Positions 1 through 64,000 of a stretch of 64,000 nt of DNA are shown piece by piece (the stretch's first letter is position 1; every line of letters starts with the position of its first letter). The position numbers and the translations under genes were made by a program. The stretch comes from a virus (taxonomy: Duplodnaviria; Caudoviricetes), in the IMG/VR virus record IMGVR_UViG_3300020048_000076, positions 1 to 64,000 of that record. The stretch is one strand, 5' to 3'. Below the pieces are notes generated by a model. That model was not told the origin of the DNA. It was given only the letters and a program-made list of their open reading frames with translations, and did not search any database.

Positions 1-9
1 ATTCAACGT

Positions 10-117
10 TCATTTCTTTTCCTCTTTTTTCTTCTTACCGAAGATAGCTTCCCAGTTGTCGTTATACTTCTGTTGATCAGTCGGTCTTTGCTGACTGCCT
101 TTTCCGCCGGTGCTCAT
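10..117 (-). CDS. small hypothetical phage protein (35 aa, MSTGGKGSQQRPTD...WEAIFGKK)
   Basis: ATG at 117 overlaps the stop of the upstream gene; GKGS..RPTD..W..IFGKK pattern recalled from small phage proteins. Confidence 0.55.
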   Translation of the reverse strand: MSTGGKGSQQRPTDQQKYNDNWEAIFGKKKKEEKK

Positions 118-875
118 ATAAATCGCCCGTCCTTCATTATGCCTTGTGATCGACGAAATTCTGTGTGTCTTAAAATCAAGTCTTTGTTGTTGCGCATAAA
201 CATAATTAACCCCCAACCCATGCTGCCTTGTTTAAAAACATAGCCTTTTTTTGCTTTTTGTACACGTTCCCCTTGCTTGGCTGAAGCTAATTTTTCTAAA
301 GCATAGGGATACCAGAGTTCAATCTCTTTTCTATTGTAAAGATATGAAAGATTAGCTTTTAAACAAACATGTTTGGGCATACAGTAATGCGGTGTTCTGC
401 TTACTCTATCTAACGTTACCAAGCTAATGTTTAAGTCTTTGGCAATTGTTTTTCGAGATATCATTTTACTATCATCAGGGATGTTTACCATCTCTTGTGG
501 TTTCTTAATCTCAGGTTTTACTTCCACTTTTATTTCCTTTACGGTTTTGGTAATTTGTTTACCGGCTTTTTTAGTTTCAGCTTTTTTCTTTTCGTGTTTT
601 CTATGTGATTCAGCTATTTTTTCCTTATTGTTTTCTGCATATGCTTTATAGTAATCTGCTACTTTACTAGCGTTATCCATGTACCAAAGTGCTTGGTATT
701 CTTTTTGTTTTTGTTTTAACACTACGTCTTGGGCTATGCGTTCAATCCTTCTTTGATTAGCGGCTTTTACTTTATCTGGGTTGGCTAGTGCATAGGCTTT
801 TTTCCTTGCTTGAATAGCCTCTTTATTCTCAAGGTAATAGGCTTTGTTTTTAGCCAGTTTTTCTTCTCTTGTCAT
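114..875 (-). CDS. basic helical-repeat protein with C-terminal AlpA/excisionase-like HTH
   Basis: N-terminal NKEAI/NKEKI helical repeats; SRKTIAKDLNISLVTLDR...YLYNRKEIELW resembles a winged HTH; ATG at 875 overlaps the preceding stop (ATGA). Confidence 0.5.
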   Translation of the reverse strand: MTREEKLAKNKAYYLENKEAIQARKKAYALANPDKVKAANQRRIERIAQDVVLKQKQKEYQALWYMDNASKVADYYKAYAENNKEKIAESHRKHEKKKAETKKAGKQITKTVKEIKVEVKPEIKKPQEMVNIPDDSKMISRKTIAKDLNISLVTLDRVSRTPHYCMPKHVCLKANLSYLYNRKEIELWYPYALEKLASAKQGERVQKAKKGYVFKQGSMGWGLIMFMRNNKDLILRHTEFRRSQGIMKDGRFI

Positions 876-982
876 TGCCATTGTAAACTCTCCACAATAA
901 CGCTTATTAAAACAATAGCCATCCCTATTAAGCAAATAGCTAATACGATTTCATTTTCATCTCGTCGTTTAGGTGATCTCAT
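872..982 (-). CDS. small membrane protein (36 aa), absent from the ORF track
   Basis: MRSPKRRDENEIVLAICLIGMAIVLISVIVESLQWQ*; ATGA overlaps at both ends; one hydrophobic stretch. Confidence 0.5.
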   Translation of the reverse strand: MRSPKRRDENEIVLAICLIGMAIVLISVIVESLQWQ

Positions 983-1173
983 TTTCCACATCTCATCCAA
1001 AGTTGTTCTGCCAGTCTATGTCGGCTTATTAATTTTTCTTTCTTTGCTGCTTTGTATTTCTTTTCTAATTGAATACATCGTTGTTCTATTGTCGGCTTTT
1101 TAGATGTCGGCTTTTTGGCATAGGCATTGCTAGTGATTATTGCCAGTACAATTATTGCGATGGTAGTTTTCAT
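979..1173 (-). CDS. small exported protein
   Basis: Signal-peptide-like N-terminus MKTTIAIIVLAIITSNAYA; GAGG RBS. Confidence 0.55.
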   Translation of the reverse strand: MKTTIAIIVLAIITSNAYAKKPTSKKPTIEQRCIQLEKKYKAAKKEKLISRHRLAEQLWMRCGK

Positions 1174-1197
1174 ATCGGCCTCGTGTAGTTGTCGGCA

Positions 1198-1767
1198 TTA
1201 AGCCAGCTCATCTAAGGGAATATCCTTTTTAATCAGAGCATAGATTGTTTGCCTAGTGACTTCAAAATGGTTGGCTATATCGATTTTTGATGTCCCGCCG
1301 TAATACATGGCTAAGGCCATGGCTTTTTGCTTTTTGCTTAGTGATTCAGGGCGACCGAATTTTGTTCCCTTCTTACGGGCAGCAGCCAATCCAGCATTTA
1401 CCCGTTCAGTGATCAGGCCGCGTTCAAACTCGGCTAAACTGGCAAAGATATGGAATATCAATTTACCGGTGTTGGATGTGGTGTCGATACTTTCCGTTAA
1501 GGATTGAAAGCCGATGTCGGCATTCTCTAAATCTTTTACTACGACTAATAAATGTTGGAGGCTGCGTCCTAGCCTATCTAATTTCCAAACGGCCAGTGTA
1601 TCCCCTTTTCTGAGCGATTTTAAACAGTTTTTAAGCTCTGGCCTATCGGTCTTGGCACCTGACATCTTTTCTTGATAGATAATTTCACATCCTGCGGCGC
1701 TAAGTGCATCTAATTGCAATTGTGTATCCTGATCATTGGTGCTGACTCGTGCGTATCCTACTTTCAT
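1198..1767 (-). CDS. small serine recombinase (resolvase/invertase family)
   Basis: GYARVST catalytic motif, VWKLDRLGRS, FASLAEFERGLITERVNAG, KFGRP arm and C-terminal HTH. Confidence 0.95.
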   Translation of the reverse strand: MKVGYARVSTNDQDTQLQLDALSAAGCEIIYQEKMSGAKTDRPELKNCLKSLRKGDTLAVWKLDRLGRSLQHLLVVVKDLENADIGFQSLTESIDTTSNTGKLIFHIFASLAEFERGLITERVNAGLAAARKKGTKFGRPESLSKKQKAMALAMYYGGTSKIDIANHFEVTRQTIYALIKKDIPLDELA

Positions 1768-1792
1768 TTGTGTATCCTCTTCGGTTGTCGGC

Positions 1793-2371
1793 TTAATTGT
1801 CTGTTAACAGTTCAAAAACTTCTTTCATTCCTTCATTACGGCGTAGTTTTCTTAATGCTTTAGCTTCTATTATCCGAACACTTTCACCTGTTATACCAAA
1901 TTCTTTTGCGATTACATCCAGTGTTTTTGCTTCGCCATCAATACCATATCTAGCGTTAAGCACTTTTTGCTCTCGGTCAGTTAATGCTGATACCACATAG
2001 TCAAAAGCTTCTATAATCTCAGAATTACATAAAGCTTTCATAGGGTCACTTGATTTTTCTAAACGAGTTAATTCTTGATGTGAAAATTCATAATCGATTT
2101 TGTTAGTTACTAAAGCGGTTAACTGGTTTTCTGACCAAACCTCATAGGGCATGACACAAAAGTAATCACAGATTAACTGTGCGCCTTTTTTAAGGTTTCC
2201 GGTCTGTTTTTGAAGTGGTGAAGTGACCATATTTAAATAGTTATTTAAATATGGGTACCCTATACCTATCAATTTGGCTGTTTCTACCGGACCATGTCCT
2301 CCCTCCTCAATTAAACGCAACAAATTATTATTTCTAATTTTTAAAGTAACTCGGTAATCTTTTGTACTCAT
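1793..2371 (-). CDS. HTH plus sigma70 region 4 domain protein (putative transcription regulator)
   Basis: C-terminal LTDREQKVLNARYGIDGEAKTLDVIAKEFGITGESVRIIEAKALRKLR matches Sigma70_r4; N-terminal HTH-like segment; start placed at 2371 after the AACCGAAGAGG RBS. Confidence 0.8.
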   Translation of the reverse strand: MSTKDYRVTLKIRNNNLLRLIEEGGHGPVETAKLIGIGYPYLNNYLNMVTSPLQKQTGNLKKGAQLICDYFCVMPYEVWSENQLTALVTNKIDYEFSHQELTRLEKSSDPMKALCNSEIIEAFDYVVSALTDREQKVLNARYGIDGEAKTLDVIAKEFGITGESVRIIEAKALRKLRRNEGMKEVFELLTDN

Positions 2372-2397
2372 CTTAATATCCTCTTCGGTTGTCGGCA

Positions 2398-2769
2398 TTA
2401 GTCCAGTGATAAACCACGGTCTTTTGCTTCGTCTATTAATTGCTGATCGTCGATATTGAAAAGCATTTCTTCTACGGTGAATAAAGCAAGGGCATCTATA
2501 GCGCCTTCTTCGATCAGCTGTTGGCAAATAGTTAACGGTTCAAGTTCATCCTGAATTGCAGTTAACATTTCCTGAGCGTCAAACATCTGCATGGGTTCTA
2601 ACCCCATGTCTAAAGTTAATAAGGTAACTTCTTCTGAAGTTAACTCTGGGAATACATCCAAGATATTCATTCGGTTATTAATGAAATGGGTGATGTCGGA
2701 TAAATCCAATTTAGTATCAAATTGAATCTGGAATATTCGGTTTAAAATTGAAGTATCTTTGGTACACAT
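2398..2769 (-). CDS. hypothetical acidic protein
   Basis: ORF preceded by conserved leader and AAGGA RBS. Confidence 0.65.
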   Translation of the reverse strand: MCTKDTSILNRIFQIQFDTKLDLSDITHFINNRMNILDVFPELTSEEVTLLTLDMGLEPMQMFDAQEMLTAIQDELEPLTICQQLIEEGAIDALALFTVEEMLFNIDDQQLIDEAKDRGLSLD

Positions 2770-2823
2770 AGGTGTTTCCTTTTCGGTTGTCGGCCTTTAG
2801 TTGTCGGCATAGTTAAAATGTTG

Positions 2824-2857
2824 TAGCAAATGCTATCACGATTTTTTACGTTTTCAA
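2824..2857 (-). promoter_or_regulatory. putative sigma70 promoter (TTGAAA-N16-TAGCAT with extended TG) overlapped by the palindrome TAGCA-TT-TGCTA
   Basis: Minus strand TTGAAAacgtaaaaaatcgTGaTAGCATttgcta upstream of the 2769 gene. Confidence 0.4.
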
Positions 2858-2975
2858 ACCCTTTTATTTGACTGGGTTGGGTTTTTTTTACTGGGTTGAA
2901 GTTTAACGTTTAGTACTGGGTACAATACTAAAGGGTAAGCTTACCGGTAAAGGTGCGCCGTCCTTGGCGCTGGGG

Positions 2976-3302
2976 TTAAGCTTTTAAATAATCGGCCATG
3001 GTGAGGATATAGTTTTTGCAGTCCAGTATTAAGTCCCATGTTAGATAAAATGCTATGTTGTTAACTTTAACATCGCCGGTTATTTCATAAAACAATATGT
3101 ATATTTTAACGTTGTCGTCTTCAGGAAATGAGCTATTGATATCTTGTATTTGAGTATTTGCCGGTGTGCAATAAATATGGTCGCCTACTGATACCATGTA
3201 GTAGGTGATCATTTGACTGCTTTCTTCTCTATCAAAGTTTTCATAACGGATTATTTCATTATGTAATGCTCTAATGTATTCACTTTTTTGTGCGTGGTTC
3301 AT
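2976..3302 (-). CDS. hypothetical early protein
   Basis: ORF with conserved leader. Confidence 0.7.
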   Translation of the reverse strand: MNHAQKSEYIRALHNEIIRYENFDREESSQMITYYMVSVGDHIYCTPANTQIQDINSSFPEDDNVKIYILFYEITGDVKVNNIAFYLTWDLILDCKNYILTMADYLKA

Positions 3303-3353
3303 GGTGTTGCCTCTTCGGTTTAGTGCGCCGTCCTTGGCGCTGGGGTTGTGGGG

Positions 3354-3770
3354 TTAATTGATAACGGTAAAATCTTTATAACCTAGTGCTTCGGTGATTG
3401 CTTCAAGTGCTTCTCTGGTCTGTCCTGATCCGTTTATTGATCGGTTTAATACTACGCCGGCGCTTTCTAATGCGTCGCCTAGTGCGGCGCTTATTTTGTC
3501 GTAACCATAGCCCCCTGCTGATCCGTGGCCGCTGGTGCTGTAACCATAGCAATTAATCCAAACTGAGCAATAGACTACGCTGGCGCTTGTAGCTCTGCCC
3601 ATGTAAAAACGTGCATCGATAACGGTCATAAAATCGCCGTCAGGCGCTGTTTTTAGTTTAGCAATAGATAGGTAGCGGTCTACCGTTTCTTTATTGCCTC
3701 CAAGGTTTTTAGCGTTGTCCTTTTGGTCGTTATATGATGGGATAGTTGCAATTAATTTATCTTGTGCCAT
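3354..3770 (-). CDS. hypothetical early protein (SGHGSAGGYGYDK motif)
   Basis: AAGGAG RBS; TAATG overlap with the upstream frame. Confidence 0.75.
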   Translation of the reverse strand: MAQDKLIATIPSYNDQKDNAKNLGGNKETVDRYLSIAKLKTAPDGDFMTVIDARFYMGRATSASVVYCSVWINCYGYSTSGHGSAGGYGYDKISAALGDALESAGVVLNRSINGSGQTREALEAITEALGYKDFTVIN

Positions 3771-4133
3771 TAAATAGACTCCTTTTCGATGGCTGGTGTG
3801 GTTGCTGGTGTGGTTGCTGGTGTGGTTGCTGGTGTGGTTGTTAAATCTTCCAGGATCGGGTTAATTAATCCAAGTTGAGCCGTCAAGCGTTGTACTGCTT
3901 GCTCTTTTGTTTCTCGCTTTAGGGTTAAGGGTTCGGCTCCTGTCCGTCCGTCTTCGTGCCATGATCGGGTTAATTAATCCCAGTTGAGCCGTCAAGCGTT
4001 GTACTGCTTGCTCTTTTGTTTCTTGCTTCAGGTTTAGGGGTTCGCCTCCGTTCCGTCCGTCTTCGTGCCTAAAATACAAAACGTTATTTTTAACATAGTA
4101 ACAAAAATAGGGGCGCTCTGATGTTGTGGCCAT
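3770..4133 (-). pseudogene. early gene interrupted by a 109-bp imperfect tandem duplication (frameshift)
   Basis: 3852-3960 and 3961-4069 are near-identical; the distal copy's frame runs through TTPA x4 to a TAA that overlaps the next ATG. Confidence 0.6.
3792..3839. repeat. 12-bp tandem repeat (GCTGGTGTGGTT)x4
   Basis: Four perfect units; encode TTPA repeats on the minus strand. Confidence 0.95.
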
Positions 4134-4233
4134 GGTCTGTCCTCTTCGGTTGGTTAATTAAGTTTAGCGGTTAGCACTAAAGTTTAATGCTAGCTGATAA
4201 GCTTGCGCCGTCCTTGGCGCTGGGGTTGTGGGT

Positions 4234-4389
4234 TTATCCGCCGTTCTTAACGAATATTGATATCGCTCTCTTGGCGGCTTTCATGGTCTTGTACGGTTTA
4301 GTTCCGTAACCATGGCAAAAAGATACTCTTACGGCTGGATGGTTAAAATATCCGTGGATGTAACAGCCTTTATAATAATCTGTAAACAT
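4234..4389 (-). CDS. small hypothetical protein (51 aa), absent from the ORF track
   Basis: MFTDYYKGCYIHGYFNHPAVRVSFCHGYGTKPYKTMKAAKRAISIFVKNGG*; fills the gap between two leaders. Confidence 0.6.
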   Translation of the reverse strand: MFTDYYKGCYIHGYFNHPAVRVSFCHGYGTKPYKTMKAAKRAISIFVKNGG

Positions 4390-4409
4390 AATTTTCTCTT
4401 GGTTGTGGT

Positions 4410-4718
4410 TTAGTAATGGCTACCGTATTCGATAGCATACAGGGGGCGGCGGTTTGATTTGTCAACAATCACAATATTATACTGGTCATCTTCTATTGCG
4501 CATTTTCCGGCGCTGGATTGGTTTAACAGTCCAGCATCCCTAAAGTATTTTAATAATTTTCTGGGGCTCCATGTAAGCGCCTCTTCTGATATCTCGCCGG
4601 CGTTGTACCATTGGTTCCAGTTCCAGCTTTTGGGCTCTGTATCTGCCCATGCGTCAATGCTTAAGATTTTAAGGGTTGTTGGTTCTGTTGGTTCTGGTGC
4701 GTTTTGTTCGTTGTTCAT
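4410..4718 (-). CDS. hypothetical early protein
   Basis: ORF in array with GGCGGA RBS. Confidence 0.7.
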   Translation of the reverse strand: MNNEQNAPEPTEPTTLKILSIDAWADTEPKSWNWNQWYNAGEISEEALTWSPRKLLKYFRDAGLLNQSSAGKCAIEDDQYNIVIVDKSNRRPLYAIEYGSHY

Positions 4719-4727
4719 GGTTCCGCC

Positions 4728-4943
4728 TTAATCGTCAAGTAATGAATCAGGGAATACTTTTATTTTCTTGCCCTTGTAGCTAATACAAACTAGGCCAAAA
4801 TTACCAAAACTTTCGTAAAATATAGCGGTTCTGGTGATCAGTTCGCCGCTCTTTGTTTCTAGTGTTACTTTTTCTTTTTTGCCGTTGGTATAGACTACCC
4901 ATCGGCTACCGGTGTTGTTTAAATAATAGCATCCGTTTAACAT
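4728..4943 (-). CDS. hypothetical early protein
   Basis: Start moved to 4943, directly after the hairpin and AACCGAAGAGG leader. Confidence 0.7.
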   Translation of the reverse strand: MLNGCYYLNNTGSRWVVYTNGKKEKVTLETKSGELITRTAIFYESFGNFGLVCISYKGKKIKVFPDSLLDD

Positions 4944-4990
4944 GGTTTTTCCTCTTCGGTTGTGGCCGTCCATGGCCGTGGTTGTGGGCT

Positions 4991-5734
4991 TTAGTAGCTG
5001 ATAGCGTTCCAATAATTATCTTCTAACTTTTCGATGTCTTCAAAAGCTTTTGCGCGTTGGTGCATTATGTCGTTGAGGGTGTTTTTGATCGCTTTGCATA
5101 TCGGTTCCGCGTAGCCCTCCGGATGTGCTTTTAACTCTGCAATCAGGGGCAAGGCTTCGCGGTTTAGTTCGTGGATCATTTCGCGGTGCGTCCTGATGTC
5201 TTCCTCTGCTCTATATTTTGCGTCCTCTTCTCTGCCCTCTTCGGCTATGCGTTCGGCGTAACGGTTGGCGGCGTGTGCGGCTTGGTTCATACAGTCGTAA
5301 ACATCGGCGTAAACTGTCGCGCCGTCCCAATCATTAGAATAGACCGCCGGCATAAATTGAATATGGGCGCCGGCGTTGTCGCGGTCGTCGTCGTTTAATG
5401 CTTTGGGGTTGCGGATAAAAACAACTGCGGGGATTACTAAATCATTTTGTAAATTGTCCGCATACCATGATGATATATTACGGGCGCCGGTTTTGTCCGC
5501 GTCAATCCATTTTTTACAGGGGAAACTGTCCAAGGAATCGATAAAATATTTTTGTTTATCGGTTGAGCGCGTCAAGTATGGCCGGCTTAATACTTCCGGT
5601 TTTGGGTACCGGTGGCTTTGCCATTTTGTGCGGTAAGTAATACCGTTTTCAATATATAGCGCGTTTGATTGTTCGGCCTTTGCTTTGTAAGCTTTCAGGC
5701 GGCGGCTTGCTGGTGTGTTTAGTTGTGCTTTCAT
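4991..5734 (-). CDS. hypothetical early protein (247 aa)
   Basis: ORF with AGAGGG RBS. Confidence 0.75.
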   Translation of the reverse strand: MKAQLNTPASRRLKAYKAKAEQSNALYIENGITYRTKWQSHRYPKPEVLSRPYLTRSTDKQKYFIDSLDSFPCKKWIDADKTGARNISSWYADNLQNDLVIPAVVFIRNPKALNDDDRDNAGAHIQFMPAVYSNDWDGATVYADVYDCMNQAAHAANRYAERIAEEGREEDAKYRAEEDIRTHREMIHELNREALPLIAELKAHPEGYAEPICKAIKNTLNDIMHQRAKAFEDIEKLEDNYWNAISY

Positions 5735-5754
5735 GGTCTGCCCTCTGTTTTGGT

Positions 5755-6015
5755 TTATGGTTTGGTTTGTATTGGTTTTCTTACGTGTTCGGGGTTCGGT
5801 TCTAATCTATAAATTATCCGATAGGTTCCACGTTCGTTGTCGCGGTAATCTTTCAGGTTGTCGCGTACTTCGCGGCTGTTTTCGCTTGCGGTTAGGTCTT
5901 CCCATCCGTCACAGTAAAACCCTTGTAAAATGTAAAGATACAAAAATTTATTAATGCGTGGCGCTTTGGTTGTAGGCTTTGCGGTTGCTGGTGCGGTTGC
6001 GGTTGCTGGTGTCAT
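5755..6015 (-). CDS. hypothetical early protein
   Basis: ORF with hairpin leader; LQGFYCDGWED motif. Confidence 0.7.
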   Translation of the reverse strand: MTPATATAPATAKPTTKAPRINKFLYLYILQGFYCDGWEDLTASENSREVRDNLKDYRDNERGTYRIIYRLEPNPEHVRKPIQTKP

Positions 6016-6059
6016 GGTCTGCCCTCTGGTTTAGGTTGTGGCCGTCCGTGGCCGTGGTT

Positions 6060-6293
6060 TTAATTTATTAAGTATGTGCAGTCGTTGCGGTGTTCGCGGT
6101 CTTCTTCGTCCATCTCTACAACTTTATAATCTTTTAACAGTAAAAAAATGGTTTTGTAATGGTCTTCTAGTTTTTCACCTAAAAGACAATTCTTTAAAAT
6201 GTTAACGGTGGCGGCGTGGCGCTGTGCGTTCTCTACACTGTCAAATTGCGCGCCGTCTTCGGTGCTGTAAATGGTTTTACATTTTATTATCAT
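6060..6293 (-). CDS. hypothetical early protein
   Basis: ORF in array. Confidence 0.6.
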   Translation of the reverse strand: MIIKCKTIYSTEDGAQFDSVENAQRHAATVNILKNCLLGEKLEDHYKTIFLLLKDYKVVEMDEEDREHRNDCTYLIN

Positions 6294-6318
6294 GGTTGCG
6301 GCCTTGGTTCTGGATCGG

Positions 6319-6531
6319 TTAAGGGTGGGCGCGTTCTACTTTTTGGTAGGTGTCCGACGTTGTTACCAGTTCGGAAACCGTGTAAATTCGTCCCTGATCC
6401 AAAATAAAAAGGCCGCTCTTCGTGTGCTCAAGCTTCACAAGATCGGCGGGTTTTGGCATGTTGGCGGCGATAAAATACCCGGCGCTAAAAAATGCAAGGG
6501 CGGCGGCGATGTTAATAAGTGCGTTTTTCAT
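6319..6531 (-). CDS. small membrane-anchored protein
   Basis: N-terminal hydrophobic helix; full conserved leader upstream. Confidence 0.7.
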   Translation of the reverse strand: MKNALINIAAALAFFSAGYFIAANMPKPADLVKLEHTKSGLFILDQGRIYTVSELVTTSDTYQKVERAHP

Positions 6532-6628
6532 AGTGTAGCCTCTTCGGTTGGTTGGTTGGTTAAAGTTTAACGTTTAGCACTGGATAGAATGCTAAAGGGT
6601 AAACTGTGCGCCGTCCTTGGCGCGTTTA

Positions 6629-6799
6629 TTACTTGGGGCGGTGTTCGGTGTATCTTTTTTCTTTTGCGGCTGTGGCGGCTCTTTTTAGGGGGCAATTGGC
6701 CAGGCTTTTAAGGTGTGCGCCTATTGTGTGCCATGTGATGAAATCATACTGGTCAATATAGCCAGTGATACCGGATAATATAAAGCTTTTTCCTTTCAT
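6629..6799 (-). CDS. small hypothetical protein (56 aa), absent from the ORF track
   Basis: MKGKSFILSGITGYIDQ...; ATGA overlap with the upstream stop. Confidence 0.5.
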   Translation of the reverse strand: MKGKSFILSGITGYIDQYDFITWHTIGAHLKSLANCPLKRAATAAKEKRYTEHRPK

Positions 6800-7410
6800 T
6801 GGCCGGCGGCCTTTCTTAAGCTTGGCGCAGTCAGGGCGGCGGCGTTTAACAGGTCTTCGAGTTCTCGCGCTTCGGCGTAGGGTTGGCCGGCTCTGTATAA
6901 ACTTGATTCATAATTAAGGGCTCTGTATTCTGAATTTGTAAAAGATTTTAAGCTCATGTGCGCCGGTTTGCGCTCGTTTAATATTCCAGATATGCCGCGG
7001 TCAAGGTCTAAAAATGCGATTTTGTGATCAATTAAAAGTGTCGCCGCTATGCGTTGCCCGTGGGCGCTGTATAGGTTGCCCGTGTTCCATGTTTCAATAA
7101 GGGGCGGCGCTGGTGGTGCGGCTGGTGGTTCAATCTCTAAAAGTTCGGCCATGCTTAAAGACATTAAATCGTTATAGGTTTCGGCCAAAAATTGAAATCT
7201 CAAATCTGCTAATGATTGGCCGGCGGTGAATGCTTGCGCTTTTTCCATTGCTAACTTTTCGCGCTCTGTGCGGTCGTTTAACATGCCATCAATACCATTT
7301 TTTAATACGTCGGCGGCGCTGGGTGTTGCGCGTTCGTTTAGGGTTTTTCTGGCTTGCGCTTCGTGTGCTATTTCTTGGGCTTCTAAAAATAAGGTGTTTA
7401 ATTTGTTCAT
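6796..7410 (-). CDS. hypothetical early protein
   Basis: ORF with hairpin leader. Confidence 0.7.
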   Translation of the reverse strand: MNKLNTLFLEAQEIAHEAQARKTLNERATPSAADVLKNGIDGMLNDRTEREKLAMEKAQAFTAGQSLADLRFQFLAETYNDLMSLSMAELLEIEPPAAPPAPPLIETWNTGNLYSAHGQRIAATLLIDHKIAFLDLDRGISGILNERKPAHMSLKSFTNSEYRALNYESSLYRAGQPYAEARELEDLLNAAALTAPSLRKAAGQ

Positions 7411-7473
7411 TGTGTAGCCTCTTCGGTTCGTGGTTTAGGTTGTGGCCGTCCTTGGCCGTGGTTGCTGGATCGG

Positions 7474-7629
7474 TTAGCAGTCGAAAGGCTCCGTTATTGG
7501 TTCCGGTTTAACGTTTTTTAACATTTCATTTAATGCGTTATTTTCGCGCTCTTTCCATTCTGGCATGCTTGGCGCTGGTGCGCTTGGGAATAGTTCATCA
7601 AGGGCGGCGTGTGTATCTGGTTCTCTCAT
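7474..7629 (-). CDS. small hypothetical protein (51 aa), absent from the ORF track
   Basis: MREPDTHAALDELFPS...; flanked by near-identical leader repeats. Confidence 0.6.
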   Translation of the reverse strand: MREPDTHAALDELFPSAPAPSMPEWKERENNALNEMLKNVKPEPITEPFDC

Positions 7630-7704
7630 TGTGTAGCCTCTGCGGTTGGTGGTTTAGGTTGTGGCCGTCCTTGGCCGTGGTTGGTTCTGGTTCTGGTTGC
7701 TGAT

Positions 7705-8508
7705 TTAGTAGCCTTTTATACTTTCGGCGGCTCTGGTGGCGGCTTCAAAGTCGGCGCCAAACTCTTCCATAAATACGCCGCGGATCGCTTGCACTGTGTA
7801 GCCGTGGCGCTTTGTTTCTTCCTTACACCAACTAATGTTCCCATTTAGCCAACTTTCGCAAAGTTGGTTAATTGGGCTTTCTTGTTCTTGTTCTTCTTCG
7901 GCTTCCCATTCGCCGGCGTCTTCTTCCTCTTCGTCGTCGTTTTGTTGGTAGTCATAGACTGCTCGCGCCACTTCCTCTAGGGCAAACCAGGATAAGCCAT
8001 TTTTAACGGTCGTGCTTTCTTCCGCTTCTGGATCAATCAAAGCATTAAATATTTCTTGATCAGTCAGGCCGGCAAAACAATTAAAGGCGGCCATCATTTC
8101 AAATGAGCTTTTGTATCCGCAATCGGTGGCCATCTCGGCGGCCATTTTTAAGATCGGCTCGCGGTTGGCGTCAAAAAATGTAATGGTGTCGCTATAGTAT
8201 GAAAAGCCAGGAAAACCACCGGCGGCGCCGTGGTCGCTTATGTTCGCGGCGCTTTCTTGAAAATAAAGCCAGTCGCCGCCAAACTGGGCAACGGTTGAGC
8301 GGATCAGCTCGGCGGGGATGTGCGGCGCTCTAGCGATAAGGTTTCTAATACTTAAAGTTTTGATGCTTTCGGTTGTGTTCATGGTTGCGGCCTCTTCGGT
8401 GGTTGTTGTTGGTTGGGTTGGAAATCTTGCGGCTAAATATTCGGCAAGCTCTGAGCCGTCAATTTTGCTTGTATTGCTGGGGTTCATTGTTTCGTTTGAT
8501 GTGGCCAT
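7705..8508 (-). CDS. hypothetical early protein with acidic C-terminus and a second in-frame start at 8382
   Basis: HGAAGGFPGFSYYSDT motif; RBS motifs precede both 8508 and 8382. Confidence 0.7.
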   Translation of the reverse strand: MATSNETMNPSNTSKIDGSELAEYLAARFPTQPTTTTEEAATMNTTESIKTLSIRNLIARAPHIPAELIRSTVAQFGGDWLYFQESAANISDHGAAGGFPGFSYYSDTITFFDANREPILKMAAEMATDCGYKSSFEMMAAFNCFAGLTDQEIFNALIDPEAEESTTVKNGLSWFALEEVARAVYDYQQNDDEEEEDAGEWEAEEEQEQESPINQLCESWLNGNISWCKEETKRHGYTVQAIRGVFMEEFGADFEAATRAAESIKGY

Positions 8509-8833
8509 GGTCGTTCCTCTTCGGTTGGGTGATGCCGTCGCCGGTCAGGCGGGGCGGGGTAAAACTAAAACATTAACTTAAAACTAGATTAAATTATAAC
8601 GTCAATTAATTATGTGTGTATATAGTTTTTTTAACGTTTATTTGTTATTTATGCCTTTATGTAAGAAAAGCTATATAAATCAATAGGTTAGGTTATAACT
8701 CGGCGCTTCTCGGCGCTCTTACCAAATCAAAATAAATTAGTTTTTTACGTTTTGGCCGGCAGTCGTTGCGGTGTTTTTATGGTGTTTTTGAGCTGTTTTT
8801 TGGCATGGTTAATGCTAAGGGATCAGGGGCGGT

Positions 8834-8940
8834 GGGATCGCTTCGGGATCGGTTCGGGATCGGTTCGGCTTCTGTAGCATTTGACAGCGGCGGCGGTGGT
8901 CTTGTATCTTTGAAGCGGTCGCCGGTCGCCGGTCGCCGGT
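8834..8940. repeat. short tandem repeats (GGGATCGGTTC)x3 and (CGGTCGC)x3
   Basis: Read directly at 8834-8866 (first unit has one mismatch) and 8916-8940. Confidence 0.85.
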
Positions 8941-9002
8941 TGCGGTTCAGGGGTTCGGGTTCGGTCTGGATGCCTTGGGCGGGTTGCGGGTGGTTTTTTG
9001 AT

Positions 9003-9227
9003 ATGTTATAACATAACAACAATGTTATATTATAACATCTAAAAATTAGATATTCTTTTTAGGTATTATCTAATTTTTAGTTATTTGTTACGGTGGGCGG
9101 GTTGCTTAAGTCTTTTGTTTATGCGGCTTTGGTCGTGGGTTTTGGTGTTTTGTTAATCTCTACCGGCTCTAGTGGCTCTGGTTGCTATTGGCTAAAGGCT
9201 AAAGGCTGATATGTTATATTATAACAT
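9003..9227. promoter_or_regulatory. palindrome cluster: ATGTTATAACAT (9003), ATGTTATA-T-TATAACAT (9022, 9211) and a 14-bp inverted repeat (9039-9052/9067-9080)
   Basis: Read directly; the minus strand of each 17-mer contains TGnTATAAT. Confidence 0.7.
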
Positions 9228-9871
9228 GTCCTTGCAGGTATTTCGGCAATGTTCGCGTACGAATTGATTTTTTTATGGTGGGGTCTTTGTATGCCTAATT
9301 CTATTTCGTGGCGTAGTGAGCATTTTTCGGGGCAAAAAACATACATTGTGAGGGCTTCGTCTGAGTTGGATTTGTTGCGCGTGGCTCGTCGAATAGATAG
9401 CGCCGGTTTTGCGTCGTGCAGGATTAAGACAAAAGCGGTGGCGGGGGTCTGGTCGGCGGCTTGGTCGTTCTTCTGGTCGCCGGCGGCTGTTTCGGTTTTC
9501 ATGGCGGCGTATACCGGCGGCGCTCTGGTCGCGGTGCCATTTAATAACGTTTTAAATCACCGGCGGCGGGGATATTATGCGGGGGTTGTTTAACGTTGCA
9601 TTGTTTACCTAGTTTTTTAACGTTTTTGGGGCGTTATATTGCCCAAACTGGCATAAAATAAGGGTGTTAATAATATAAATGTTTATTTAACGTCGATTTG
9701 CAGGGCTTCGGCGGCTTGTTGTCGTTGCTCTGTAGGGGTGCAAAAAATGCTGGATCGCTGCGCTCCTGTAGGTTCTCGCTTCGCTCGGCTTTATTTTGAT
9801 AAAGTCAAAAACTATAATGAGTGGCTACGCCACGCCATTTTGATAAGGTCAAAAGAAAGCTACCATTCCCA

Positions 9872-9885
9872 GGGGGGTATACCCC
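9872..9885. other. GGGGGGTATACCCC palindrome at the strand-composition switch; candidate packaging/terminus or origin landmark
   Basis: Plus strand is G/T-rich to the left and C/A-rich to the right. Confidence 0.4.
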
Positions 9886-10771
9886 TCTTTCGGCTACCGG
9901 CTCCACGCAACCACCCCATGCCTTGCATATATACATTTCTGTCAAAAATTTAGAAAAAAAATTTTAGAAAAAAATTCTCTATTAGCTTTTAGCCGATAGC
10001 TAATCCCTCACCGCTTTTAGCCGATAGCTTTTAACTAACCCCATCCCCCAATCCCATTCAAAGCTTAAATCCAACAGCTAAAACCATGCCGCATTCTTAC
10101 CAAGGGCTTTATTTCGCAACAGGTTCAGTAAAGTAAAAAAATAATAATTTATTCATTACAAATAAAGGCAGTCAGGTATCACTCCTTTTTTTATTACTCT
10201 ACTACCCTATCTATATACTCTTTACTACTACTATCCTTTAATAATATAATAATATAATATATAGTAGTAATAGAATAATAAAAAGAGTAGTATAGTAAAT
10301 AAGTAGAGGTTTGTTTAACGTGTACTTGTCAGCCGTCAGATTTGACTAGCTAGTCTAAGGTGGGCTAAAAACTTACAAAGTTACGGACATTACAGGCAAC
10401 CCCTTATAGAATATACACTTTAAGAGCATTAATGCGTGATTGTAATTAACTACTTAAGTGCTATTTAAAAATACGTAAAAAACTAAAAAGCTGTAAGTGT
10501 TTGAATTATAAAACGATAAAGGGTAAAAATACCCTTTTGGTAAAATCCTGTAAAAAACAATGAGAATTAAGGAAATATTTAAAGGTATATAACATACCGC
10601 TTTGGTGTTTTTAAAAGTAGTAATAAAAAATATGTTACTTTTTAAAGAAAAAAAATAAAAAATAAAAATAAACTTGATTTTTAAATTTTAAAGACTATTA
10701 TTAAACGAATATAGGTTAAAACTTACTTTTAACGTGCGGTTAATTTTTTAAACATAGTTAAGGACTGTAAC

Positions 10772-11818
10772 ATGATAGACGACCATTCGGAAGAAACCCC
10801 AAAAGAAAAAAATGCCAGGATGAGGCTAGAGCTAAAGCAGGATGAATTAGCCTATAAAAAAGAAAAGTTGAGGATAAAAGAAGAGCAGAGGTTAGAAGCG
10901 ATAGCTAAAAAACAAAGAAAAAGAGATTTGGATGAGCACATTTTAAACTCTAGGATCAAACACAAAGAAGAAAAAAGTATCAATCGGGATATAAGAGCTT
11001 TAGAAATATCCGCCATAAAACAGGAAAGGGCGGATGAAAGAAAGATAAAAACACTAAGAAATAAACCCGGATACGTACCTTTTGCAGACCCAGCTACTGC
11101 ATGGGTGCCTCCGTTGTATGAAGACATAGATGCTTATGGTGCTGCTAACCCAGAATGGAAAACTAAACTATATACGTCTGAAGAAATACTAAAACTTGTT
11201 TTTAAATCTAATGATACTGGGCAACAAATGAAAAGGCTTTTAACAGTAGCCATGCAAAAAGCTAATTTTGTAAGGGTGCAAACAACACGAGATTACACTC
11301 AAGGCTATTATTGGAAACACGAAACTAAATATAAATTGGATGAGCAGAATAAAGAAAACCTTTTAAAACGTAAACATTTCTTGGAAGATAAAGAGTATGT
11401 AAAAAAACACGGTACTAAAAACCCAGAAATTAAAAACAGAAAGAAAACAGAAATTGTTTTGCCAAAACCTGAAGCCTATCTTAAACAAAGAGAAGTCCAA
11501 ACTCAAACCCAAGAACCAGCATATGAATTAAACTTTAAAGATATACCTGAACGGTTCAATATGTTTTTAAAGAATAGAACACCTGATCAGCTGAAGAATG
11601 GGTTTACTGTTGACGAAGCCGCTTTGGAATTAAAATGCCTACCGATGAACATTTCTGATTTGGCAAAACAAAACCCTAATCTTGAAAGGAAAGTAAAAAC
11701 CATTGTCGGCTATTACTATGATATCCCCAAAGCTGAAACAAAGAAGAAGGACGCTCCACTATCTGCTTTGGAAGTATCAACCTATTCCGATTTGTACGAC
11801 ATTGAGGATTTAGTGTAA
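10772..11818 (+). CDS. hypothetical basic coiled-coil protein (348 aa)
   Basis: Long ORF with AAGGA RBS; no recognisable family. Confidence 0.7.
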   Translation: MIDDHSEETPKEKNARMRLELKQDELAYKKEKLRIKEEQRLEAIAKKQRKRDLDEHILNSRIKHKEEKSINRDIRALEISAIKQERADERKIKTLRNKPGYVPFADPATAWVPPLYEDIDAYGAANPEWKTKLYTSEEILKLVFKSNDTGQQMKRLLTVAMQKANFVRVQTTRDYTQGYYWKHETKYKLDEQNKENLLKRKHFLEDKEYVKKHGTKNPEIKNRKKTEIVLPKPEAYLKQREVQTQTQEPAYELNFKDIPERFNMFLKNRTPDQLKNGFTVDEAALELKCLPMNISDLAKQNPNLERKVKTIVGYYYDIPKAETKKKDAPLSALEVSTYSDLYDIEDLV

Positions 11819-12360
11819 TGAAAACAGAACCTATTGAGATATCCGGATTTGGAACAAAGTTAAAAACACCTGTACTTTCATATCAATTTCTTGATGAATG
11901 TTTTTATTATAAATCTGATTCCGGAGCGTTGATATGGAAAGTACGCCCAACAAGCCATTTTAAAGATTTACAAGAGTACAATAGTTTTAATGATATTAAT
12001 TCAGAAAAAATGGCAGGGTGTATTAAAATGTTAGGGTGGTCTAAAGTACAAATACGCAAAACAAAATACCCTGTCCGTAGAATAATATGGGTATTGGTAA
12101 CAGGAAAAGACAGATTAGACAGATTAGCTAGGGCTAAAAATAAAAATATTGAAAAAACAACAAAACAAAAACCTAATAAAAAACTTAAAGGTGTTTGCTT
12201 TCATAAACAATCTGGTAAATACGTAGCCTCTATAGTTATTGACGGAAACAGTATCTATATTGGTAGTTTCTATACCGAACAAGAAGCACATGATGCTTAT
12301 TGCCAAAAAGCTTTAGAGCATTACGGAGAGTTTGCTAATTTTGGTTATCAAATAGAATAA
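11818..12360 (+). CDS. HNH-AP2-type homing endonuclease relative lacking the HNH core
   Basis: Typical N-terminus (YKSDSGALIWK) and AP2 domain (KGVCFHKQSGKYVASI...GSFYTEQEAHDAY...HYGEFA); no HNH motif between them. Confidence 0.75.
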   Translation: MKTEPIEISGFGTKLKTPVLSYQFLDECFYYKSDSGALIWKVRPTSHFKDLQEYNSFNDINSEKMAGCIKMLGWSKVQIRKTKYPVRRIIWVLVTGKDRLDRLARAKNKNIEKTTKQKPNKKLKGVCFHKQSGKYVASIVIDGNSIYIGSFYTEQEAHDAYCQKALEHYGEFANFGYQIE

Positions 12361-12364
12361 ACCT

Positions 12365-12394
12365 TTGACAAATTAATATAGCAAGTGCTATAAA
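12365..12394 (+). promoter_or_regulatory. putative sigma70 promoter for the packaging operon
   Basis: TTGACA-N18-TATAAA with extended TG; overlaps the palindrome ATAGCA-AG-TGCTAT. Confidence 0.55.
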
Positions 12395-12425
12395 CTAATA
12401 GATAAACAAATACCGGAATACTCAA

Positions 12426-13097
12426 ATGAAAGAAACCAGTGCTTACAATACGCCCGAAAAAAACACTAAAAAGAGTGATAACAAACCGTTATTGCCGCCT
12501 CCGGCTAAGAATGCTAACGGCTCTCCCGGTTTGTATAGGCCAAGAGGGATGGGAGCATCCAGTGGGTTCATGGGTAAGTACGCTTCGGCAAAAGCTCTGG
12601 AATACGCCGTCAACCTGTATTTTGATAAGAAGCTTGCAGATGAGAAGCCACTTACTATTGCGGGATTAGCATTGTCGTTAGGGTTTACTACAAAAGAAGC
12701 ATTAAGACGGTATGAGGAGAAGGGAGAGGATTTTGCTGATGTTATTGATACTGCTAGAACACGAATTGAGGAGTGGAAGAACGAATTGCTAATAGAGGGA
12801 GGAAGAAATGTAAACGGCATCGTATTTGATCTAAAAAACCACCATGGTTACAGTGACCGCATCGAGCAGAAGACTGTGGTAGAAGCGGGAGACTCTTTAA
12901 CCCAATTGCTATCCGCTTTGCAAGGCAGTGTACTACGGCCTGTTATCGCTTCGACAGCAGTACAGCTAGAAGATAATACCGATACGGAAGAAGCAGAGTA
13001 TTACCCAAGCGATGACGATGTAAGTGATTTTTTACTTAATGAGTTTGAAGATAAAACCTTTTCCAACGACGATTATGATTTAGAGGATTTGGTTTAA
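12426..13097 (+). CDS. terS: terminase small subunit (P22 gp3-like)
   Basis: PLTIAGLALSLGF...YEEKGEDFADVIDTARTRIEE...IVFDLKNHHGYSDR; upstream of TerL. Confidence 0.8.
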   Translation: MKETSAYNTPEKNTKKSDNKPLLPPPAKNANGSPGLYRPRGMGASSGFMGKYASAKALEYAVNLYFDKKLADEKPLTIAGLALSLGFTTKEALRRYEEKGEDFADVIDTARTRIEEWKNELLIEGGRNVNGIVFDLKNHHGYSDRIEQKTVVEAGDSLTQLLSALQGSVLRPVIASTAVQLEDNTDTEEAEYYPSDDDVSDFLLNEFEDKTFSNDDYDLEDLV

Positions 13098-13099
13098 TC

Positions 13100-13528
13100 A
13101 TGAATACATTACAAATACTAACGTTATTAATAAAACAGTTTGAAGGTTGTTCTTTAAAGGCTTATCTTTGTCCGGCGAAGGTGCTAACCATCGGTTGGGG
13201 CCAAACCCATGGGGTAAAAGAAGGAATGCTCTGGACACAAGAGCAAGCTGACGAAGCCCTACTCAAAGAAGCGACTGCTTGCATTGAACAGGCTTTAAAG
13301 GCCAGTCCAGTATTAACCGGTGAATCTTCTAAACGTCAAGCGGCCATAGCTGATTTTATTTACAATTGTGGAATAACCAAATACAACATCTCTACACTAA
13401 AGAAAAAAGTTGACGCAAAGGATTGGCCAAACGCAATCAATGAGATTAAGAAATGGAATAAAGGCGGTGGTAAAGTGCTGAAGGGTTTAGTTAAACGTAG
13501 AGCTAAAGAAGCGGAGCTGTTATTATGA
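13100..13528 (+). CDS. phage lysozyme (GH24)
   Basis: FEGCSLKAYLCPAKVLTIGWGQT, AIADFIYNCG, KWNKGGGKVLKGLVKRRAKE. Confidence 0.93.
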   Translation: MNTLQILTLLIKQFEGCSLKAYLCPAKVLTIGWGQTHGVKEGMLWTQEQADEALLKEATACIEQALKASPVLTGESSKRQAAIADFIYNCGITKYNISTLKKKVDAKDWPNAINEIKKWNKGGGKVLKGLVKRRAKEAELLL

Positions 13529-13728
13529 AATCAAAAGCAAGCGCACATTTTTTAAACTTTTTAGATAATATGTTTGGAGAAAGTGTATCAACAGAACTAC
13601 CGGATGCGGATTGTAAGAACTGTAAATTTAGAAATACACCTTACAAAGAATACCCAAACAACTATCACTGCTATATGTTTGAGGAAAGTCCAGGAGATAA
13701 ATGTGGTCAATTTAAACACTATGGATAA
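13525..13728 (+). CDS. small Cys-rich protein
   Basis: ATGA overlap; CKNC...C...C. Confidence 0.55.
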   Translation: MKSKASAHFLNFLDNMFGESVSTELPDADCKNCKFRNTPYKEYPNNYHCYMFEESPGDKCGQFKHYG

Positions 13729-13912
13729 AAGCATAAAACTTTTTAATATTTCTAACGATGTTAAACCACTTAAACACCCTAAGTGCAAAGGTGTTTATGA
13801 TGAGTGGAATGGTGATTATGATTGTGAATACAATACCACTTTAATGTGTGAAGATTGTAAATATGGCGTTGGCCGTAAAAATCCAGAAGCTAAATGTAAT
13901 CAGATAGGGTAG
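13721..13912 (+). CDS. small Cys-rich protein
   Basis: Overlaps upstream stop; C...C...CEDC...C. Confidence 0.5.
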   Translation: MDKSIKLFNISNDVKPLKHPKCKGVYDEWNGDYDCEYNTTLMCEDCKYGVGRKNPEAKCNQIG

Positions 13913-13946
13913 AAAATGCTCTCCACTATAAATAATAAAAATAACC

Positions 13947-15527
13947 ATGGCTTATAAAAAACCAGTTGCTTTAACAACACCCATGCCGGGTTTTGATTTC
14001 ACCGAAGCTGATTTAGCTAAGGGGTTAGCTGATCCACAATGGCGCTTAAGTAATATCTACTCCATCATCGATGCAAAGAAACAAAAGATTACTTTTAAAC
14101 CCAATGATGCCCAGCAGATGTTGTTTAATGAGGTGCATACGCGGAACATTGTACTTAAAGCGCGAAAGCTAGGGTTCTCTACAGCTATTGCGATATTAGG
14201 TTTGGATACGGCGCTTTTCTCCCCTAATGAAACGGTGGTGTTCATCGCGCAAGATATGTCCAGTGCCGAAGCTATCTTTAGGGGACTAATTCGTTATGCG
14301 TATGATAACTTACCGGAGCCGTTGAAGAAAGCGCTACCCTTAGAAGGATTGCCGTCTAAGACAGCCTTGGCCTTTACCAATAAGTCGGTTATTGAAGTAC
14401 GTACCTCATCTCGTGGTGGTACACCGACCTTTCTATGGGTATCTGAGTTTGGTAAGATTGCGGCTAAGGATAATGGTAAAGCGAAGGAAATTATCACAGG
14501 GTCTATTACCTCAGTAGCGGAAGACGGTTTGATTTTTATTGAGTCAACAGCAGAAGGAAACTCAGGGGCGTTTTTTGATTTAGTCGATACGGCTAGGAAG
14601 TACAAGGAAGCCGGTAAGCCCTTACTCAAGATATCGTTTAAGTTTTTCTTCTTTGCTTGGTGGCAAGAGAAACGTTATGTCGCTCCGCCAGAGTTAGTGA
14701 CGTTGACTAAACGGGATGAGGAATACTTTGAAGAACTGGAAGCGGAGATTCAAGTTAAGTTAACGCCTGAACAGAAAGCATGGCGCGTTCAGTATTGCGC
14801 AATTACTTATTCCGGTGACGAAGAGATGTTCTGGCAGGAAATGCCGGCAACACCTGACGAGGCTTTTAAAGTATCACTTGAAGGTTCTTATTTTAGAGAA
14901 CAGTTTAGGATGTTACGTAAAGAGAGAAGGATCGGATTGAATCCGGTTGATGAGATGTATCCGGTATCGGTGTTCTTTGATATCGGGGCTTCAGATGAAA
15001 CTTCAGTTTGGGCAATACAAAAGAAGCCTACTCACTATTCGGTGATCAACTTTACCGAAGCCAGTGGGGAGACTTTTAAGTATTTTGTGGATGTTATTAA
15101 CGGTTGGGGTTATATCGTTGATCAGTGCTTCCTACCGCATGATGCTAACCATATGCGACAAGGGCAAATGGTTAATACAACACCGGCGGACATGGTTCAA
15201 CAACTAGCACCCTTTTGGCAAGTATGGGTCATCCCTAGAACGCCTGATAAACAGATGGCTATTCAACAAGCACGTAACGTATTAAGGCAATGCGTGTTTG
15301 ATGAAGCTAATTGCCATATGGGATTAAAACATCTTGAAGCCTATCGAAAGAAATGGGACTCAAGAACAGGTACATGGTCTAAAGTTCCCCGCCATGGCCA
15401 AGAATCAAATGCAGCAGATGCTTTTCAACAATTTGCTCAAGCAGTTGCAACCGGTGCGTTTACAGCAGTAGGTCGCTCCAGCATGTACGGGTCTGACCCA
15501 ATTATTGAACCAGAATTAGGATTTTAA
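13947..15527 (+). CDS. terL: terminase large subunit
   Basis: VLKARKLGFST Walker A, FLWVSEFG Walker B, IESTAEG, nuclease FFDIG and LPHDA. Confidence 0.93.
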   Translation: MAYKKPVALTTPMPGFDFTEADLAKGLADPQWRLSNIYSIIDAKKQKITFKPNDAQQMLFNEVHTRNIVLKARKLGFSTAIAILGLDTALFSPNETVVFIAQDMSSAEAIFRGLIRYAYDNLPEPLKKALPLEGLPSKTALAFTNKSVIEVRTSSRGGTPTFLWVSEFGKIAAKDNGKAKEIITGSITSVAEDGLIFIESTAEGNSGAFFDLVDTARKYKEAGKPLLKISFKFFFFAWWQEKRYVAPPELVTLTKRDEEYFEELEAEIQVKLTPEQKAWRVQYCAITYSGDEEMFWQEMPATPDEAFKVSLEGSYFREQFRMLRKERRIGLNPVDEMYPVSVFFDIGASDETSVWAIQKKPTHYSVINFTEASGETFKYFVDVINGWGYIVDQCFLPHDANHMRQGQMVNTTPADMVQQLAPFWQVWVIPRTPDKQMAIQQARNVLRQCVFDEANCHMGLKHLEAYRKKWDSRTGTWSKVPRHGQESNAADAFQQFAQAVATGAFTAVGRSSMYGSDPIIEPELGF

Positions 15528-15528
15528 A

Positions 15529-15819
15529 ATGGCATTAACATTAGTACCGAAGAAACCAAAAACAACCAAAGCCAAAAACCTTAACCCCGATAACAATATT
15601 ACCCTTGAAGAAGTGGCACATAATTTAGGGTATTCGGATGAGTGGATATTTAAAAATATTATTAATGCAATGGGGGCTATTGGCATGATATATGCTAACC
15701 ATGCTGAAGAAGACGGCATTGCCTTTCTTATTAACACAGGACAAGAAGACTATAATGTGGAAATAATCGTGCATAAAGTTCCCTTAGATACAAAAAGTTC
15801 CCGTGGCCTAGATTCGTAA
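15529..15819 (+). CDS. hypothetical protein
   Basis: AGGA RBS; ORF in operon. Confidence 0.6.
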   Translation: MALTLVPKKPKTTKAKNLNPDNNITLEEVAHNLGYSDEWIFKNIINAMGAIGMIYANHAEEDGIAFLINTGQEDYNVEIIVHKVPLDTKSSRGLDS

Positions 15820-15823
15820 ATTC

Positions 15824-15852
15824 TTGTCAAAAACAGCGGCATATGCTATTAA
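15824..15852 (+). promoter_or_regulatory. putative sigma70 promoter
   Basis: TTGTCA-N17-TATTAA with extended TG. Confidence 0.4.
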
Positions 15853-15878
15853 TAGCGAACAATGAATAGGAGAATAAA

Positions 15879-16121
15879 ATGACCGCTGTTCCTTTCCCAC
15901 CTAAAAATAAAGTTACTCAACGAGTAATAGAATATGAAACTTTACTGCAACAAGCACGAGGAGGGCAAGAACCCCCTTATGCAAAATATGAGTTTGGTGG
16001 TGGTCGTAAACGATTTATGTCTAATCTAAACCCTTTCTCCCCTTATGAAAAACCAGTCTCTATTACCGATGGCGTAACAACCCATCTTCCTGATCCAGAA
16101 CTGGTTTCTACTAACCCTTAG
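15879..16121 (+). CDS. hypothetical protein
   Basis: AGGAG RBS. Confidence 0.6.
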   Translation: MTAVPFPPKNKVTQRVIEYETLLQQARGGQEPPYAKYEFGGGRKRFMSNLNPFSPYEKPVSITDGVTTHLPDPELVSTNP

Positions 16122-16153
16122 ATAACCCATAAGCATAACCATAACAATAACCC

Positions 16154-16630
16154 ATGATCGAAAACACACCCATTAAGAAAAGACATACCCCTAGAATAGA
16201 CCCAGTTAGTGATACGGTTCCTCAAGACTGGAAAGGTGAAGAGGAAATGTTGGCCAAAGAAGCCTTGCGTATGCTGCACAAACATTACAAGAACTGGGCA
16301 TGGGGCGTAGAGTTCTCGGCCTGTGACGGCAAAGAGATGAGTTCGATGATCATCCGGTTGTTGGATGTGCCAACAGATATCGTTTATGTCATTAACTATA
16401 AGGACATTGATAAGGATCGTATGCTTTGCGTAATGAGAGCTGGCGGTTTGCTATTAGAAGCACTAGGGATTAAACCGGATAGGGCTAAAGGCGATGCGAT
16501 TAGAGGCATGATGACTAACGCAGCAGGTTTGCTTGTACCCAACCATGCGGCTATGCCTGAAACTAATACCGGCTATGCCAAAGTGAAAAAAGAATTTGAA
16601 GCACTAACACCTGATCGTATTATTACGTAA
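16154..16630 (+). CDS. hypothetical protein preceding portal
   Basis: ORF in operon. Confidence 0.7.
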   Translation: MIENTPIKKRHTPRIDPVSDTVPQDWKGEEEMLAKEALRMLHKHYKNWAWGVEFSACDGKEMSSMIIRLLDVPTDIVYVINYKDIDKDRMLCVMRAGGLLLEALGIKPDRAKGDAIRGMMTNAAGLLVPNHAAMPETNTGYAKVKKEFEALTPDRIIT

Positions 16631-16692
16631 GTATACGAATAGTTACGTAAACTCTTTATAGTCGTGAGACTACACAACAAAAAGGTAAAAGA

Positions 16693-19600
16693 ATGGCTAT
16701 TATCAGCGACACATCCGGTCCGCAAGCAAGTCTCGAAGGGGGACAATGGAGGCCATCATCTTCAGTAACGGCGCCCATTGTAAATTCGGTTGAAGCTGAA
16801 CTTCAACAACGTGCGCGTGATACTAGCCAAACTGATCAACCTAAATCTGCCCCTGCCCCACAAGATACGCAATCAGCAGAAGGTTCTAGCACTGAATCAG
16901 CTGATTGGCTACGCATGGCTCGAAATGCGTTTGAAGCCTCTGATGCTTGGATGAAGCTTAACCTACGTGCTGAATGGTCAAGGAACTTACGCCATTATCA
17001 TTCTGAACACGCGGAAGGTTCCCCTATCTTATCGGATGCTAATAAACATCGCTCAAGTTACTTTTGGCCAAAGACCAGAACGCTAGTCCGAGATATCCAA
17101 GCGGCGGCCACCAGTGCCTTTTTTGCCAGCTCGGATGTCGTAGCCATAGAAGCTGAAGACCAAGATGATCAACAACAAAACGAAGCCGCCAGCTTGATGA
17201 AGGAGTTGGTTAATTACCGCTTGGCTAATTCTATCCCTTGGTATCAAATATTGTTAGGGGGCATTCAAGAAGTAGCGGTTTTAGGTATGGTCGTTTCTCA
17301 TCAATCATGGGAATACCGAGAAAAGGAAACGGTAATCGGTCAAGAACTCGATCCGTTAACCGGCGAAATGGTTGAGCTTTATACAACTGAAGTCCTTGTT
17401 GATAAACCTAGCGTCCGCATTGTACCTGCTGAAAACCTACGCATTTCACCGGCATCTGATTGGTTAGACCCGATTAACTCATCACCATACCTGATCGAAA
17501 TGATCCCTATGTTCTTGGTGGATGTTGAAACTAAGATCAGAGAAGGTAAAGACAGTAAGAACGGTGAACCTTCTTGGAAAGACATCGGTAAGAATATGTT
17601 AATGGCTGCTGGAGAAAGGGGAGATTTTGATACTACCCGAAGAGCCAGAGCCGGACAGAATCATATTGATCCTAAGTCTTATCAGATGGAATCAGTTGAT
17701 GATTTCAAAATGATTTGGATACACCGTAACATAGTACGTTACAACGGTGAAGACTGGTTATATTACACCGCCGGCACGATGCTCATGTTGTCAGAGCCAG
17801 TGTTACTGTCATCGGTTATTCCATGGGCAAATGGCAAACGCGATTATGCGTCAGGTAAGCTTGAAGTTGAAACCGATAAGGTTTACCCAAGCAGTGCAGT
17901 ATCTTTGATAGCCGGTTTGCAAAAATCTTTAAATGAAATCAAGAACCAACGGATTGATAACGTTCGTCAAGTATTGAACAGAAGATATTTATACCGTCAA
18001 GGCAGTCAAGTCGATGTTCGGGCGTTAAGTCGTAATGTCCCCGGCGGACTAATCGGTATTTCAGCACCCGGTGCGCTGGATAGCCATGTAATGCCTTTAG
18101 CGACAGCGGATGTCACCAGTTCAAGTTACCAAGAAGAAGATAGAATTAACTTGGCGGCGGATGATATATCAGGTTCTATGGCTGGTAGTACGGTTAACTC
18201 TAATCGTAAGATGAACGAGACAGTCGGCGGCATGGAGATGATGCAGTCTGCCGGCAACCGTGTTCGTGAAATGGAATTACGTACCATTACTAAAACATGG
18301 ATTGAAACGGTACTACAGCAAATCATTCAGCTTGAAGCGATGTATGAAACCGATATTACGGCAATCACTGTAGCGTCTAAGAAAGCTAAGTTGTTACAAG
18401 TATTGCCTGAGTATTTTAACCATAAGTTCTCTGTAACGGTTAACGTAGGCGCTGGCGCCGTAAGCCCTAGCCAACGTATCCAAAAGATTTCTACGGCTAT
18501 CTCAACGGTTATTCAGTTAGTACCGGATGCAGCGGCGGCAATTAACGGAAGGGAGATTGCAAAAGAGGTGTTTGGCGCAGCCGGCTATGACAACGGTGAA
18601 CGCTTCTTTGATTTTGCCAAAGCAGAAGAGATGAAAGCTAACCCACAAACTGATCCAAAAATTGAGCTGGCTCAAAAACAGTTAGAGGAAAAATCTAAGT
18701 TTGAGCAAGGTAAACTTGAAGTGGCACAAGCTAAGATTCAGTTGGAGAATGATAAGCTAACGTTGGCAATGAAAGAGATGGAAGCCAAGATCAATCTGTT
18801 GATTGCTCAAACGGCAACCACTAATGTAACGGCTGTTTACGAAGCCACTCAAGCAGCAGGGGTGATTGCTCAAAACCCAGGCATTGCACCGGTATCAGAT
18901 GAGATTCTAGCGTCTTCAGGCTTTTCTGATCATAACAAAGCACCGATTGTATCTGAAGTCACTCCACAACCCGGCATGGTACCGCCAGCAGTAATGCCAC
19001 AAGCACCTAACTATCACCCTAGCCAACCACCTTCCGGTAAAACAGGTTTGCAAGCAGGAATAGAAACACCGGAGATTGAAGCAAGAGCAGCAGGAGGACC
19101 GGTAAACGAAGGGCAACCATATCTTGTAGGGGAGAAAGGGCCAGAAGTTATTGTACCTAATCAAAGCGGAACAGTAGTTCCTAACCGTGAGGCTCCAGAT
19201 ACAGTAAAAAACGCACTAACGCTACCGGGTGACTATAGAGAACCCGTCTACGGTAGCGAGAACAAAGACAAAGCAGCGGCGGCGGCTTTGGGTTTATATA
19301 GGGGTGCAGCTGACGTTGTTCAGTATCCTGGCCAAGCGGTTAACTATTTAGCTAACAAAGCCGGATTACGCTCTGACGAAGAGGCTAAAAGTGCGCATAA
19401 CGCAATAGGGGACTTTACCGATGCACCTCCTTTTGTATCAGATGAGCAAAGAGGTAAGATGATGGATGCTGCAAGTAGGCATCCTAATTATGCAACAGGC
19501 GGTGAAATAACCACCGATGTGTTAACAGCGCAAGGTATTTTAAAACCTATTGGCAAAACTTTTCTAATGAAAAGCCCACCGCTTTTATCTAAAACAGGGC

Positions 19601-20157
19601 AACGTGCGGTTAATGCAGGAAGCCATACTGGGACTGGAGCTGCCTATGAAACGACCATAGAACCGGCAATGGATAAAGCGTTACAGCCTGAACAAAGAGC
19701 AGTTCCTAATAACTACGCGCCAGCGATAGCTGATACTGGTTTAACCCAACCTGATTTGACTCAACGCCATCTGATCAGAGATGATATGTCAGCTAAAGGT
19801 CAAGGTTTTTACGGAAACGTAAGCGGCACCAGCAATCCTGAAGCGGGAGCAGTAACGGAGTATTCGATAGGGGTAAATGTTCCAAAAGATTACCAACACA
19901 TTCCCGGTTTGAACCCCAGTACGGCTCCGCTACAGTTAGAAGGCCATCAGAAGTATTATGATGCACCCTCTATTGTTCCCGGTCTTAACCCAGAACAGTT
20001 ACAAAACATAGCAGCCGAACAAGTATCTCCAGAGTTGTACGCCAATGCAGAACGTGCAGCGGCTGATAGACAATGGCAAGGCAAACCCGTATTTGCCAAA
20101 CCAACTGAACCGGTTACTGAATACCCTAAAAAAGGAATAACCAAACGTAAAAAATAG
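16693..20157 (+). CDS. portal protein with a C-terminal extension of about 360 aa
   Basis: Position after TerL; portal-like motifs (FWPKTRTLVR, NFRISP-like NLRISP, QRIDNV, ETVGGM). Confidence 0.8.
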   Translation: MAIISDTSGPQASLEGGQWRPSSSVTAPIVNSVEAELQQRARDTSQTDQPKSAPAPQDTQSAEGSSTESADWLRMARNAFEASDAWMKLNLRAEWSRNLRHYHSEHAEGSPILSDANKHRSSYFWPKTRTLVRDIQAAATSAFFASSDVVAIEAEDQDDQQQNEAASLMKELVNYRLANSIPWYQILLGGIQEVAVLGMVVSHQSWEYREKETVIGQELDPLTGEMVELYTTEVLVDKPSVRIVPAENLRISPASDWLDPINSSPYLIEMIPMFLVDVETKIREGKDSKNGEPSWKDIGKNMLMAAGERGDFDTTRRARAGQNHIDPKSYQMESVDDFKMIWIHRNIVRYNGEDWLYYTAGTMLMLSEPVLLSSVIPWANGKRDYASGKLEVETDKVYPSSAVSLIAGLQKSLNEIKNQRIDNVRQVLNRRYLYRQGSQVDVRALSRNVPGGLIGISAPGALDSHVMPLATADVTSSSYQEEDRINLAADDISGSMAGSTVNSNRKMNETVGGMEMMQSAGNRVREMELRTITKTWIETVLQQIIQLEAMYETDITAITVASKKAKLLQVLPEYFNHKFSVTVNVGAGAVSPSQRIQKISTAISTVIQLVPDAAAAINGREIAKEVFGAAGYDNGERFFDFAKAEEMKANPQTDPKIELAQKQLEEKSKFEQGKLEVAQAKIQLENDKLTLAMKEMEAKINLLIAQTATTNVTAVYEATQAAGVIAQNPGIAPVSDEILASSGFSDHNKAPIVSEVTPQPGMVPPAVMPQAPNYHPSQPPSGKTGLQAGIETPEIEARAAGGPVNEGQPYLVGEKGPEVIVPNQSGTVVPNREAPDTVKNALTLPGDYREPVYGSENKDKAAAAALGLYRGAADVVQYPGQAVNYLANKAGLRSDEEAKSAHNAIGDFTDAPPFVSDEQRGKMMDAASRHPNYATGGEITTDVLTAQGILKPIGKTFLMKSPPLLSKTGQRAVNAGSHTGTGAAYETTIEPAMDKALQPEQRAVPNNYAPAIADTGLTQPDLTQRHLIRDDMSAKGQGFYGNVSGTSNPEAGAVTEYSIGVNVPKDYQHIPGLNPSTAPLQLEGHQKYYDAPSIVPGLNPEQLQNIAAEQVSPELYANAERAAADRQWQGKPVFAKPTEPVTEYPKKGITKRKK

Positions 20158-20166
20158 CCCCTCTAT

Positions 20167-20195
20167 GGATGCCCCTAAAAAGGCATCCTTTTTTT
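20167..20195 (+). terminator. Rho-independent terminator
   Basis: GGATGCC/GGCATCC stem followed by T7. Confidence 0.85.
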
Positions 20196-20215
20196 AATAC
20201 CATAAAAGAAAGAAA

Positions 20216-20371
20216 ATGAACGAACTATCACAAGAAGAACAAGACGACATGGTTTTATTAACGTTTAAAACTTTAAACACCACCTGTCAAAACGCTTTAG
20301 GTAATATAAGTGAAATTAAAATTGTATATGATGAATTAGGAAAAGGAAAAATAGAAACAGTATGGTTTTAG
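20216..20371 (+). CDS. small hypothetical protein (51 aa)
   Basis: MNELSQEEQDDMVLL...; not in the ORF track. Confidence 0.4.
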   Translation: MNELSQEEQDDMVLLTFKTLNTTCQNALGNISEIKIVYDELGKGKIETVWF

Positions 20372-20416
20372 AAAATAAGATTTACTAATTTAGAATATTG
20401 TAGTAAATTTACACTT

Positions 20417-20521
20417 ACGGTGTAGTAACCGTTAAATAGAAAATTAAACAAAGCTTTTTTCTTTACGTCGGTGGCGAATTTTCTAGCCATTACTACCCGA
20501 CTTAGGAGAGAAGCTTTTTTT
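20417..20521 (+). promoter_or_regulatory. structured leader/attenuator of the antirepressor gene
   Basis: Hairpin ACGGT-GTAGTA-ACCGT; nested stems GTCGG/CCGAC and TGGC/GCCA; T-tract after the stem. Confidence 0.55.
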
Positions 20522-20535
20522 ATGCGAGAAATAAA

Positions 20536-21258
20536 ATGAATGAACTTAGTTTTGAGAATATAGATGTCCGTACTGCTGATAATAACGGAGAAACATGGTT
20601 TGTTTTAAAAGACGTTTTAATTGCTATGGGAACATCAACAACGACAACAGCAGCGTTAGAATTTATAAAACAAGGACTTGGAGATGGGTATGTTTCAAAC
20701 ATACCCATAATAGATTCTATAGGCAGAACTCAAGAAGTTAATATCATCAACGACTATGCGCTAACCTTTTTGGTAGCCCAATCTAAAACTGAAAAAGGCA
20801 AACAGTTTAATCGTTGGTTACACACCGAAGTTTTACCAGCTATCCGTAAAACAGGAGGATATCAATTAAAACCTAAAACTCGATTAGAGTTAGCAAGAGA
20901 ACAACTGGTTTTAATAGAAGAAATAGATAGACAAGAAAAACTGCTAGAACTGCAAGCACCGAAAGTTGAAATAGCTAATGCTTTGATTGCTGACGCGAAG
21001 CTATTATCTATCTCAGAAGCCTTAGCGCATTACAGTATAAACAGAAAAGCTGGTTTTGAATTGCTAAAACTAAGTAAATGGATTTATAAAAAAGAGCAAT
21101 ACGACAATGTTAAGACCTCTATTTGGCTACCAACAGAATTGGCTAGAAAGAATGAGTGGTTAATCTTAAAACAACGTGTTGATGAGCGAAACATATTAAG
21201 ACCTCAAGCGTTAGTGACAGCTTTGGGTTTAACAGAAATGCGCAAACTGTTTTATTAG
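20536..21258 (+). CDS. Bro-N antirepressor-like protein with KilAC-like C-terminus
   Basis: TWFVLKDVL, FNRWLHTEVLPAIRKTGGY, LQAPKVEIANALI. Confidence 0.88.
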   Translation: MNELSFENIDVRTADNNGETWFVLKDVLIAMGTSTTTTAALEFIKQGLGDGYVSNIPIIDSIGRTQEVNIINDYALTFLVAQSKTEKGKQFNRWLHTEVLPAIRKTGGYQLKPKTRLELAREQLVLIEEIDRQEKLLELQAPKVEIANALIADAKLLSISEALAHYSINRKAGFELLKLSKWIYKKEQYDNVKTSIWLPTELARKNEWLILKQRVDERNILRPQALVTALGLTEMRKLFY

Positions 21259-21284
21259 TTTGCTTTTTATATAGAGGTTAAAAA

Positions 21285-21590
21285 ATGAACCAAGAAGTTA
21301 ATCAATACAGTAATGACCCCTCTTTTAAAGCCGTTGCACTTGGTTTAGACACCGAACGGTTTATAGCAGATAGCAAAATAGGTGTTTATTTGGTAGAAAG
21401 GGCGCACCAATGCCGAATTAACGCCCTAGAACAGCTGGCCACCGCTAATCCAATCGATTCTGATGCCATAAGAGAGCTACAATGGGCTGCAAAAGTCCCT
21501 GATTTGTTCCTTTTGTGGCTAGATGAGGCAATTTCTACGGGAACAGCAGCGGAAGAATCAATTAGAGTAGAAGATTCATACGGAAGATAG
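21285..21590 (+). CDS. hypothetical protein
   Basis: GAGG RBS. Confidence 0.7.
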   Translation: MNQEVNQYSNDPSFKAVALGLDTERFIADSKIGVYLVERAHQCRINALEQLATANPIDSDAIRELQWAAKVPDLFLLWLDEAISTGTAAEESIRVEDSYGR

Positions 21591-21595
21591 CGGTT

Positions 21596-22312
21596 ATGAA
21601 GGAGAAAAAACTCACAGAAGAGGAAAATAGAAAAAGATCGGCTTTACAGTTGCGAGCAATTAACGAATGGAGGTCTACCTTAACAAAAGAAGAGCGACAA
21701 GAGCTTTATGCAAGGATGAAAGTCCAAAGACAAGAAAATATAAAGTCAAATGCCGAAAGAAACCGGCTTCTTGCCGTTATTGAAAACGCTAGAAAAGAAG
21801 CTGAAGCGGAATTAGCTTTGCGCCGTCAGCAAACTTCAAATCACCGAGCACAAAAGCGAATGTGGTCTTTGCAAGTCAAACATCAGCTAGTAAGACGTAA
21901 AAATTACCGGTATAACCAAGAAAGGTGGATAGAATACAAGCTGGATATGCTAGATGACAGGGAAGAATGGGCTAGGTTAAGAAGATGGATGCGGGAAAGG
22001 AAATTTGATAAGACCCTCGCCCTTGATAGAGAGCGTTTAGAGCAATTACTTGCAGAAGTAACCGGAACTACAGTTGCAGAAGGGCGTTTTTTCTCAGCTG
22101 CTATAGAAGGCGTAATCGCTAACGAGCTTAGAGACCTTAGAAAGTTTGAAATATATGGCGTTGGAACGTTAATACCTAAAATACATAATGGTAAATTTAC
22201 AGTAACTTTTGAAATAGACCCTAAACTAATACCTAAAGAGGGTGACTTTAACCCCTCTTATTTAGACGGTTTGGATAGGTATAAAGATTACCCGTTAAAA
22301 AACTTGATATAA
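21596..22312 (+). CDS. basic coiled-coil protein with C-terminal HU/IHF-like segment
   Basis: EQLLAEVTGTTVAEGRFFSAAIEGVIANELRDLRKFEIYGVGTL aligns by eye with the HU pattern ending VELRGFGTF. Confidence 0.5.
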   Translation: MKEKKLTEEENRKRSALQLRAINEWRSTLTKEERQELYARMKVQRQENIKSNAERNRLLAVIENARKEAEAELALRRQQTSNHRAQKRMWSLQVKHQLVRRKNYRYNQERWIEYKLDMLDDREEWARLRRWMRERKFDKTLALDRERLEQLLAEVTGTTVAEGRFFSAAIEGVIANELRDLRKFEIYGVGTLIPKIHNGKFTVTFEIDPKLIPKEGDFNPSYLDGLDRYKDYPLKNLI

Positions 22313-22315
22313 GGG

Positions 22316-22477
22316 TTATTTTTTACTTTTAGCGCGAGATTTAAAAATACCTTTCGCTTTATCCGCCTCCATAAAGTCTTTACCGACTGATGGAGGTATA
22401 CCCACTTTCTTTGCAAATTTTGGGTTATGAGCGGCGGCTAACATGATGTGATGTTGTTTCAAACTGGTACTTGGCAT
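22316..22477 (-). CDS. small basic phage protein (53 aa, MPSTSLKQHHIMLAAAHNPKFAKKVGIP)
   Basis: AGGAG RBS; recognisable widespread phage micro-protein pattern; not in the ORF track. Confidence 0.75.
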   Translation of the reverse strand: MPSTSLKQHHIMLAAAHNPKFAKKVGIPPSVGKDFMEADKAKGIFKSRAKSKK

Positions 22478-22541
22478 TTTAATCTCCTATAATTTTAAAG
22501 AATATAGAACAAAACCTAAGTAAAGTATATAAGTAAAAAAG

Positions 22542-22570
22542 TTGACATTAAAAAGTAATAATGTTATCAA
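22542..22570 (+). promoter_or_regulatory. putative sigma70 promoter for the scaffold-capsid operon
   Basis: TTGACA-N17-TATCAA with extended TG. Confidence 0.55.
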
Positions 22571-22623
22571 TTATCCAACGTATAGCTGTAAGGCTAGACC
22601 TTTCCCAGAGCAGGATTTCTAAC

Positions 22624-23580
22624 ATGGCCGTAAAAAATAAAGTTCCACCAGTCGATGCTAACGCCCAAGCTCGTGACAGAGCCGGTAAAAAAGTAGCTGC
22701 TAAAAGAGGTATTTCTGAAGATTTACCTAAAGAAATGCCAACAGAAGCAGAAGCACCGGCAGTAGAAGCAGAAGGCGGTATCGTTGCTGAAGCTGAAAAA
22801 GAATTAGCAATGGTAAGTGAAGAAGCTAAAGAACCAGAAGGCCAACCTGAAATGGAAGGTGAACCTGAAGGCGAAGCTGCTGCACCCGAAGCTGAAGGCG
22901 AAGCTGAAGCGTATGCTCCTGAAGGAGAAGGCGAAATGAAACCTTCTGAGCCAGAAGCTGAAAGCAAACCAACCGGTGAGTATGAACCACCTGAAGGCGC
23001 TGGCCATGAGGAATTGATTGACCAATATCACGAAGCACTAGCGTTTGGTGATCTTGATTCTGCTAAAACGTTATACAAGCAACTTCAAGAGCACCGGTAC
23101 AAAGAAAACGCGCATAAAACTGTTTCTGATGCTCAAGCTTCTAAAGATGAACAAGAGTATTTAGATACTGCTAAAGAATTAGCTGCTCTCCATCCTGAAT
23201 TGAATGTAGACGGTATTGAAGCAGACAAAGTATTAGCTTTAAAAGATATCTATTGGCAAAACGGTGATCGTGAAGCTGACGCTTTGCGTAAAGCAGTTGC
23301 TGATTTATATCCTGAAGGTTCAGCACCAACAACACCTGTTGAAGCACCGGTACCTGAAGAACCTGAAGAACCTGCTGAAGAAATGCCAATGGCAGCTGAA
23401 GCGGCTCCTGAAGCAGCAAACGTTACTGAGATGCCCGGCATGGAAGAACGTAAAGCAAGAAAACGTAATATCCCGTCTATTCCTTCAGCGTCTGCTAAAG
23501 TAGCACCGCCAGAAGAAGCACCTCAAGCAACTCGCTCAAGTGCAATAGCGGATATGAAAGCAAGACGTAACCAAGCATAA
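22624..23580 (+). CDS. capsid scaffolding protein
   Basis: Acidic E/A/P-rich protein immediately upstream of the capsid gene; ends SAIADMKARRNQA. Confidence 0.7.
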   Translation: MAVKNKVPPVDANAQARDRAGKKVAAKRGISEDLPKEMPTEAEAPAVEAEGGIVAEAEKELAMVSEEAKEPEGQPEMEGEPEGEAAAPEAEGEAEAYAPEGEGEMKPSEPEAESKPTGEYEPPEGAGHEELIDQYHEALAFGDLDSAKTLYKQLQEHRYKENAHKTVSDAQASKDEQEYLDTAKELAALHPELNVDGIEADKVLALKDIYWQNGDREADALRKAVADLYPEGSAPTTPVEAPVPEEPEEPAEEMPMAAEAAPEAANVTEMPGMEERKARKRNIPSIPSASAKVAPPEEAPQATRSSAIADMKARRNQA

Positions 23581-23666
23581 TATTTTTTTAACCTTTCGTC
23601 GAGAGGCGGAATAATCCCGTTCGGAAAGCTTAAAAAACCGAATGTAATAAGTAGGAGTAATACAAC

Positions 23667-24677
23667 ATGGCAGGACAAATATGGAGCGTCTCAGACGAGG
23701 GTGGGTATATGTGGAGTCCCAACCTTTCACAATATCTGAGATTACAAAACCTTCCCGTAGTTAAATTTAGACAGTTGTGCGATGTTAAAGAAAGCGATGC
23801 TGATGGTCGTGATCTTTTAGGTAAACACCGTGGCGATACTTGGTCTTGGAACGTTTACACTAAACTGTCTCAAAAAGGCAGAGCGTTAGACGAAACAGAA
23901 AAAATGCCAACTAGCGGTTTTAAAATCGCTCAATACTCAGCTAAAATGAGTGAGTTCGGTAACTCTGTTGAATATACCGGCAAATTGGATGATTTATCTG
24001 AGCAACCAGTAAAAGAAGTTATCCGCAAAATCCTGAAATTGGATGTTGCTGAAACTATGGATATTGCAGCTTGGACTCAATTCAACCAAACATTGTTGAA
24101 AGTATCTCCTTTATCAGGTACCAGCACTACTGCAATCGACCCTTTATCAGTTAATGGTGTACCTAGCCAAGCCAACAACGTTGCGTTCGGTAAAGGCCAT
24201 GTAGAACCTATTTCTACAATGATGAAAGAACGTGGTATCCCAGCTTATGAAAACGGCGATTACATGGCTATTGCCAGACCGTCTGCTTACATTCAGCTGA
24301 AATCTGATTTGGAAGGTATCCAAACTTATACTGAAACTGGTCTTGCTCAAATCAAGAACGGCGAAATCGGTCGTTACCGTGGTGTTCGTTTTATCGAACA
24401 AACTCACATTCCTGCTGGCGGCGCTGCTGACTCAACTACTTTCAACCCACAAACCGGTACAGCTGACGCATGGAACAATGCTAAATCTGATTGGATTTTC
24501 TTTATGGGTTCAGATACTGTTGCTGAAGGTGTTGCAATTCCTGAAGAAATCCGTGGTCAAATCCCTGGTGATTTCGGAAGAGAACGTGCTATCGCTTGGT
24601 ATGCTTTGGAAGGTTTTGGTTTGAGCCATCCAGACCAACAAAACGGAAGAATAGTAAAATGGGATTCCGCAGCATAA
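23667..24677 (+). CDS. major capsid protein (N4-gp56-like family)
   Basis: FRQLCDVK, EFGNSVEYTGKL, GEIGRYRGVRFIEQT, DFGRERAIAWY; strong codon bias. Confidence 0.88.
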   Translation: MAGQIWSVSDEGGYMWSPNLSQYLRLQNLPVVKFRQLCDVKESDADGRDLLGKHRGDTWSWNVYTKLSQKGRALDETEKMPTSGFKIAQYSAKMSEFGNSVEYTGKLDDLSEQPVKEVIRKILKLDVAETMDIAAWTQFNQTLLKVSPLSGTSTTAIDPLSVNGVPSQANNVAFGKGHVEPISTMMKERGIPAYENGDYMAIARPSAYIQLKSDLEGIQTYTETGLAQIKNGEIGRYRGVRFIEQTHIPAGGAADSTTFNPQTGTADAWNNAKSDWIFFMGSDTVAEGVAIPEEIRGQIPGDFGRERAIAWYALEGFGLSHPDQQNGRIVKWDSAA

Positions 24678-24789
24678 TCAATAACTTATGTAAATATCTT
24701 TACGATACGTGCATTTAAGCATTGAATATTTAAATTATTACTATATGCTTTGGTATTTATAAAATTAAATATTAAGGTGTGTAGTAATA

Positions 24790-25590
24790 ATGTTAAATGC
24801 AGAAAAAGAATACCTACAACTGATAGAAAAAGCTAAAAATCGAAACATAAAATGGGAACCTTTTAAATATGAGGAACACCATATTAAACCCAGATGTATG
24901 GGTGGAACAAATGATAAAAGTAATTTAGTTTTATTAACGATAAAAGAACATTTTAAAGCCCATATATTATTAGCAGATATGTACCCTGATAATAACGGAT
25001 TAGCTAATGCTTGTATTTTAATGATAAGAAGTCGCCAAGGGGAAACACTAAACCTAAATGAAGCGGCAGAAGAATTTGAGTATTTAAGGGTTAGAGCAGC
25101 AAAGTTTATTTCTAAAATACATAAAGGTCGTAAAAAAACCGATAAAGAAATAGAAAACATAAGAATTGCTCGTTTTACTGCAAAAAGCAGCGGTTTTTCT
25201 GATGAAGCTAAAGCAAATATGGCTGAATCAAGAAGAAAAACATGGGAACAACGAAGAGAAAACGGTACCGATAAAGAAGTAGCGGTTAAAACAAGAGCCA
25301 CTAGAATAGCTAACGGTAGCTACAAAATAAAAACTGAAGCTCAAATGGCGCAGTTTAAAACCATGGTTTTAAGTAGAGAACCTTGGAATAAAGGAAAAAA
25401 AGGTGTAATATCTGATGAGACTCGTCAGAAAATGAGCCTAGCTAAAAAAGGAAAACCTCCTGTTAACAAAGGTTCTGTAGGTAAAGAAGCTTGGAACAAA
25501 GGTAAGATAGGTGTTTCAGAAGAAACACGAGCTAAGATGCGAGCATCAAGGCTTAAGTATATAGAAAACAACGCTAACCCGGCAATGTAA
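24790..25590 (+). CDS. free-standing HNH homing endonuclease with NUMOD3 repeats
   Basis: EEHHIKPRCMGGTNDKSNLVLLTIKEHFKAH; SDETRQKMSLAKKGK and SEETRAKM repeats. Confidence 0.88.
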   Translation: MLNAEKEYLQLIEKAKNRNIKWEPFKYEEHHIKPRCMGGTNDKSNLVLLTIKEHFKAHILLADMYPDNNGLANACILMIRSRQGETLNLNEAAEEFEYLRVRAAKFISKIHKGRKKTDKEIENIRIARFTAKSSGFSDEAKANMAESRRKTWEQRRENGTDKEVAVKTRATRIANGSYKIKTEAQMAQFKTMVLSREPWNKGKKGVISDETRQKMSLAKKGKPPVNKGSVGKEAWNKGKIGVSEETRAKMRASRLKYIENNANPAM

Positions 25591-25681
25591 GTTTTTGGGT
25601 AACACAATGTTTACTAAGTTATAGCACTTAACAGTCATTAGACTAAAGTGTACACAAATAGATAATTTAAGGATATTTAAC

Positions 25682-26134
25682 ATGGCATCATATGCAAATC
25701 CAAAAACTGTAACCTATACTAGAACTGTTGCCGGTGCAACAACTGCTACTTGGTCAATCTCTCCTCCAATAGGTTGCACTCAATTTCGTGTTGCTGGCAT
25801 TAGTGCTTCTGTAACAACTGCTTTTGTTGGTACATCTACTCCTGCTAAACTAGGTGTTGGTGTTGCTGGTAACGTAAACGTAGCTGGTTTTATTGACTTT
25901 GGTACTGCTGCGGTACCTGCTGCTGTTAACACAGCGGTCGGTTTTAGCAGCCAATACGTCAGAGGCACAAACCCTGTTTACGGTACAGTTAATTTAACTG
26001 GTACATCTAATACTATTTCTGGAACACCTACCATTCCTGAGGTAGTTGGCCCAGCTTTGATCACTTTAACAGCTTCTACTGGTGGTTCTCCAGCTGGCGC
26101 AGCTACTGTTGATATTACTTTAGACTGGTTCTAA
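25682..26134 (+). CDS. probable virion structural/decoration protein
   Basis: T/G/A/V-rich, strong codon bias, follows the capsid gene. Confidence 0.6.
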   Translation: MASYANPKTVTYTRTVAGATTATWSISPPIGCTQFRVAGISASVTTAFVGTSTPAKLGVGVAGNVNVAGFIDFGTAAVPAAVNTAVGFSSQYVRGTNPVYGTVNLTGTSNTISGTPTIPEVVGPALITLTASTGGSPAGAATVDITLDWF

Positions 26135-26167
26135 TACAAACAACATAAAATCTTTAAGGAGATTAAC

Positions 26168-26389
26168 ATGGCAGATTATAATGCAGATGACAGCAACAAA
26201 ATGGCTGTTAACACAAGCTTTCCTAAATCAGGCTTATCAGCTGGTGTAACTGATGGTTTATCTATGGTGGAATCACTTCCACGCGGTAACGTTGAAGCAG
26301 AACAAAAAACTTCTGGTTCTATTTTCCGTCAAGATAAAGTAACTGAATCAGTATCAGGTAACGGCAAAAACTTTAACTTTTTACGTTAA
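26168..26389 (+). CDS. hypothetical protein
   Basis: AAGGAG RBS. Confidence 0.65.
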   Translation: MADYNADDSNKMAVNTSFPKSGLSAGVTDGLSMVESLPRGNVEAEQKTSGSIFRQDKVTESVSGNGKNFNFLR

Positions 26390-26391
26390 TT

Positions 26392-26634
26392 ATGATTACC
26401 ATTCAAGCAAATGTTGTCTTGAATGGTCTTGATGCCGGTGATTACAATGATCCGGCTAAAGACCCTGTTCAGACAGGTTTTATAGACGAAGGTTCGGCAT
26501 GTGCTAAAACAGGTACCGCTTGGGCAGATACAAGCTATGGAACTGAATATGGGCATGGTAAACGTTTCGATTATGAAGAAACACCAAGTATGACTAAAAT
26601 ACCAGGAAGGAATACTCCAGATGTCGCTCGATAG
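26392..26634 (+). CDS. hypothetical protein
   Basis: ORF in operon. Confidence 0.55.
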   Translation: MITIQANVVLNGLDAGDYNDPAKDPVQTGFIDEGSACAKTGTAWADTSYGTEYGHGKRFDYEETPSMTKIPGRNTPDVAR

Positions 26635-26839
26635 ATCAAGACCTTATTCAGAAATCGACCCTATTAATGCACCTATTGCCTATATGCAAGATGGTGAAAA
26701 GTTCGATAAAAACGGTGAATCTTTAGAAGAACCTAAAGTTAAAGCCCCTACTTCTACAAAAGCACCAGTATCTGCTAAAATAGCGGCTTCTGCCAAAGTA
26801 GAAGAACCTTCTGTAGAAATAGCGGAAGATATAGCTTAA
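26621..26839 (+). CDS. hypothetical protein
   Basis: ORF in operon. Confidence 0.6.
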   Translation: MSLDRSRPYSEIDPINAPIAYMQDGEKFDKNGESLEEPKVKAPTSTKAPVSAKIAASAKVEEPSVEIAEDIA

Positions 26840-26889
26840 ACACCTACCTGATGTAAAAAATCAGGCCAAACAGTTAGGACACCGATAAC

Positions 26890-27585
26890 ATGCTAACGCT
26901 TGCAGACCTGCTCCGCAGAACTAGATCACGCTTAGACGATTCGGTGGCTCCTTACCTATGGTCAGATTCAGAGTTAATAGACTGTATTAACGATACGATA
27001 GCGGATGCCGCTATACGTGCAAATTTATCAGTACAAGATGATGTCCCTATCGTCTTTACACAAAACGTAGATTTAACATGGAAAGCCAAATACGCATTGC
27101 CCAGCAATGCGCTTTCAGTTAAAAGCGTTTATCTAGCCTCACAACCTCAATATCCTCTTATTCGTACCAGTTTTAGCAGCATCCAGAGAAATACTAACAG
27201 TATTCCTACGCAATTAGGCTCTCCTTATGCCTATGCACTTGATCAAACTAAAGCCGGTTTAAACGAGTTTACAGGGATGTTTGTTAGGGCTATTACGTTT
27301 ATCGGTACGCCTACAGTAGCTGATACGGCAATGCTCAGTATTGTCCGTTTACCTAGTTTATTAGAAGGTGATGATGATATTCCAGAAATCGATGAGTTAT
27401 TTCAACCTGATTTAATCTACGGAATAACCGGATTAGCATATTTAAAAAGAGATACCGATACGTTTGACCCTAAAAGATCACAACGAGATTTACAAGTTTT
27501 TTCTGATCGTTTCGGAGAAAGACTTCCTGCGGTAGTAATAAGAGAACGTCAAACTGATGTTCCTATTGAAATGATACTATACTAA
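26890..27585 (+). CDS. head-to-tail adaptor-like protein
   Basis: LLRRTRSRLDD...YLWSDSELIDCIN...PEIDELFQPDLIYG pattern; position. Confidence 0.65.
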   Translation: MLTLADLLRRTRSRLDDSVAPYLWSDSELIDCINDTIADAAIRANLSVQDDVPIVFTQNVDLTWKAKYALPSNALSVKSVYLASQPQYPLIRTSFSSIQRNTNSIPTQLGSPYAYALDQTKAGLNEFTGMFVRAITFIGTPTVADTAMLSIVRLPSLLEGDDDIPEIDELFQPDLIYGITGLAYLKRDTDTFDPKRSQRDLQVFSDRFGERLPAVVIRERQTDVPIEMILY

Positions 27586-27616
27586 CAGTATCTAAAACAA
27601 AATTTACGGAAACCTA

Positions 27617-27973
27617 ATGGAACATTTAATATCGCTTTTATTCTTTGCGCGTGACATAGCACACAGAGAACACCTAAAAACAAAATCTTATGCACAACAC
27701 ATGGCTTTAAATGGTTTTTACAGCGTTATTGTGGATAATGCAGACGCTATAGCTGAAGCGTATCAAGGTAAATACGGTCTATTAACTAACATGGCCATAC
27801 TTGGACATAGTGGTGATATGCCGATAGTAGATGAATTAACCAGTCATTTAGAATGGATTAAAGAAAACCGCTATAAAGTATGTTCAAAAGACCATACGGC
27901 GATTCAAAACTTAATTGACGTTGTGGAAGAAACATACCTTTCAACTTTGTATAAATTGCGGTTTTTAAGTTAA
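27617..27973 (+). CDS. small ferritin/Dps-like four-helix protein (DUF5856-like)
   Basis: AHREHLKTKSYAQHMALNGFY...DAIAEAYQGKYG...LYKLRFL. Confidence 0.7.
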   Translation: MEHLISLLFFARDIAHREHLKTKSYAQHMALNGFYSVIVDNADAIAEAYQGKYGLLTNMAILGHSGDMPIVDELTSHLEWIKENRYKVCSKDHTAIQNLIDVVEETYLSTLYKLRFLS

Positions 27974-28000
27974 AATATTGCAAGGGCAAAAGGTGTTACT

Positions 28001-28279
28001 ATGTCACAATATATGGAATGCGAAAGCAATAAAGGGTGTGTAGTAATGGCAGATATGAACTGTAGAATAGCCAAAGTTGAACAACGACTAGATAGTTTAT
28101 GTCGAGAACTTAACGACGATAAAGAAGAAAGCCGTAGGCAATCAGATAGGATATTTGATGCTTTAGATCAGTTAAAAAAAGAAGGGGAGAAACATAAAGG
28201 CTTTTTTGGCGGTATTGTATTTACAGTAGGTGCTGTATTTGCAGCCTTTGTGTATTTCTTTGGAGATAAAGTTCATTGA
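28001..28279 (+). CDS. coiled-coil protein with C-terminal TM helix (possible holin-like)
   Basis: Hydrophobic C-terminus GGIVFTVGAVFAAFVYFF. Confidence 0.5.
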   Translation: MSQYMECESNKGCVVMADMNCRIAKVEQRLDSLCRELNDDKEESRRQSDRIFDALDQLKKEGEKHKGFFGGIVFTVGAVFAAFVYFFGDKVH

Positions 28280-28346
28280 CATTAGCACGTATAAATAGTA
28301 TTTATATACGTTAAATATCCTATTCACCCGATAAGAGGGTTTCAAA

Positions 28347-29447
28347 ATGTTGGTATCAAAGTTTCTCGGTATTAGAAACACCGAACCTATTAGATCGATA
28401 CCAAACAACGCTTGTTCTGAAGCCGTTAACGTAGACATCTCTGTAGAAGGCGCTATTAGCCAACGTAACGGTTATTCTTTAGCCAAATCAATCCCTATAT
28501 CAACTGCCTATTCCACTTTTGATCAAACGGTTTATGTTATATCAAACGGTATTTTAAATAGGGTACAAGATGATTTGACTCTTATACCTATCTGCCCATC
28601 AACGGCAACAGAATTTACAGACTTCGGTGAAGTGCTCTTCACTAATGATGGTTTGAAAATTCAAAATGGTATCGCTACCAATATTAAAATACCAAGTCCC
28701 ACTATACCCCCAAATTTAAGCGTTATAAGCGGAAACCGTTTTGCCGGCACATACAGTGTTTGTTATACGTATCGTTCAGTTGACGGCATGGAGGGCGGTT
28801 CTTCCCCTATAGCTTCTATAGAACTAACATCAACGGGTAGTTTTTACATCGATCCTATTAATGCCCCTGCTGGTTTTACGGTAGTGGTTTATATTACTGA
28901 TGTAGACGGGGCGGTGTATTACAATTATGAAGGTATTCAATTAGCCCAATATCAAACGCTATCACAACCGTTTCCAGATAAAGTAAAGCAAATAGCTTTT
29001 CACGATAGTCGGTTATGGGTAAGCCAAGCGCAAAGTAACGGATCAACAGTAATTTGGTTTTCAGACCCCTATCTCTACCACATATACGATGCTATCAATG
29101 GGTATATTGTAGTACCAGGAGAAGTTCGCGGGATGATGTCTGCTAACGGTGGACTTATTATCGGTACAGATAGCGTAATTTACGTGTTTGATGGGGATGT
29201 ACTCGCACCTTTGACAACCTATGGCGTTATATCAGGAAGACCATTTGCTAGAGGAACTGATAGAACGGTTTACATGCACACTGAATGGGGTGTTTGTAGA
29301 GCTTTACCTTTTGCCAATATATCTTCTGATAAAGCTTCATTTGCTCCGGGCGTTAAGTGCTCTACTGCTTTGGTTTATCAAAACGGGTTACAGAAATTTG
29401 TAGCTTTAACTGACGGGTCAGGCGTACCGTTTAACGCTCGATATTAA
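28347..29447 (+). CDS. probable tail/stabilisation protein
   Basis: Beta-rich; NVDISVEG motif; position in the structural operon. Confidence 0.55.
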   Translation: MLVSKFLGIRNTEPIRSIPNNACSEAVNVDISVEGAISQRNGYSLAKSIPISTAYSTFDQTVYVISNGILNRVQDDLTLIPICPSTATEFTDFGEVLFTNDGLKIQNGIATNIKIPSPTIPPNLSVISGNRFAGTYSVCYTYRSVDGMEGGSSPIASIELTSTGSFYIDPINAPAGFTVVVYITDVDGAVYYNYEGIQLAQYQTLSQPFPDKVKQIAFHDSRLWVSQAQSNGSTVIWFSDPYLYHIYDAINGYIVVPGEVRGMMSANGGLIIGTDSVIYVFDGDVLAPLTTYGVISGRPFARGTDRTVYMHTEWGVCRALPFANISSDKASFAPGVKCSTALVYQNGLQKFVALTDGSGVPFNARY

Positions 29448-29470
29448 ATTTTAAACATTAAGGAAATAAA

Positions 29471-29923
29471 ATGATTTCATATTCAACTGGTCTTATCAAT
29501 TCAATGATGGGTACAACATCACTGAAAGCTACACTGGCTAACGGCGTTATCCGCGTTTACTCAGGTGCTCAACCCGCTTCAGCTGATTCAGCAGCTACGG
29601 GTACTTTGCTAGGTACTGTTACATTAGCAGGTGCAGCCTTTACCGAAGGGACTGTTACTAACGGTTTGGAATTTGATGCACCAGTCGGTAAATCTATTTC
29701 TAAAGCAGTTGCTGAAGACTGGAAGTTTAAAGGTATAGCCGCAGGAACAATCGGCTACATGCGTTTTCAAGGTAATGCAGCTGATAATCAGTTAAGCAGT
29801 ATTGTTTTACCAAGAATCGATATGTCGGTCGGCATTACATCCGGTGACGTTAGGTTATCTACGGTTACTTCAGCCGTAAACTCTATTATCACAATAGATA
29901 CTTTTACTATTACCGCAGCGTAA
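29471..29923 (+). CDS. virion structural protein (paralogue of 30349-30786)
   Basis: IRVYSGAQPASADSA shared with IKIYSGTVPSDADSS. Confidence 0.65.
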   Translation: MISYSTGLINSMMGTTSLKATLANGVIRVYSGAQPASADSAATGTLLGTVTLAGAAFTEGTVTNGLEFDAPVGKSISKAVAEDWKFKGIAAGTIGYMRFQGNAADNQLSSIVLPRIDMSVGITSGDVRLSTVTSAVNSIITIDTFTITAA

Positions 29924-29933
29924 GGATTAAAAA

Positions 29934-30338
29934 ATGTCATTCTCAAACTATTTAGAAAAAGCTTTACTAGATCATTTAAATCAAGGAACCGCTTATACCC
30001 CTACTACAAAATTCGTAGCGTTATATAAAACTGACCCGCTTGATGCTGCGTCAGGAACAGAGGTAAGTTCTACTACGGACGATACTGCGTATGCAAGACA
30101 GCCGATTTCATTTGGAGCCGCTACTTTAGGAACCGGTATCGCTTTATCTTCAAATGCTCAAACGTTTGCAGCTGTTGCTTTAGGATCGGCTGCCTACACT
30201 GTAGGTTGGATCGGTATTTTTGATGCGTTAACAGGTGGAAATCTGCTTGAATCAACTGTTTTAGGCGCAAGCGTTTCAAGAACAGCCGGTAAAACTTTGG
30301 CGTTTGATGTAGGCGCTATTACTGTTGCATTAGATTAA
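29934..30338 (+). CDS. tail-fibre-associated structural protein (paralogue of 54061-54480)
   Basis: MSFSNYLEKALLDHL...YARQPISFG...IGIFDALTGGNLL. Confidence 0.65.
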   Translation: MSFSNYLEKALLDHLNQGTAYTPTTKFVALYKTDPLDAASGTEVSSTTDDTAYARQPISFGAATLGTGIALSSNAQTFAAVALGSAAYTVGWIGIFDALTGGNLLESTVLGASVSRTAGKTLAFDVGAITVALD

Positions 30339-30348
30339 GGACATTATC

Positions 30349-30786
30349 ATGGCACTGAAAGCATCAACAGCATTACGAAACAACATGTTGGTAACTGGTA
30401 GTTTAAAATCACAATTAGATGGTGGTTTTATTAAAATATATTCAGGAACCGTACCTTCAGATGCTGATTCTTCTATTGGAGCAGCCCAACTTCTTTGCAC
30501 TATATCCGTAGGAGGGGTTGGTACAGGGTTGTCGTTAGCGTCAGCGGCTACACTTGGGTCTATTTCAAAAGCTAATGAAGTATGGCAAGGAGTTAATGGA
30601 GCAACTGGACTTGCTACATTTTGGCGATTTGTGAAAACAGGCGATACTGGCGGAACTTCGACAACAGAAGTTCGTTTACAAGGTAATGCCGCTACATCAG
30701 GCTCTGAATTAGTAATGACTAGCGTAACTTTAGCTAATGGGGCCACGCAGACTATCGATTACTTCTCTGTATCATTACCTGCATAA
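30349..30786 (+). CDS. virion structural protein
   Basis: Paralogue of 29471-29923. Confidence 0.65.
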   Translation: MALKASTALRNNMLVTGSLKSQLDGGFIKIYSGTVPSDADSSIGAAQLLCTISVGGVGTGLSLASAATLGSISKANEVWQGVNGATGLATFWRFVKTGDTGGTSTTEVRLQGNAATSGSELVMTSVTLANGATQTIDYFSVSLPA

Positions 30787-30809
30787 CTAGATAAAAGGGG
30801 TAATATCAA

Positions 30810-31952
30810 GTGCCAACCGTCAACAGAATATATACTTTAGGCACTTATACAGGTGAAGGTAGCGCTGCCCTTATATCTACAAACAACGGTACTTCGTGGA
30901 CAGAAGCTACCGAGTTAATAGACCATGATGCGAGTGCGATATGTTCTAACGGTACCGTATTCTGCGTAACCCCTTACGACTCTGATAGTGTCTTTACAAC
31001 TACAGATGGGAATACCGTCACCTACGGTACGTTACCATGGGGTGGTAATTGGAATAATATTGCATGGAATGGGTTGGTATTTCTAGCGATACTTAATGAT
31101 ACTGATGTATGTGCGACTTCAACTGACGGCATTACGTGGGAAGAGCAGTTACTTCCAGCAGAGTTAACGTGGAAAGGGCTGGTGTATGGTTCTGGCGTTT
31201 TTTGTGCATTCGGCTACGGCCTTGATCCTAATGGATTCGAGGTTCCCCTAACAACTACTTCACCAGACGGTATTACATGGACTGGGTTTATAGCAATGGA
31301 GTATCCGTTTGATCCTTATCCTGTTAGTTTTACACCTACTAATACAAGGAATAACCAAGTACATACTTTAGTAACCGGAGGTGGGTATCTTGGTTTCTTA
31401 AGACCTAACGGGGAAGGGGGAAGGGTAGTGAGCTCAGTAGATTCGGGGGCGACATGGACTCAATCTAGCACTCGTTGGAATTACGCGGGTGTTGCTCAAA
31501 TGGCGGTAATGAACGGATTAGATATCGTCTACGCAGGATCGTATGGTTTTAACCCCTTACTCCCGACTTATGATAGGGATAGTTGCTATTTCAGCAATCT
31601 TAAAAAATACAATATAGAAAACGATACAGATTTTATAGATGCAGCTTACGATGTAACGTCGGCTTCAATAGTAGCTACGTGGGGGGGAGACCCTTCTAAC
31701 ACGGTATTCAGCGTCACTTATACTGGGACACATTACTTAGTAATTACACGTCTAGGACTCCTTCGATCCACTGATGGTTTAAATTGGGAAGCTATAGAAT
31801 ATGACGGCGTAAACCCTTATCCCGGAAATAGATTCGGTAACATCTATGCAGGTCAACGGATATTAACGGCTTCTTTAAATATCTCTGATGTAGTCCCGCC
31901 GACGCCAAGGTTCTGGAAAGATTTAGTTAACTCTACAGAAACTGACTCCTAA
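30810..31952 (+). CDS. BNR/Asp-box beta-propeller virion protein
   Basis: Repeated STDGITW / SPDGITW / STDGLNW. Confidence 0.7.
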   Translation: MPTVNRIYTLGTYTGEGSAALISTNNGTSWTEATELIDHDASAICSNGTVFCVTPYDSDSVFTTTDGNTVTYGTLPWGGNWNNIAWNGLVFLAILNDTDVCATSTDGITWEEQLLPAELTWKGLVYGSGVFCAFGYGLDPNGFEVPLTTTSPDGITWTGFIAMEYPFDPYPVSFTPTNTRNNQVHTLVTGGGYLGFLRPNGEGGRVVSSVDSGATWTQSSTRWNYAGVAQMAVMNGLDIVYAGSYGFNPLLPTYDRDSCYFSNLKKYNIENDTDFIDAAYDVTSASIVATWGGDPSNTVFSVTYTGTHYLVITRLGLLRSTDGLNWEAIEYDGVNPYPGNRFGNIYAGQRILTASLNISDVVPPTPRFWKDLVNSTETDS

Positions 31953-33730
31953 TGTCTAACACCATCATTATGGGTGACGTTGCTGAAGGCCAGAAGTGGT
32001 TTGGCGAAGCTGAGTTCTTGAAACAGCAGTTAGTTAGTATTTATAACCGTACTAACCAGAACATGAGCACTTGGAAGCAAGTTAATGCTGATGTAAAGAT
32101 ATTTGTAAAAATGGTTAACGGAAACCCGCAAGCGTTTATATTTACAGACGGAGGCTACGAGTTCTTTGTACCGACAAGTTTAATATCTTTAGAAACGTAC
32201 CTAACAAACGGGATTGGTTTTTATAACGGTGTAGAAACATATCCACATAAAGTATTAATAAATGATGTTGGATATGAAGGTGCTATTTTAAATACATGGT
32301 ATTCGGAAAGTAATTACGTAGTTAATATCGCAGCTGCTAAATACAGAAACATATTTACCAGACTAGGGTCTACTTATTACTACACCTCTGTTGGACCTTT
32401 TAGTTTATATTCTAGCGGCACTTCACTCGTAGCTAAGGGAGCGGTAGTAGCATCAAGTTCAAGTGCTAGTTACGGAAGATATGTATGGAGCATACAACCG
32501 CCTGCATCGGGCGGTATTTGTTATTTTGTAGTTCAAGACACGCAAACCCCCTATTATGAAAAAATACCAATTAACGGCAACTGGGAAGCTGATGACTATA
32601 CAAACAGCTCAGCCGCTATAGGGTATTGGACGTTTGATAGATCAGGACTTAGGGCTTGTACTACGGTTTGGGTACGAGACTTTAGCAGGTTTGGAGCGGC
32701 TGTTACAAACTCAACAACTCCGCACATAGGTAATTTTACTACATCATATGTTCTTGAGATTACTATATCCGTAGACGGGGAAGGGGTTTTTTCAGGTATT
32801 CAAGTATCTAGGCAAGTTGAGACTGATGATTTCTGTATAGCGGCTGATTACGATTGGACAACTGAAGCAAATGAGTTATTAGTCACTACGCTCTATGGGT
32901 TTGATTACCGAGTAGATAAAGCTAAACCCGCTACACAAGATGATATTGATAACTCAGTGTATCTTGGAGACGAGATAGGGGAGCATTACCGCACAGAGTA
33001 TAATTCAGGAACGGCTGTCCGGCCTAGGGGCGTATATAAACTTGATAGTACCTACGTCATTGAGGAAACCGGAGAGGTAAAAGCAAACTATCAAGATGTA
33101 ACCAGTGAATCTAGTGCCATCGATATTTGGATGAAAATAAGTACACTAGAAGGAGCTTCAATACTAGCGGTAGAACTAGCTAGTAACATAGATGTATTTA
33201 CAAAAACTTCTAGTGCAGGGACATGGTTTGAGAAATCAGGGGCTTCATTTGTTAATAATATATCAGGACTAGATTTAAGAATAAGGGGTATAACGGGTTA
33301 TTCTGAAACCGGAGCGGTAGTTGCTTCAGCGTATGACCAAGATTGGGATAACGGTAGTACCCTAACAATGAGTGGTAAACAAATACCTACAGGTAAAGGT
33401 AATTTTTATGTACCCGATACTTTATATAGCCGTATTAAAATAATGACAATACCGCAAACAATAGCGGCTATACCTTATTTAAAAACAACTACCAATGAAA
33501 TAAAAAACCTATGTATTTATGCTCCCTATATATCTAATGAATTAACCGGTAATGCTTCGGCAGAGTTAGCTATTGATTTTAGGATTGATATTAAAAACGA
33601 TAGCAGTACTGAAACCGCTATTCAATACGGGTATCATCGTAAAGTATACGAGGCTATCTATGCAGAAACACCTTACTTAAATAGGTATTTTATAACCGGC
33701 GCTTGGGCTAAGAAGAAGGATAGGAAATGA
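31952..33730 (+). CDS. probable tail protein
   Basis: Beta-rich ORF translationally coupled in the operon. Confidence 0.55.
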   Translation: MSNTIIMGDVAEGQKWFGEAEFLKQQLVSIYNRTNQNMSTWKQVNADVKIFVKMVNGNPQAFIFTDGGYEFFVPTSLISLETYLTNGIGFYNGVETYPHKVLINDVGYEGAILNTWYSESNYVVNIAAAKYRNIFTRLGSTYYYTSVGPFSLYSSGTSLVAKGAVVASSSSASYGRYVWSIQPPASGGICYFVVQDTQTPYYEKIPINGNWEADDYTNSSAAIGYWTFDRSGLRACTTVWVRDFSRFGAAVTNSTTPHIGNFTTSYVLEITISVDGEGVFSGIQVSRQVETDDFCIAADYDWTTEANELLVTTLYGFDYRVDKAKPATQDDIDNSVYLGDEIGEHYRTEYNSGTAVRPRGVYKLDSTYVIEETGEVKANYQDVTSESSAIDIWMKISTLEGASILAVELASNIDVFTKTSSAGTWFEKSGASFVNNISGLDLRIRGITGYSETGAVVASAYDQDWDNGSTLTMSGKQIPTGKGNFYVPDTLYSRIKIMTIPQTIAAIPYLKTTTNEIKNLCIYAPYISNELTGNASAELAIDFRIDIKNDSSTETAIQYGYHRKVYEAIYAETPYLNRYFITGAWAKKKDRK

Positions 33731-36123
33731 GTAACATACTACAAAAACTATTTATTACAGGGTATACGTTAGTACCGGAACGGACTACCCGAAGGTGGAA
33801 TCCGCCAGTTACTAAAGTTCAGAGTATGCCATTCCCTCAAAACGCACCAATAAGCAATCTCGGAGGGGGAACCTTAACAACTCAAGTAGTATCGGCAGTA
33901 ATAGATGCTGTAATACCCTATCAATGGATTGTAAATGTAGACGAAATTAACCCGCTCCATCCGTACACAAGTGTAATATTTGTTCCGGTAGATAAAACAT
34001 GGTATGTAACCCTTGTACCGGAAGATGCGGGTTTACCGCCGCAATGGAACATATACTCGACAGGAAATGTAAATGTATCAATAGACTATGTATATGCGGG
34101 TAGAAACTACTATACACTCCCTAATGATATACAGATATCTGTAACGACTTCAGGTTACTACAGCTATGAAGTACAGCCTGCCTATTATAAAATAGACTAC
34201 AATCCTAATAAAGGATGGAACTCGTCGGCCCGTTCTATAGCATCTATCTCGGGAGATGGAACCGCTACTTTCAGTAGCAGGATAGATACGACCGGCGCGG
34301 TTATAGGGTTAAACGAACTCTATGATAGTTTGGGAAGCGACTATTTTGAAATATCTTATGGGATATTTTTTAAGAAGGGTGCCTATGCTATCGTCGAGCA
34401 AGGGACTCTAAAAACAGGTTGGAATTATTTTAATGTAGCTGATGTATTTTCTATCTCACGTGTAAACGACGACATATTTTATTTAAAAAATGGGGTTGTA
34501 TTCTATAAATCTTTTATACCCTCCACCGACGAACTGCTGTTAGACTGCTCCCTCTATACGGCAGGTGACGTTATATACAACGCATCCTTAGTAAATGGTT
34601 CTAGTATCATAGCGAGCACTGCTAATATTACCGCAACCTCCTCAATATATGCACAGCCTAAAGCAACCGCCAACCTAACTGCGCAATCTACTACAGGCTT
34701 TACAGGCGTTTATAGCATAGACAACGGTATATATGCGTTAGCTAACATCAATGCTGTATCAAATATTAAGGTAAATAAAGACTTTGGCGGGTATCCAGCC
34801 ATAAGTTCTACCTCTACTTTAACCGCTATAAGCCATTCTACTACAGGAATTAGTGCTTCTCTCAGCCCAATGACCGCTTCGTTAACTCAAGGGTATGAGT
34901 TCTTTGCCGAGATAAAAGCATCATTTGAGCCTATGACTGCGCAAGCTGGTATTGGTGAACTAACTATAGAAAACACTTATATAGCTGGAGCTTTTGAAGG
35001 ACTATCAGTAGATGCGGTAGGATTATCAGGTGAGAATACCTTAGATACAGTCATGCCACTATCGAGCATGATTGCACTGGCATCTGACCACCCATATGCT
35101 GCTATCTCCGGTACCTTGGCTTCTATGAAGGGCTATGCAGGGGAGTATCAAGATTTTGGTAACTATGCTTTCTTACCTTTCATAACTTCTAGTATCTTAG
35201 CGAATGGTTTCTCTACTGAACTTAACGGCGCAGATTTAACCTTTATCGATTCAACTATAGAAGGTTTCGGCGGTGCTATAACCGATGAAGATGAGTTGAG
35301 TAACTTCGTTGACTTTAGACTCAGCAGTACCGGAAGCCATCTGGATTATGGCAACGCCAACATTGCGTTCTCTACGTTTACCCTGTCCAGTACCGGTATA
35401 GGTTATGGTACAAGCAACACTACTATCGGGTTCATAAGCTCTACAATTACCAGCTTCGGCGGTGCTAATTCAGAATTAACAGCACCTATATTTACCCTAG
35501 CTAGTACAGGATCGTACATACCGTTAGGCGGTGCTACATTAGACTTCTTAACATGGGCAGTATCGAGTAGCGGTACGCTTGATGCTGTTGGCAATGCCAC
35601 TATAGGGTTCCCCGTCTTTACAACTGTTTGGGGGAGTGCAGCATTACCAGCGCCGTTTTTAAATTTATCGGCAACCGGATCAACCGCAGTAGCAAATTCA
35701 GTAGCTTACGTGTTAAATATAGTGACTAATGAATCAACGCGGTATACTAACCAGAATTGGGATCATATTGTGGTGTTGGGTAACAAACCTTACGGTGTAA
35801 CCTCAACAGGCTTGTATTTATTGGAAGGTGCTACCGATAATGGAGTAGCTATTGACACATACATGGCTACTAAAGAAACTGATTTAGGGTCTAACATGGC
35901 TAAATCGATACCGACTATTTATTTAAACAGTGATACGTTAACTTATACAACAGCCTATATGGATGGTGTTGCACAAACACCTCAAGCAAGCTCTTTTACA
36001 GGTCGTAAATGTCATCTATCAAGAGGTGCTGAAGCCCGTTATGTTAAGTTAAAAATATCAGGTATAAAAAACCTGCAAGGATTAGAAATTCTTCCTGAGC
36101 TTAAATCAAGAAGAGTTAAATAA
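33727..36123 (+). CDS. probable tail protein
   Basis: S/T/G-rich repeats; C-terminal AYVLNIVTNESTRYTN motif. Confidence 0.55.
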   Translation: MSNILQKLFITGYTLVPERTTRRWNPPVTKVQSMPFPQNAPISNLGGGTLTTQVVSAVIDAVIPYQWIVNVDEINPLHPYTSVIFVPVDKTWYVTLVPEDAGLPPQWNIYSTGNVNVSIDYVYAGRNYYTLPNDIQISVTTSGYYSYEVQPAYYKIDYNPNKGWNSSARSIASISGDGTATFSSRIDTTGAVIGLNELYDSLGSDYFEISYGIFFKKGAYAIVEQGTLKTGWNYFNVADVFSISRVNDDIFYLKNGVVFYKSFIPSTDELLLDCSLYTAGDVIYNASLVNGSSIIASTANITATSSIYAQPKATANLTAQSTTGFTGVYSIDNGIYALANINAVSNIKVNKDFGGYPAISSTSTLTAISHSTTGISASLSPMTASLTQGYEFFAEIKASFEPMTAQAGIGELTIENTYIAGAFEGLSVDAVGLSGENTLDTVMPLSSMIALASDHPYAAISGTLASMKGYAGEYQDFGNYAFLPFITSSILANGFSTELNGADLTFIDSTIEGFGGAITDEDELSNFVDFRLSSTGSHLDYGNANIAFSTFTLSSTGIGYGTSNTTIGFISSTITSFGGANSELTAPIFTLASTGSYIPLGGATLDFLTWAVSSSGTLDAVGNATIGFPVFTTVWGSAALPAPFLNLSATGSTAVANSVAYVLNIVTNESTRYTNQNWDHIVVLGNKPYGVTSTGLYLLEGATDNGVAIDTYMATKETDLGSNMAKSIPTIYLNSDTLTYTTAYMDGVAQTPQASSFTGRKCHLSRGAEARYVKLKISGIKNLQGLEILPELKSRRVK

Positions 36124-36154
36124 GTTAATTTATCCGCATAGTCGGGAGTAAAAA

Positions 36155-38071
36155 ATGTCATCAATAGATACTTTAATATCAAACGCTACAAGTAGAGCTA
36201 ATACTTACGCAAACGCAACTGATTTTTTAGTTACCGAACTGCGAACGTTTATTAACGATAACCCTATAACTATAGCAAAACAAAATCTCGATTTAACAAA
36301 CATAGCTTTACCTACGTATGTTAAACCAGCTAAAGACGCTACGGCAATGCCGGTGTATGAACCACCAAAATCTAAATTACCAACGACACCTAAATTAGCT
36401 GATATAAATCAAGTTATAGCACCAGCGGCTAGAACAGAACCTACGTTAAATTTCTCCGGACTTTTTCAACAAATAGCCCCGTCTTCCAATTTACCGGACT
36501 TTAACGAAGCAGAACCCGATTTAAACATAAATGCGTTAGTAGCTGAAATGGACGCTATTGCAGAACCCATTTTGCAAAACATTAATATCCCTACGTTAAC
36601 GCCGTTAAATATTGGTGTAGCACCTACGTTAAATATACCTACATTTGACGCACCGTTACCGCCTGATGCTATCAATGACCCGGTAAACTATGCAACCGTT
36701 ATGGATATTAAATATCAGCAAATGTTGCCTGAAATGCAGAACTACATTGATGATAAAGTAACCGGTTGGATTAATCAGTACGCTCCTGAGTATGCGTCTT
36801 GGAGTGCAACTATGCAAACCAAAGTCAGCAATGCTTTGAACGGAGAAGTGTTGCCAGAACAATACGAAACTGCCATGATCACAAGGGCTAGGGGGCGAGT
36901 TGAACGAGATTTTGATTCACTTGAGCAAGGTACATTAACTACCTATGCAAAACGTGGTTTTATGGAACCTCCAGGTGCTGTTATATCGGCTATGCTAACA
37001 GGCCGTTTAAAAAACGCTGAAGCTTTGGCCAATACCTCAACAGATATCTATATTAAAAAGACGGACGTTGAAGTACAGCACCTTCAGTTTGTTATGAATA
37101 TTGCTTCTACTCAAATACAAGGTACTCGCGGTATTGCCATTCAGTATGCGGGTGTAGTCGGCAACAGTATGCAACAAGCCGCTTCATACGCTTCAAACAT
37201 AGCAGATAAACACGCTAAGATTTTTGAACATTTAATGGCTAAATCAGACATAGCTATAAAAGTAATGGGTGCATTAAACGATCAATATCAAATCAGATTA
37301 AAAGCAGCGTTATCAGGTTTGGAAGGATATAAACTACAACTAGAAGCTGAGAAAGCTAAAAAAGACGTAGAGATTGCCCAAATACAATTTGTAGAAGGCC
37401 AGATAAAAATTCAACAACTTCAAGTAAGTACCTATACCGCTTTAATAGAAGCCGTATCGCGTAAATCTTCACTGGAAGAATTAAAACTTAAAGGGTATTC
37501 AATTAGAGCAGACGTTTATAAAGCAACCACCCAAGCTAAAGTAGCTGGGTTTGAAGTTTATAAAGCAGCATTATCTGGCGATAAAATGAAGATGGATGCT
37601 GAAATGACTAAACTCACGGTGTTTGAAGACTTGATCAAAATCGATCAGCTTAATTTAGAAACCCAAATAAAAACAATTGATGCTACAAAAGCCCATAACG
37701 ATGCACTGGTAGAAGTCTTCAAATCAGGCGGAGAAGTCTATAAACTGGACATTGAATCCGCTATACAAAAATTTACAGCCGGTGCTGAAGTTAAGAAATT
37801 AGCCCAAACTGTGTATACCACTGAATTAGAAAACGCAATTAGTTCGTTTAAAGCTAATCTGGAAGTACCATTAGTCATGTTGAACGCTGCAATTAAACAA
37901 TATGAACTATCTGTAAATACAGCGATAGAAGAAGCTAAACTAGACATACAACGTTTAAATCTATCAGAGGACGCTTCAAAAGCATCTGTTGGTGCTTATG
38001 GAGCCATGGCTGGAGCAGCGTTAGGCAGCTTGAATACTATGGCTTCATCTGCTCTTAGCGCAGCTGCATAG
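36155..38071 (+). CDS. probable internal virion (ejection) protein
   Basis: Long helical A/K/E-rich C-terminal half. Confidence 0.5.
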   Translation: MSSIDTLISNATSRANTYANATDFLVTELRTFINDNPITIAKQNLDLTNIALPTYVKPAKDATAMPVYEPPKSKLPTTPKLADINQVIAPAARTEPTLNFSGLFQQIAPSSNLPDFNEAEPDLNINALVAEMDAIAEPILQNINIPTLTPLNIGVAPTLNIPTFDAPLPPDAINDPVNYATVMDIKYQQMLPEMQNYIDDKVTGWINQYAPEYASWSATMQTKVSNALNGEVLPEQYETAMITRARGRVERDFDSLEQGTLTTYAKRGFMEPPGAVISAMLTGRLKNAEALANTSTDIYIKKTDVEVQHLQFVMNIASTQIQGTRGIAIQYAGVVGNSMQQAASYASNIADKHAKIFEHLMAKSDIAIKVMGALNDQYQIRLKAALSGLEGYKLQLEAEKAKKDVEIAQIQFVEGQIKIQQLQVSTYTALIEAVSRKSSLEELKLKGYSIRADVYKATTQAKVAGFEVYKAALSGDKMKMDAEMTKLTVFEDLIKIDQLNLETQIKTIDATKAHNDALVEVFKSGGEVYKLDIESAIQKFTAGAEVKKLAQTVYTTELENAISSFKANLEVPLVMLNAAIKQYELSVNTAIEEAKLDIQRLNLSEDASKASVGAYGAMAGAALGSLNTMASSALSAAA

Positions 38072-39518
38072 TAAAAACTATATTCCCACAATCATATATC
38101 CGAGAATAGCCATTGAGTACCATGTTTTGTTTCTCGGATAAAAATTCGTCATAAACAGAAAGTAAATTTTTTAGTTTATGCTTTTGAAATTGATACCTAG
38201 AATATCTAACGCCTTGTTTAACATAAAAATAGTTGGGTTTAGAAACATGAGATTCAATAAACCCAACGGTTCTATACCCTAAACCGTTAAAATAGCGTCT
38301 ATCACAAAAGGTTTTTATACCATCCGGCAAATAGGTTTTTATAAAATGTTTAATAAGCTTTGAAAAGCCACCTACAACAGACGTATTTATCTTGGTACAC
38401 AATCTAACCAACTCATACCAATTATCTGGCATATCGCCTAAAACCCGCCTCTTTTTTGAAAAAGTAGTAAGGGTTAGTAACTCACCGTTTTGATATAAAC
38501 CTAATAGAATTTCAGCGTTTGCATAACCTTGTAAATGATTGTTTTTTAAAAATTCCTTAGCTTCTTTTAGCGGTACGGTTTTAATAATTGTTTTACGAGC
38601 GTAGGTAATTGTATCAGTCAAACATAGCCTATTTTTTACTATAGATTTTACTATCTCTTTTTTATCACTCCACTCATCATCAAATACTTGAATAAGACCA
38701 CAACCGGCTTCAGTAGCCAAAACATGCTTATGCAGATGGTAGTTGGCATCCCTAAATCTATCGGAATGGTAGTAGATACCACAAAACTCTATGCCTAGTT
38801 TTTTAGCAGGTACAAAGCAATCTAACTCAAAAGGTTTAATAACGGTTCTATCAGATAACGTTGTCCCTACCAAAGAGGATATAAAACCGGATAACTCTAT
38901 TTCTCCATTAGAAGGACCAACAATCGAACAGGTTTTACAGCCTCTACCGTTTAAATGAGAATAAGGTTTTTGGTAAAAACGCCCATGTTCTGAACAAACT
39001 ATTTCTACTTTAATATTTGATTTAACATAGTTAACCAAAGAGTAGTCATATTTACCACCATGTACTCTTAAAGCTTTGGCAATGAAATCTTCTTGAGTAT
39101 CTCTTAGATTAATAGAATTAAAAACACCTACACATTTTACGCAACCATAACTGAGATGCTGGCTTGGGGATTGTAAAAAAATACCATGAAGTTTACATAT
39201 TATAGGTACTTTAACCATACGATTGGTATACACTATTTTTGAATAGTCATATTTATCACCGTGTACTTTTACTGCTTTTAATATAAACTCTTCTAAAGAA
39301 CCTCTATTAGAATCAGCTACTCTTAATACTGAACATTGTTGGCAACCTGCACCTTGTATATGGCCACCGGCTTTTTGTAAAAACTCACCGTGGATAGGGC
39401 AAATAATAGTTACATTATTTCTGGAAATAGTATAGTTTACTAAAGAGTAATCATATTTAAGACCATGAACTCTTTTAGCTTTTTCAATAAATTCGGGGGT
39501 TGTGCATTTAATAGCCAT
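38055..39518 (-). CDS. Hef-like free-standing homing endonuclease with three zinc-ribbon repeats
   Basis: Three FI.KA..VHG.KYDYS...C..HG.F.Q...H..G.GC..C units, ELDCFVPAKKLGIEFCGIYYHS nuclease segment, RIYDCG C-terminus; antisense to the operon. Confidence 0.8.
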   Translation of the reverse strand: MAIKCTTPEFIEKAKRVHGLKYDYSLVNYTISRNNVTIICPIHGEFLQKAGGHIQGAGCQQCSVLRVADSNRGSLEEFILKAVKVHGDKYDYSKIVYTNRMVKVPIICKLHGIFLQSPSQHLSYGCVKCVGVFNSINLRDTQEDFIAKALRVHGGKYDYSLVNYVKSNIKVEIVCSEHGRFYQKPYSHLNGRGCKTCSIVGPSNGEIELSGFISSLVGTTLSDRTVIKPFELDCFVPAKKLGIEFCGIYYHSDRFRDANYHLHKHVLATEAGCGLIQVFDDEWSDKKEIVKSIVKNRLCLTDTITYARKTIIKTVPLKEAKEFLKNNHLQGYANAEILLGLYQNGELLTLTTFSKKRRVLGDMPDNWYELVRLCTKINTSVVGGFSKLIKHFIKTYLPDGIKTFCDRRYFNGLGYRTVGFIESHVSKPNYFYVKQGVRYSRYQFQKHKLKNLLSVYDEFLSEKQNMVLNGYSRIYDCGNIVFTMQLR

Positions 39519-39618
39519 AAAAACTCAGTTAGTTTTGTCAGTAGAGGGTTGGATGTGGCGGGTGCGTTACTGAAGCGCATTTTTTCTCCGTCGAGATAGC
39601 CACGTAATTAGCATACCA
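39519..39618 (-). promoter_or_regulatory. extended -10 promoter and structured 5' leader of the endonuclease gene
   Basis: TGGTATGCT, then a GTGGC/GCCAC stem enclosing two hairpins; loop CTTCAGTAA is complementary to downstream TACTGA and AACTGAG. Confidence 0.55.
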
Positions 39619-39713
39619 CAACATATATTGAATATAAACAGAATATGATACAATAAATGCAAATATTATAAATAAAACCCTAATATTATTAATTATTTAA
39701 TAGGACTCAAATA

Positions 39714-41585
39714 ATGGCCACAGATTTAAATCAACTTCCATCCGTTGCTCAACCGGCCATTCAACCTATATCTCGAATACCAGCGGTCATTCCTATGAAT
39801 GAGCATCCGGGAACTAGAGTTATACCAACTACGTTACCACCTCCTATGCAAGGCGAGGTAATTGATCAAGCTGTATCCCCTACACCTGTTAATACGCCTA
39901 TCGTATCAGATATGAGTAGCCCAGTTGCGCCAGCTGTTACACCTAAGCCAGCTGTTACACCTACACCTACACCTATAGCAGCAGCACCTATAGCAACTAC
40001 ACCTATGCCATCGATAACCGATACTGTAAAAGGGGTAGCTGGTAATGCCATGGATGCCGTAAAGAACAAAGCTGTTGATATGTACAACAACGATTCCCAA
40101 GGCAATCCTGAAAACCCATTACAAGCGACTACACGTAGAATGGGTACTGCCGGAGGAATTATAAAAAACAAAGCATCTGATTTTGTAGAAGGGTTAAAAC
40201 AATCTCCCGCTTCCGTATTGGAAGCAGCAAGACCTTTAGTTGAAGCAGTACCTAAAGTATTAGTTGGAAGTAAAGGGGTTGCTAATTTAGAAAAATTTGC
40301 TGGTACAGGTGCCAGTAACTTAACCACTAAAATAGGTGAAAAAGCACAAGAGGCTAAATCAGCACGAAGGTCAAAAACAGAACAACAAATTGAAGCGATA
40401 CAAAAAGGTATTGGTTCAGGATTTGGCGGAATGCAAGTATTAAAAAATCTAGCTAACATACCTGCTAATGCACCTGCTGATAAAGCTCTTGCTGATAAAG
40501 CTGCTGTTGATAAAACTGCTGTTGATAAAGCTGCTGTTGATAAAGCTGCTGTTGATAAAGCCGCCACTGCACCAGAAGCAACCGCCACTCAATCTGTACA
40601 ACCTTATAGCAGCACTGGTAAACCGGTTAGTACATTAGATGTAACAACACCTACTGGCGGAACCGGTAGAGTACAGTTTGCTGATGGAAGAAAGCTTTCT
40701 GATGCCTCTATGCAAAACATACAAGGTGTTATGAAAAGAGAAGCTGATCCTGCTTTTAAAGCAAGACTAGCTGAAGAAAACGCCAGAGTAGAAAAAAGAA
40801 TGGCCGAAGGTAGAGCTTCTAACGCACCTGCTCAACAACAAGTACAGCAAGTACAACAGCAACAAGCACCTGACTACTCAGGCGATATAGAAGAACTAAT
40901 GTCTCAAATGCCTAGCGGATCGTCTACTGACAGTTTAGGTACGATGATAGCTAATAAATCAAAAAGAGCCGGTATTTTAGCAAGAGTGGGCGCTTTACAA
41001 AATGCTCAAAAGATGGCCGGAGAACGTGCTTCTGACGCTAATAGATTAGCTGCTGAACAAGCTCGTGCTCAAACCGCTGCTCAAACTGAACAAACAAGGT
41101 TAAATGAAGCCCGTCAAGATCGATTATCCGGTAGAGATTTAGAAGAGCGTAAGTTTGCACAAGGACAGGAAAACATTGAAGCTACTAGAGGAGCAACAGC
41201 AGCTGAAAGAGAAGCTACACATGGATATCAGCAAGCTACGTTACAACAAAGAGCGGATATCGCTGCAAATACGCCACGTCCCTATACGATAGGCGGAGAA
41301 AAAGTTAATGTTACACCAGCTGAAGTTCCAGCATTACAAAAACAATATGAAATATCTCAATACGAACATCCTGAAGGCCGTGGATGGTTTGAATCAGATA
41401 CAGCTCAAAAAACAAGGGAACAAGCAGGAGATACTGCAAGATGGGCTAAAGAACACCCTCAAGAAGCTAAAAAAGAAAGTAACGATGCCGACATGAATAC
41501 TCTTTTGATGAGTGATGCAACTAAAGAGACAAAAGATAATGCTTTAGAAGCTTATAAACAGCGATACGGAACGTCATTTAGATAG
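39714..41585 (+). CDS. probable internal virion protein, low complexity
   Basis: P/A/T-rich N-terminus; six 15-bp units at 40476-40565 (ADKAL/VDKAA). Confidence 0.55.
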   Translation: MATDLNQLPSVAQPAIQPISRIPAVIPMNEHPGTRVIPTTLPPPMQGEVIDQAVSPTPVNTPIVSDMSSPVAPAVTPKPAVTPTPTPIAAAPIATTPMPSITDTVKGVAGNAMDAVKNKAVDMYNNDSQGNPENPLQATTRRMGTAGGIIKNKASDFVEGLKQSPASVLEAARPLVEAVPKVLVGSKGVANLEKFAGTGASNLTTKIGEKAQEAKSARRSKTEQQIEAIQKGIGSGFGGMQVLKNLANIPANAPADKALADKAAVDKTAVDKAAVDKAAVDKAATAPEATATQSVQPYSSTGKPVSTLDVTTPTGGTGRVQFADGRKLSDASMQNIQGVMKREADPAFKARLAEENARVEKRMAEGRASNAPAQQQVQQVQQQQAPDYSGDIEELMSQMPSGSSTDSLGTMIANKSKRAGILARVGALQNAQKMAGERASDANRLAAEQARAQTAAQTEQTRLNEARQDRLSGRDLEERKFAQGQENIEATRGATAAEREATHGYQQATLQQRADIAANTPRPYTIGGEKVNVTPAEVPALQKQYEISQYEHPEGRGWFESDTAQKTREQAGDTARWAKEHPQEAKKESNDADMNTLLMSDATKETKDNALEAYKQRYGTSFR

Positions 41586-41639
41586 TGTGTATACTCCACA
41601 TATAAATTTTAAAAAATACATTTTAAAGGATATTAAATA

Positions 41640-44600
41640 ATGCCATCCAGCTCTCTTAATTTAGACGAAATTCTAGCAAACGCTTCTTCTACTAATACCT
41701 CTAAAGGAGCCCCTAAATCATCAGAACTGGACAAAATATTAGCTCCTTATGCAACTAAAACGCCAGAGCAAGTAGAACCAGAAACAGAACAAGGTAACAT
41801 AGGTACTGACGTATTAAAATCAGTAGTTAGAGGTGCAGCGGGTATACCCGAAGCTTTAGCCGAACCTGTTCAAACCGTAGCCGGCGGTGCCGGTAAGCTG
41901 CTTGATATCGCAGCTGGAGAACAAGCTGAAGTAGGGCCAGCAGAAGCAGGTGTAGCCGAATACGGCGGCCTGATGCGTGAAGCCACTACTCGAAAATTAA
42001 AGAAAGCAGCCGCAGAAGCACTACCTTATTCAACCGCTACCCAAGCTTCACAAGAAGAGTTCGGTAAACAATTAGCCGATATCCAAGCTAACAAAGAAAT
42101 GGGCTTGCCTGAGCGTGTTTATGAATCAGGTAAAGCGGCTATTACCCACCCAAGAGCGGCTATCCCATCAATCGGTGAAAGCGGAACACAGTTCTTAGCT
42201 GGCGGAGCAGCGGGTAAAGCATTAGGATTAGGCGCCAGCGCCTTTAAACAAGCCGTTGGTATTAACGCCTTGTTGGAAGGGGGTGGCGGTAGTGAAGGTG
42301 CAAGAGAAGAAATCGCTAACACACCGGTAGAAGAATTACGTAAAGCGCCACGCTTTCAAGAATTAGAAACCCAATACGGTACTGATAAAGCGTTAAAGAT
42401 TGCCCAAGAATTAGCAGGTTCAGCTGCATTTACACCCTCTGCTATCGGCGGCGGTGCGGCTACTGCACTTACAGGCGGTGGTGCCGGCGGACGTTTATTA
42501 GAAAGTGCTTTTGGTACTGGCGCTAGAGAAACGATACAACCGGGTCTTAAAGGCATAGCTAGGTACGCGGCTAAAGAAGTACCTAAGTACATGGCCAAAG
42601 AAATACCTGAAGAAACGATTCAAGGTGTTACCGGACAATTAGGACAAAACATTGCGGCTCAACCTTATACTGGCGTACCTTTAACTGAAGGTTTGGTAGA
42701 ACAAGGCGTAGCCAGTGGTCTACAAGGTGCAATCGGCGGTGGTGTTTACGGTGGTGCTGGTGTAGGTACAGATATAGCAAGAACATCTTTAGAACGTAGA
42801 CGTGATGCAGCAGGAGCGATTGATGAAGGAAACCTTGACACTACAGGCACTGGAACAGCTTTACTTGGCGCAGACGGAAGCGTTATCCCAGCTGGTACTA
42901 CGGGTGCAGGAACTGGAGGAGCAGGTGGCGGTCAAGCACAAGGTGACGTTGACCGTACTGGAGCAGCACAAGCAGGTGCTGGAACAACAGCGGCTCAAGG
43001 TGCAGCTCCAACAAGGACTGAGCAGGTAACATCCGATTTAATTAATACTTTAACAACAGCAATAACCACTAACCCAACTACTGGCGTTACATCTAAAGCC
43101 GCTTTGGCCGGTGTTACTTCAGGTGTAGCAGCACCTATAATAGACGCGGCAACTCAAGATACACAAGAAGCTCAAGCCGCTTTAGAAGCGCAACAAGATC
43201 AAGATGCTCAAGATGCGCAAGCTCTATCTACGCAACGCGATGTAGATATTCCAGCAGAAATATTTACAGGGTCTACAATAGATGGTAAGAAACCTGAAAA
43301 AGTTGCTTTTATTGATGATACATTAAACCAATACGATTTTGCTATTAGTGATTTATTAGATCAAAAAAGACAAGCTGTAGAAAACGGAACGACACCACCT
43401 GTCGCTAACTTAGGAAGATTAAGAACGATAGCAAAAGATTTAGGTGCGCCGTATTTAAAATCCAGTGAAGGCGATTTAATACACAATATTACACTTCGAT
43501 TATCACAACTTAGAACGATACAACAAGAAACAACAGAAAATGGCCTTAAAGAAACAACTACACCAACTACAGCAGCACAACCAACAACACCAGGAGCAGG
43601 TACTACTGAACAGGCACCTCCTCCAATGGGCGAAGCCCAAGGTGAAACCGTCACTCCTCCAACGGGTACGGAAGCTACTACAGGATTAACATTTAATGAC
43701 CAAGGCGAAGACACAACCCAGATCGATAAAGAAGGGCAAGAAGACCAAGGGCAAGAAGAGCAAAAAGTAGCGCCTGTAGAACAGCATTTAGTCAATAACG
43801 TAAAAGTTAATCTTAATAGCTTAACACCGACGCAACGAACTGAATGGGATGCGGCTAACGAAAACTATAACCTTGAAATAGGATATGCAAATAGTATTAG
43901 TGACTCTCAAGAACGAGGTAAACGTTTAAATGCGGCTGGCCAAAAGCTATCTGCTGAGAGAAGACGTATTACCGGACTTTATACGGATAAAGAACGTGTA
44001 AAAAATGTTGCTTTTGCTAATAAAATTAGAGAGGGTGCGCCTTTACAAACTAAAGATGGTGAGCAAGTTACGGCTGTATCTACACCTTCCTATGGAAAAG
44101 TAAAAGTAAGATCAGCTTCTGGCGTAGAGAGTTCTATCCCAACTAGCGATCTTAAAGTAACCCCCGTTCAATTGCCAAGAGCAGAAACAATAACCCTACC
44201 TGATGGAACTTTAGAATTTGTTGGCTATAAAACAGAAGAAAAAGCGCCAGAAGCAAAACAAGCACCTGTATCAGCAGCAGCTGATCAACAACAAGCCCCC
44301 AGCGAAGCCGCTATTGAAGCAAAAGAAGCTTACCCTTTAACCGGTGCTGATTTCCAAGGTATTCATGTCGCTATTGAAAACCCAGCGGGAACTGTTCGCT
44401 CCGGTACAGATGCCAACGGTGAAAAATGGGAAATACAATTAAAAGATAACTATGGAAGTATGCCTAATGTAAGGGGTGCGGATAAAGATCATCTTGATGT
44501 ATTTACACCTGTTGGGCTTACCAAAGAACAAGAAGATAAAACTAAATACGCTTACGTAGTTGATCAGTATGTAGTTGATGATAACGGTAAACAGACAAAT

Positions 44601-47600
44601 CAATTTGATGAGCATAAGGTTATGCTCGGTTACCCTAGTCTAGCTGCGGCTAAAGAAGCATACTTAAGAAATTACAATCCCGGTTGGAGTGGCTTTGGCG
44701 CTATTACCGCTATGTCAATGGCCGATCTAAAAGCTAAGACTAATGAAGTTTGGGATAAACCAATAAAGCCTAAAAAGGTAAGAAAAGCAAAAGCCGCTTT
44801 TTACACAGCACCATCTGGATTAGAAGAGCTTCAAGGCGCTATTAAAAAATTAGGCGGCATTAGAGATGCTAACGGACCTAAATCGGCTTTTTCTGATTAT
44901 AGGGGAAGGCGTTATCAAGCCATTTTTAATAACGGTACTAATGCGTTAACCATGGATGACATGGCAACTTCTTTAAATCAATACGGCTATGATATAGACG
45001 GTGAAAATGGTTTATCAGAATTGCTATATGACTCATTAAGAGGAAATGAATACTACACGCCAGCTGGCCATGAAAATCTATTGGCTATTCAAGAAAAAGA
45101 AAATTTCAATGATGAGCAAGCAAGACAATTACAAAAATATGAAGATGCTGTAGAAGAAGGGCTTATAGATAGCACAGATTTTGACGATGCTATTGGATAT
45201 TTAGAAGACGATTTTAACTTCGGTGACATAGTAACCGGAGAAGACCTTAATGACTTTTGGGGATTTAACGATGAATATGACGAGAGAACAGATGTTGGCG
45301 GTTTTGAAGGCGGCGAAGAGGCGGCAGGAGGAGAAACAGAAGAAGTAACACCTTATACACCGGGTGCGCCTTTATTAAAGACCTATACCCAAGAAGAAAT
45401 ACTCGATCAGCAAAATGAAGCTAAACGATTAGCAGCTGAAAAAGCGGCTGCTGATTTAGCTGCGGAGCAAAAAGCCCAAGCAGATAGAGAAGTTGATACG
45501 TTTCAAGACTGGATGTTAGGACTTGGCGGTACAGCAACTACTGATATGTTTGCCGAAGAAGGCATTAAGAACTTAGGCGGAGCTGAACCCGTACAGAAAA
45601 CAGAAACTAACGGCATAAAACAGCCTGAATTAAATAGTGATGACCTAGCAAAACACATAGCGGATGCAGCAAGGGATAAAGGCTATAGCTGGAGTAAGAA
45701 TAAAGACGGAACGTTTGATATAAAATCAAACGGTGTCCACATTGCTACAGCTGCATATCAACCTGATTCTGCTGAAGAACTAACGGCCTTAGTATTAAAA
45801 AACTATAAGACCGCATTAGATCGTGAAGGTAAGGAATTACCTAGCAACCCAAAAGAAATGACTCGTGATCAATTTTATATTGCTAGTAGATTCGGAAAAA
45901 TAATTAACGATTTTGAAATTAGCGGGGATGACATAGCCAACAAGACTGGCGGCATAACGACTAATGAATATGGCGGGTTTGCGATTGATCACGATGCGCT
46001 ATATGACCGATTACAGAAAACAGACCTTGCACCTAGAATTTCTAAAGCGCAATTAGCAGATAGACTATTCAGTGCGGTTATGTTCTATTTGAAAAACCAT
46101 CCATCCAGCGATGGCAAACCATATAGAGCTTTAGCAAAAGCCGCTAAAACCAATCAAAAAGCAGCTGAAATATTCAGTTTTGTAAAAAGCGTAAATGCTA
46201 ATTTTATTAAGCTAGATAAAGCGGATTGGCAAACAGCGGATGCAGAATTAACTAAACAGTTAGAGTCTTTACCGGAAGAGCTGTCTAAAGAATACGAACG
46301 TATATTAGGTGCGGGTCTTAATGCTGTTGATTTTGAACAGTCTATTAAAGACATGCAAGAAAATCTAACCCCAGCTGAAATAAAGGCGCTTGCTACTGAA
46401 ACTAAAGCTGATATAGAAGGGGAAGAAGCCACTAAAAAAATAGAGCAGTATAAACCTCAGTTTAGTAGGCAAGAACAACGTATTTTAGGTAAGTCAAGAA
46501 AAGGATTATCAAATAAAGAAGTTTTAGATCGTATTCCTGAATTAGCAGAACACGCTAAAAAAATGCGTGAAGCAGATTATATTACGGACGAAATGCGAGT
46601 AGAGCATCAAAGACTGGTTGATTTATATAAACCAGTTGAACCGTATGAATCAGTGCCAGAACCAGTGCCTGAAAAACAAGCAAGATTTGCTTTAGCAAAT
46701 GGTAAAGGGCAAAGTGAGAAGAAAGCGGATAAGTATGGTTTACCAGCTGCATTCTTTAAACTAGGTGACTGGGTACAATTTAGATTAGATATACCTTCGT
46801 ATTCTCAAAACAATACTTGGATAAATTCTATACACACTCCAAAATCAATGACGGGTACTGATGCTTCATTTAAAGCAGGTCCTGTTGTTGGGTATGAATC
46901 TGCTAGTGCCGCCACCAATGTAAAATTTGGTGTAGGCCAAGATGACTCTTTAGATATTGCAACAGGTAAAAATAAAGGGACTATTGCCACAATACTTGGC
47001 CAATGGAAACCAATGTCTAATGAAGAGATGTACGAACGAGCCCAAGCTATTGTAAATCAAACTGCTCCAGATTATGCACAATGGACTCAAGTTGGTATGG
47101 ATCCGGAACGACATAGTTATTTTTATGACAGGGTTAACCAAGATGTCGTAGATAGCGCCGATGAAGTTATACAAATAGGACCGTTAGTTTTAGCTAAGAA
47201 TGTGGTTTTTGGTGAAAAGAACCTTCCAAACCGCTATAGTAGACTAGAAGCGAAAAACGTAAATACGTTTGCCAATGCCCAAGAAGCTGAAAATGAATTA
47301 ATTGATCAGTTTGGTCCTGGCATTGCCAACCTTATTAATACTAAAGTCCTTAACCTTACCCAAGGCCGTGACTCTTGGCCAGAATCGGCTAGAAAAGCAG
47401 CTGAAGGTTTCTTTACTGAAGCGGTTTACCTTAACGGTAAGGTCTATATCGATTTGCAGTCTACTGCTAGATATAGAATGAAGGCTGTTATCTTACATGA
47501 ATTAGGTGAGCATTTTAATCTTGAGCGGATGCTTGGCTTAAAAGGCTACGCTGATTTACAAAACCAAATTCGTAATCAATCAAGAGTAGAAGGTTCTGAA

Positions 47601-50600
47601 ACGCAACGTGTTTGGAATCAAGTTAAAAATCTTTATCCTGATATAGATGAAGGCAGTAAGGAGTTCATTTCTGAGGTGATTGCTAAGTTAGGAGAGAATA
47701 ACCCTAACCTACCTTGGTATCGTCGCCTGATCGCTAAAATTAAAGCCTTCCTAATGGAACGTGGCCTAGCTAGAGGTTTTATAACCGGAACGCTAACTGA
47801 TTCAGATATGCACGAATTGCTAGTAGCTAGTTTGAAAAGTGCCATCCACGGTAGAACGTTAAATAAAGCATGGGCGTTTGGTGGAACTCCAGCTATGGCT
47901 TCTTCACAAGGCATACAAAAAGGAAAACTCTTAGCGCCTAACGGTAAACCTTCAAACCTTAATGCTGTGCAACATGCGCAAGTAAGAACACCTGAGTTCA
48001 TAAAATGGTTCGGACCGTGGGAAAACGATCCTGAAAACGCATCTAAAGTTGTCGATGAGAATGGGGAACCACTTGTTGTTTATCACACTAGACAAAAAGG
48101 AAATGATTTTACTAAATTTAGAAGCGGAACAGCAGGGCTTATATGGTTCGCTGATTCAAAAGCTGGGTCGATAATGGCTGCTATGGGAGAAGGTGACACA
48201 ATAGAGGTTTATTTGAACGCAAGATCACCCTTTAACACTAAAGAAACAGCCGTTCATTTTGGAGACATACCCTATACTAAATATAATGAAAAGTTAAACA
48301 GAGTTACCAGCGTTCTTGAACGTACTGGTGATGATCTTATTTATGTAGAAGATGAGTCTGGAATTGCTTTTGCAGTTCAAAACCCCAATCAAATAAAATC
48401 AGCTACCGATAATGTCGGTGCATTCTCCAAAAAGAACGATGATATTCGTTACAGCCGTCCGGCTCCTGCCGCCGGTACTGAAGGATCAGCACAATACCAA
48501 CAGCAGTACAGAGAATGGTCAGCTATTATCTCAGAAGGGTTTGATAAGCTATCTAGCCAAGTAGCTTCAGTTAAATTAGCTTTTTTATCAGTACAACAAA
48601 TTGTTGAAAACTGTAAAAAATACCTACCTGCTGCTTATAGTTATGAGAAGTACCGTAGGTTAAGAGATGGTTTACAAACGCAATGGGTATTGGCAGGTGA
48701 TAAAGTCAGTGCTTTAACCCATAACATATTGACCAAAGCGCAACATGGTGAACTAACCGGCGTAGTTCAAGACTCTACTATTATTAATGTAGATGCTTCT
48801 AAAGCTTGGACTGGCGTTAAGAAAATGCCGGCTACCGACATAGAAAGCGAACGGTATCTTGCTTTCACTCAAGCTAAATTTAATAGCAAATACACTGATG
48901 AAATTATTGATTTTGCTAATCAGCTTAATGAGCAACACGCAATCAATAAGGTAAACCCATTAACCTTTTTTAATGGTAACGCCGCTTTTAACACTTTAGA
49001 AGATGCTCAAACTTTTGAGCAATTTTTAAAAGCACAGGAATTAAGATATGCGGCCTTTACAGAAGCGCGTTATAAAAACCCAAATACTGATAGAAAAGCT
49101 AAACATCCTGCTTTAGTAGCTCGATATAACGTTATGCCACAAGCGTCTAAAGACTTCTATGTACAGTCTAATGAGCTGTTAAATAAGTTAGCTGATGCCA
49201 AACAAGATACATTAGAAGAGCATGTAAGAGAAGCTATCCTAGACGGCAATCGTAGAATTGAAATGAACAAACTGCTTAGATTGCATTACGAAGCTAACCG
49301 ATTATCACAATACTACGCGCCTTTATCTCGTTACGGTAAGTTCTGGTTCTATGGAAACTTTACAGACGGCACTAAAACCTTTCGTAATTTTGAAACTCAA
49401 AAAGCGCGTGATAAAGCTTTGGAAGAATTTAAGAATTTAAACGGTGAAGACTCTATTATTGCAGACGGTAAATCTTTCAACAGTGCTTTGAGAATAGAAG
49501 GCGGATCAGATAGCTTTATTTTACAAATTAACACATTGATATCCGGCGCTGGCCTTGATGAAGATATATCTGAAAAACTAAGAGATGATATCTATCAAAT
49601 GTACCTGTCTACACTGCCTGAAGTTTCTTTACGTCATAGTGCTCAACATCGTAAAGGCACTAAAGGTTATGAAGAAGATGCAGAACGCAACTTTGCTAAT
49701 CACATGACCCATGGTGCATCTCAGTTCAGTAACATGAAGTGGGGTAAGAAAATGGAGCAAACTATTAAGCAATTGCGCGATATTATCACCATGTCTACCG
49801 CACCTTATCGTCAACAAGATGGTTTACGTAAAATAGAAGCGGCCAGATTACTTTTAGGCAACTGGGAAGAACTCTCTGAACCCGGTGTACTAGAAGCGCA
49901 AATAGAAGCTGCTGAAAGTACACCTGAAGTTATTTTACTAAGGGAAGTTCGTAAAATACGTAATAAGTACAGAAGCCTAGATGCTTTAAATGATGCCATT
50001 GAAAGCGGTAGATCGCTTTATGACGATGTAAGCGATGAAGCTTTCCAAGTGCTGTCTGATGATTGGGATAATTTAATAACCAGAGGCATGGTTGATCCAC
50101 TTGAAGATAAAATTAAACGGGCTAAGTTAACCGATAAAGCTAAGTTACTAAGAGCGGCTAAGGATTTGCGTAACTCTTTTGGCAAAATGGATGTGGATGA
50201 TGCAACAGAAGCTTTAGATTTAGTTATTGAAAAAACTCAAGATATTTATGACGGATCAAAATTATTAAACACTTCTGAAAAACGTGTAAAAGCGGTTGAT
50301 ACTGTGGATGAGTTAGAGATGACTTTTAACGCCATGGTTAATTCAGCAACCACCGCTATGGATCAAGCAGCAGGTAGTATTAGACAATTTGGTTTCTTAT
50401 GGAACTTAGGTGCCAGCATATCAAGTACCATTATGAACTTATTCCAAACACCCGGTGCGGCAATGCCGGTAGCCATTGGAAAGCATGAGTTCAACAACGT
50501 ATTAAAAGAGTTTAACCATGCTTACAATGAGTTTATAGCGTCTGTAAAAAGCGGTAAATACGATGAAAACGGTAATGCGTCTATATCCGCCATTATGCAA

Positions 50601-52040
50601 GAACGCCTGAATAGAATGACTGAATTTTCACCTGAATATATGGAGTTGAAAGGTGAGCTAGATGCACTTAACCTATTCAAACAGGATGGTACTGTTGCCA
50701 GAACACAAACCATGGATATCATGGGCATTGGTAAAGAAGGTTATCAACATGGCGGTAAGTTAGGTGAGTTCTCTAAGAAAATGGGCTGGATGTTCCATCA
50801 TGCTGAACGCTTAAACCGTGAAGTAACACTGGTAGCTGCTTATCGATTAGCAAGAGCTGAAGCCCTTAAAAAAGGCATCAAGATGGGTATAAACAGAAAT
50901 GAAGATGTTGGCGAATGGGCGGATGCTGTTGAATACGCACGTTACGTTAATGATCGTTCACAACTGAATTACTCACCGGATAACGCCGCTAGAATATTTA
51001 GAGGCTGGCCAGCGGCTATTGCTTTACAGTTTAAGAAATATCAACAAGGTATGTTGTATCTTTGGGGACGTACACTGGCCGATAAATTAAACGGCTGGAA
51101 AAAGATGCCTGACGGAACTCAAGAAGAAAAAGATGCTAAAGCAGCCGCTAAACTAGAGTCTCAACAAGCAGGAAGAACGTTTGTAGCGTTATTAACCATG
51201 CAAATGTCTTTTGCCGGTGCATTAGGACTGCCTTTAGTGGGTGCATTAACCGTTGTTGTTAATATGATCGGTGATGCTATATCTGATGCCGATGAGCCAT
51301 GGGATTGGAGAAGGGAGGTTCGAGTAGGGCTAACTGATCTAACCGGTGAGTTCTTTGCTACAGCGGCTACTAAGGGGTTATTTAACGCTTTCTCTACTAT
51401 TGGCATTCCACTAGGTGATATAGCCGGTCGTATGTCTCTAGCCGATACTATATTTAGAGAACCTATGCAGAACATGGAAGGTAGAGATGAAGTTACTCAA
51501 TACCTATCATCTATAGCTGGCCCATTCGGAGGTCTGGTTGGTAATGTATGGGAAGGTGTACGCTTGGCCGGAGAAGGTAATTATGCCAGAGGTGCTGAAA
51601 CCGCTTCACCAAAAGTTATTAAAGATATCATTAAATCTACCCGATTTATGTCTGAAGGGGCTAGTTCAATAGATGGCGCTCAGTTAAAAGAGATGTCCTT
51701 CATGGAAATATTTGAGCAAATGGCCGGTTTCGGAAGTGCTGAACTGGAACAGAAATATGCTGAACGTGGCTACTATAAAGAAGCTGAGAAAAGTATATTA
51801 AGTAAACGTCAAAAAATACTCCATGCAGCGGCCAAAGCTAGACGAGAAGGTGATACGTCTAAACAAGAAGAAGTGGCAGCTTGGAATGAGCGCCATCCGC
51901 TTAAACCTATTACTAATCAAAACATTAGTGCTTCTATTAACGCTACTAAACTGGGTGAAAAGAAACGAGGGGTTAGGGGTTATACCACTGATCCAGATTT
52001 AGAATTAGCATTTGATTTGCAAGATTATGATGAGGAATAA
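41640..52040 (+). CDS. giant polyvalent internal virion protein (InPase-like, HExxH metallopeptidase, ART-PolyVal-like, PLxRFG-like domains)
   Basis: IENPAGTVRSGTD...YG...GADKDHLDVF; ILHELGEH; LAPNGKPSNL...VRTPEFIKWFG...GEPLVVYH...NQIKSATDNVGAF; YAPLSRYG. Confidence 0.8.
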   Translation: MPSSSLNLDEILANASSTNTSKGAPKSSELDKILAPYATKTPEQVEPETEQGNIGTDVLKSVVRGAAGIPEALAEPVQTVAGGAGKLLDIAAGEQAEVGPAEAGVAEYGGLMREATTRKLKKAAAEALPYSTATQASQEEFGKQLADIQANKEMGLPERVYESGKAAITHPRAAIPSIGESGTQFLAGGAAGKALGLGASAFKQAVGINALLEGGGGSEGAREEIANTPVEELRKAPRFQELETQYGTDKALKIAQELAGSAAFTPSAIGGGAATALTGGGAGGRLLESAFGTGARETIQPGLKGIARYAAKEVPKYMAKEIPEETIQGVTGQLGQNIAAQPYTGVPLTEGLVEQGVASGLQGAIGGGVYGGAGVGTDIARTSLERRRDAAGAIDEGNLDTTGTGTALLGADGSVIPAGTTGAGTGGAGGGQAQGDVDRTGAAQAGAGTTAAQGAAPTRTEQVTSDLINTLTTAITTNPTTGVTSKAALAGVTSGVAAPIIDAATQDTQEAQAALEAQQDQDAQDAQALSTQRDVDIPAEIFTGSTIDGKKPEKVAFIDDTLNQYDFAISDLLDQKRQAVENGTTPPVANLGRLRTIAKDLGAPYLKSSEGDLIHNITLRLSQLRTIQQETTENGLKETTTPTTAAQPTTPGAGTTEQAPPPMGEAQGETVTPPTGTEATTGLTFNDQGEDTTQIDKEGQEDQGQEEQKVAPVEQHLVNNVKVNLNSLTPTQRTEWDAANENYNLEIGYANSISDSQERGKRLNAAGQKLSAERRRITGLYTDKERVKNVAFANKIREGAPLQTKDGEQVTAVSTPSYGKVKVRSASGVESSIPTSDLKVTPVQLPRAETITLPDGTLEFVGYKTEEKAPEAKQAPVSAAADQQQAPSEAAIEAKEAYPLTGADFQGIHVAIENPAGTVRSGTDANGEKWEIQLKDNYGSMPNVRGADKDHLDVFTPVGLTKEQEDKTKYAYVVDQYVVDDNGKQTNQFDEHKVMLGYPSLAAAKEAYLRNYNPGWSGFGAITAMSMADLKAKTNEVWDKPIKPKKVRKAKAAFYTAPSGLEELQGAIKKLGGIRDANGPKSAFSDYRGRRYQAIFNNGTNALTMDDMATSLNQYGYDIDGENGLSELLYDSLRGNEYYTPAGHENLLAIQEKENFNDEQARQLQKYEDAVEEGLIDSTDFDDAIGYLEDDFNFGDIVTGEDLNDFWGFNDEYDERTDVGGFEGGEEAAGGETEEVTPYTPGAPLLKTYTQEEILDQQNEAKRLAAEKAAADLAAEQKAQADREVDTFQDWMLGLGGTATTDMFAEEGIKNLGGAEPVQKTETNGIKQPELNSDDLAKHIADAARDKGYSWSKNKDGTFDIKSNGVHIATAAYQPDSAEELTALVLKNYKTALDREGKELPSNPKEMTRDQFYIASRFGKIINDFEISGDDIANKTGGITTNEYGGFAIDHDALYDRLQKTDLAPRISKAQLADRLFSAVMFYLKNHPSSDGKPYRALAKAAKTNQKAAEIFSFVKSVNANFIKLDKADWQTADAELTKQLESLPEELSKEYERILGAGLNAVDFEQSIKDMQENLTPAEIKALATETKADIEGEEATKKIEQYKPQFSRQEQRILGKSRKGLSNKEVLDRIPELAEHAKKMREADYITDEMRVEHQRLVDLYKPVEPYESVPEPVPEKQARFALANGKGQSEKKADKYGLPAAFFKLGDWVQFRLDIPSYSQNNTWINSIHTPKSMTGTDASFKAGPVVGYESASAATNVKFGVGQDDSLDIATGKNKGTIATILGQWKPMSNEEMYERAQAIVNQTAPDYAQWTQVGMDPERHSYFYDRVNQDVVDSADEVIQIGPLVLAKNVVFGEKNLPNRYSRLEAKNVNTFANAQEAENELIDQFGPGIANLINTKVLNLTQGRDSWPESARKAAEGFFTEAVYLNGKVYIDLQSTARYRMKAVILHELGEHFNLERMLGLKGYADLQNQIRNQSRVEGSETQRVWNQVKNLYPDIDEGSKEFISEVIAKLGENNPNLPWYRRLIAKIKAFLMERGLARGFITGTLTDSDMHELLVASLKSAIHGRTLNKAWAFGGTPAMASSQGIQKGKLLAPNGKPSNLNAVQHAQVRTPEFIKWFGPWENDPENASKVVDENGEPLVVYHTRQKGNDFTKFRSGTAGLIWFADSKAGSIMAAMGEGDTIEVYLNARSPFNTKETAVHFGDIPYTKYNEKLNRVTSVLERTGDDLIYVEDESGIAFAVQNPNQIKSATDNVGAFSKKNDDIRYSRPAPAAGTEGSAQYQQQYREWSAIISEGFDKLSSQVASVKLAFLSVQQIVENCKKYLPAAYSYEKYRRLRDGLQTQWVLAGDKVSALTHNILTKAQHGELTGVVQDSTIINVDASKAWTGVKKMPATDIESERYLAFTQAKFNSKYTDEIIDFANQLNEQHAINKVNPLTFFNGNAAFNTLEDAQTFEQFLKAQELRYAAFTEARYKNPNTDRKAKHPALVARYNVMPQASKDFYVQSNELLNKLADAKQDTLEEHVREAILDGNRRIEMNKLLRLHYEANRLSQYYAPLSRYGKFWFYGNFTDGTKTFRNFETQKARDKALEEFKNLNGEDSIIADGKSFNSALRIEGGSDSFILQINTLISGAGLDEDISEKLRDDIYQMYLSTLPEVSLRHSAQHRKGTKGYEEDAERNFANHMTHGASQFSNMKWGKKMEQTIKQLRDIITMSTAPYRQQDGLRKIEAARLLLGNWEELSEPGVLEAQIEAAESTPEVILLREVRKIRNKYRSLDALNDAIESGRSLYDDVSDEAFQVLSDDWDNLITRGMVDPLEDKIKRAKLTDKAKLLRAAKDLRNSFGKMDVDDATEALDLVIEKTQDIYDGSKLLNTSEKRVKAVDTVDELEMTFNAMVNSATTAMDQAAGSIRQFGFLWNLGASISSTIMNLFQTPGAAMPVAIGKHEFNNVLKEFNHAYNEFIASVKSGKYDENGNASISAIMQERLNRMTEFSPEYMELKGELDALNLFKQDGTVARTQTMDIMGIGKEGYQHGGKLGEFSKKMGWMFHHAERLNREVTLVAAYRLARAEALKKGIKMGINRNEDVGEWADAVEYARYVNDRSQLNYSPDNAARIFRGWPAAIALQFKKYQQGMLYLWGRTLADKLNGWKKMPDGTQEEKDAKAAAKLESQQAGRTFVALLTMQMSFAGALGLPLVGALTVVVNMIGDAISDADEPWDWRREVRVGLTDLTGEFFATAATKGLFNAFSTIGIPLGDIAGRMSLADTIFREPMQNMEGRDEVTQYLSSIAGPFGGLVGNVWEGVRLAGEGNYARGAETASPKVIKDIIKSTRFMSEGASSIDGAQLKEMSFMEIFEQMAGFGSAELEQKYAERGYYKEAEKSILSKRQKILHAAAKARREGDTSKQEEVAAWNERHPLKPITNQNISASINATKLGEKKRGVRGYTTDPDLELAFDLQDYDEE

Positions 52041-52191
52041 TTAACCCATAAATAATTAATTTACGCACCTATAAAGATTTAAATCTTCAACTACACTTAA
52101 AGATATCAGTATAGCTTAAACGTTATGTTGATTTTGAGAGATGTTTCTCAGATGTCCCGGCATCATCCGGGCTAAGTATAGGAGAATTACT

Positions 52192-53082
52192 ATGGCTATC
52201 ACAGATAGTGCAGGTAATGTTGATTTAAATTCTTTATTGAAAGGTGCGGAAATGGGCAATTTATTAGGTGGTACAGGTTCTGGTTCAGATAGCCTCGGCG
52301 GTGGACTTTTACTCGGTTTGCTATTAGGTAGAACTAATCTATTAGGTGGCGGAACTGATGCTGCTGCGGTTGCTGCTGCTGATCGTCTAACTGCTGCTGA
52401 TGTACAAAACATAGTATCTGCAAATGCTAATTCACAAACATTAGGTAATGTTGAAGGTGAGATTTGGAAAGCAGAAGGTCAATTACAGGCTGCTTTAGCA
52501 GCTTCTACTAATGCTGCTCAAATTGCAACTTTGAACTCAGAGATTGCTAATTTGCAAGGTCAAGGTGTTATAGTTAAAGCTGTAACTGAAGGTGCTGCTG
52601 CTATCGCCAAACAAGGCGGAGAAGGTGTTGCTACTACCTTAGCTGCTTCTGGTAATGTTATTAATGCTGTAAATACAGGCAATGCTGCAACTGCTGCTGG
52701 TTTTGGCGTAGTTAATACTAATATTGCGCAGTTAGGTTCTCTGACTCTACAGGCAGTTAACAATGATGGCGATAAAACTCGTGCTGCTATTTCTGCGCTT
52801 GCCGCTTCAATACCTAATGCTCGTGAACTTGACTTACAACGTCAGTTAGCTGTAGCTTTGGATGACCATAGACATACTACTACAAGAGGTATTGTCGAAT
52901 CTGGTAATACAACTGTAACTACTAATGTTGCTCAATCCACTTCACAAGCACAGTTGCAGCAACAAGCAATTATTACTAATGGTTTGTTAGGTCAGTTGAT
53001 TGCTTCTCAACAAGCTACTAATACTGCTGTAACTATTGGAAATGGTAATCGCCCTACTCAAACAGCGAATAATGTTGGATGA
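52192..53082 (+). CDS. Gly/Ala/Asn/Gln-rich protein with hydrophobic N-terminal segment and very strong codon bias
   Basis: AGGAG RBS before ATG 52192; GCT/GGT/ACT codons dominate. Confidence 0.75.
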   Translation: MAITDSAGNVDLNSLLKGAEMGNLLGGTGSGSDSLGGGLLLGLLLGRTNLLGGGTDAAAVAAADRLTAADVQNIVSANANSQTLGNVEGEIWKAEGQLQAALAASTNAAQIATLNSEIANLQGQGVIVKAVTEGAAAIAKQGGEGVATTLAASGNVINAVNTGNAATAAGFGVVNTNIAQLGSLTLQAVNNDGDKTRAAISALAASIPNARELDLQRQLAVALDDHRHTTTRGIVESGNTTVTTNVAQSTSQAQLQQQAIITNGLLGQLIASQQATNTAVTIGNGNRPTQTANNVG

Positions 53083-53268
53083 ATACCCGTAGCATTTGAT
53101 GATATTTTTATTACTACTAACATAACTGAAGTAAAATCTTGTTCAGATGATGAGCCGGAAGACATTTCACTTGAAGAGTATAAAGATACATCTTATGGGG
53201 ATAGTAGCACTGGTAGAGGACATGGGAAACCTAGTCCTCGAAATGGTTTAGTTAATAAAAAGGTATAA
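53079..53268 (+). other. start-less open frame continuing past the TGA of the upstream gene (readthrough or 1-nt frameshifted small gene)
   Basis: 61 sense codons at 53083-53265 end in TAA at 53266-53268, just before the next ATG. Confidence 0.5.
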
Positions 53269-53269
53269 C

Positions 53270-53641
53270 ATGACAAGTCCGATTATTTTATCTCTTGAAC
53301 AACAACTCGCAGCACTAAAAGCTAGTGCGGAGACGTTAATCCCTGTTAAGGAACCGGCTGCGGTCAGCGCACCAGTTACGGTAAGTCTTGAAGATTTACG
53401 CAGCATGGTTAAAGAATTGATAGGGGAAGAAAGAAAGATGAAAGTCGGAGATGAAGTAGTACCTGATATTAAAGAATATACCATGTTGGAAGCCGTAAAT
53501 TTAGCATTAACCGGAGAAGAACAACGTTGGCTCTGTAAAGACGATGTTATCAAAGGTGTTGCTAATTTTATGGCGACCGATGATGGTCAAGTTATAACTA
53601 AGCAATTTATTATTGCATATAGGAACTATTATGATAGTTAA
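53270..53641 (+). CDS. hypothetical protein
   Basis: AAGG RBS. Confidence 0.7.
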   Translation: MTSPIILSLEQQLAALKASAETLIPVKEPAAVSAPVTVSLEDLRSMVKELIGEERKMKVGDEVVPDIKEYTMLEAVNLALTGEEQRWLCKDDVIKGVANFMATDDGQVITKQFIIAYRNYYDS

Positions 53642-53870
53642 ACACAGTATAGAATCGACAACAGATGAGAGCGATGCCATGTATTCTATGGTTACTGGGA
53701 TATGTCTAGCTGAATACCCAACCGTAGAAGCACAAACTGCTGCAATCATGGCTGCTAAAGATTCTTTTAAAGTTGCACTTGATAAACTGATAGACACAGC
53801 TTTTACATACGGTCAAAAGATCGGTAAATCGAAAGCTGATAAAACAGATACCGCGATGTATAGGGATTAA
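53631..53870 (+). CDS. hypothetical protein
   Basis: AGGA RBS; overlaps upstream stop. Confidence 0.6.
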   Translation: MIVKHSIESTTDESDAMYSMVTGICLAEYPTVEAQTAAIMAAKDSFKVALDKLIDTAFTYGQKIGKSKADKTDTAMYRD

Positions 53871-53881
53871 AAAACCTTTTT

Positions 53882-53917
53882 AAAAAGGGCAAATATTAAA
53901 AACATCTGCCCTTTTTT
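53882..53917 (+). terminator. Rho-independent terminator (possibly bidirectional)
   Basis: AAAAAGGGCA...TGCCCTTTTTT. Confidence 0.75.
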
Positions 53918-54060
53918 AACCCTTTCATATTCCCCTTTTTAACCCCTTCTAAATACTTGATTTAAATACAAGATTGTGCAATCAAAAGGTTTGATAAATA
54001 GTGCTTTTTAGTGTACGCTTGTGAAAAATATTTCCTCTCTTCAACCAAAGGTTTATTCAC

Positions 54061-54480
54061 ATGGCAGCTTTAACTAACTACACCGAAAACAAACTCATCG
54101 ATCATATCTTTAGAACAACCAAATGGACTCCAACTGGCCTTATCTATATCGGACTCGCAACAGCTATTACTGATGCAGGAAACGAAGCACTTACTATTAC
54201 AGAAGTAATCGGCGGATCATATGCCCGTGTTGCAAGAAACCCTTTAGATGCTAACTGGGATGCACCTGTTAACAATAACGGTACAACTGCTAATACAGCC
54301 AGTATCCAGTTTCCAACTGCAACAGCTGATTGGGGTACGGTTACTCACTTTGTTATCTATGAAGCTGCTTCTGCTGGTAATGCTCTTATTTATTCGGCGT
54401 TAACTAACGCCAGAACGATTACCAATGGTACTACACCAAGTTTTGCTATAGGCGCATTGACTTTCCGAATAGACGACTAA
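54061..54480 (+). CDS. tail-fibre-associated structural protein
   Basis: Paralogue of 29934-30338. Confidence 0.7.
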   Translation: MAALTNYTENKLIDHIFRTTKWTPTGLIYIGLATAITDAGNEALTITEVIGGSYARVARNPLDANWDAPVNNNGTTANTASIQFPTATADWGTVTHFVIYEAASAGNALIYSALTNARTITNGTTPSFAIGALTFRIDD

Positions 54481-54483
54481 GAT

Positions 54484-56709
54484 ATGGCTACTGTTACTCT
54501 ACGATCTGCTGTTAATCGTGCTTTAACCAGTACAGAGATTGATAACAATTTTATTAATCTTGATACTGGTAAGGTAGAAGCTGGCACACCTGTCTTTACT
54601 GGATTGGTAACTTTACCAAGTCAAGATATTGATATGACTGATTCAAGTTTGCCTGATATCGCACCAAGTTTAAACTTGGACTTTGCAAACGGAGAACAGT
54701 TAGACAGTAGAGTGACGTTTGGTCGAGGGAGTGCTGGAACTTACTATGACGGTAAGAGTGTTGCGAAAGCTGAGGAGAATTTGTTTACGCAGAGTAATTT
54801 TCAGGGTGGATGGAACCTTAATGCGGCTACATATTCAGTGTCAGGCAGTATAGCTGCGCCTGATACAACTTTGAGTGCTGCCACGCTAACCTCAACAAAT
54901 AGTGCTGTTGGCTCGCTGACGATTATATATCGTACAAGTAGTAGCATAGGATTTACTGGGATAGGAACATTTAGTGTTTACGCTAAAAAAGGAACTTCTA
55001 ATTTTTTAGGTATGTCAAATAGCACCACTGGCTCGTATGCTTGGGCTAATTTTAACTTAGCCACAGGGGTTGTTGCGAGTTCAGGAGGATGTACCGCGTC
55101 CATTGTTGATGCAGGAGCAGGATGGTATCGCTGCATTATGGCTAATATTACGATACCGCAAAATTATATAACCTATGCAGGAATAGATGCAGACCCAGCA
55201 AATAATACCAATGTTTTTGGAGTATTTACATCAGGCAATACAATTTACCTTTGGGGCGCACAAGCAGAAAACAGAGCATCAGTTACAGCCTACACACCCA
55301 CAACTACAGCTCCAATAACTAACTACATTCCAGTTTTACTATCTGCACCCTTAAACACCCCAAGATTTGACCACGATAGCAGACCTGCTTTCTATGGAAC
55401 TTGTACGGTATCGGGTTCTGCGGTAACGCTACCTACGACTTTCGCTGATGGTTCTAGCCCTTCCACTGTTAACAAGTTCTACAGTGGAAGTATCACCATA
55501 TCAGGTACGTCTTATCCAATTACTAATTATGTAGGCAGTACACGAGTTGTTACGGTAACGGGTAGTCCTACGGCTGGTGTTTTTAGCTTGGTTAATAAGA
55601 ACTATGGACAGAGTTTAGGGCTGTTGATTGAGGAGCAGAGGACTAATCTGGTTACTTATAGTAGTGATTTTAGTAATGGAATTTGGGGTAAAGTAAATAG
55701 CACTATTACAACAACATCAAATATTGCGCCAGATGGTACTCAAACTACACAATCATTAATAGAATCGGTTACAAATTCAAGACATTTCGTTTACCAATTA
55801 AAATCCATAATTGCGACATCTATATATTCTGCATCAGTATATATAAAAGCTGGAGTTAGACGATACGCAACACTAGGATTAAAAAATAATGTACCTTCTC
55901 TTTTATACGCTATAAATATTGATTTATTAACAGGTGTGATAACAAACACTACTAGCGGTGGTTCTCCTACTGGAATTTCTTCAGCGGTAGTACCAGTAGG
56001 TAATGGTTGGTATAGATGCACAATTAGTATGACTTCTATCACAGGAGATACAGCATTTTATTCTGCAATAGGGATATCAAATTCACCATCACCATCTTGG
56101 TCAGATGAGTGTGCATCTTATCAAGGCGATGGCTACTCAGGCATCTACATCTGGGGCGCACAGCTCGAAGCAGGTTCTTTCGCAACTTCCTACATACCCA
56201 CACCTTCCAATGCTACTGTAACAAGGTTTGCTGATAGTGCTTCTATGACAGGAGTGAATTTTAGCTCTTGGTATAATCAGAGTGAAGGGAGTACATTTTT
56301 TGAATGGAACTCTTATGGTTCTTCAGACCCTACTATGGGTATAAAATTTGATAGTGGCAGTGATGTTAATAGAATACAAATTGGTGCTACTACTAAAACT
56401 GGTCTAGCATTACGAACTTATATAACTACAAATAATATAACACAATTAAGTTTAATTTTTGGTACTACTGCTATTAACTTATTTAGTAAGTCTGCGTTAT
56501 CTTGGTCATCTAGTAGTTGTATAGCTTATTGGAATGCAACTACTAATAGTTATATAGGAACTATTTCTTTACCAATAGTTAATAGATTAATGATAGGTTG
56601 TGATTTTGCTCCAGGTGTTACTGGACAGATTAACGGTCACATCCGCAAACTTACTTATTACCCCAAAGCTCTAACCTCAACTCAGCTCAAAGGATTAACT
56701 AAACCATGA
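54484..56709 (+). CDS. tail fibre / receptor-binding protein A (ConA/LamG-like modules)
   Basis: LNLDFAN, GLLIEEQRTNL, WGAQLEAGSFATSYIPT, NGHIRKLTYYP. Confidence 0.8.
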   Translation: MATVTLRSAVNRALTSTEIDNNFINLDTGKVEAGTPVFTGLVTLPSQDIDMTDSSLPDIAPSLNLDFANGEQLDSRVTFGRGSAGTYYDGKSVAKAEENLFTQSNFQGGWNLNAATYSVSGSIAAPDTTLSAATLTSTNSAVGSLTIIYRTSSSIGFTGIGTFSVYAKKGTSNFLGMSNSTTGSYAWANFNLATGVVASSGGCTASIVDAGAGWYRCIMANITIPQNYITYAGIDADPANNTNVFGVFTSGNTIYLWGAQAENRASVTAYTPTTTAPITNYIPVLLSAPLNTPRFDHDSRPAFYGTCTVSGSAVTLPTTFADGSSPSTVNKFYSGSITISGTSYPITNYVGSTRVVTVTGSPTAGVFSLVNKNYGQSLGLLIEEQRTNLVTYSSDFSNGIWGKVNSTITTTSNIAPDGTQTTQSLIESVTNSRHFVYQLKSIIATSIYSASVYIKAGVRRYATLGLKNNVPSLLYAINIDLLTGVITNTTSGGSPTGISSAVVPVGNGWYRCTISMTSITGDTAFYSAIGISNSPSPSWSDECASYQGDGYSGIYIWGAQLEAGSFATSYIPTPSNATVTRFADSASMTGVNFSSWYNQSEGSTFFEWNSYGSSDPTMGIKFDSGSDVNRIQIGATTKTGLALRTYITTNNITQLSLIFGTTAINLFSKSALSWSSSSCIAYWNATTNSYIGTISLPIVNRLMIGCDFAPGVTGQINGHIRKLTYYPKALTSTQLKGLTKP

Positions 56710-58274
56710 GTCTAATTATAAAAAGACAAGGCGTAGGTGGTAAAGGTTCTCCGCTTACTTCCAGTGAAGTAGATGCTAATGTCAATAACCTTAACAATGA
56801 CAAAGTTGAAACAGCCAACAGCACTTTCACTGGAACACCCAGTCTTGTTGATAACTTAATACCATTGACTGGAACGGTATTACCTGCTATCTACCCAACA
56901 CTTAACCTAGACTTTGCTAATAGCCAAACACTAGACCCAAGAGTTACTTTTGCCAGAAGTAGTACAGCGACTTATACCGATAAGACTGGTTTGGTTAAAC
57001 TTGCCAATCCTAATATCCCTCGCTTTGACTTTGACCCAATCAACAGAAAGTGCTTGGGGCTACTGATAGAAGAAGGTAGAACTAATCTATTGGTTAATTC
57101 CACAATAGATGGAGCTAACCTTGCCACTCAGAATATAACCACCACTGCGGCTGCTAGAACTTTGAGCTTCTATGGAAGTGGAAGTGTTGCATTGTCGGGT
57201 AGAGTTAATATGCTAACTAAGACTGAAGATCTTAACAACGTGGCGTGGGAAAAACCCGATGGCGCACTAACCATTACGGGTGGCGTTTCTGACCCGCTTG
57301 GTGGGTCAACGGCATTCACGCTAACAACATCGGCTGTCAATCAAAGATTTAGCCAACTTAATGGTTTGTCTAATATTTCTGCGTCGGTATGGATTCGACG
57401 TAGAACAGGCTCTGGTGCAATTGGTTTATTTAACGGGGCTGCTTGGTCTGCACTCGCTATCACATCGGAATGGAAACTATTTTCTGTCGCAGGTGGGTCA
57501 CTTTTTTCTCTATACTTGAGTGCATCAGGAGATGCTTTTGATGTGTGGCATCCCGATGTACGCCCAACTAACACCACCAACTTTTTACCAGCCTATCAAA
57601 GAGTTAATACAACTACTGACTTTACTCCTGCAACAGCAACCATAGTCGGTCTAGGTGCTTATCCAACTCGCACAACTTATACCTATACTCCTACGGCTGG
57701 AACACTTACAGTAACTGTTAGTGGAACTGTTCAGTATGCCAATGATGAAGCGGGAAAGTTTGCCACAAGTTTTATGCCTACAGGTGGAAGTAGTTTTAGT
57801 CGGGTTGCTGACAGTGCTAGTATGACTGGGGTGAACTTCTCTAGTTGGTTTAATCAGGCTGAGGGTAGTTTTTATATTGATGAGGATTTATTAGCACCTA
57901 CTAATCAAGTTGATGGATACTCCATCCGAGTTGCGGGTGCTTCAAAACCATATGTAGTGGGATATAGAAATTCTCTAACAGCCACTAAAGCTGCGTTTGT
58001 AGGTTATTCTGGTGGGACAACTCAAATAATTGTAGGTAATCCCATGAAAATTGCTATGTATTATTCGCTAGTTAGCGGATTTTACAACGGCATAATAAAT
58101 GCCACAATATCAAATGCAGATATAGCGATTGGGGATTTTAGTGGAATACAATCTACCATGATTATAGGCTCGTATGGCGGGGGTTCAGCAGGAAACCTTA
58201 ACGGTCACATCAAAAAGCTTACCTATTACCCCAAAGCACTTTCATCTTCTGAACTCGTAGGACTAACACGATGA
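56706..58274 (+). CDS. tail fibre / receptor-binding protein B
   Basis: Same conserved blocks as A. Confidence 0.8.
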   Translation: MSLIIKRQGVGGKGSPLTSSEVDANVNNLNNDKVETANSTFTGTPSLVDNLIPLTGTVLPAIYPTLNLDFANSQTLDPRVTFARSSTATYTDKTGLVKLANPNIPRFDFDPINRKCLGLLIEEGRTNLLVNSTIDGANLATQNITTTAAARTLSFYGSGSVALSGRVNMLTKTEDLNNVAWEKPDGALTITGGVSDPLGGSTAFTLTTSAVNQRFSQLNGLSNISASVWIRRRTGSGAIGLFNGAAWSALAITSEWKLFSVAGGSLFSLYLSASGDAFDVWHPDVRPTNTTNFLPAYQRVNTTTDFTPATATIVGLGAYPTRTTYTYTPTAGTLTVTVSGTVQYANDEAGKFATSFMPTGGSSFSRVADSASMTGVNFSSWFNQAEGSFYIDEDLLAPTNQVDGYSIRVAGASKPYVVGYRNSLTATKAAFVGYSGGTTQIIVGNPMKIAMYYSLVSGFYNGIINATISNADIAIGDFSGIQSTMIIGSYGGGSAGNLNGHIKKLTYYPKALSSSELVGLTR

Positions 58275-60271
58275 GTACCATTGTAAAACGCATCACGAAA
58301 GGTACTACGCTAACTTTATTAGAGTTAGATGCCAATATTAATAACCTGAATACAGGTAAGCTGGAAGTATCTGGAGGAACACTCACCGGTAGACCTAAAC
58401 TTGCCAATCAAGATATTGATATTATAGAGCCTAAGTATCCCACTATTAAACCTTCTTTGAATCTGGACTTTGTTAGTAGCAGACAGCTTGACCCAAGAGT
58501 TACTTTTGCTAGGAATAGTACCGCAGCTTATTATGATGGGAAGACTACTGCGAAGGCTGAGGAGAATTTACTCACATATTCACAAGATTTTAGTAATGGG
58601 ATTTGGGTAAAGGGAGGCGGTAGTGGTAGTATAGTAGTTAGTAATTCTACAGTTGCGCCAGATGGGACAAATACAGGCACTACTTATATTGCCGCTAATG
58701 GTGTAGGGTCAAATGCTAATGTATTGTGGGAAGGGTCAATCGGGTCTGGTAGTACAACATATACATATTCCGTATATCTAAAACAAGGAACATTTACATC
58801 AGCTAATTTTAAAATTTGTGTTTTTACTGGTATAGCACCCTCTGGATTTATTTCACAAACTGCCGTAGATATTGACTTAACTACTGGAAATCTTACAAAC
58901 TTATCAAACGGAACATTTACATCCGTAGTACAAACATCGGTACCTGCAAATAATGGATGGTACAGACTTATTGTTACTGGTATAACTCCTTCTAATACTT
59001 ATGGAATACAAGGCAGAATAACTACAGGCTCTACTGTAACTGGCGATGGTACTTCGGGATTTTATGTCTGGGGCGCACAGTTAGAACAACGCTCTTCAGT
59101 CACCGCTTATACCCCAACTACCACCGCACCTATTACTAACTACATACCTGTATTAAAGTTTGCTCAACCTAATGTACCAAGATTGGATTATGACCCAATT
59201 ACAGGGAAGGCATTGGGATTGTTGATTGAGGAGCAGAGGGTTAATTTACTGAGTAATTCTGTTGGGAATGGAGCAAGTTGGAATGTTAGATCGGGGACTA
59301 TTGTAACAACTGCAAATGCTCAAGTAGCTCCAGATGGCAATATAACGGCTACTCAAATAACAAAAACTGCAACAGTTGATAGTGTATGGCAGCAACCATT
59401 TACTGCAATTGTTGGTATAACTTATACTGCCTCTGCTTATTTTGAAAAAACATCTTATGCCAGTGTAATAGAACTTGCCATTAGATTGAGTTTTTCTGGG
59501 GGAGACTCAAGCGGATATCTTAGTTTTGATACTTTAACTGCTGCTTATGCAATACGATCTGGTGCATTGGGAGCGATATCTATTATAGATTGTGGACGTT
59601 ATTGGAGGATATGTATTACATCATCAGGAACAACTACAGGTACTCTTCACGAAAGTGATTTTATCATTCGTCCTATTATGGGCAGTGTTGTAGGTGGCTT
59701 TACTGCTACAGCAACTGGTTCTTGTATATTTTGGGGCGCACAGTTAGAAGTAGGTTCATTCGCCACAAGCTACATCCCAACAACCACTGGAGCAGTCACA
59801 AGAGTTGCTGACCAAGCCAGTATGACGGGGACTAATTTTAGTAGTTGGTATAATCAGAGTCAGGGGGCAATGTATTGTGAGGGTGATACAGTAGTACCAC
59901 AAGGCACGACTATAGCTGAAAATTTCTGGAGCTTATCTGATAGTTTAGGTACAAATTATGTAGCGGGGCAGATATATAATCAGACAAACTATCTTATAAT
60001 CAGGGTTGCCTCGGTAAATTCTCAAATCGGCTTACTTGGATATACTCCAAGTTTAGCATTAAAATCTACTTACAATTTAGTAGATGGTGCTTATACTTTT
60101 TGCAAGAATGGAGTAATGAGTGGTGTTTTAGCAATAAATAAAAACGGATCTTATACGCAAATGGGGTTGGGTAGTGTATTAGCAACAAACTACTTAAACG
60201 GTCACATCCGTAAGCTCACCTACTACCCAAAAGCACTCACATCAACCGAATTAGTCGCACTTACAAGCTAA
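58271..60271 (+). CDS. tail fibre / receptor-binding protein C
   Basis: Same conserved blocks as A. Confidence 0.8.
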   Translation: MSTIVKRITKGTTLTLLELDANINNLNTGKLEVSGGTLTGRPKLANQDIDIIEPKYPTIKPSLNLDFVSSRQLDPRVTFARNSTAAYYDGKTTAKAEENLLTYSQDFSNGIWVKGGGSGSIVVSNSTVAPDGTNTGTTYIAANGVGSNANVLWEGSIGSGSTTYTYSVYLKQGTFTSANFKICVFTGIAPSGFISQTAVDIDLTTGNLTNLSNGTFTSVVQTSVPANNGWYRLIVTGITPSNTYGIQGRITTGSTVTGDGTSGFYVWGAQLEQRSSVTAYTPTTTAPITNYIPVLKFAQPNVPRLDYDPITGKALGLLIEEQRVNLLSNSVGNGASWNVRSGTIVTTANAQVAPDGNITATQITKTATVDSVWQQPFTAIVGITYTASAYFEKTSYASVIELAIRLSFSGGDSSGYLSFDTLTAAYAIRSGALGAISIIDCGRYWRICITSSGTTTGTLHESDFIIRPIMGSVVGGFTATATGSCIFWGAQLEVGSFATSYIPTTTGAVTRVADQASMTGTNFSSWYNQSQGAMYCEGDTVVPQGTTIAENFWSLSDSLGTNYVAGQIYNQTNYLIIRVASVNSQIGLLGYTPSLALKSTYNLVDGAYTFCKNGVMSGVLAINKNGSYTQMGLGSVLATNYLNGHIRKLTYYPKALTSTELVALTS

Positions 60272-60280
60272 AGGAATATT

Positions 60281-60538
60281 ATGAATATATATAAAGTATC
60301 TCAGGACTATACTTGGGGCTGTGTTGCTTACGGTCAAGCTTGGATATGCGTAGCTGAAGATGAAGAGTCAGCAAAGTTCAGTAAATTAGATCATTGGGAA
60401 GATATAGAAGTCTATTCAAATCCTAACGATCAGAACAGTGAAATAGTACCCTTTACTGACTTCAAAGTAGAATTTATATCAACGTACGATGGTTCAAACC
60501 CAGAACCTCATATTATTTTAGTAAGCTATCCAGAGTAA
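60281..60538 (+). CDS. hypothetical acidic protein
   Basis: AAGGA RBS. Confidence 0.6.
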   Translation: MNIYKVSQDYTWGCVAYGQAWICVAEDEESAKFSKLDHWEDIEVYSNPNDQNSEIVPFTDFKVEFISTYDGSNPEPHIILVSYPE

Positions 60539-60544
60539 ACAACA

Positions 60545-61024
60545 ATGAAAAGATTAATACTTACAAGTCCAAGTGGACTAACGATTGACCAACTAACAGC
60601 AGAACAACAAGCAGCCATTCAATCTGTGTTTGCTCAGTATGTGTTGCCAATGCCTGGCACTATTACGGCTGGAGAGTCTACCTACAGTATAACCAGACCT
60701 GACCCAGAGTCTGCAGTAGAAGTGCCATTGCCTGATGTTACTACTACCTTCACAGGTACTTGTATCTTAGATGCAGTAACCAATGATAACTTTGACCCAG
60801 CAGTAATAGAGCCACTAGGTCTACCTTTTGTACTGCTTGGCATGTGGCAATGGGATGGAAGTGAACATTCGGCTTTAATTAATCTATTGCCTCTAGCACC
60901 TGAGTTCATCAACTATCTACCAGATGTGACTACTTACGATGCTGAAGGTAATGTAATTTCTACTAATCCACCTACTTTAACTATCCCCCATAACTGGTGT
61001 GGATGGGGAGATGTTGTACTATGA
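60545..61024 (+). CDS. probable tail fibre assembly/accessory protein
   Basis: Follows the fibre genes; ends PHNWCGWG. Confidence 0.5.
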   Translation: MKRLILTSPSGLTIDQLTAEQQAAIQSVFAQYVLPMPGTITAGESTYSITRPDPESAVEVPLPDVTTTFTGTCILDAVTNDNFDPAVIEPLGLPFVLLGMWQWDGSEHSALINLLPLAPEFINYLPDVTTYDAEGNVISTNPPTLTIPHNWCGWGDVVL

Positions 61025-61401
61025 GTAACTTAATCGGAACTGCACCTGACCAAGTACCTGTTAATGGTATGTTAGGTAAACTAGCTTTTATAGATAGCGA
61101 CCCTGCTTTCTCTGGTGCTATTGATGCGTTGCAAGCTGCACCTACTATTGCCAGTGCAGCTACTATTGCGCCTACTAACTTGATCACTTTTATAACAGGT
61201 AATGTAACTATATCGACTATTACACCACCCACTAATATCTTGGCTACGGGTGGTATATTAATTCTTATACCTAAAGATACTTCAACTTTTAGTACAATAG
61301 CTACGGGTGGTAATATTGCTGTTGCTACCTCTGGGGTTAAAAGCAAAGCATTAATAATGATTTATGATTCTGTCGCTAACCTTTGGTATCCAAGCTACTG
61401 A
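61021..61401 (+). CDS. probable tail-associated protein
   Basis: ATGA overlap; MSNLIGTAPDQVPVNGMLG. Confidence 0.6.
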   Translation: MSNLIGTAPDQVPVNGMLGKLAFIDSDPAFSGAIDALQAAPTIASAATIAPTNLITFITGNVTISTITPPTNILATGGILILIPKDTSTFSTIATGGNIAVATSGVKSKALIMIYDSVANLWYPSY

Positions 61402-62279
61402 TGGCACAAGTTTATGGTGATGTAGCGTATAACACTGACGGCTATTGGTTAGCAGCAGAAGAGTATCTTGCTGCAACACCTAGTATGTCTGCGTCAGGTA
61501 CAGGGACTTTGTTCTTTGTACCTCAAGTCTATGGTGTTTCTACTTATAACGCTGATGGTTATTGGTTAACCGCTGAAGAGTATTTAGAGTGTTCAACTGT
61601 TGCTGTTAGTACCGGCCTCGGTAATATTTACTCTACTTTAAGCATATCAAGTACAGGCGTAGCGTTACCTTCAAGTATAGGTAATATCTATTCTGTTATG
61701 GGTTTATCTTCTAATAGCTATACGCTAAGTACAGGTATTGGAAATATTTATTCTACGATGGCTATTCAAGGTATTTCTAGCGCTGTTAGTACGATGACAG
61801 CCGGTATCTATCTGTCCAGTCTATTACAAGGTAATCCAACTGCGATATCCTCAAGTACAGGGGCTATTAAACTAGACAGTTATCTGTACTCAAACAGCAG
61901 TGCCTCACCTTTAGGTACGGGTAATATTTACTCTACGCTATCTATTCAAGGTAGTGCTAATGCGGTTAGTACGCTACAGGCTAGTATCTATTTATCAAGT
62001 CTTTTAAGAAGTAATTCAGTTGCAGTAGCTTCAAGTACAGCGGCTATTAAATTAGACAGTTATCTATACGCTGCCAGCTTTGTTAATCCAGTTAGTACCG
62101 GTAATATCTATTCAACGATGCTTATTCAAAGCAATGCAAGTGCAATAACTTCTACTTTTGCAAGGCTTACTTTTCCTTCTACTTACATTGGTCTTTTAGG
62201 CATCGACTCATTGACACCGGTGCATACACAGAATACGCTTACACCTTTATATACTATTCAGGATTATTATGAGTCTTAG
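61401..62279 (+). CDS. S/T-rich internally repeated virion protein
   Basis: Duplicated QVYG..YN.DGYWL.AEEYL and repeated TG.GNIYST units. Confidence 0.6.
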   Translation: MAQVYGDVAYNTDGYWLAAEEYLAATPSMSASGTGTLFFVPQVYGVSTYNADGYWLTAEEYLECSTVAVSTGLGNIYSTLSISSTGVALPSSIGNIYSVMGLSSNSYTLSTGIGNIYSTMAIQGISSAVSTMTAGIYLSSLLQGNPTAISSSTGAIKLDSYLYSNSSASPLGTGNIYSTLSIQGSANAVSTLQASIYLSSLLRSNSVAVASSTAAIKLDSYLYAASFVNPVSTGNIYSTMLIQSNASAITSTFARLTFPSTYIGLLGIDSLTPVHTQNTLTPLYTIQDYYES

Positions 62280-62571
62280 AGAAATCATATATTTAGACAG
62301 AGATAACGAGATTGTGTTATCACTATCAACCAATGGGGTTGCTATTAACCATAGTTTAATTACACGTTGTCAGATTCATGTAGGCGATTATATAGTTGAT
62401 AGCTTAACTAAACCGGCCTTGTTTGATTTTACCAATGTGGATAAAATTATATTAACGTTGGGCAGTGAGCCTATTGAAGTTGGTAAATACATAGCTAAAC
62501 TCTATATTTACGATCTTGATAACCTAGATGGTGTGTCGTGGGGACAGCTTTCCGTAACGGTAAAATACTAG
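62269..62571 (+). CDS. hypothetical (Ig-like/BppU-like) protein
   Basis: Beta-rich ORF in operon. Confidence 0.5.
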   Translation: MSLREIIYLDRDNEIVLSLSTNGVAINHSLITRCQIHVGDYIVDSLTKPALFDFTNVDKIILTLGSEPIEVGKYIAKLYIYDLDNLDGVSWGQLSVTVKY

Positions 62572-62586
62572 ATGTTATAATATAAC

Positions 62587-63027
62587 ATGTGTAAAAACCT
62601 GTTAGTTTTTGTACTGTTAACAGGCTGTGTTAATGCAAAGTATGAGCACTATGTTGAAGTTAATAAACTACCAGCTGTGTTTAATGAAAACGAGATAGAT
62701 AGGTATTTATTAACGCAGTATAAGAACGTTGATAGAGAACAAGTACGGCTTATCTATTATAAAGATGAGGTTTATATCGCTGATGAATTAGCGGTAGAAG
62801 GGGCTAGGTACAAGGTTAGCATAAAGATATTGGACTTAATTGCTAACTGTGCAATTAGAGGATGCAATAGAATAATCCATGCGCATAATCACGTTGGGCA
62901 ATTCTTTGCAAAACCTTCCTCTGGGGATGTTGATACGGATGCTTTAGTAAAAGAACGCTTATCTTTTACCGATATAAAAATAAACTTGGTGGTCGTCGCT
63001 GATCACGACACTTACTGGATACGATAA
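62587..63027 (+). CDS. lipoprotein-signal RadC-like JAB domain protein
   Basis: MCKNLLVFVLLTGC lipobox; EQVRLIYY...IIHAHNH...PSSGD...RLSFTDIKINLVVV parallels RadC. Confidence 0.7.
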   Translation: MCKNLLVFVLLTGCVNAKYEHYVEVNKLPAVFNENEIDRYLLTQYKNVDREQVRLIYYKDEVYIADELAVEGARYKVSIKILDLIANCAIRGCNRIIHAHNHVGQFFAKPSSGDVDTDALVKERLSFTDIKINLVVVADHDTYWIR

Positions 63028-63356
63028 TGAAAATACTATCACTTATATTACCGGCCTTACTCATAGGTTGCACTACACCGCAAACCTGCAATGACCTTGC
63101 GTATCAAGCGTCTAACAATGCGTTAAATCAAACGATAGACAAACTTGATGAGCATGTCGCTTGGATAATGATGAAGAAGGGGAACTCACAACTTCCTTCT
63201 ATGCAATACACAGCGAGTGATGAATCAACAATAGGCGAATCGCAAGACGTATCAGGTAAAAATAGTCCGACAGACTACACCGGACCAAGTTCCAGAGAAG
63301 CTTATGAAAAAACCTTGAAATCGTGCAATATAAAGGTAACTATAGCGGCTAAATAG
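63027..63356 (+). CDS. putative lipoprotein
   Basis: MKILSLILPALLIGC lipobox. Confidence 0.7.
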   Translation: MKILSLILPALLIGCTTPQTCNDLAYQASNNALNQTIDKLDEHVAWIMMKKGNSQLPSMQYTASDESTIGESQDVSGKNSPTDYTGPSSREAYEKTLKSCNIKVTIAAK

Positions 63357-63445
63357 GGATATTCTTAGAATTAAGATATACTATATGCAGGTAACGTTTA
63401 ACATATTTTGCACATTCCTCAAAATTTAAAGTAAGGTAAGATCAC

Positions 63446-63805
63446 ATGAGCATACAAAACAGACAATTACTTACCGCTACTATCGCTTCAGGCGCTAGTT
63501 TTTCAAACACTATCGATTTATCTTTTCATGTTTTAGTAGGCTTTGTTACCCCTGCTGCATGGACAACCGCGGCTATCGACATAGAAGTTTCAATTGATGG
63601 GGTTAATTTTTTCACTAATACTTATGATAGTTCCGGTATCACCACAGGGATTTACCTGACTCCGGTCGTATCCTCTGGCTACTCTGTTGATGCTTTAGCC
63701 TTAATACCTTATAACTTTGTTAGATTCCGTTCTGGTACTACAGCAGTCCCTGTGAACCAAGCCGCTGCTAGAACTATTTCAGTTATCACTAGACCATTCA
63801 TGTAA
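63446..63805 (+). CDS. probable virion structural protein
   Basis: Beta-rich; EVSIDGVNF motif. Confidence 0.55.
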   Translation: MSIQNRQLLTATIASGASFSNTIDLSFHVLVGFVTPAAWTTAAIDIEVSIDGVNFFTNTYDSSGITTGIYLTPVVSSGYSVDALALIPYNFVRFRSGTTAVPVNQAAARTISVITRPFM

Positions 63806-63808
63806 GCC

Positions 63809-64000
63809 ATGAGTTTACTATTACTAATTAAGAAGAAGTTCAATCCCCGTAACTGGTTCGCAAAAGGAGAACAAGGCGCCTGGTACGACCCCAGTGACTT
63901 CTTACCTAACTGGCGTAGGAATCTGCTGACTTATAGTCAACGGATAGGTGGAACTAATTGGAGCGCAATTAACAATGGTACTTTAAATGGTACAAACTAT
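63809..64000 (+). CDS. tail fibre-like protein, truncated by the window end
   Basis: GEQGAWYDPSD...RRNLLTYS motif related to the ENLLTYS of fibre C. Confidence 0.6.
   Translation, partial: MSLLLLIKKKFNPRNWFAKGEQGAWYDPSDFLPNWRRNLLTYSQRIGGTNWSAINNGTLNGTNY

Follow-up and report, generated by a model that had tools for sequence, protein, structure and literature searches.

In an uncultured freshwater phage, eight short hairpins dispersed along the early genes have a loop which, together with its closing pair, equals the published binding consensus of RsmA/RsmF. The elements are strand-specific, show conservation of both loop and fold, and agree with this consensus without exception. They may be docking sites for a CsrA/RsmA-family protein of the host at the intercistronic junctions, within an apparently mobile leader module; this reading is given a probability of roughly two in five, and from the sequence we infer both the CsrA-family ligand and the effect of its binding.

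Eight hairpins at the early gene junctions

The window is a 64,000-nt stretch of a circular phage genome of 89,711 bp (89.7 kb) from freshwater metagenomes. The original prediction, that eight ANGGAC hairpins occur at 2955-7676, was borne out by a search with the pattern GCCGTCCNTGGC (+ strand), which gave eight matches in the window (2957, 3327, 4207, 4965, 6041, 6610, 7445 and 7664), all on one strand. The expectation from shuffled sequence was 0.35 matches, none of 100 shuffles reached eight, and no further copy was present in the entire genome, scanned on both strands. All eight are intergenic and lie on the sense strand: the genes of this region are on the minus strand, so that the mRNA reads stem, A-N-GGA-C, stem. 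Each hairpin consists of a G+C stem of 4-5 bp and a hexaloop A-N-GGA-C closed by a C-G pair, and predicted folding forms all of them while leaving the rest of the leader open. The loop is AAGGAC in six copies, ATGGAC in one (4964-4977) and ACGGAC in one (6040-6053). The two stem classes, GCGCC/GGCGC (hairpins at 2955, 3325, 4205 and 6608) and GGCC/GGCC (4964, 6040, 7444 and 7663), differ at the fourth pair by one compensatory swap, C-G versus G-C, and a fifth pair is restricted to the GCGCC class. Both the distribution of N and the compensatory relation had been predicted. Rfam covariance models gave no relevant match at E values up to 10 for positions 1-11000 of the window.

All eight hairpins are placed 4-27 nt past the preceding stop codon. 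In seven cases the next ATG follows after 20-85 nt; for the copy at 2955-2970, it (2769) is about 185 nt away. The Shine-Dalgarno (SD) sequences of this phage, found 9-23 nt past the hairpin, mostly read AGAGGC, a sequence that contains no GGA. The early genes at the repeats are ORFans in Pfam and PHROG scans, and a gene search of the genome did not find csrA. Five leaders consist of only 20-35 nt of A/C-rich RNA and have no room for a promoter, and a promoter scan of the three longer ones found no consensus promoter. The remaining elements of the region are collected with the hairpins in the table.

Table. Hairpins and associated elements of the early region (positions in the window)
Feature	Position	Strand	Remarks
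Hairpin 1, GGCC-AAGGAC-GGCC	7663..7676	-	28 nt past stop 7705, 33 nt before ATG 7629
Hairpin 2, GGCC-AAGGAC-GGCC	7444..7457	-	precedes gene 6796..7410
Hairpin 3, GCGCC-AAGGAC-GGCGC	6608..6623	-	followed by long second hairpin
Long imperfect hairpin, core TTTAGCA...TGCTAAA, then GTTAAACTT	6564..6605	-	fold z = -2.3; accompanies hairpin 3
Hairpin 4, GGCC-ACGGAC-GGCC	6040..6053	-	ortholog in L010 is AAGGAC
Hairpin 5, GGCC-ATGGAC-GGCC	4964..4977	-	ortholog in L010 is ACGGAC
Hairpin 6, GCGCC-AAGGAC-GGCGC	4205..4220	-	followed by second hairpin
Second hairpin TAGCATTAA...TTAGTGCTA, then GCTAAACTT	4172..4192	-	accompanies hairpin 6
Hairpin 7, GCGCC-AAGGAC-GGCGC	3325..3340	-	precedes gene 2976..3302
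Hairpin 8, GCGCC-AAGGAC-GGCGC	2955..2970	-	5 nt past stop 2976
Long imperfect hairpin, core TTTAGTA...TACTAAA, then GTTAAACTT	2887..2951	-	fold z = -2.8
Shared start leader AACCGAAGAGG	1776..8526	-	12 copies, at most 1 mismatch

The cores of the two long imperfect hairpins differ by a compensatory C-G to T-A change, and a sigma-70-like site (2857-2830) follows the one at 2887..2951. The start leader AACCGAAGAGG has 13 copies within one mismatch in the window, 12 of them those of the table, and occurs with or without a hairpin, which makes it a separable module.

As predicted, the sense strand has no U-tract behind any of the eight hairpins, none of which thus has the form of an intrinsic terminator. 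On the opposite strand, G-U pairs lengthen the stem, a G/U-rich tail comes next, and a terminator scan flagged 6040, 6608 and 7663 only on the + strand, antisense to the genes. The hairpins could then terminate antisense transcription or, at the DNA level, be operator or recombinase sites, in which symmetric changes would mimic compensatory ones. Such roles are most improbable: every copy seen keeps one strict orientation to its gene, the conserved centre lacks symmetry, the carriers have no recombinase or regulator in common, and the G-U extension exists in some copies only. Another known early element, the lambdoid nut boxB, resembles the hairpins in its 5-bp G+C stem, purine-rich loop, C-rich flanks and presence in early transcripts; however, boxB has a GNRA-like pentaloop, occurs once per operon and is paired with boxA, whereas the phage hairpins have a GGA hexaloop and up to eight sites, each tied to a gene start.

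A leader module shared by unrelated phages

The original prediction knew of no phage system built in this way. That statement is not supported: the hairpin belongs to a leader module that is widespread among phages, in which a stop codon is followed by an A/C-only spacer, the hairpin, an A/C spacer, the SD and the ATG. Dozens of contigs of uncultured phages, unrelated in other respects and with a GC content of 40-63%, contain the module; a non-redundant family set comprises 56 copies, taken from some 40 phage contigs or prophages. Their loops are ACGGAC (20), AAGGAC (19), AGGGAC (11), ACGGAT (3), ATGGAC (2) and AAGGAT (1), so that the family consensus is C-A-N-GGA-Y-G, and in all 56 copies the variable loop positions are N and, rarely, Y. 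Likewise, the orthologous hairpins of L010, a relative with 86% identity, differ at N only. A family that kept the stem while varying the GGA freely would have spoken against the CsrA reading; in the relatives, the GGA is kept.

When flanks and stem were fixed and the loop was left free, 25 matches were obtained, 20 of which read ANGGAY. Three others resemble chance matches in coding sequence and two, from one lineage, read ACTACC, which leaves ANGGAY in 20 of 22 plausible members. The ACTACC lineage retains stem and flanks, an observation that counts against the CsrA reading. When instead the stem was allowed to be any G/C, all 19 matches had GGCC. It is thus the entire 26-mer that is conserved, stem and flanks included, and not the loop alone. 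This conservation far exceeds the needs of CsrA binding and leaves little true covariation; recent spread of the module, gene conversion or some further constraint would fit it.

In most family copies, the loop GGA lies 20-35 nt before the ATG. A second GGA is found within the SD in 46 of the 56 copies, 11-25 nt from that of the loop (median 17-18 nt). In the other carriers, the number of sites is only 2-4, and every site precedes an SD; in one of these phages, L082, a T-run and a sigma-70-like promoter come after the hairpin. Against the CsrA reading, the hairpin is missing from five cultured or near-cultured relatives of one carrier lineage. The leader module apparently spreads horizontally between phages.

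No protein common to five complete carrier genomes was detected by blastp (1e-4), a comparison that would miss ORFs shorter than 40 aa or very divergent ones, and CsrA is encoded neither by these five nor by an 84%-complete relative of the phage of the window. In the five complete carriers, both absences point to a host factor. The gene csrA occurs in about 30% of bacterial genomes and, among Pseudomonadota, is rare outside Gammaproteobacteria; it was present in all four bacterial assemblies with real-looking copies of the hairpin, two of which are related, while one copy is on a 3.5-kb contig that is possibly misbinned. One of the copies in these assemblies lies within an integrase-flanked prophage on a Contendobacter contig. 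Further, about 77 D3112-like phages of Pseudomonas aeruginosa, a host that has RsmA/RsmF, keep GGCC-ACGGAT-GGCC 11 nt before AGGAG.

Candidate ligands of the loop

The published RsmA/RsmF consensus CANGGAYG has a free N, an invariant GGA and C or U as Y, and is presented in a loop; CsrA ligands selected by SELEX are mostly hexaloops on stems of at most 4 bp. The GGA lies in the loop of a short hairpin in all eight copies of the window, and loop plus closing pair match CANGGAYG in 8/8 of them and in 56/56 of the filtered family set, in line with the CsrA/RsmA-type site that had been predicted. The likeness to known CsrA/RsmA/RsmE operators, such as the E. coli glgC leader and the SELEX ligands, includes the C-G-closed GGA hexaloop, the 4-5 bp stem and the fact that N and Y alone vary. 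The phage elements differ from them in being a repeated, mobile intergenic module of polycistronic mRNAs, in the conservation of stem and A/C flanks, and in the SD of the window, which is usually devoid of GGA. A phage-borne CsrA operator family of this kind was not found in the literature searched.

According to the proposed mechanism, host CsrA/RsmA would dock at each junction of the polycistronic early mRNA and would couple the small gene that follows, in its translation and/or stability, to the Csr/Rsm state of the host. Sites that CsrA bridges are 10-63 nt apart, best at about 18 nt, as in the glgC model, and the wider hairpin family resembles the glgC operator in that its SD supplies a second GGA at about 18 nt; for most carriers, this geometry predicts repression by a bridging dimer. 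In the window, hairpin 5 alone has an SD with GGA (AGAGGA) at such a distance, about 19 nt past the GGA of its loop. The only other SD with GGA, that after hairpin 6, is about 70 nt from the loop and thus beyond the 63-nt bridging range. With SDs that mostly read AGAGGC and contain no GGA, this phage would more likely use the hairpins for tethering, for protection of the mRNA or for mild titration than for SD occlusion. The recurrence of the same module in many unrelated phages makes it probable that phages connect small genes to the CsrA/RsmA regulator of the host.

The loop might also be read by another RNA-binding factor, either a small phage protein or a host protein that reads NGGA ahead of the SD, for instance a translation activator of the PhaF type or a ribosome-associated factor. 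The fixed position of the loop GGA, mostly 20-35 nt before the ATG, would suit such a factor, as P. aeruginosa PhaF activates translation via AUGGA/CGGGA at about -31 to -27, and flanks and stem are conserved beyond what CsrA requires. This is nevertheless quite unlikely, because the eight-position match to CANGGAYG would then be coincidental; PhaF lacks a defined consensus and occurs in pseudomonads only, and a phage protein conflicts with the lack of any protein shared by the five complete carriers, within the limits of that comparison.

The original prediction had also proposed a sponge, that is, an early mRNA whose eight high-affinity sites titrate CsrA and reprogramme the host. In the known sponges, the sites are packed closely on a dedicated small RNA. 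Like CsrB, CsrC and RsmV/W/Y/Z, the phage RNA bears multiple CANGGAYG stem-loops. Its eight consensus sites probably share a single transcript and are about as many as in RsmY/RsmZ, and most sites of the window lack a paired GGA-bearing SD, so that regulation of the own gene is not required. However, it is not a dedicated, abundant non-coding RNA with dense GGA hairpins: the sites are 200-1100 nt apart, spread between translated genes over 4.7 kb of mRNA, and a promoter/terminator unit of their own was not identified. Ribosomes terminating at the stop codons would repeatedly melt those hairpins that start 4-14 nt downstream. The small number of sites in the other carriers points away from a sponge too, and the fixed position before each gene start looks like cis control. 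Moreover, according to PMC11888443, less free RsmA, hence a freed Rsm regulon, switches on antiviral defences in pseudomonads, so that RsmA titration would have no obvious benefit for the phage. The sponge claim was therefore not upheld, and we regard titration as the main function as very unlikely.

Possible cassette joints and biological meaning

Comparison of the window with L010 revealed three cassette differences, two of them bounded by hairpin repeats (7663/7444 and 3325/2955): L010 lacks the cassette between hairpins 1 and 2 and that between hairpins 7 and 8, which accounts for six hairpins in L010 versus eight in the window. The repeated modules may thus act as recombination joints, whatever their other function. 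A similar situation is known from the PeSLs of T4-type phages, cassettes of about 100 bp with a strong sigma-70 promoter and a G4/C4 terminator stem-loop (Arbiol et al. 2010, PMC2839356). Both are repeated intergenic modules of stem-loop and SD before small ORFans, and in both cassettes are gained or lost at the repeats between close relatives. Unlike PeSLs, the phage leaders have no U-tract, five of the eight have no space for a promoter, no strong sigma-70 early promoter was found in any of the eight, and the conserved part is the loop sequence.

It is conceivable that the module is such a structural joint without any part for CsrA, a PeSL-like stem-loop whose GGA loop was inherited with it. 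The 25-45 nt repeat would then be mainly homology for swapping small genes, and the hairpin a transcription attenuator, a 3'-exonuclease barrier or a protective 5'/3' end after processing. In agreement with this, two cassette differences end at hairpin repeats, the whole 26-mer is conserved, a second conserved element comes after three of the GCGCC copies, the loop of one lineage is not of the GGA type, and a T-run and a sigma-70-like promoter come after the hairpin in L082. The T4-type PeSLs combine stem-loop, promoter and SD and shuffle ORFans. Still, we hold it rather unlikely as the whole explanation, because structure or homology alone leaves unexplained that, across unrelated phages, genes and GC contents, drift is limited to N and Y and the C, A, GGA and G are kept. 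In addition, a 4-bp stem without a sense-strand U-tract is a poor terminator or exonuclease block, and the leaders of the window are either too short for a promoter or devoid of a consensus one.

Docking of CsrA/RsmA and gene swapping may coexist. With slightly more reserve than for docking itself, we propose that a mobile module, placing an optimal CsrA/RsmA ligand before accessory genes, could let unrelated phages read or buffer the Csr/Rsm state and could be a gene-swap joint as well. If CsrA is not bound, the hairpins are still a compact, well-defined joint of gene-shuffling cassettes outside the T4-type phages. If binding by the CsrA family is true, unrelated phage lineages would share a portable RNA module that couples small early or accessory genes to Csr/Rsm as the master post-transcriptional regulator of the host, a layer of phage-host regulation not found described in the literature searched. 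Csr/Rsm, a controller of antiviral defences in pseudomonads and Serratia, would then be linked directly to phage gene expression, and the copy in the D3112-like phages of P. aeruginosa offers a cultured, genetically tractable system.

Leader hairpins in the window phage

The record behind the window is an 89,711-bp circular virus genome with a 55-bp terminal overlap, of which the window covers the first 64 kb. The phage, found in freshwater and aquatic metagenomes, carries its genes on the minus strand between about 9.5 kb and position 1, and its structural genes run rightward from 10.8 kb; its early-side genes are small ORFans. Eight matches to GCCGTCCNTGGC occur in the window, on the plus strand only and confined to 2955-7676, against 0.35 expected from shuffles, and the rest of the genome contains no further copy. 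On the mRNA strand the hairpin consists of GCGCC or GGCC, the loop A-N-GGA-C, and GGCGC or GGCC, N being A in six copies, U in one and C in one. A stop codon lies 4-27 nt ahead of its start and the next ATG comes 20-85 nt beyond its end, except for the copy at 2955-2970, whose distance to its ATG (2769) is about 185 nt; the flanking sequence is nearly pure A/C. RNA folding predicted each of the eight in an otherwise open leader, none is followed by a U-tract on the sense strand, and no Rfam family matches them. The original prediction had described these elements accurately.

That the hairpin is a DNA-level site is very improbable. N4-like DNA-hairpin promoters were rejected because the 3466-aa protein of the phage is a polyvalent virion protein and not a virion RNA polymerase, so that the phage is not N4-like; the purine-rich loop on the non-template strand is a second misfit. 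Integron attC sites, REP/RAYT elements, RNase P minihelices, anti-SD or 16S pairing and TadA-type loops were also set aside for misfits of size, loop or orientation.

Other features were noted in the window (see the table). At least eight genes, some with a hairpin and some lacking one, have the 11-nt leader AACCGAAGAGG ahead of them; allowing one mismatch, it matches 13 times against 0.77 expected. There are also a 12-nt tandem repeat and a direct duplication of about 110 bp, and the combination of a DNA invertase with paralogous tail-protein genes suggests switchable tail fibres.

Coordinates of features in the window and in other carriers of the hairpin
Feature	Location	Strand	Remark
Cassette absent from L010	window 7475-7626		
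Cassette absent from L010	window 6059-6316		
Cassette absent from L010	window 2977-3323		
Second hairpin after GCGCC copy	window 6564-6605	minus	
Second hairpin after GCGCC copy	window 4172-4192	minus	
Second hairpin after GCGCC copy	window 2887-2951	minus	
11-nt leader	window 1776-8526	minus	
12-nt tandem repeat	window 3775-3835	plus	GGTGTGGTTGCT units; adjoins start codon of gene 3354..3770
Direct duplication	window 3850-4070		within gene 3861..4133
Hin/Gin-type invertase and three consecutive paralogous tail-protein genes	window 1198-1767 and 54484-60271		phrog_5939 (tail proteins)
ACTACC-loop variant	contig L337 ~6696-6721	minus	loop-free scan
ACTACC-loop variant	contig L342 3844-3869		loop-free scan
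Tandem ANGGAC hairpins	contig L252 132-185		Desulfovibrionaceae MAG
Tandem ANGGAC hairpins	contig L274 4190-4244		Desulfovibrionaceae MAG
D3112-type copy	contig L296 9010-9023		Pseudomonas phage HKPH_J3; same site as D3112 orf36-orf37

The wider hairpin family

L010, an 86%-identical relative of the window phage, retains six hairpins, and two orthologous sites differ at N only. Pattern scans of IMG/VR recovered the same hairpin and context in many otherwise unrelated contigs (GC 40-63%), often with 2-4 copies clustered among small genes. The family statistics rest on 56 non-redundant copies, in which the 5' flank is A/C only and the first base 3' of the stem is A in 50; in most, 4-14 nt separate the end of the nearest stop triplet from the stem downstream of it, and the ATG follows the loop GGA at 20-35 nt. 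Their loops are ACGGAC (20), AAGGAC (19), AGGGAC (11), ACGGAT (3), ATGGAC (2) and AAGGAT (1). We take the hairpins as genuine RNA elements, specific to one strand and under selection, that form part of an apparently mobile leader module of phages.

A stem-free scan, restricted to G/C with flanks and loop fixed, returned GGCC/GGCC in all 19 matches; the stem is therefore conserved in sequence and not merely complementary, and true covariation support is thin. Other stems were met incidentally (GGGCC/GGCCC, CGCC/GGCG, GGGAC/GTCCC, AGGGC/GCCCT, TGCCC/GGGCA and AGCGCC/GGCGCT). With flanks and stem fixed and the loop free, 20 of 25 matches were ANGGAY, three homologous ones resemble coding sequence in GC-rich prophages, and two genuine-looking members of one lineage carry the loop ACTACC between identical flanks and GGCC stem. 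The GGA is thus kept strongly, not absolutely. The original prediction had held that a stem conserved around a freely varying GGA would speak against a CsrA site; in these scans the GGA is mostly kept, and the prediction is not refuted on this count.

Cassettes and a second hairpin

Three small-gene cassettes of the window are missing from L010, and two of these differences have a hairpin at either end (7663/7444 and 3325/2955), which explains why the window has eight hairpins and L010 six. These differences at hairpin repeats resemble the shuffling that PeSLs mediate in T4-type phages. A PeSL, by definition, combines a strong sigma-70 promoter with a terminator stem-loop (PMC2839356), whereas five of the eight leaders have no room for a promoter. 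The main rival reading, in which the hairpin is a cassette element with structural and recombinational roles only, would suit these boundaries and the conserved stem, less readily the retention of the loop GGA, and we consider it unlikely.

A second, longer hairpin with the core TTTAGCA...TGCTAAA stands 3' of three GCGCC copies and is followed by the conserved GTTAAACTT; its core shows a compensatory C-G to T-A change at 2887-2951. Candidate roles for this second hairpin are an RNase III-type site, a non-sigma-70 promoter or, given as TAGCA/TGCTA half-sites, an operator.

Candidate readers of the loop

The motif C-A-N-GGA-Y-G in the loop is exactly the RsmA/RsmF consensus, in which N is any nucleotide, GGA is 100% conserved and Y is cytosine or uracil (bioRxiv 10.1101/315341). 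CsrA SELEX ligands are mostly hexaloops on stems of at most 4 pairs, one CsrA dimer can span a pair of sites separated by 10-63 nt, best at about 18 nt, and in glgC repression a high-affinity hairpin lies a short way 5' of a second site that overlaps the SD (reviewed in PMC7652899). A second GGA falls within the SD in 46 of the 56 family copies, 11-25 nt from the loop GGA (median 17-18 nt), which is the glgC geometry; this spacing weighs less than the loop match, as SDs tend to contain GGA anyway. The SDs of the window phage are mostly AGAGGC, inside the shared leader, and only hairpin 5 (4964-4977, GGCC-ATGGAC-GGCC) is within bridging distance of an SD that contains GGA; in this phage putative binding might therefore act, if it acts at all, otherwise than by occluding the SD.

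CsrA genes have been reported in phages (PMC7366521). A phage-encoded CsrA was rejected as the binder, no CsrA-family protein being present in five complete carriers (the window phage and four others) or in an 84%-complete relative of the window phage. A shared phage-encoded binder was likewise rejected, as the five have no protein in common (blastp 1e-4; ORFs of at least 40 aa, very small or fast-evolving proteins escaping blastp) and one of them, G008, shares none with any of the other four. These absences favour a factor of the host or a property inherent in the RNA. The best explanation, tentatively and with a probability of about 0.4, is that the hairpins would dock a host CsrA/Rsm protein in cis. 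Another RNA-binding factor reading the hairpins is improbable beside the exact consensus match. The sponge first proposed, suggested by eight hairpins in one phage, has less support than any other version of the CsrA idea, next to carriers with a few copies each, and is more doubtful still. No description of phage CsrA-operator modules was found in the literature searched.

The window phage gives few clues to its host: its genome has no tRNA genes, the nearest neighbours of its HU protein narrow the placement to Pseudomonadota only, a separate HU search of 401 genomes reached at most 50% identity, to matches without taxon labels, and its large terminase subunit shares 43-44% identity with its counterparts in Ralstonia and Pseudomonas phages. 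A scan of bacterial genomes gave 44 matches, most of them chance matches in coding sequence of high-GC genomes. Real-looking copies occur in four assemblies, namely a Contendobacter MAG, two Desulfovibrionaceae MAGs and a Spirochaetaceae MAG contig; all four have csrA above the Pfam cut-off, a gene present in about 30% of bacterial genomes (PMC13443453). The Contendobacter copies, on a 111-kb contig, adjoin a phage integrase abutting bacterial rtcB. In the Desulfovibrionaceae MAGs tandem hairpins about 32 nt apart lie directly 5' of the SD, the first with a differing stem (GAGGGC/GCCCTC or AGGGC/GCCCT), and the neighbouring genes have no PHROG match.

Among cultured phages, the AAGGAC form gave chance-level matches only (short-query BLAST), and one carrier lineage was also checked through five of its cultured or near-cultured relatives (Salicola CGphi29, Idiomarinaceae 1N2-2, DSL-LC04, Stenotrophomonas Bhz54 and MW202867), all of which lack a copy. 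D3112 carries GGCC-ACGGAT-GGCC between orf36 and orf37, 11 nt 5' of AGGAG-ATG, and this copy keeps an identity of at least 96% across about 77 D3112-like P. aeruginosa phages, which offer a cultured system for probing RsmA binding.
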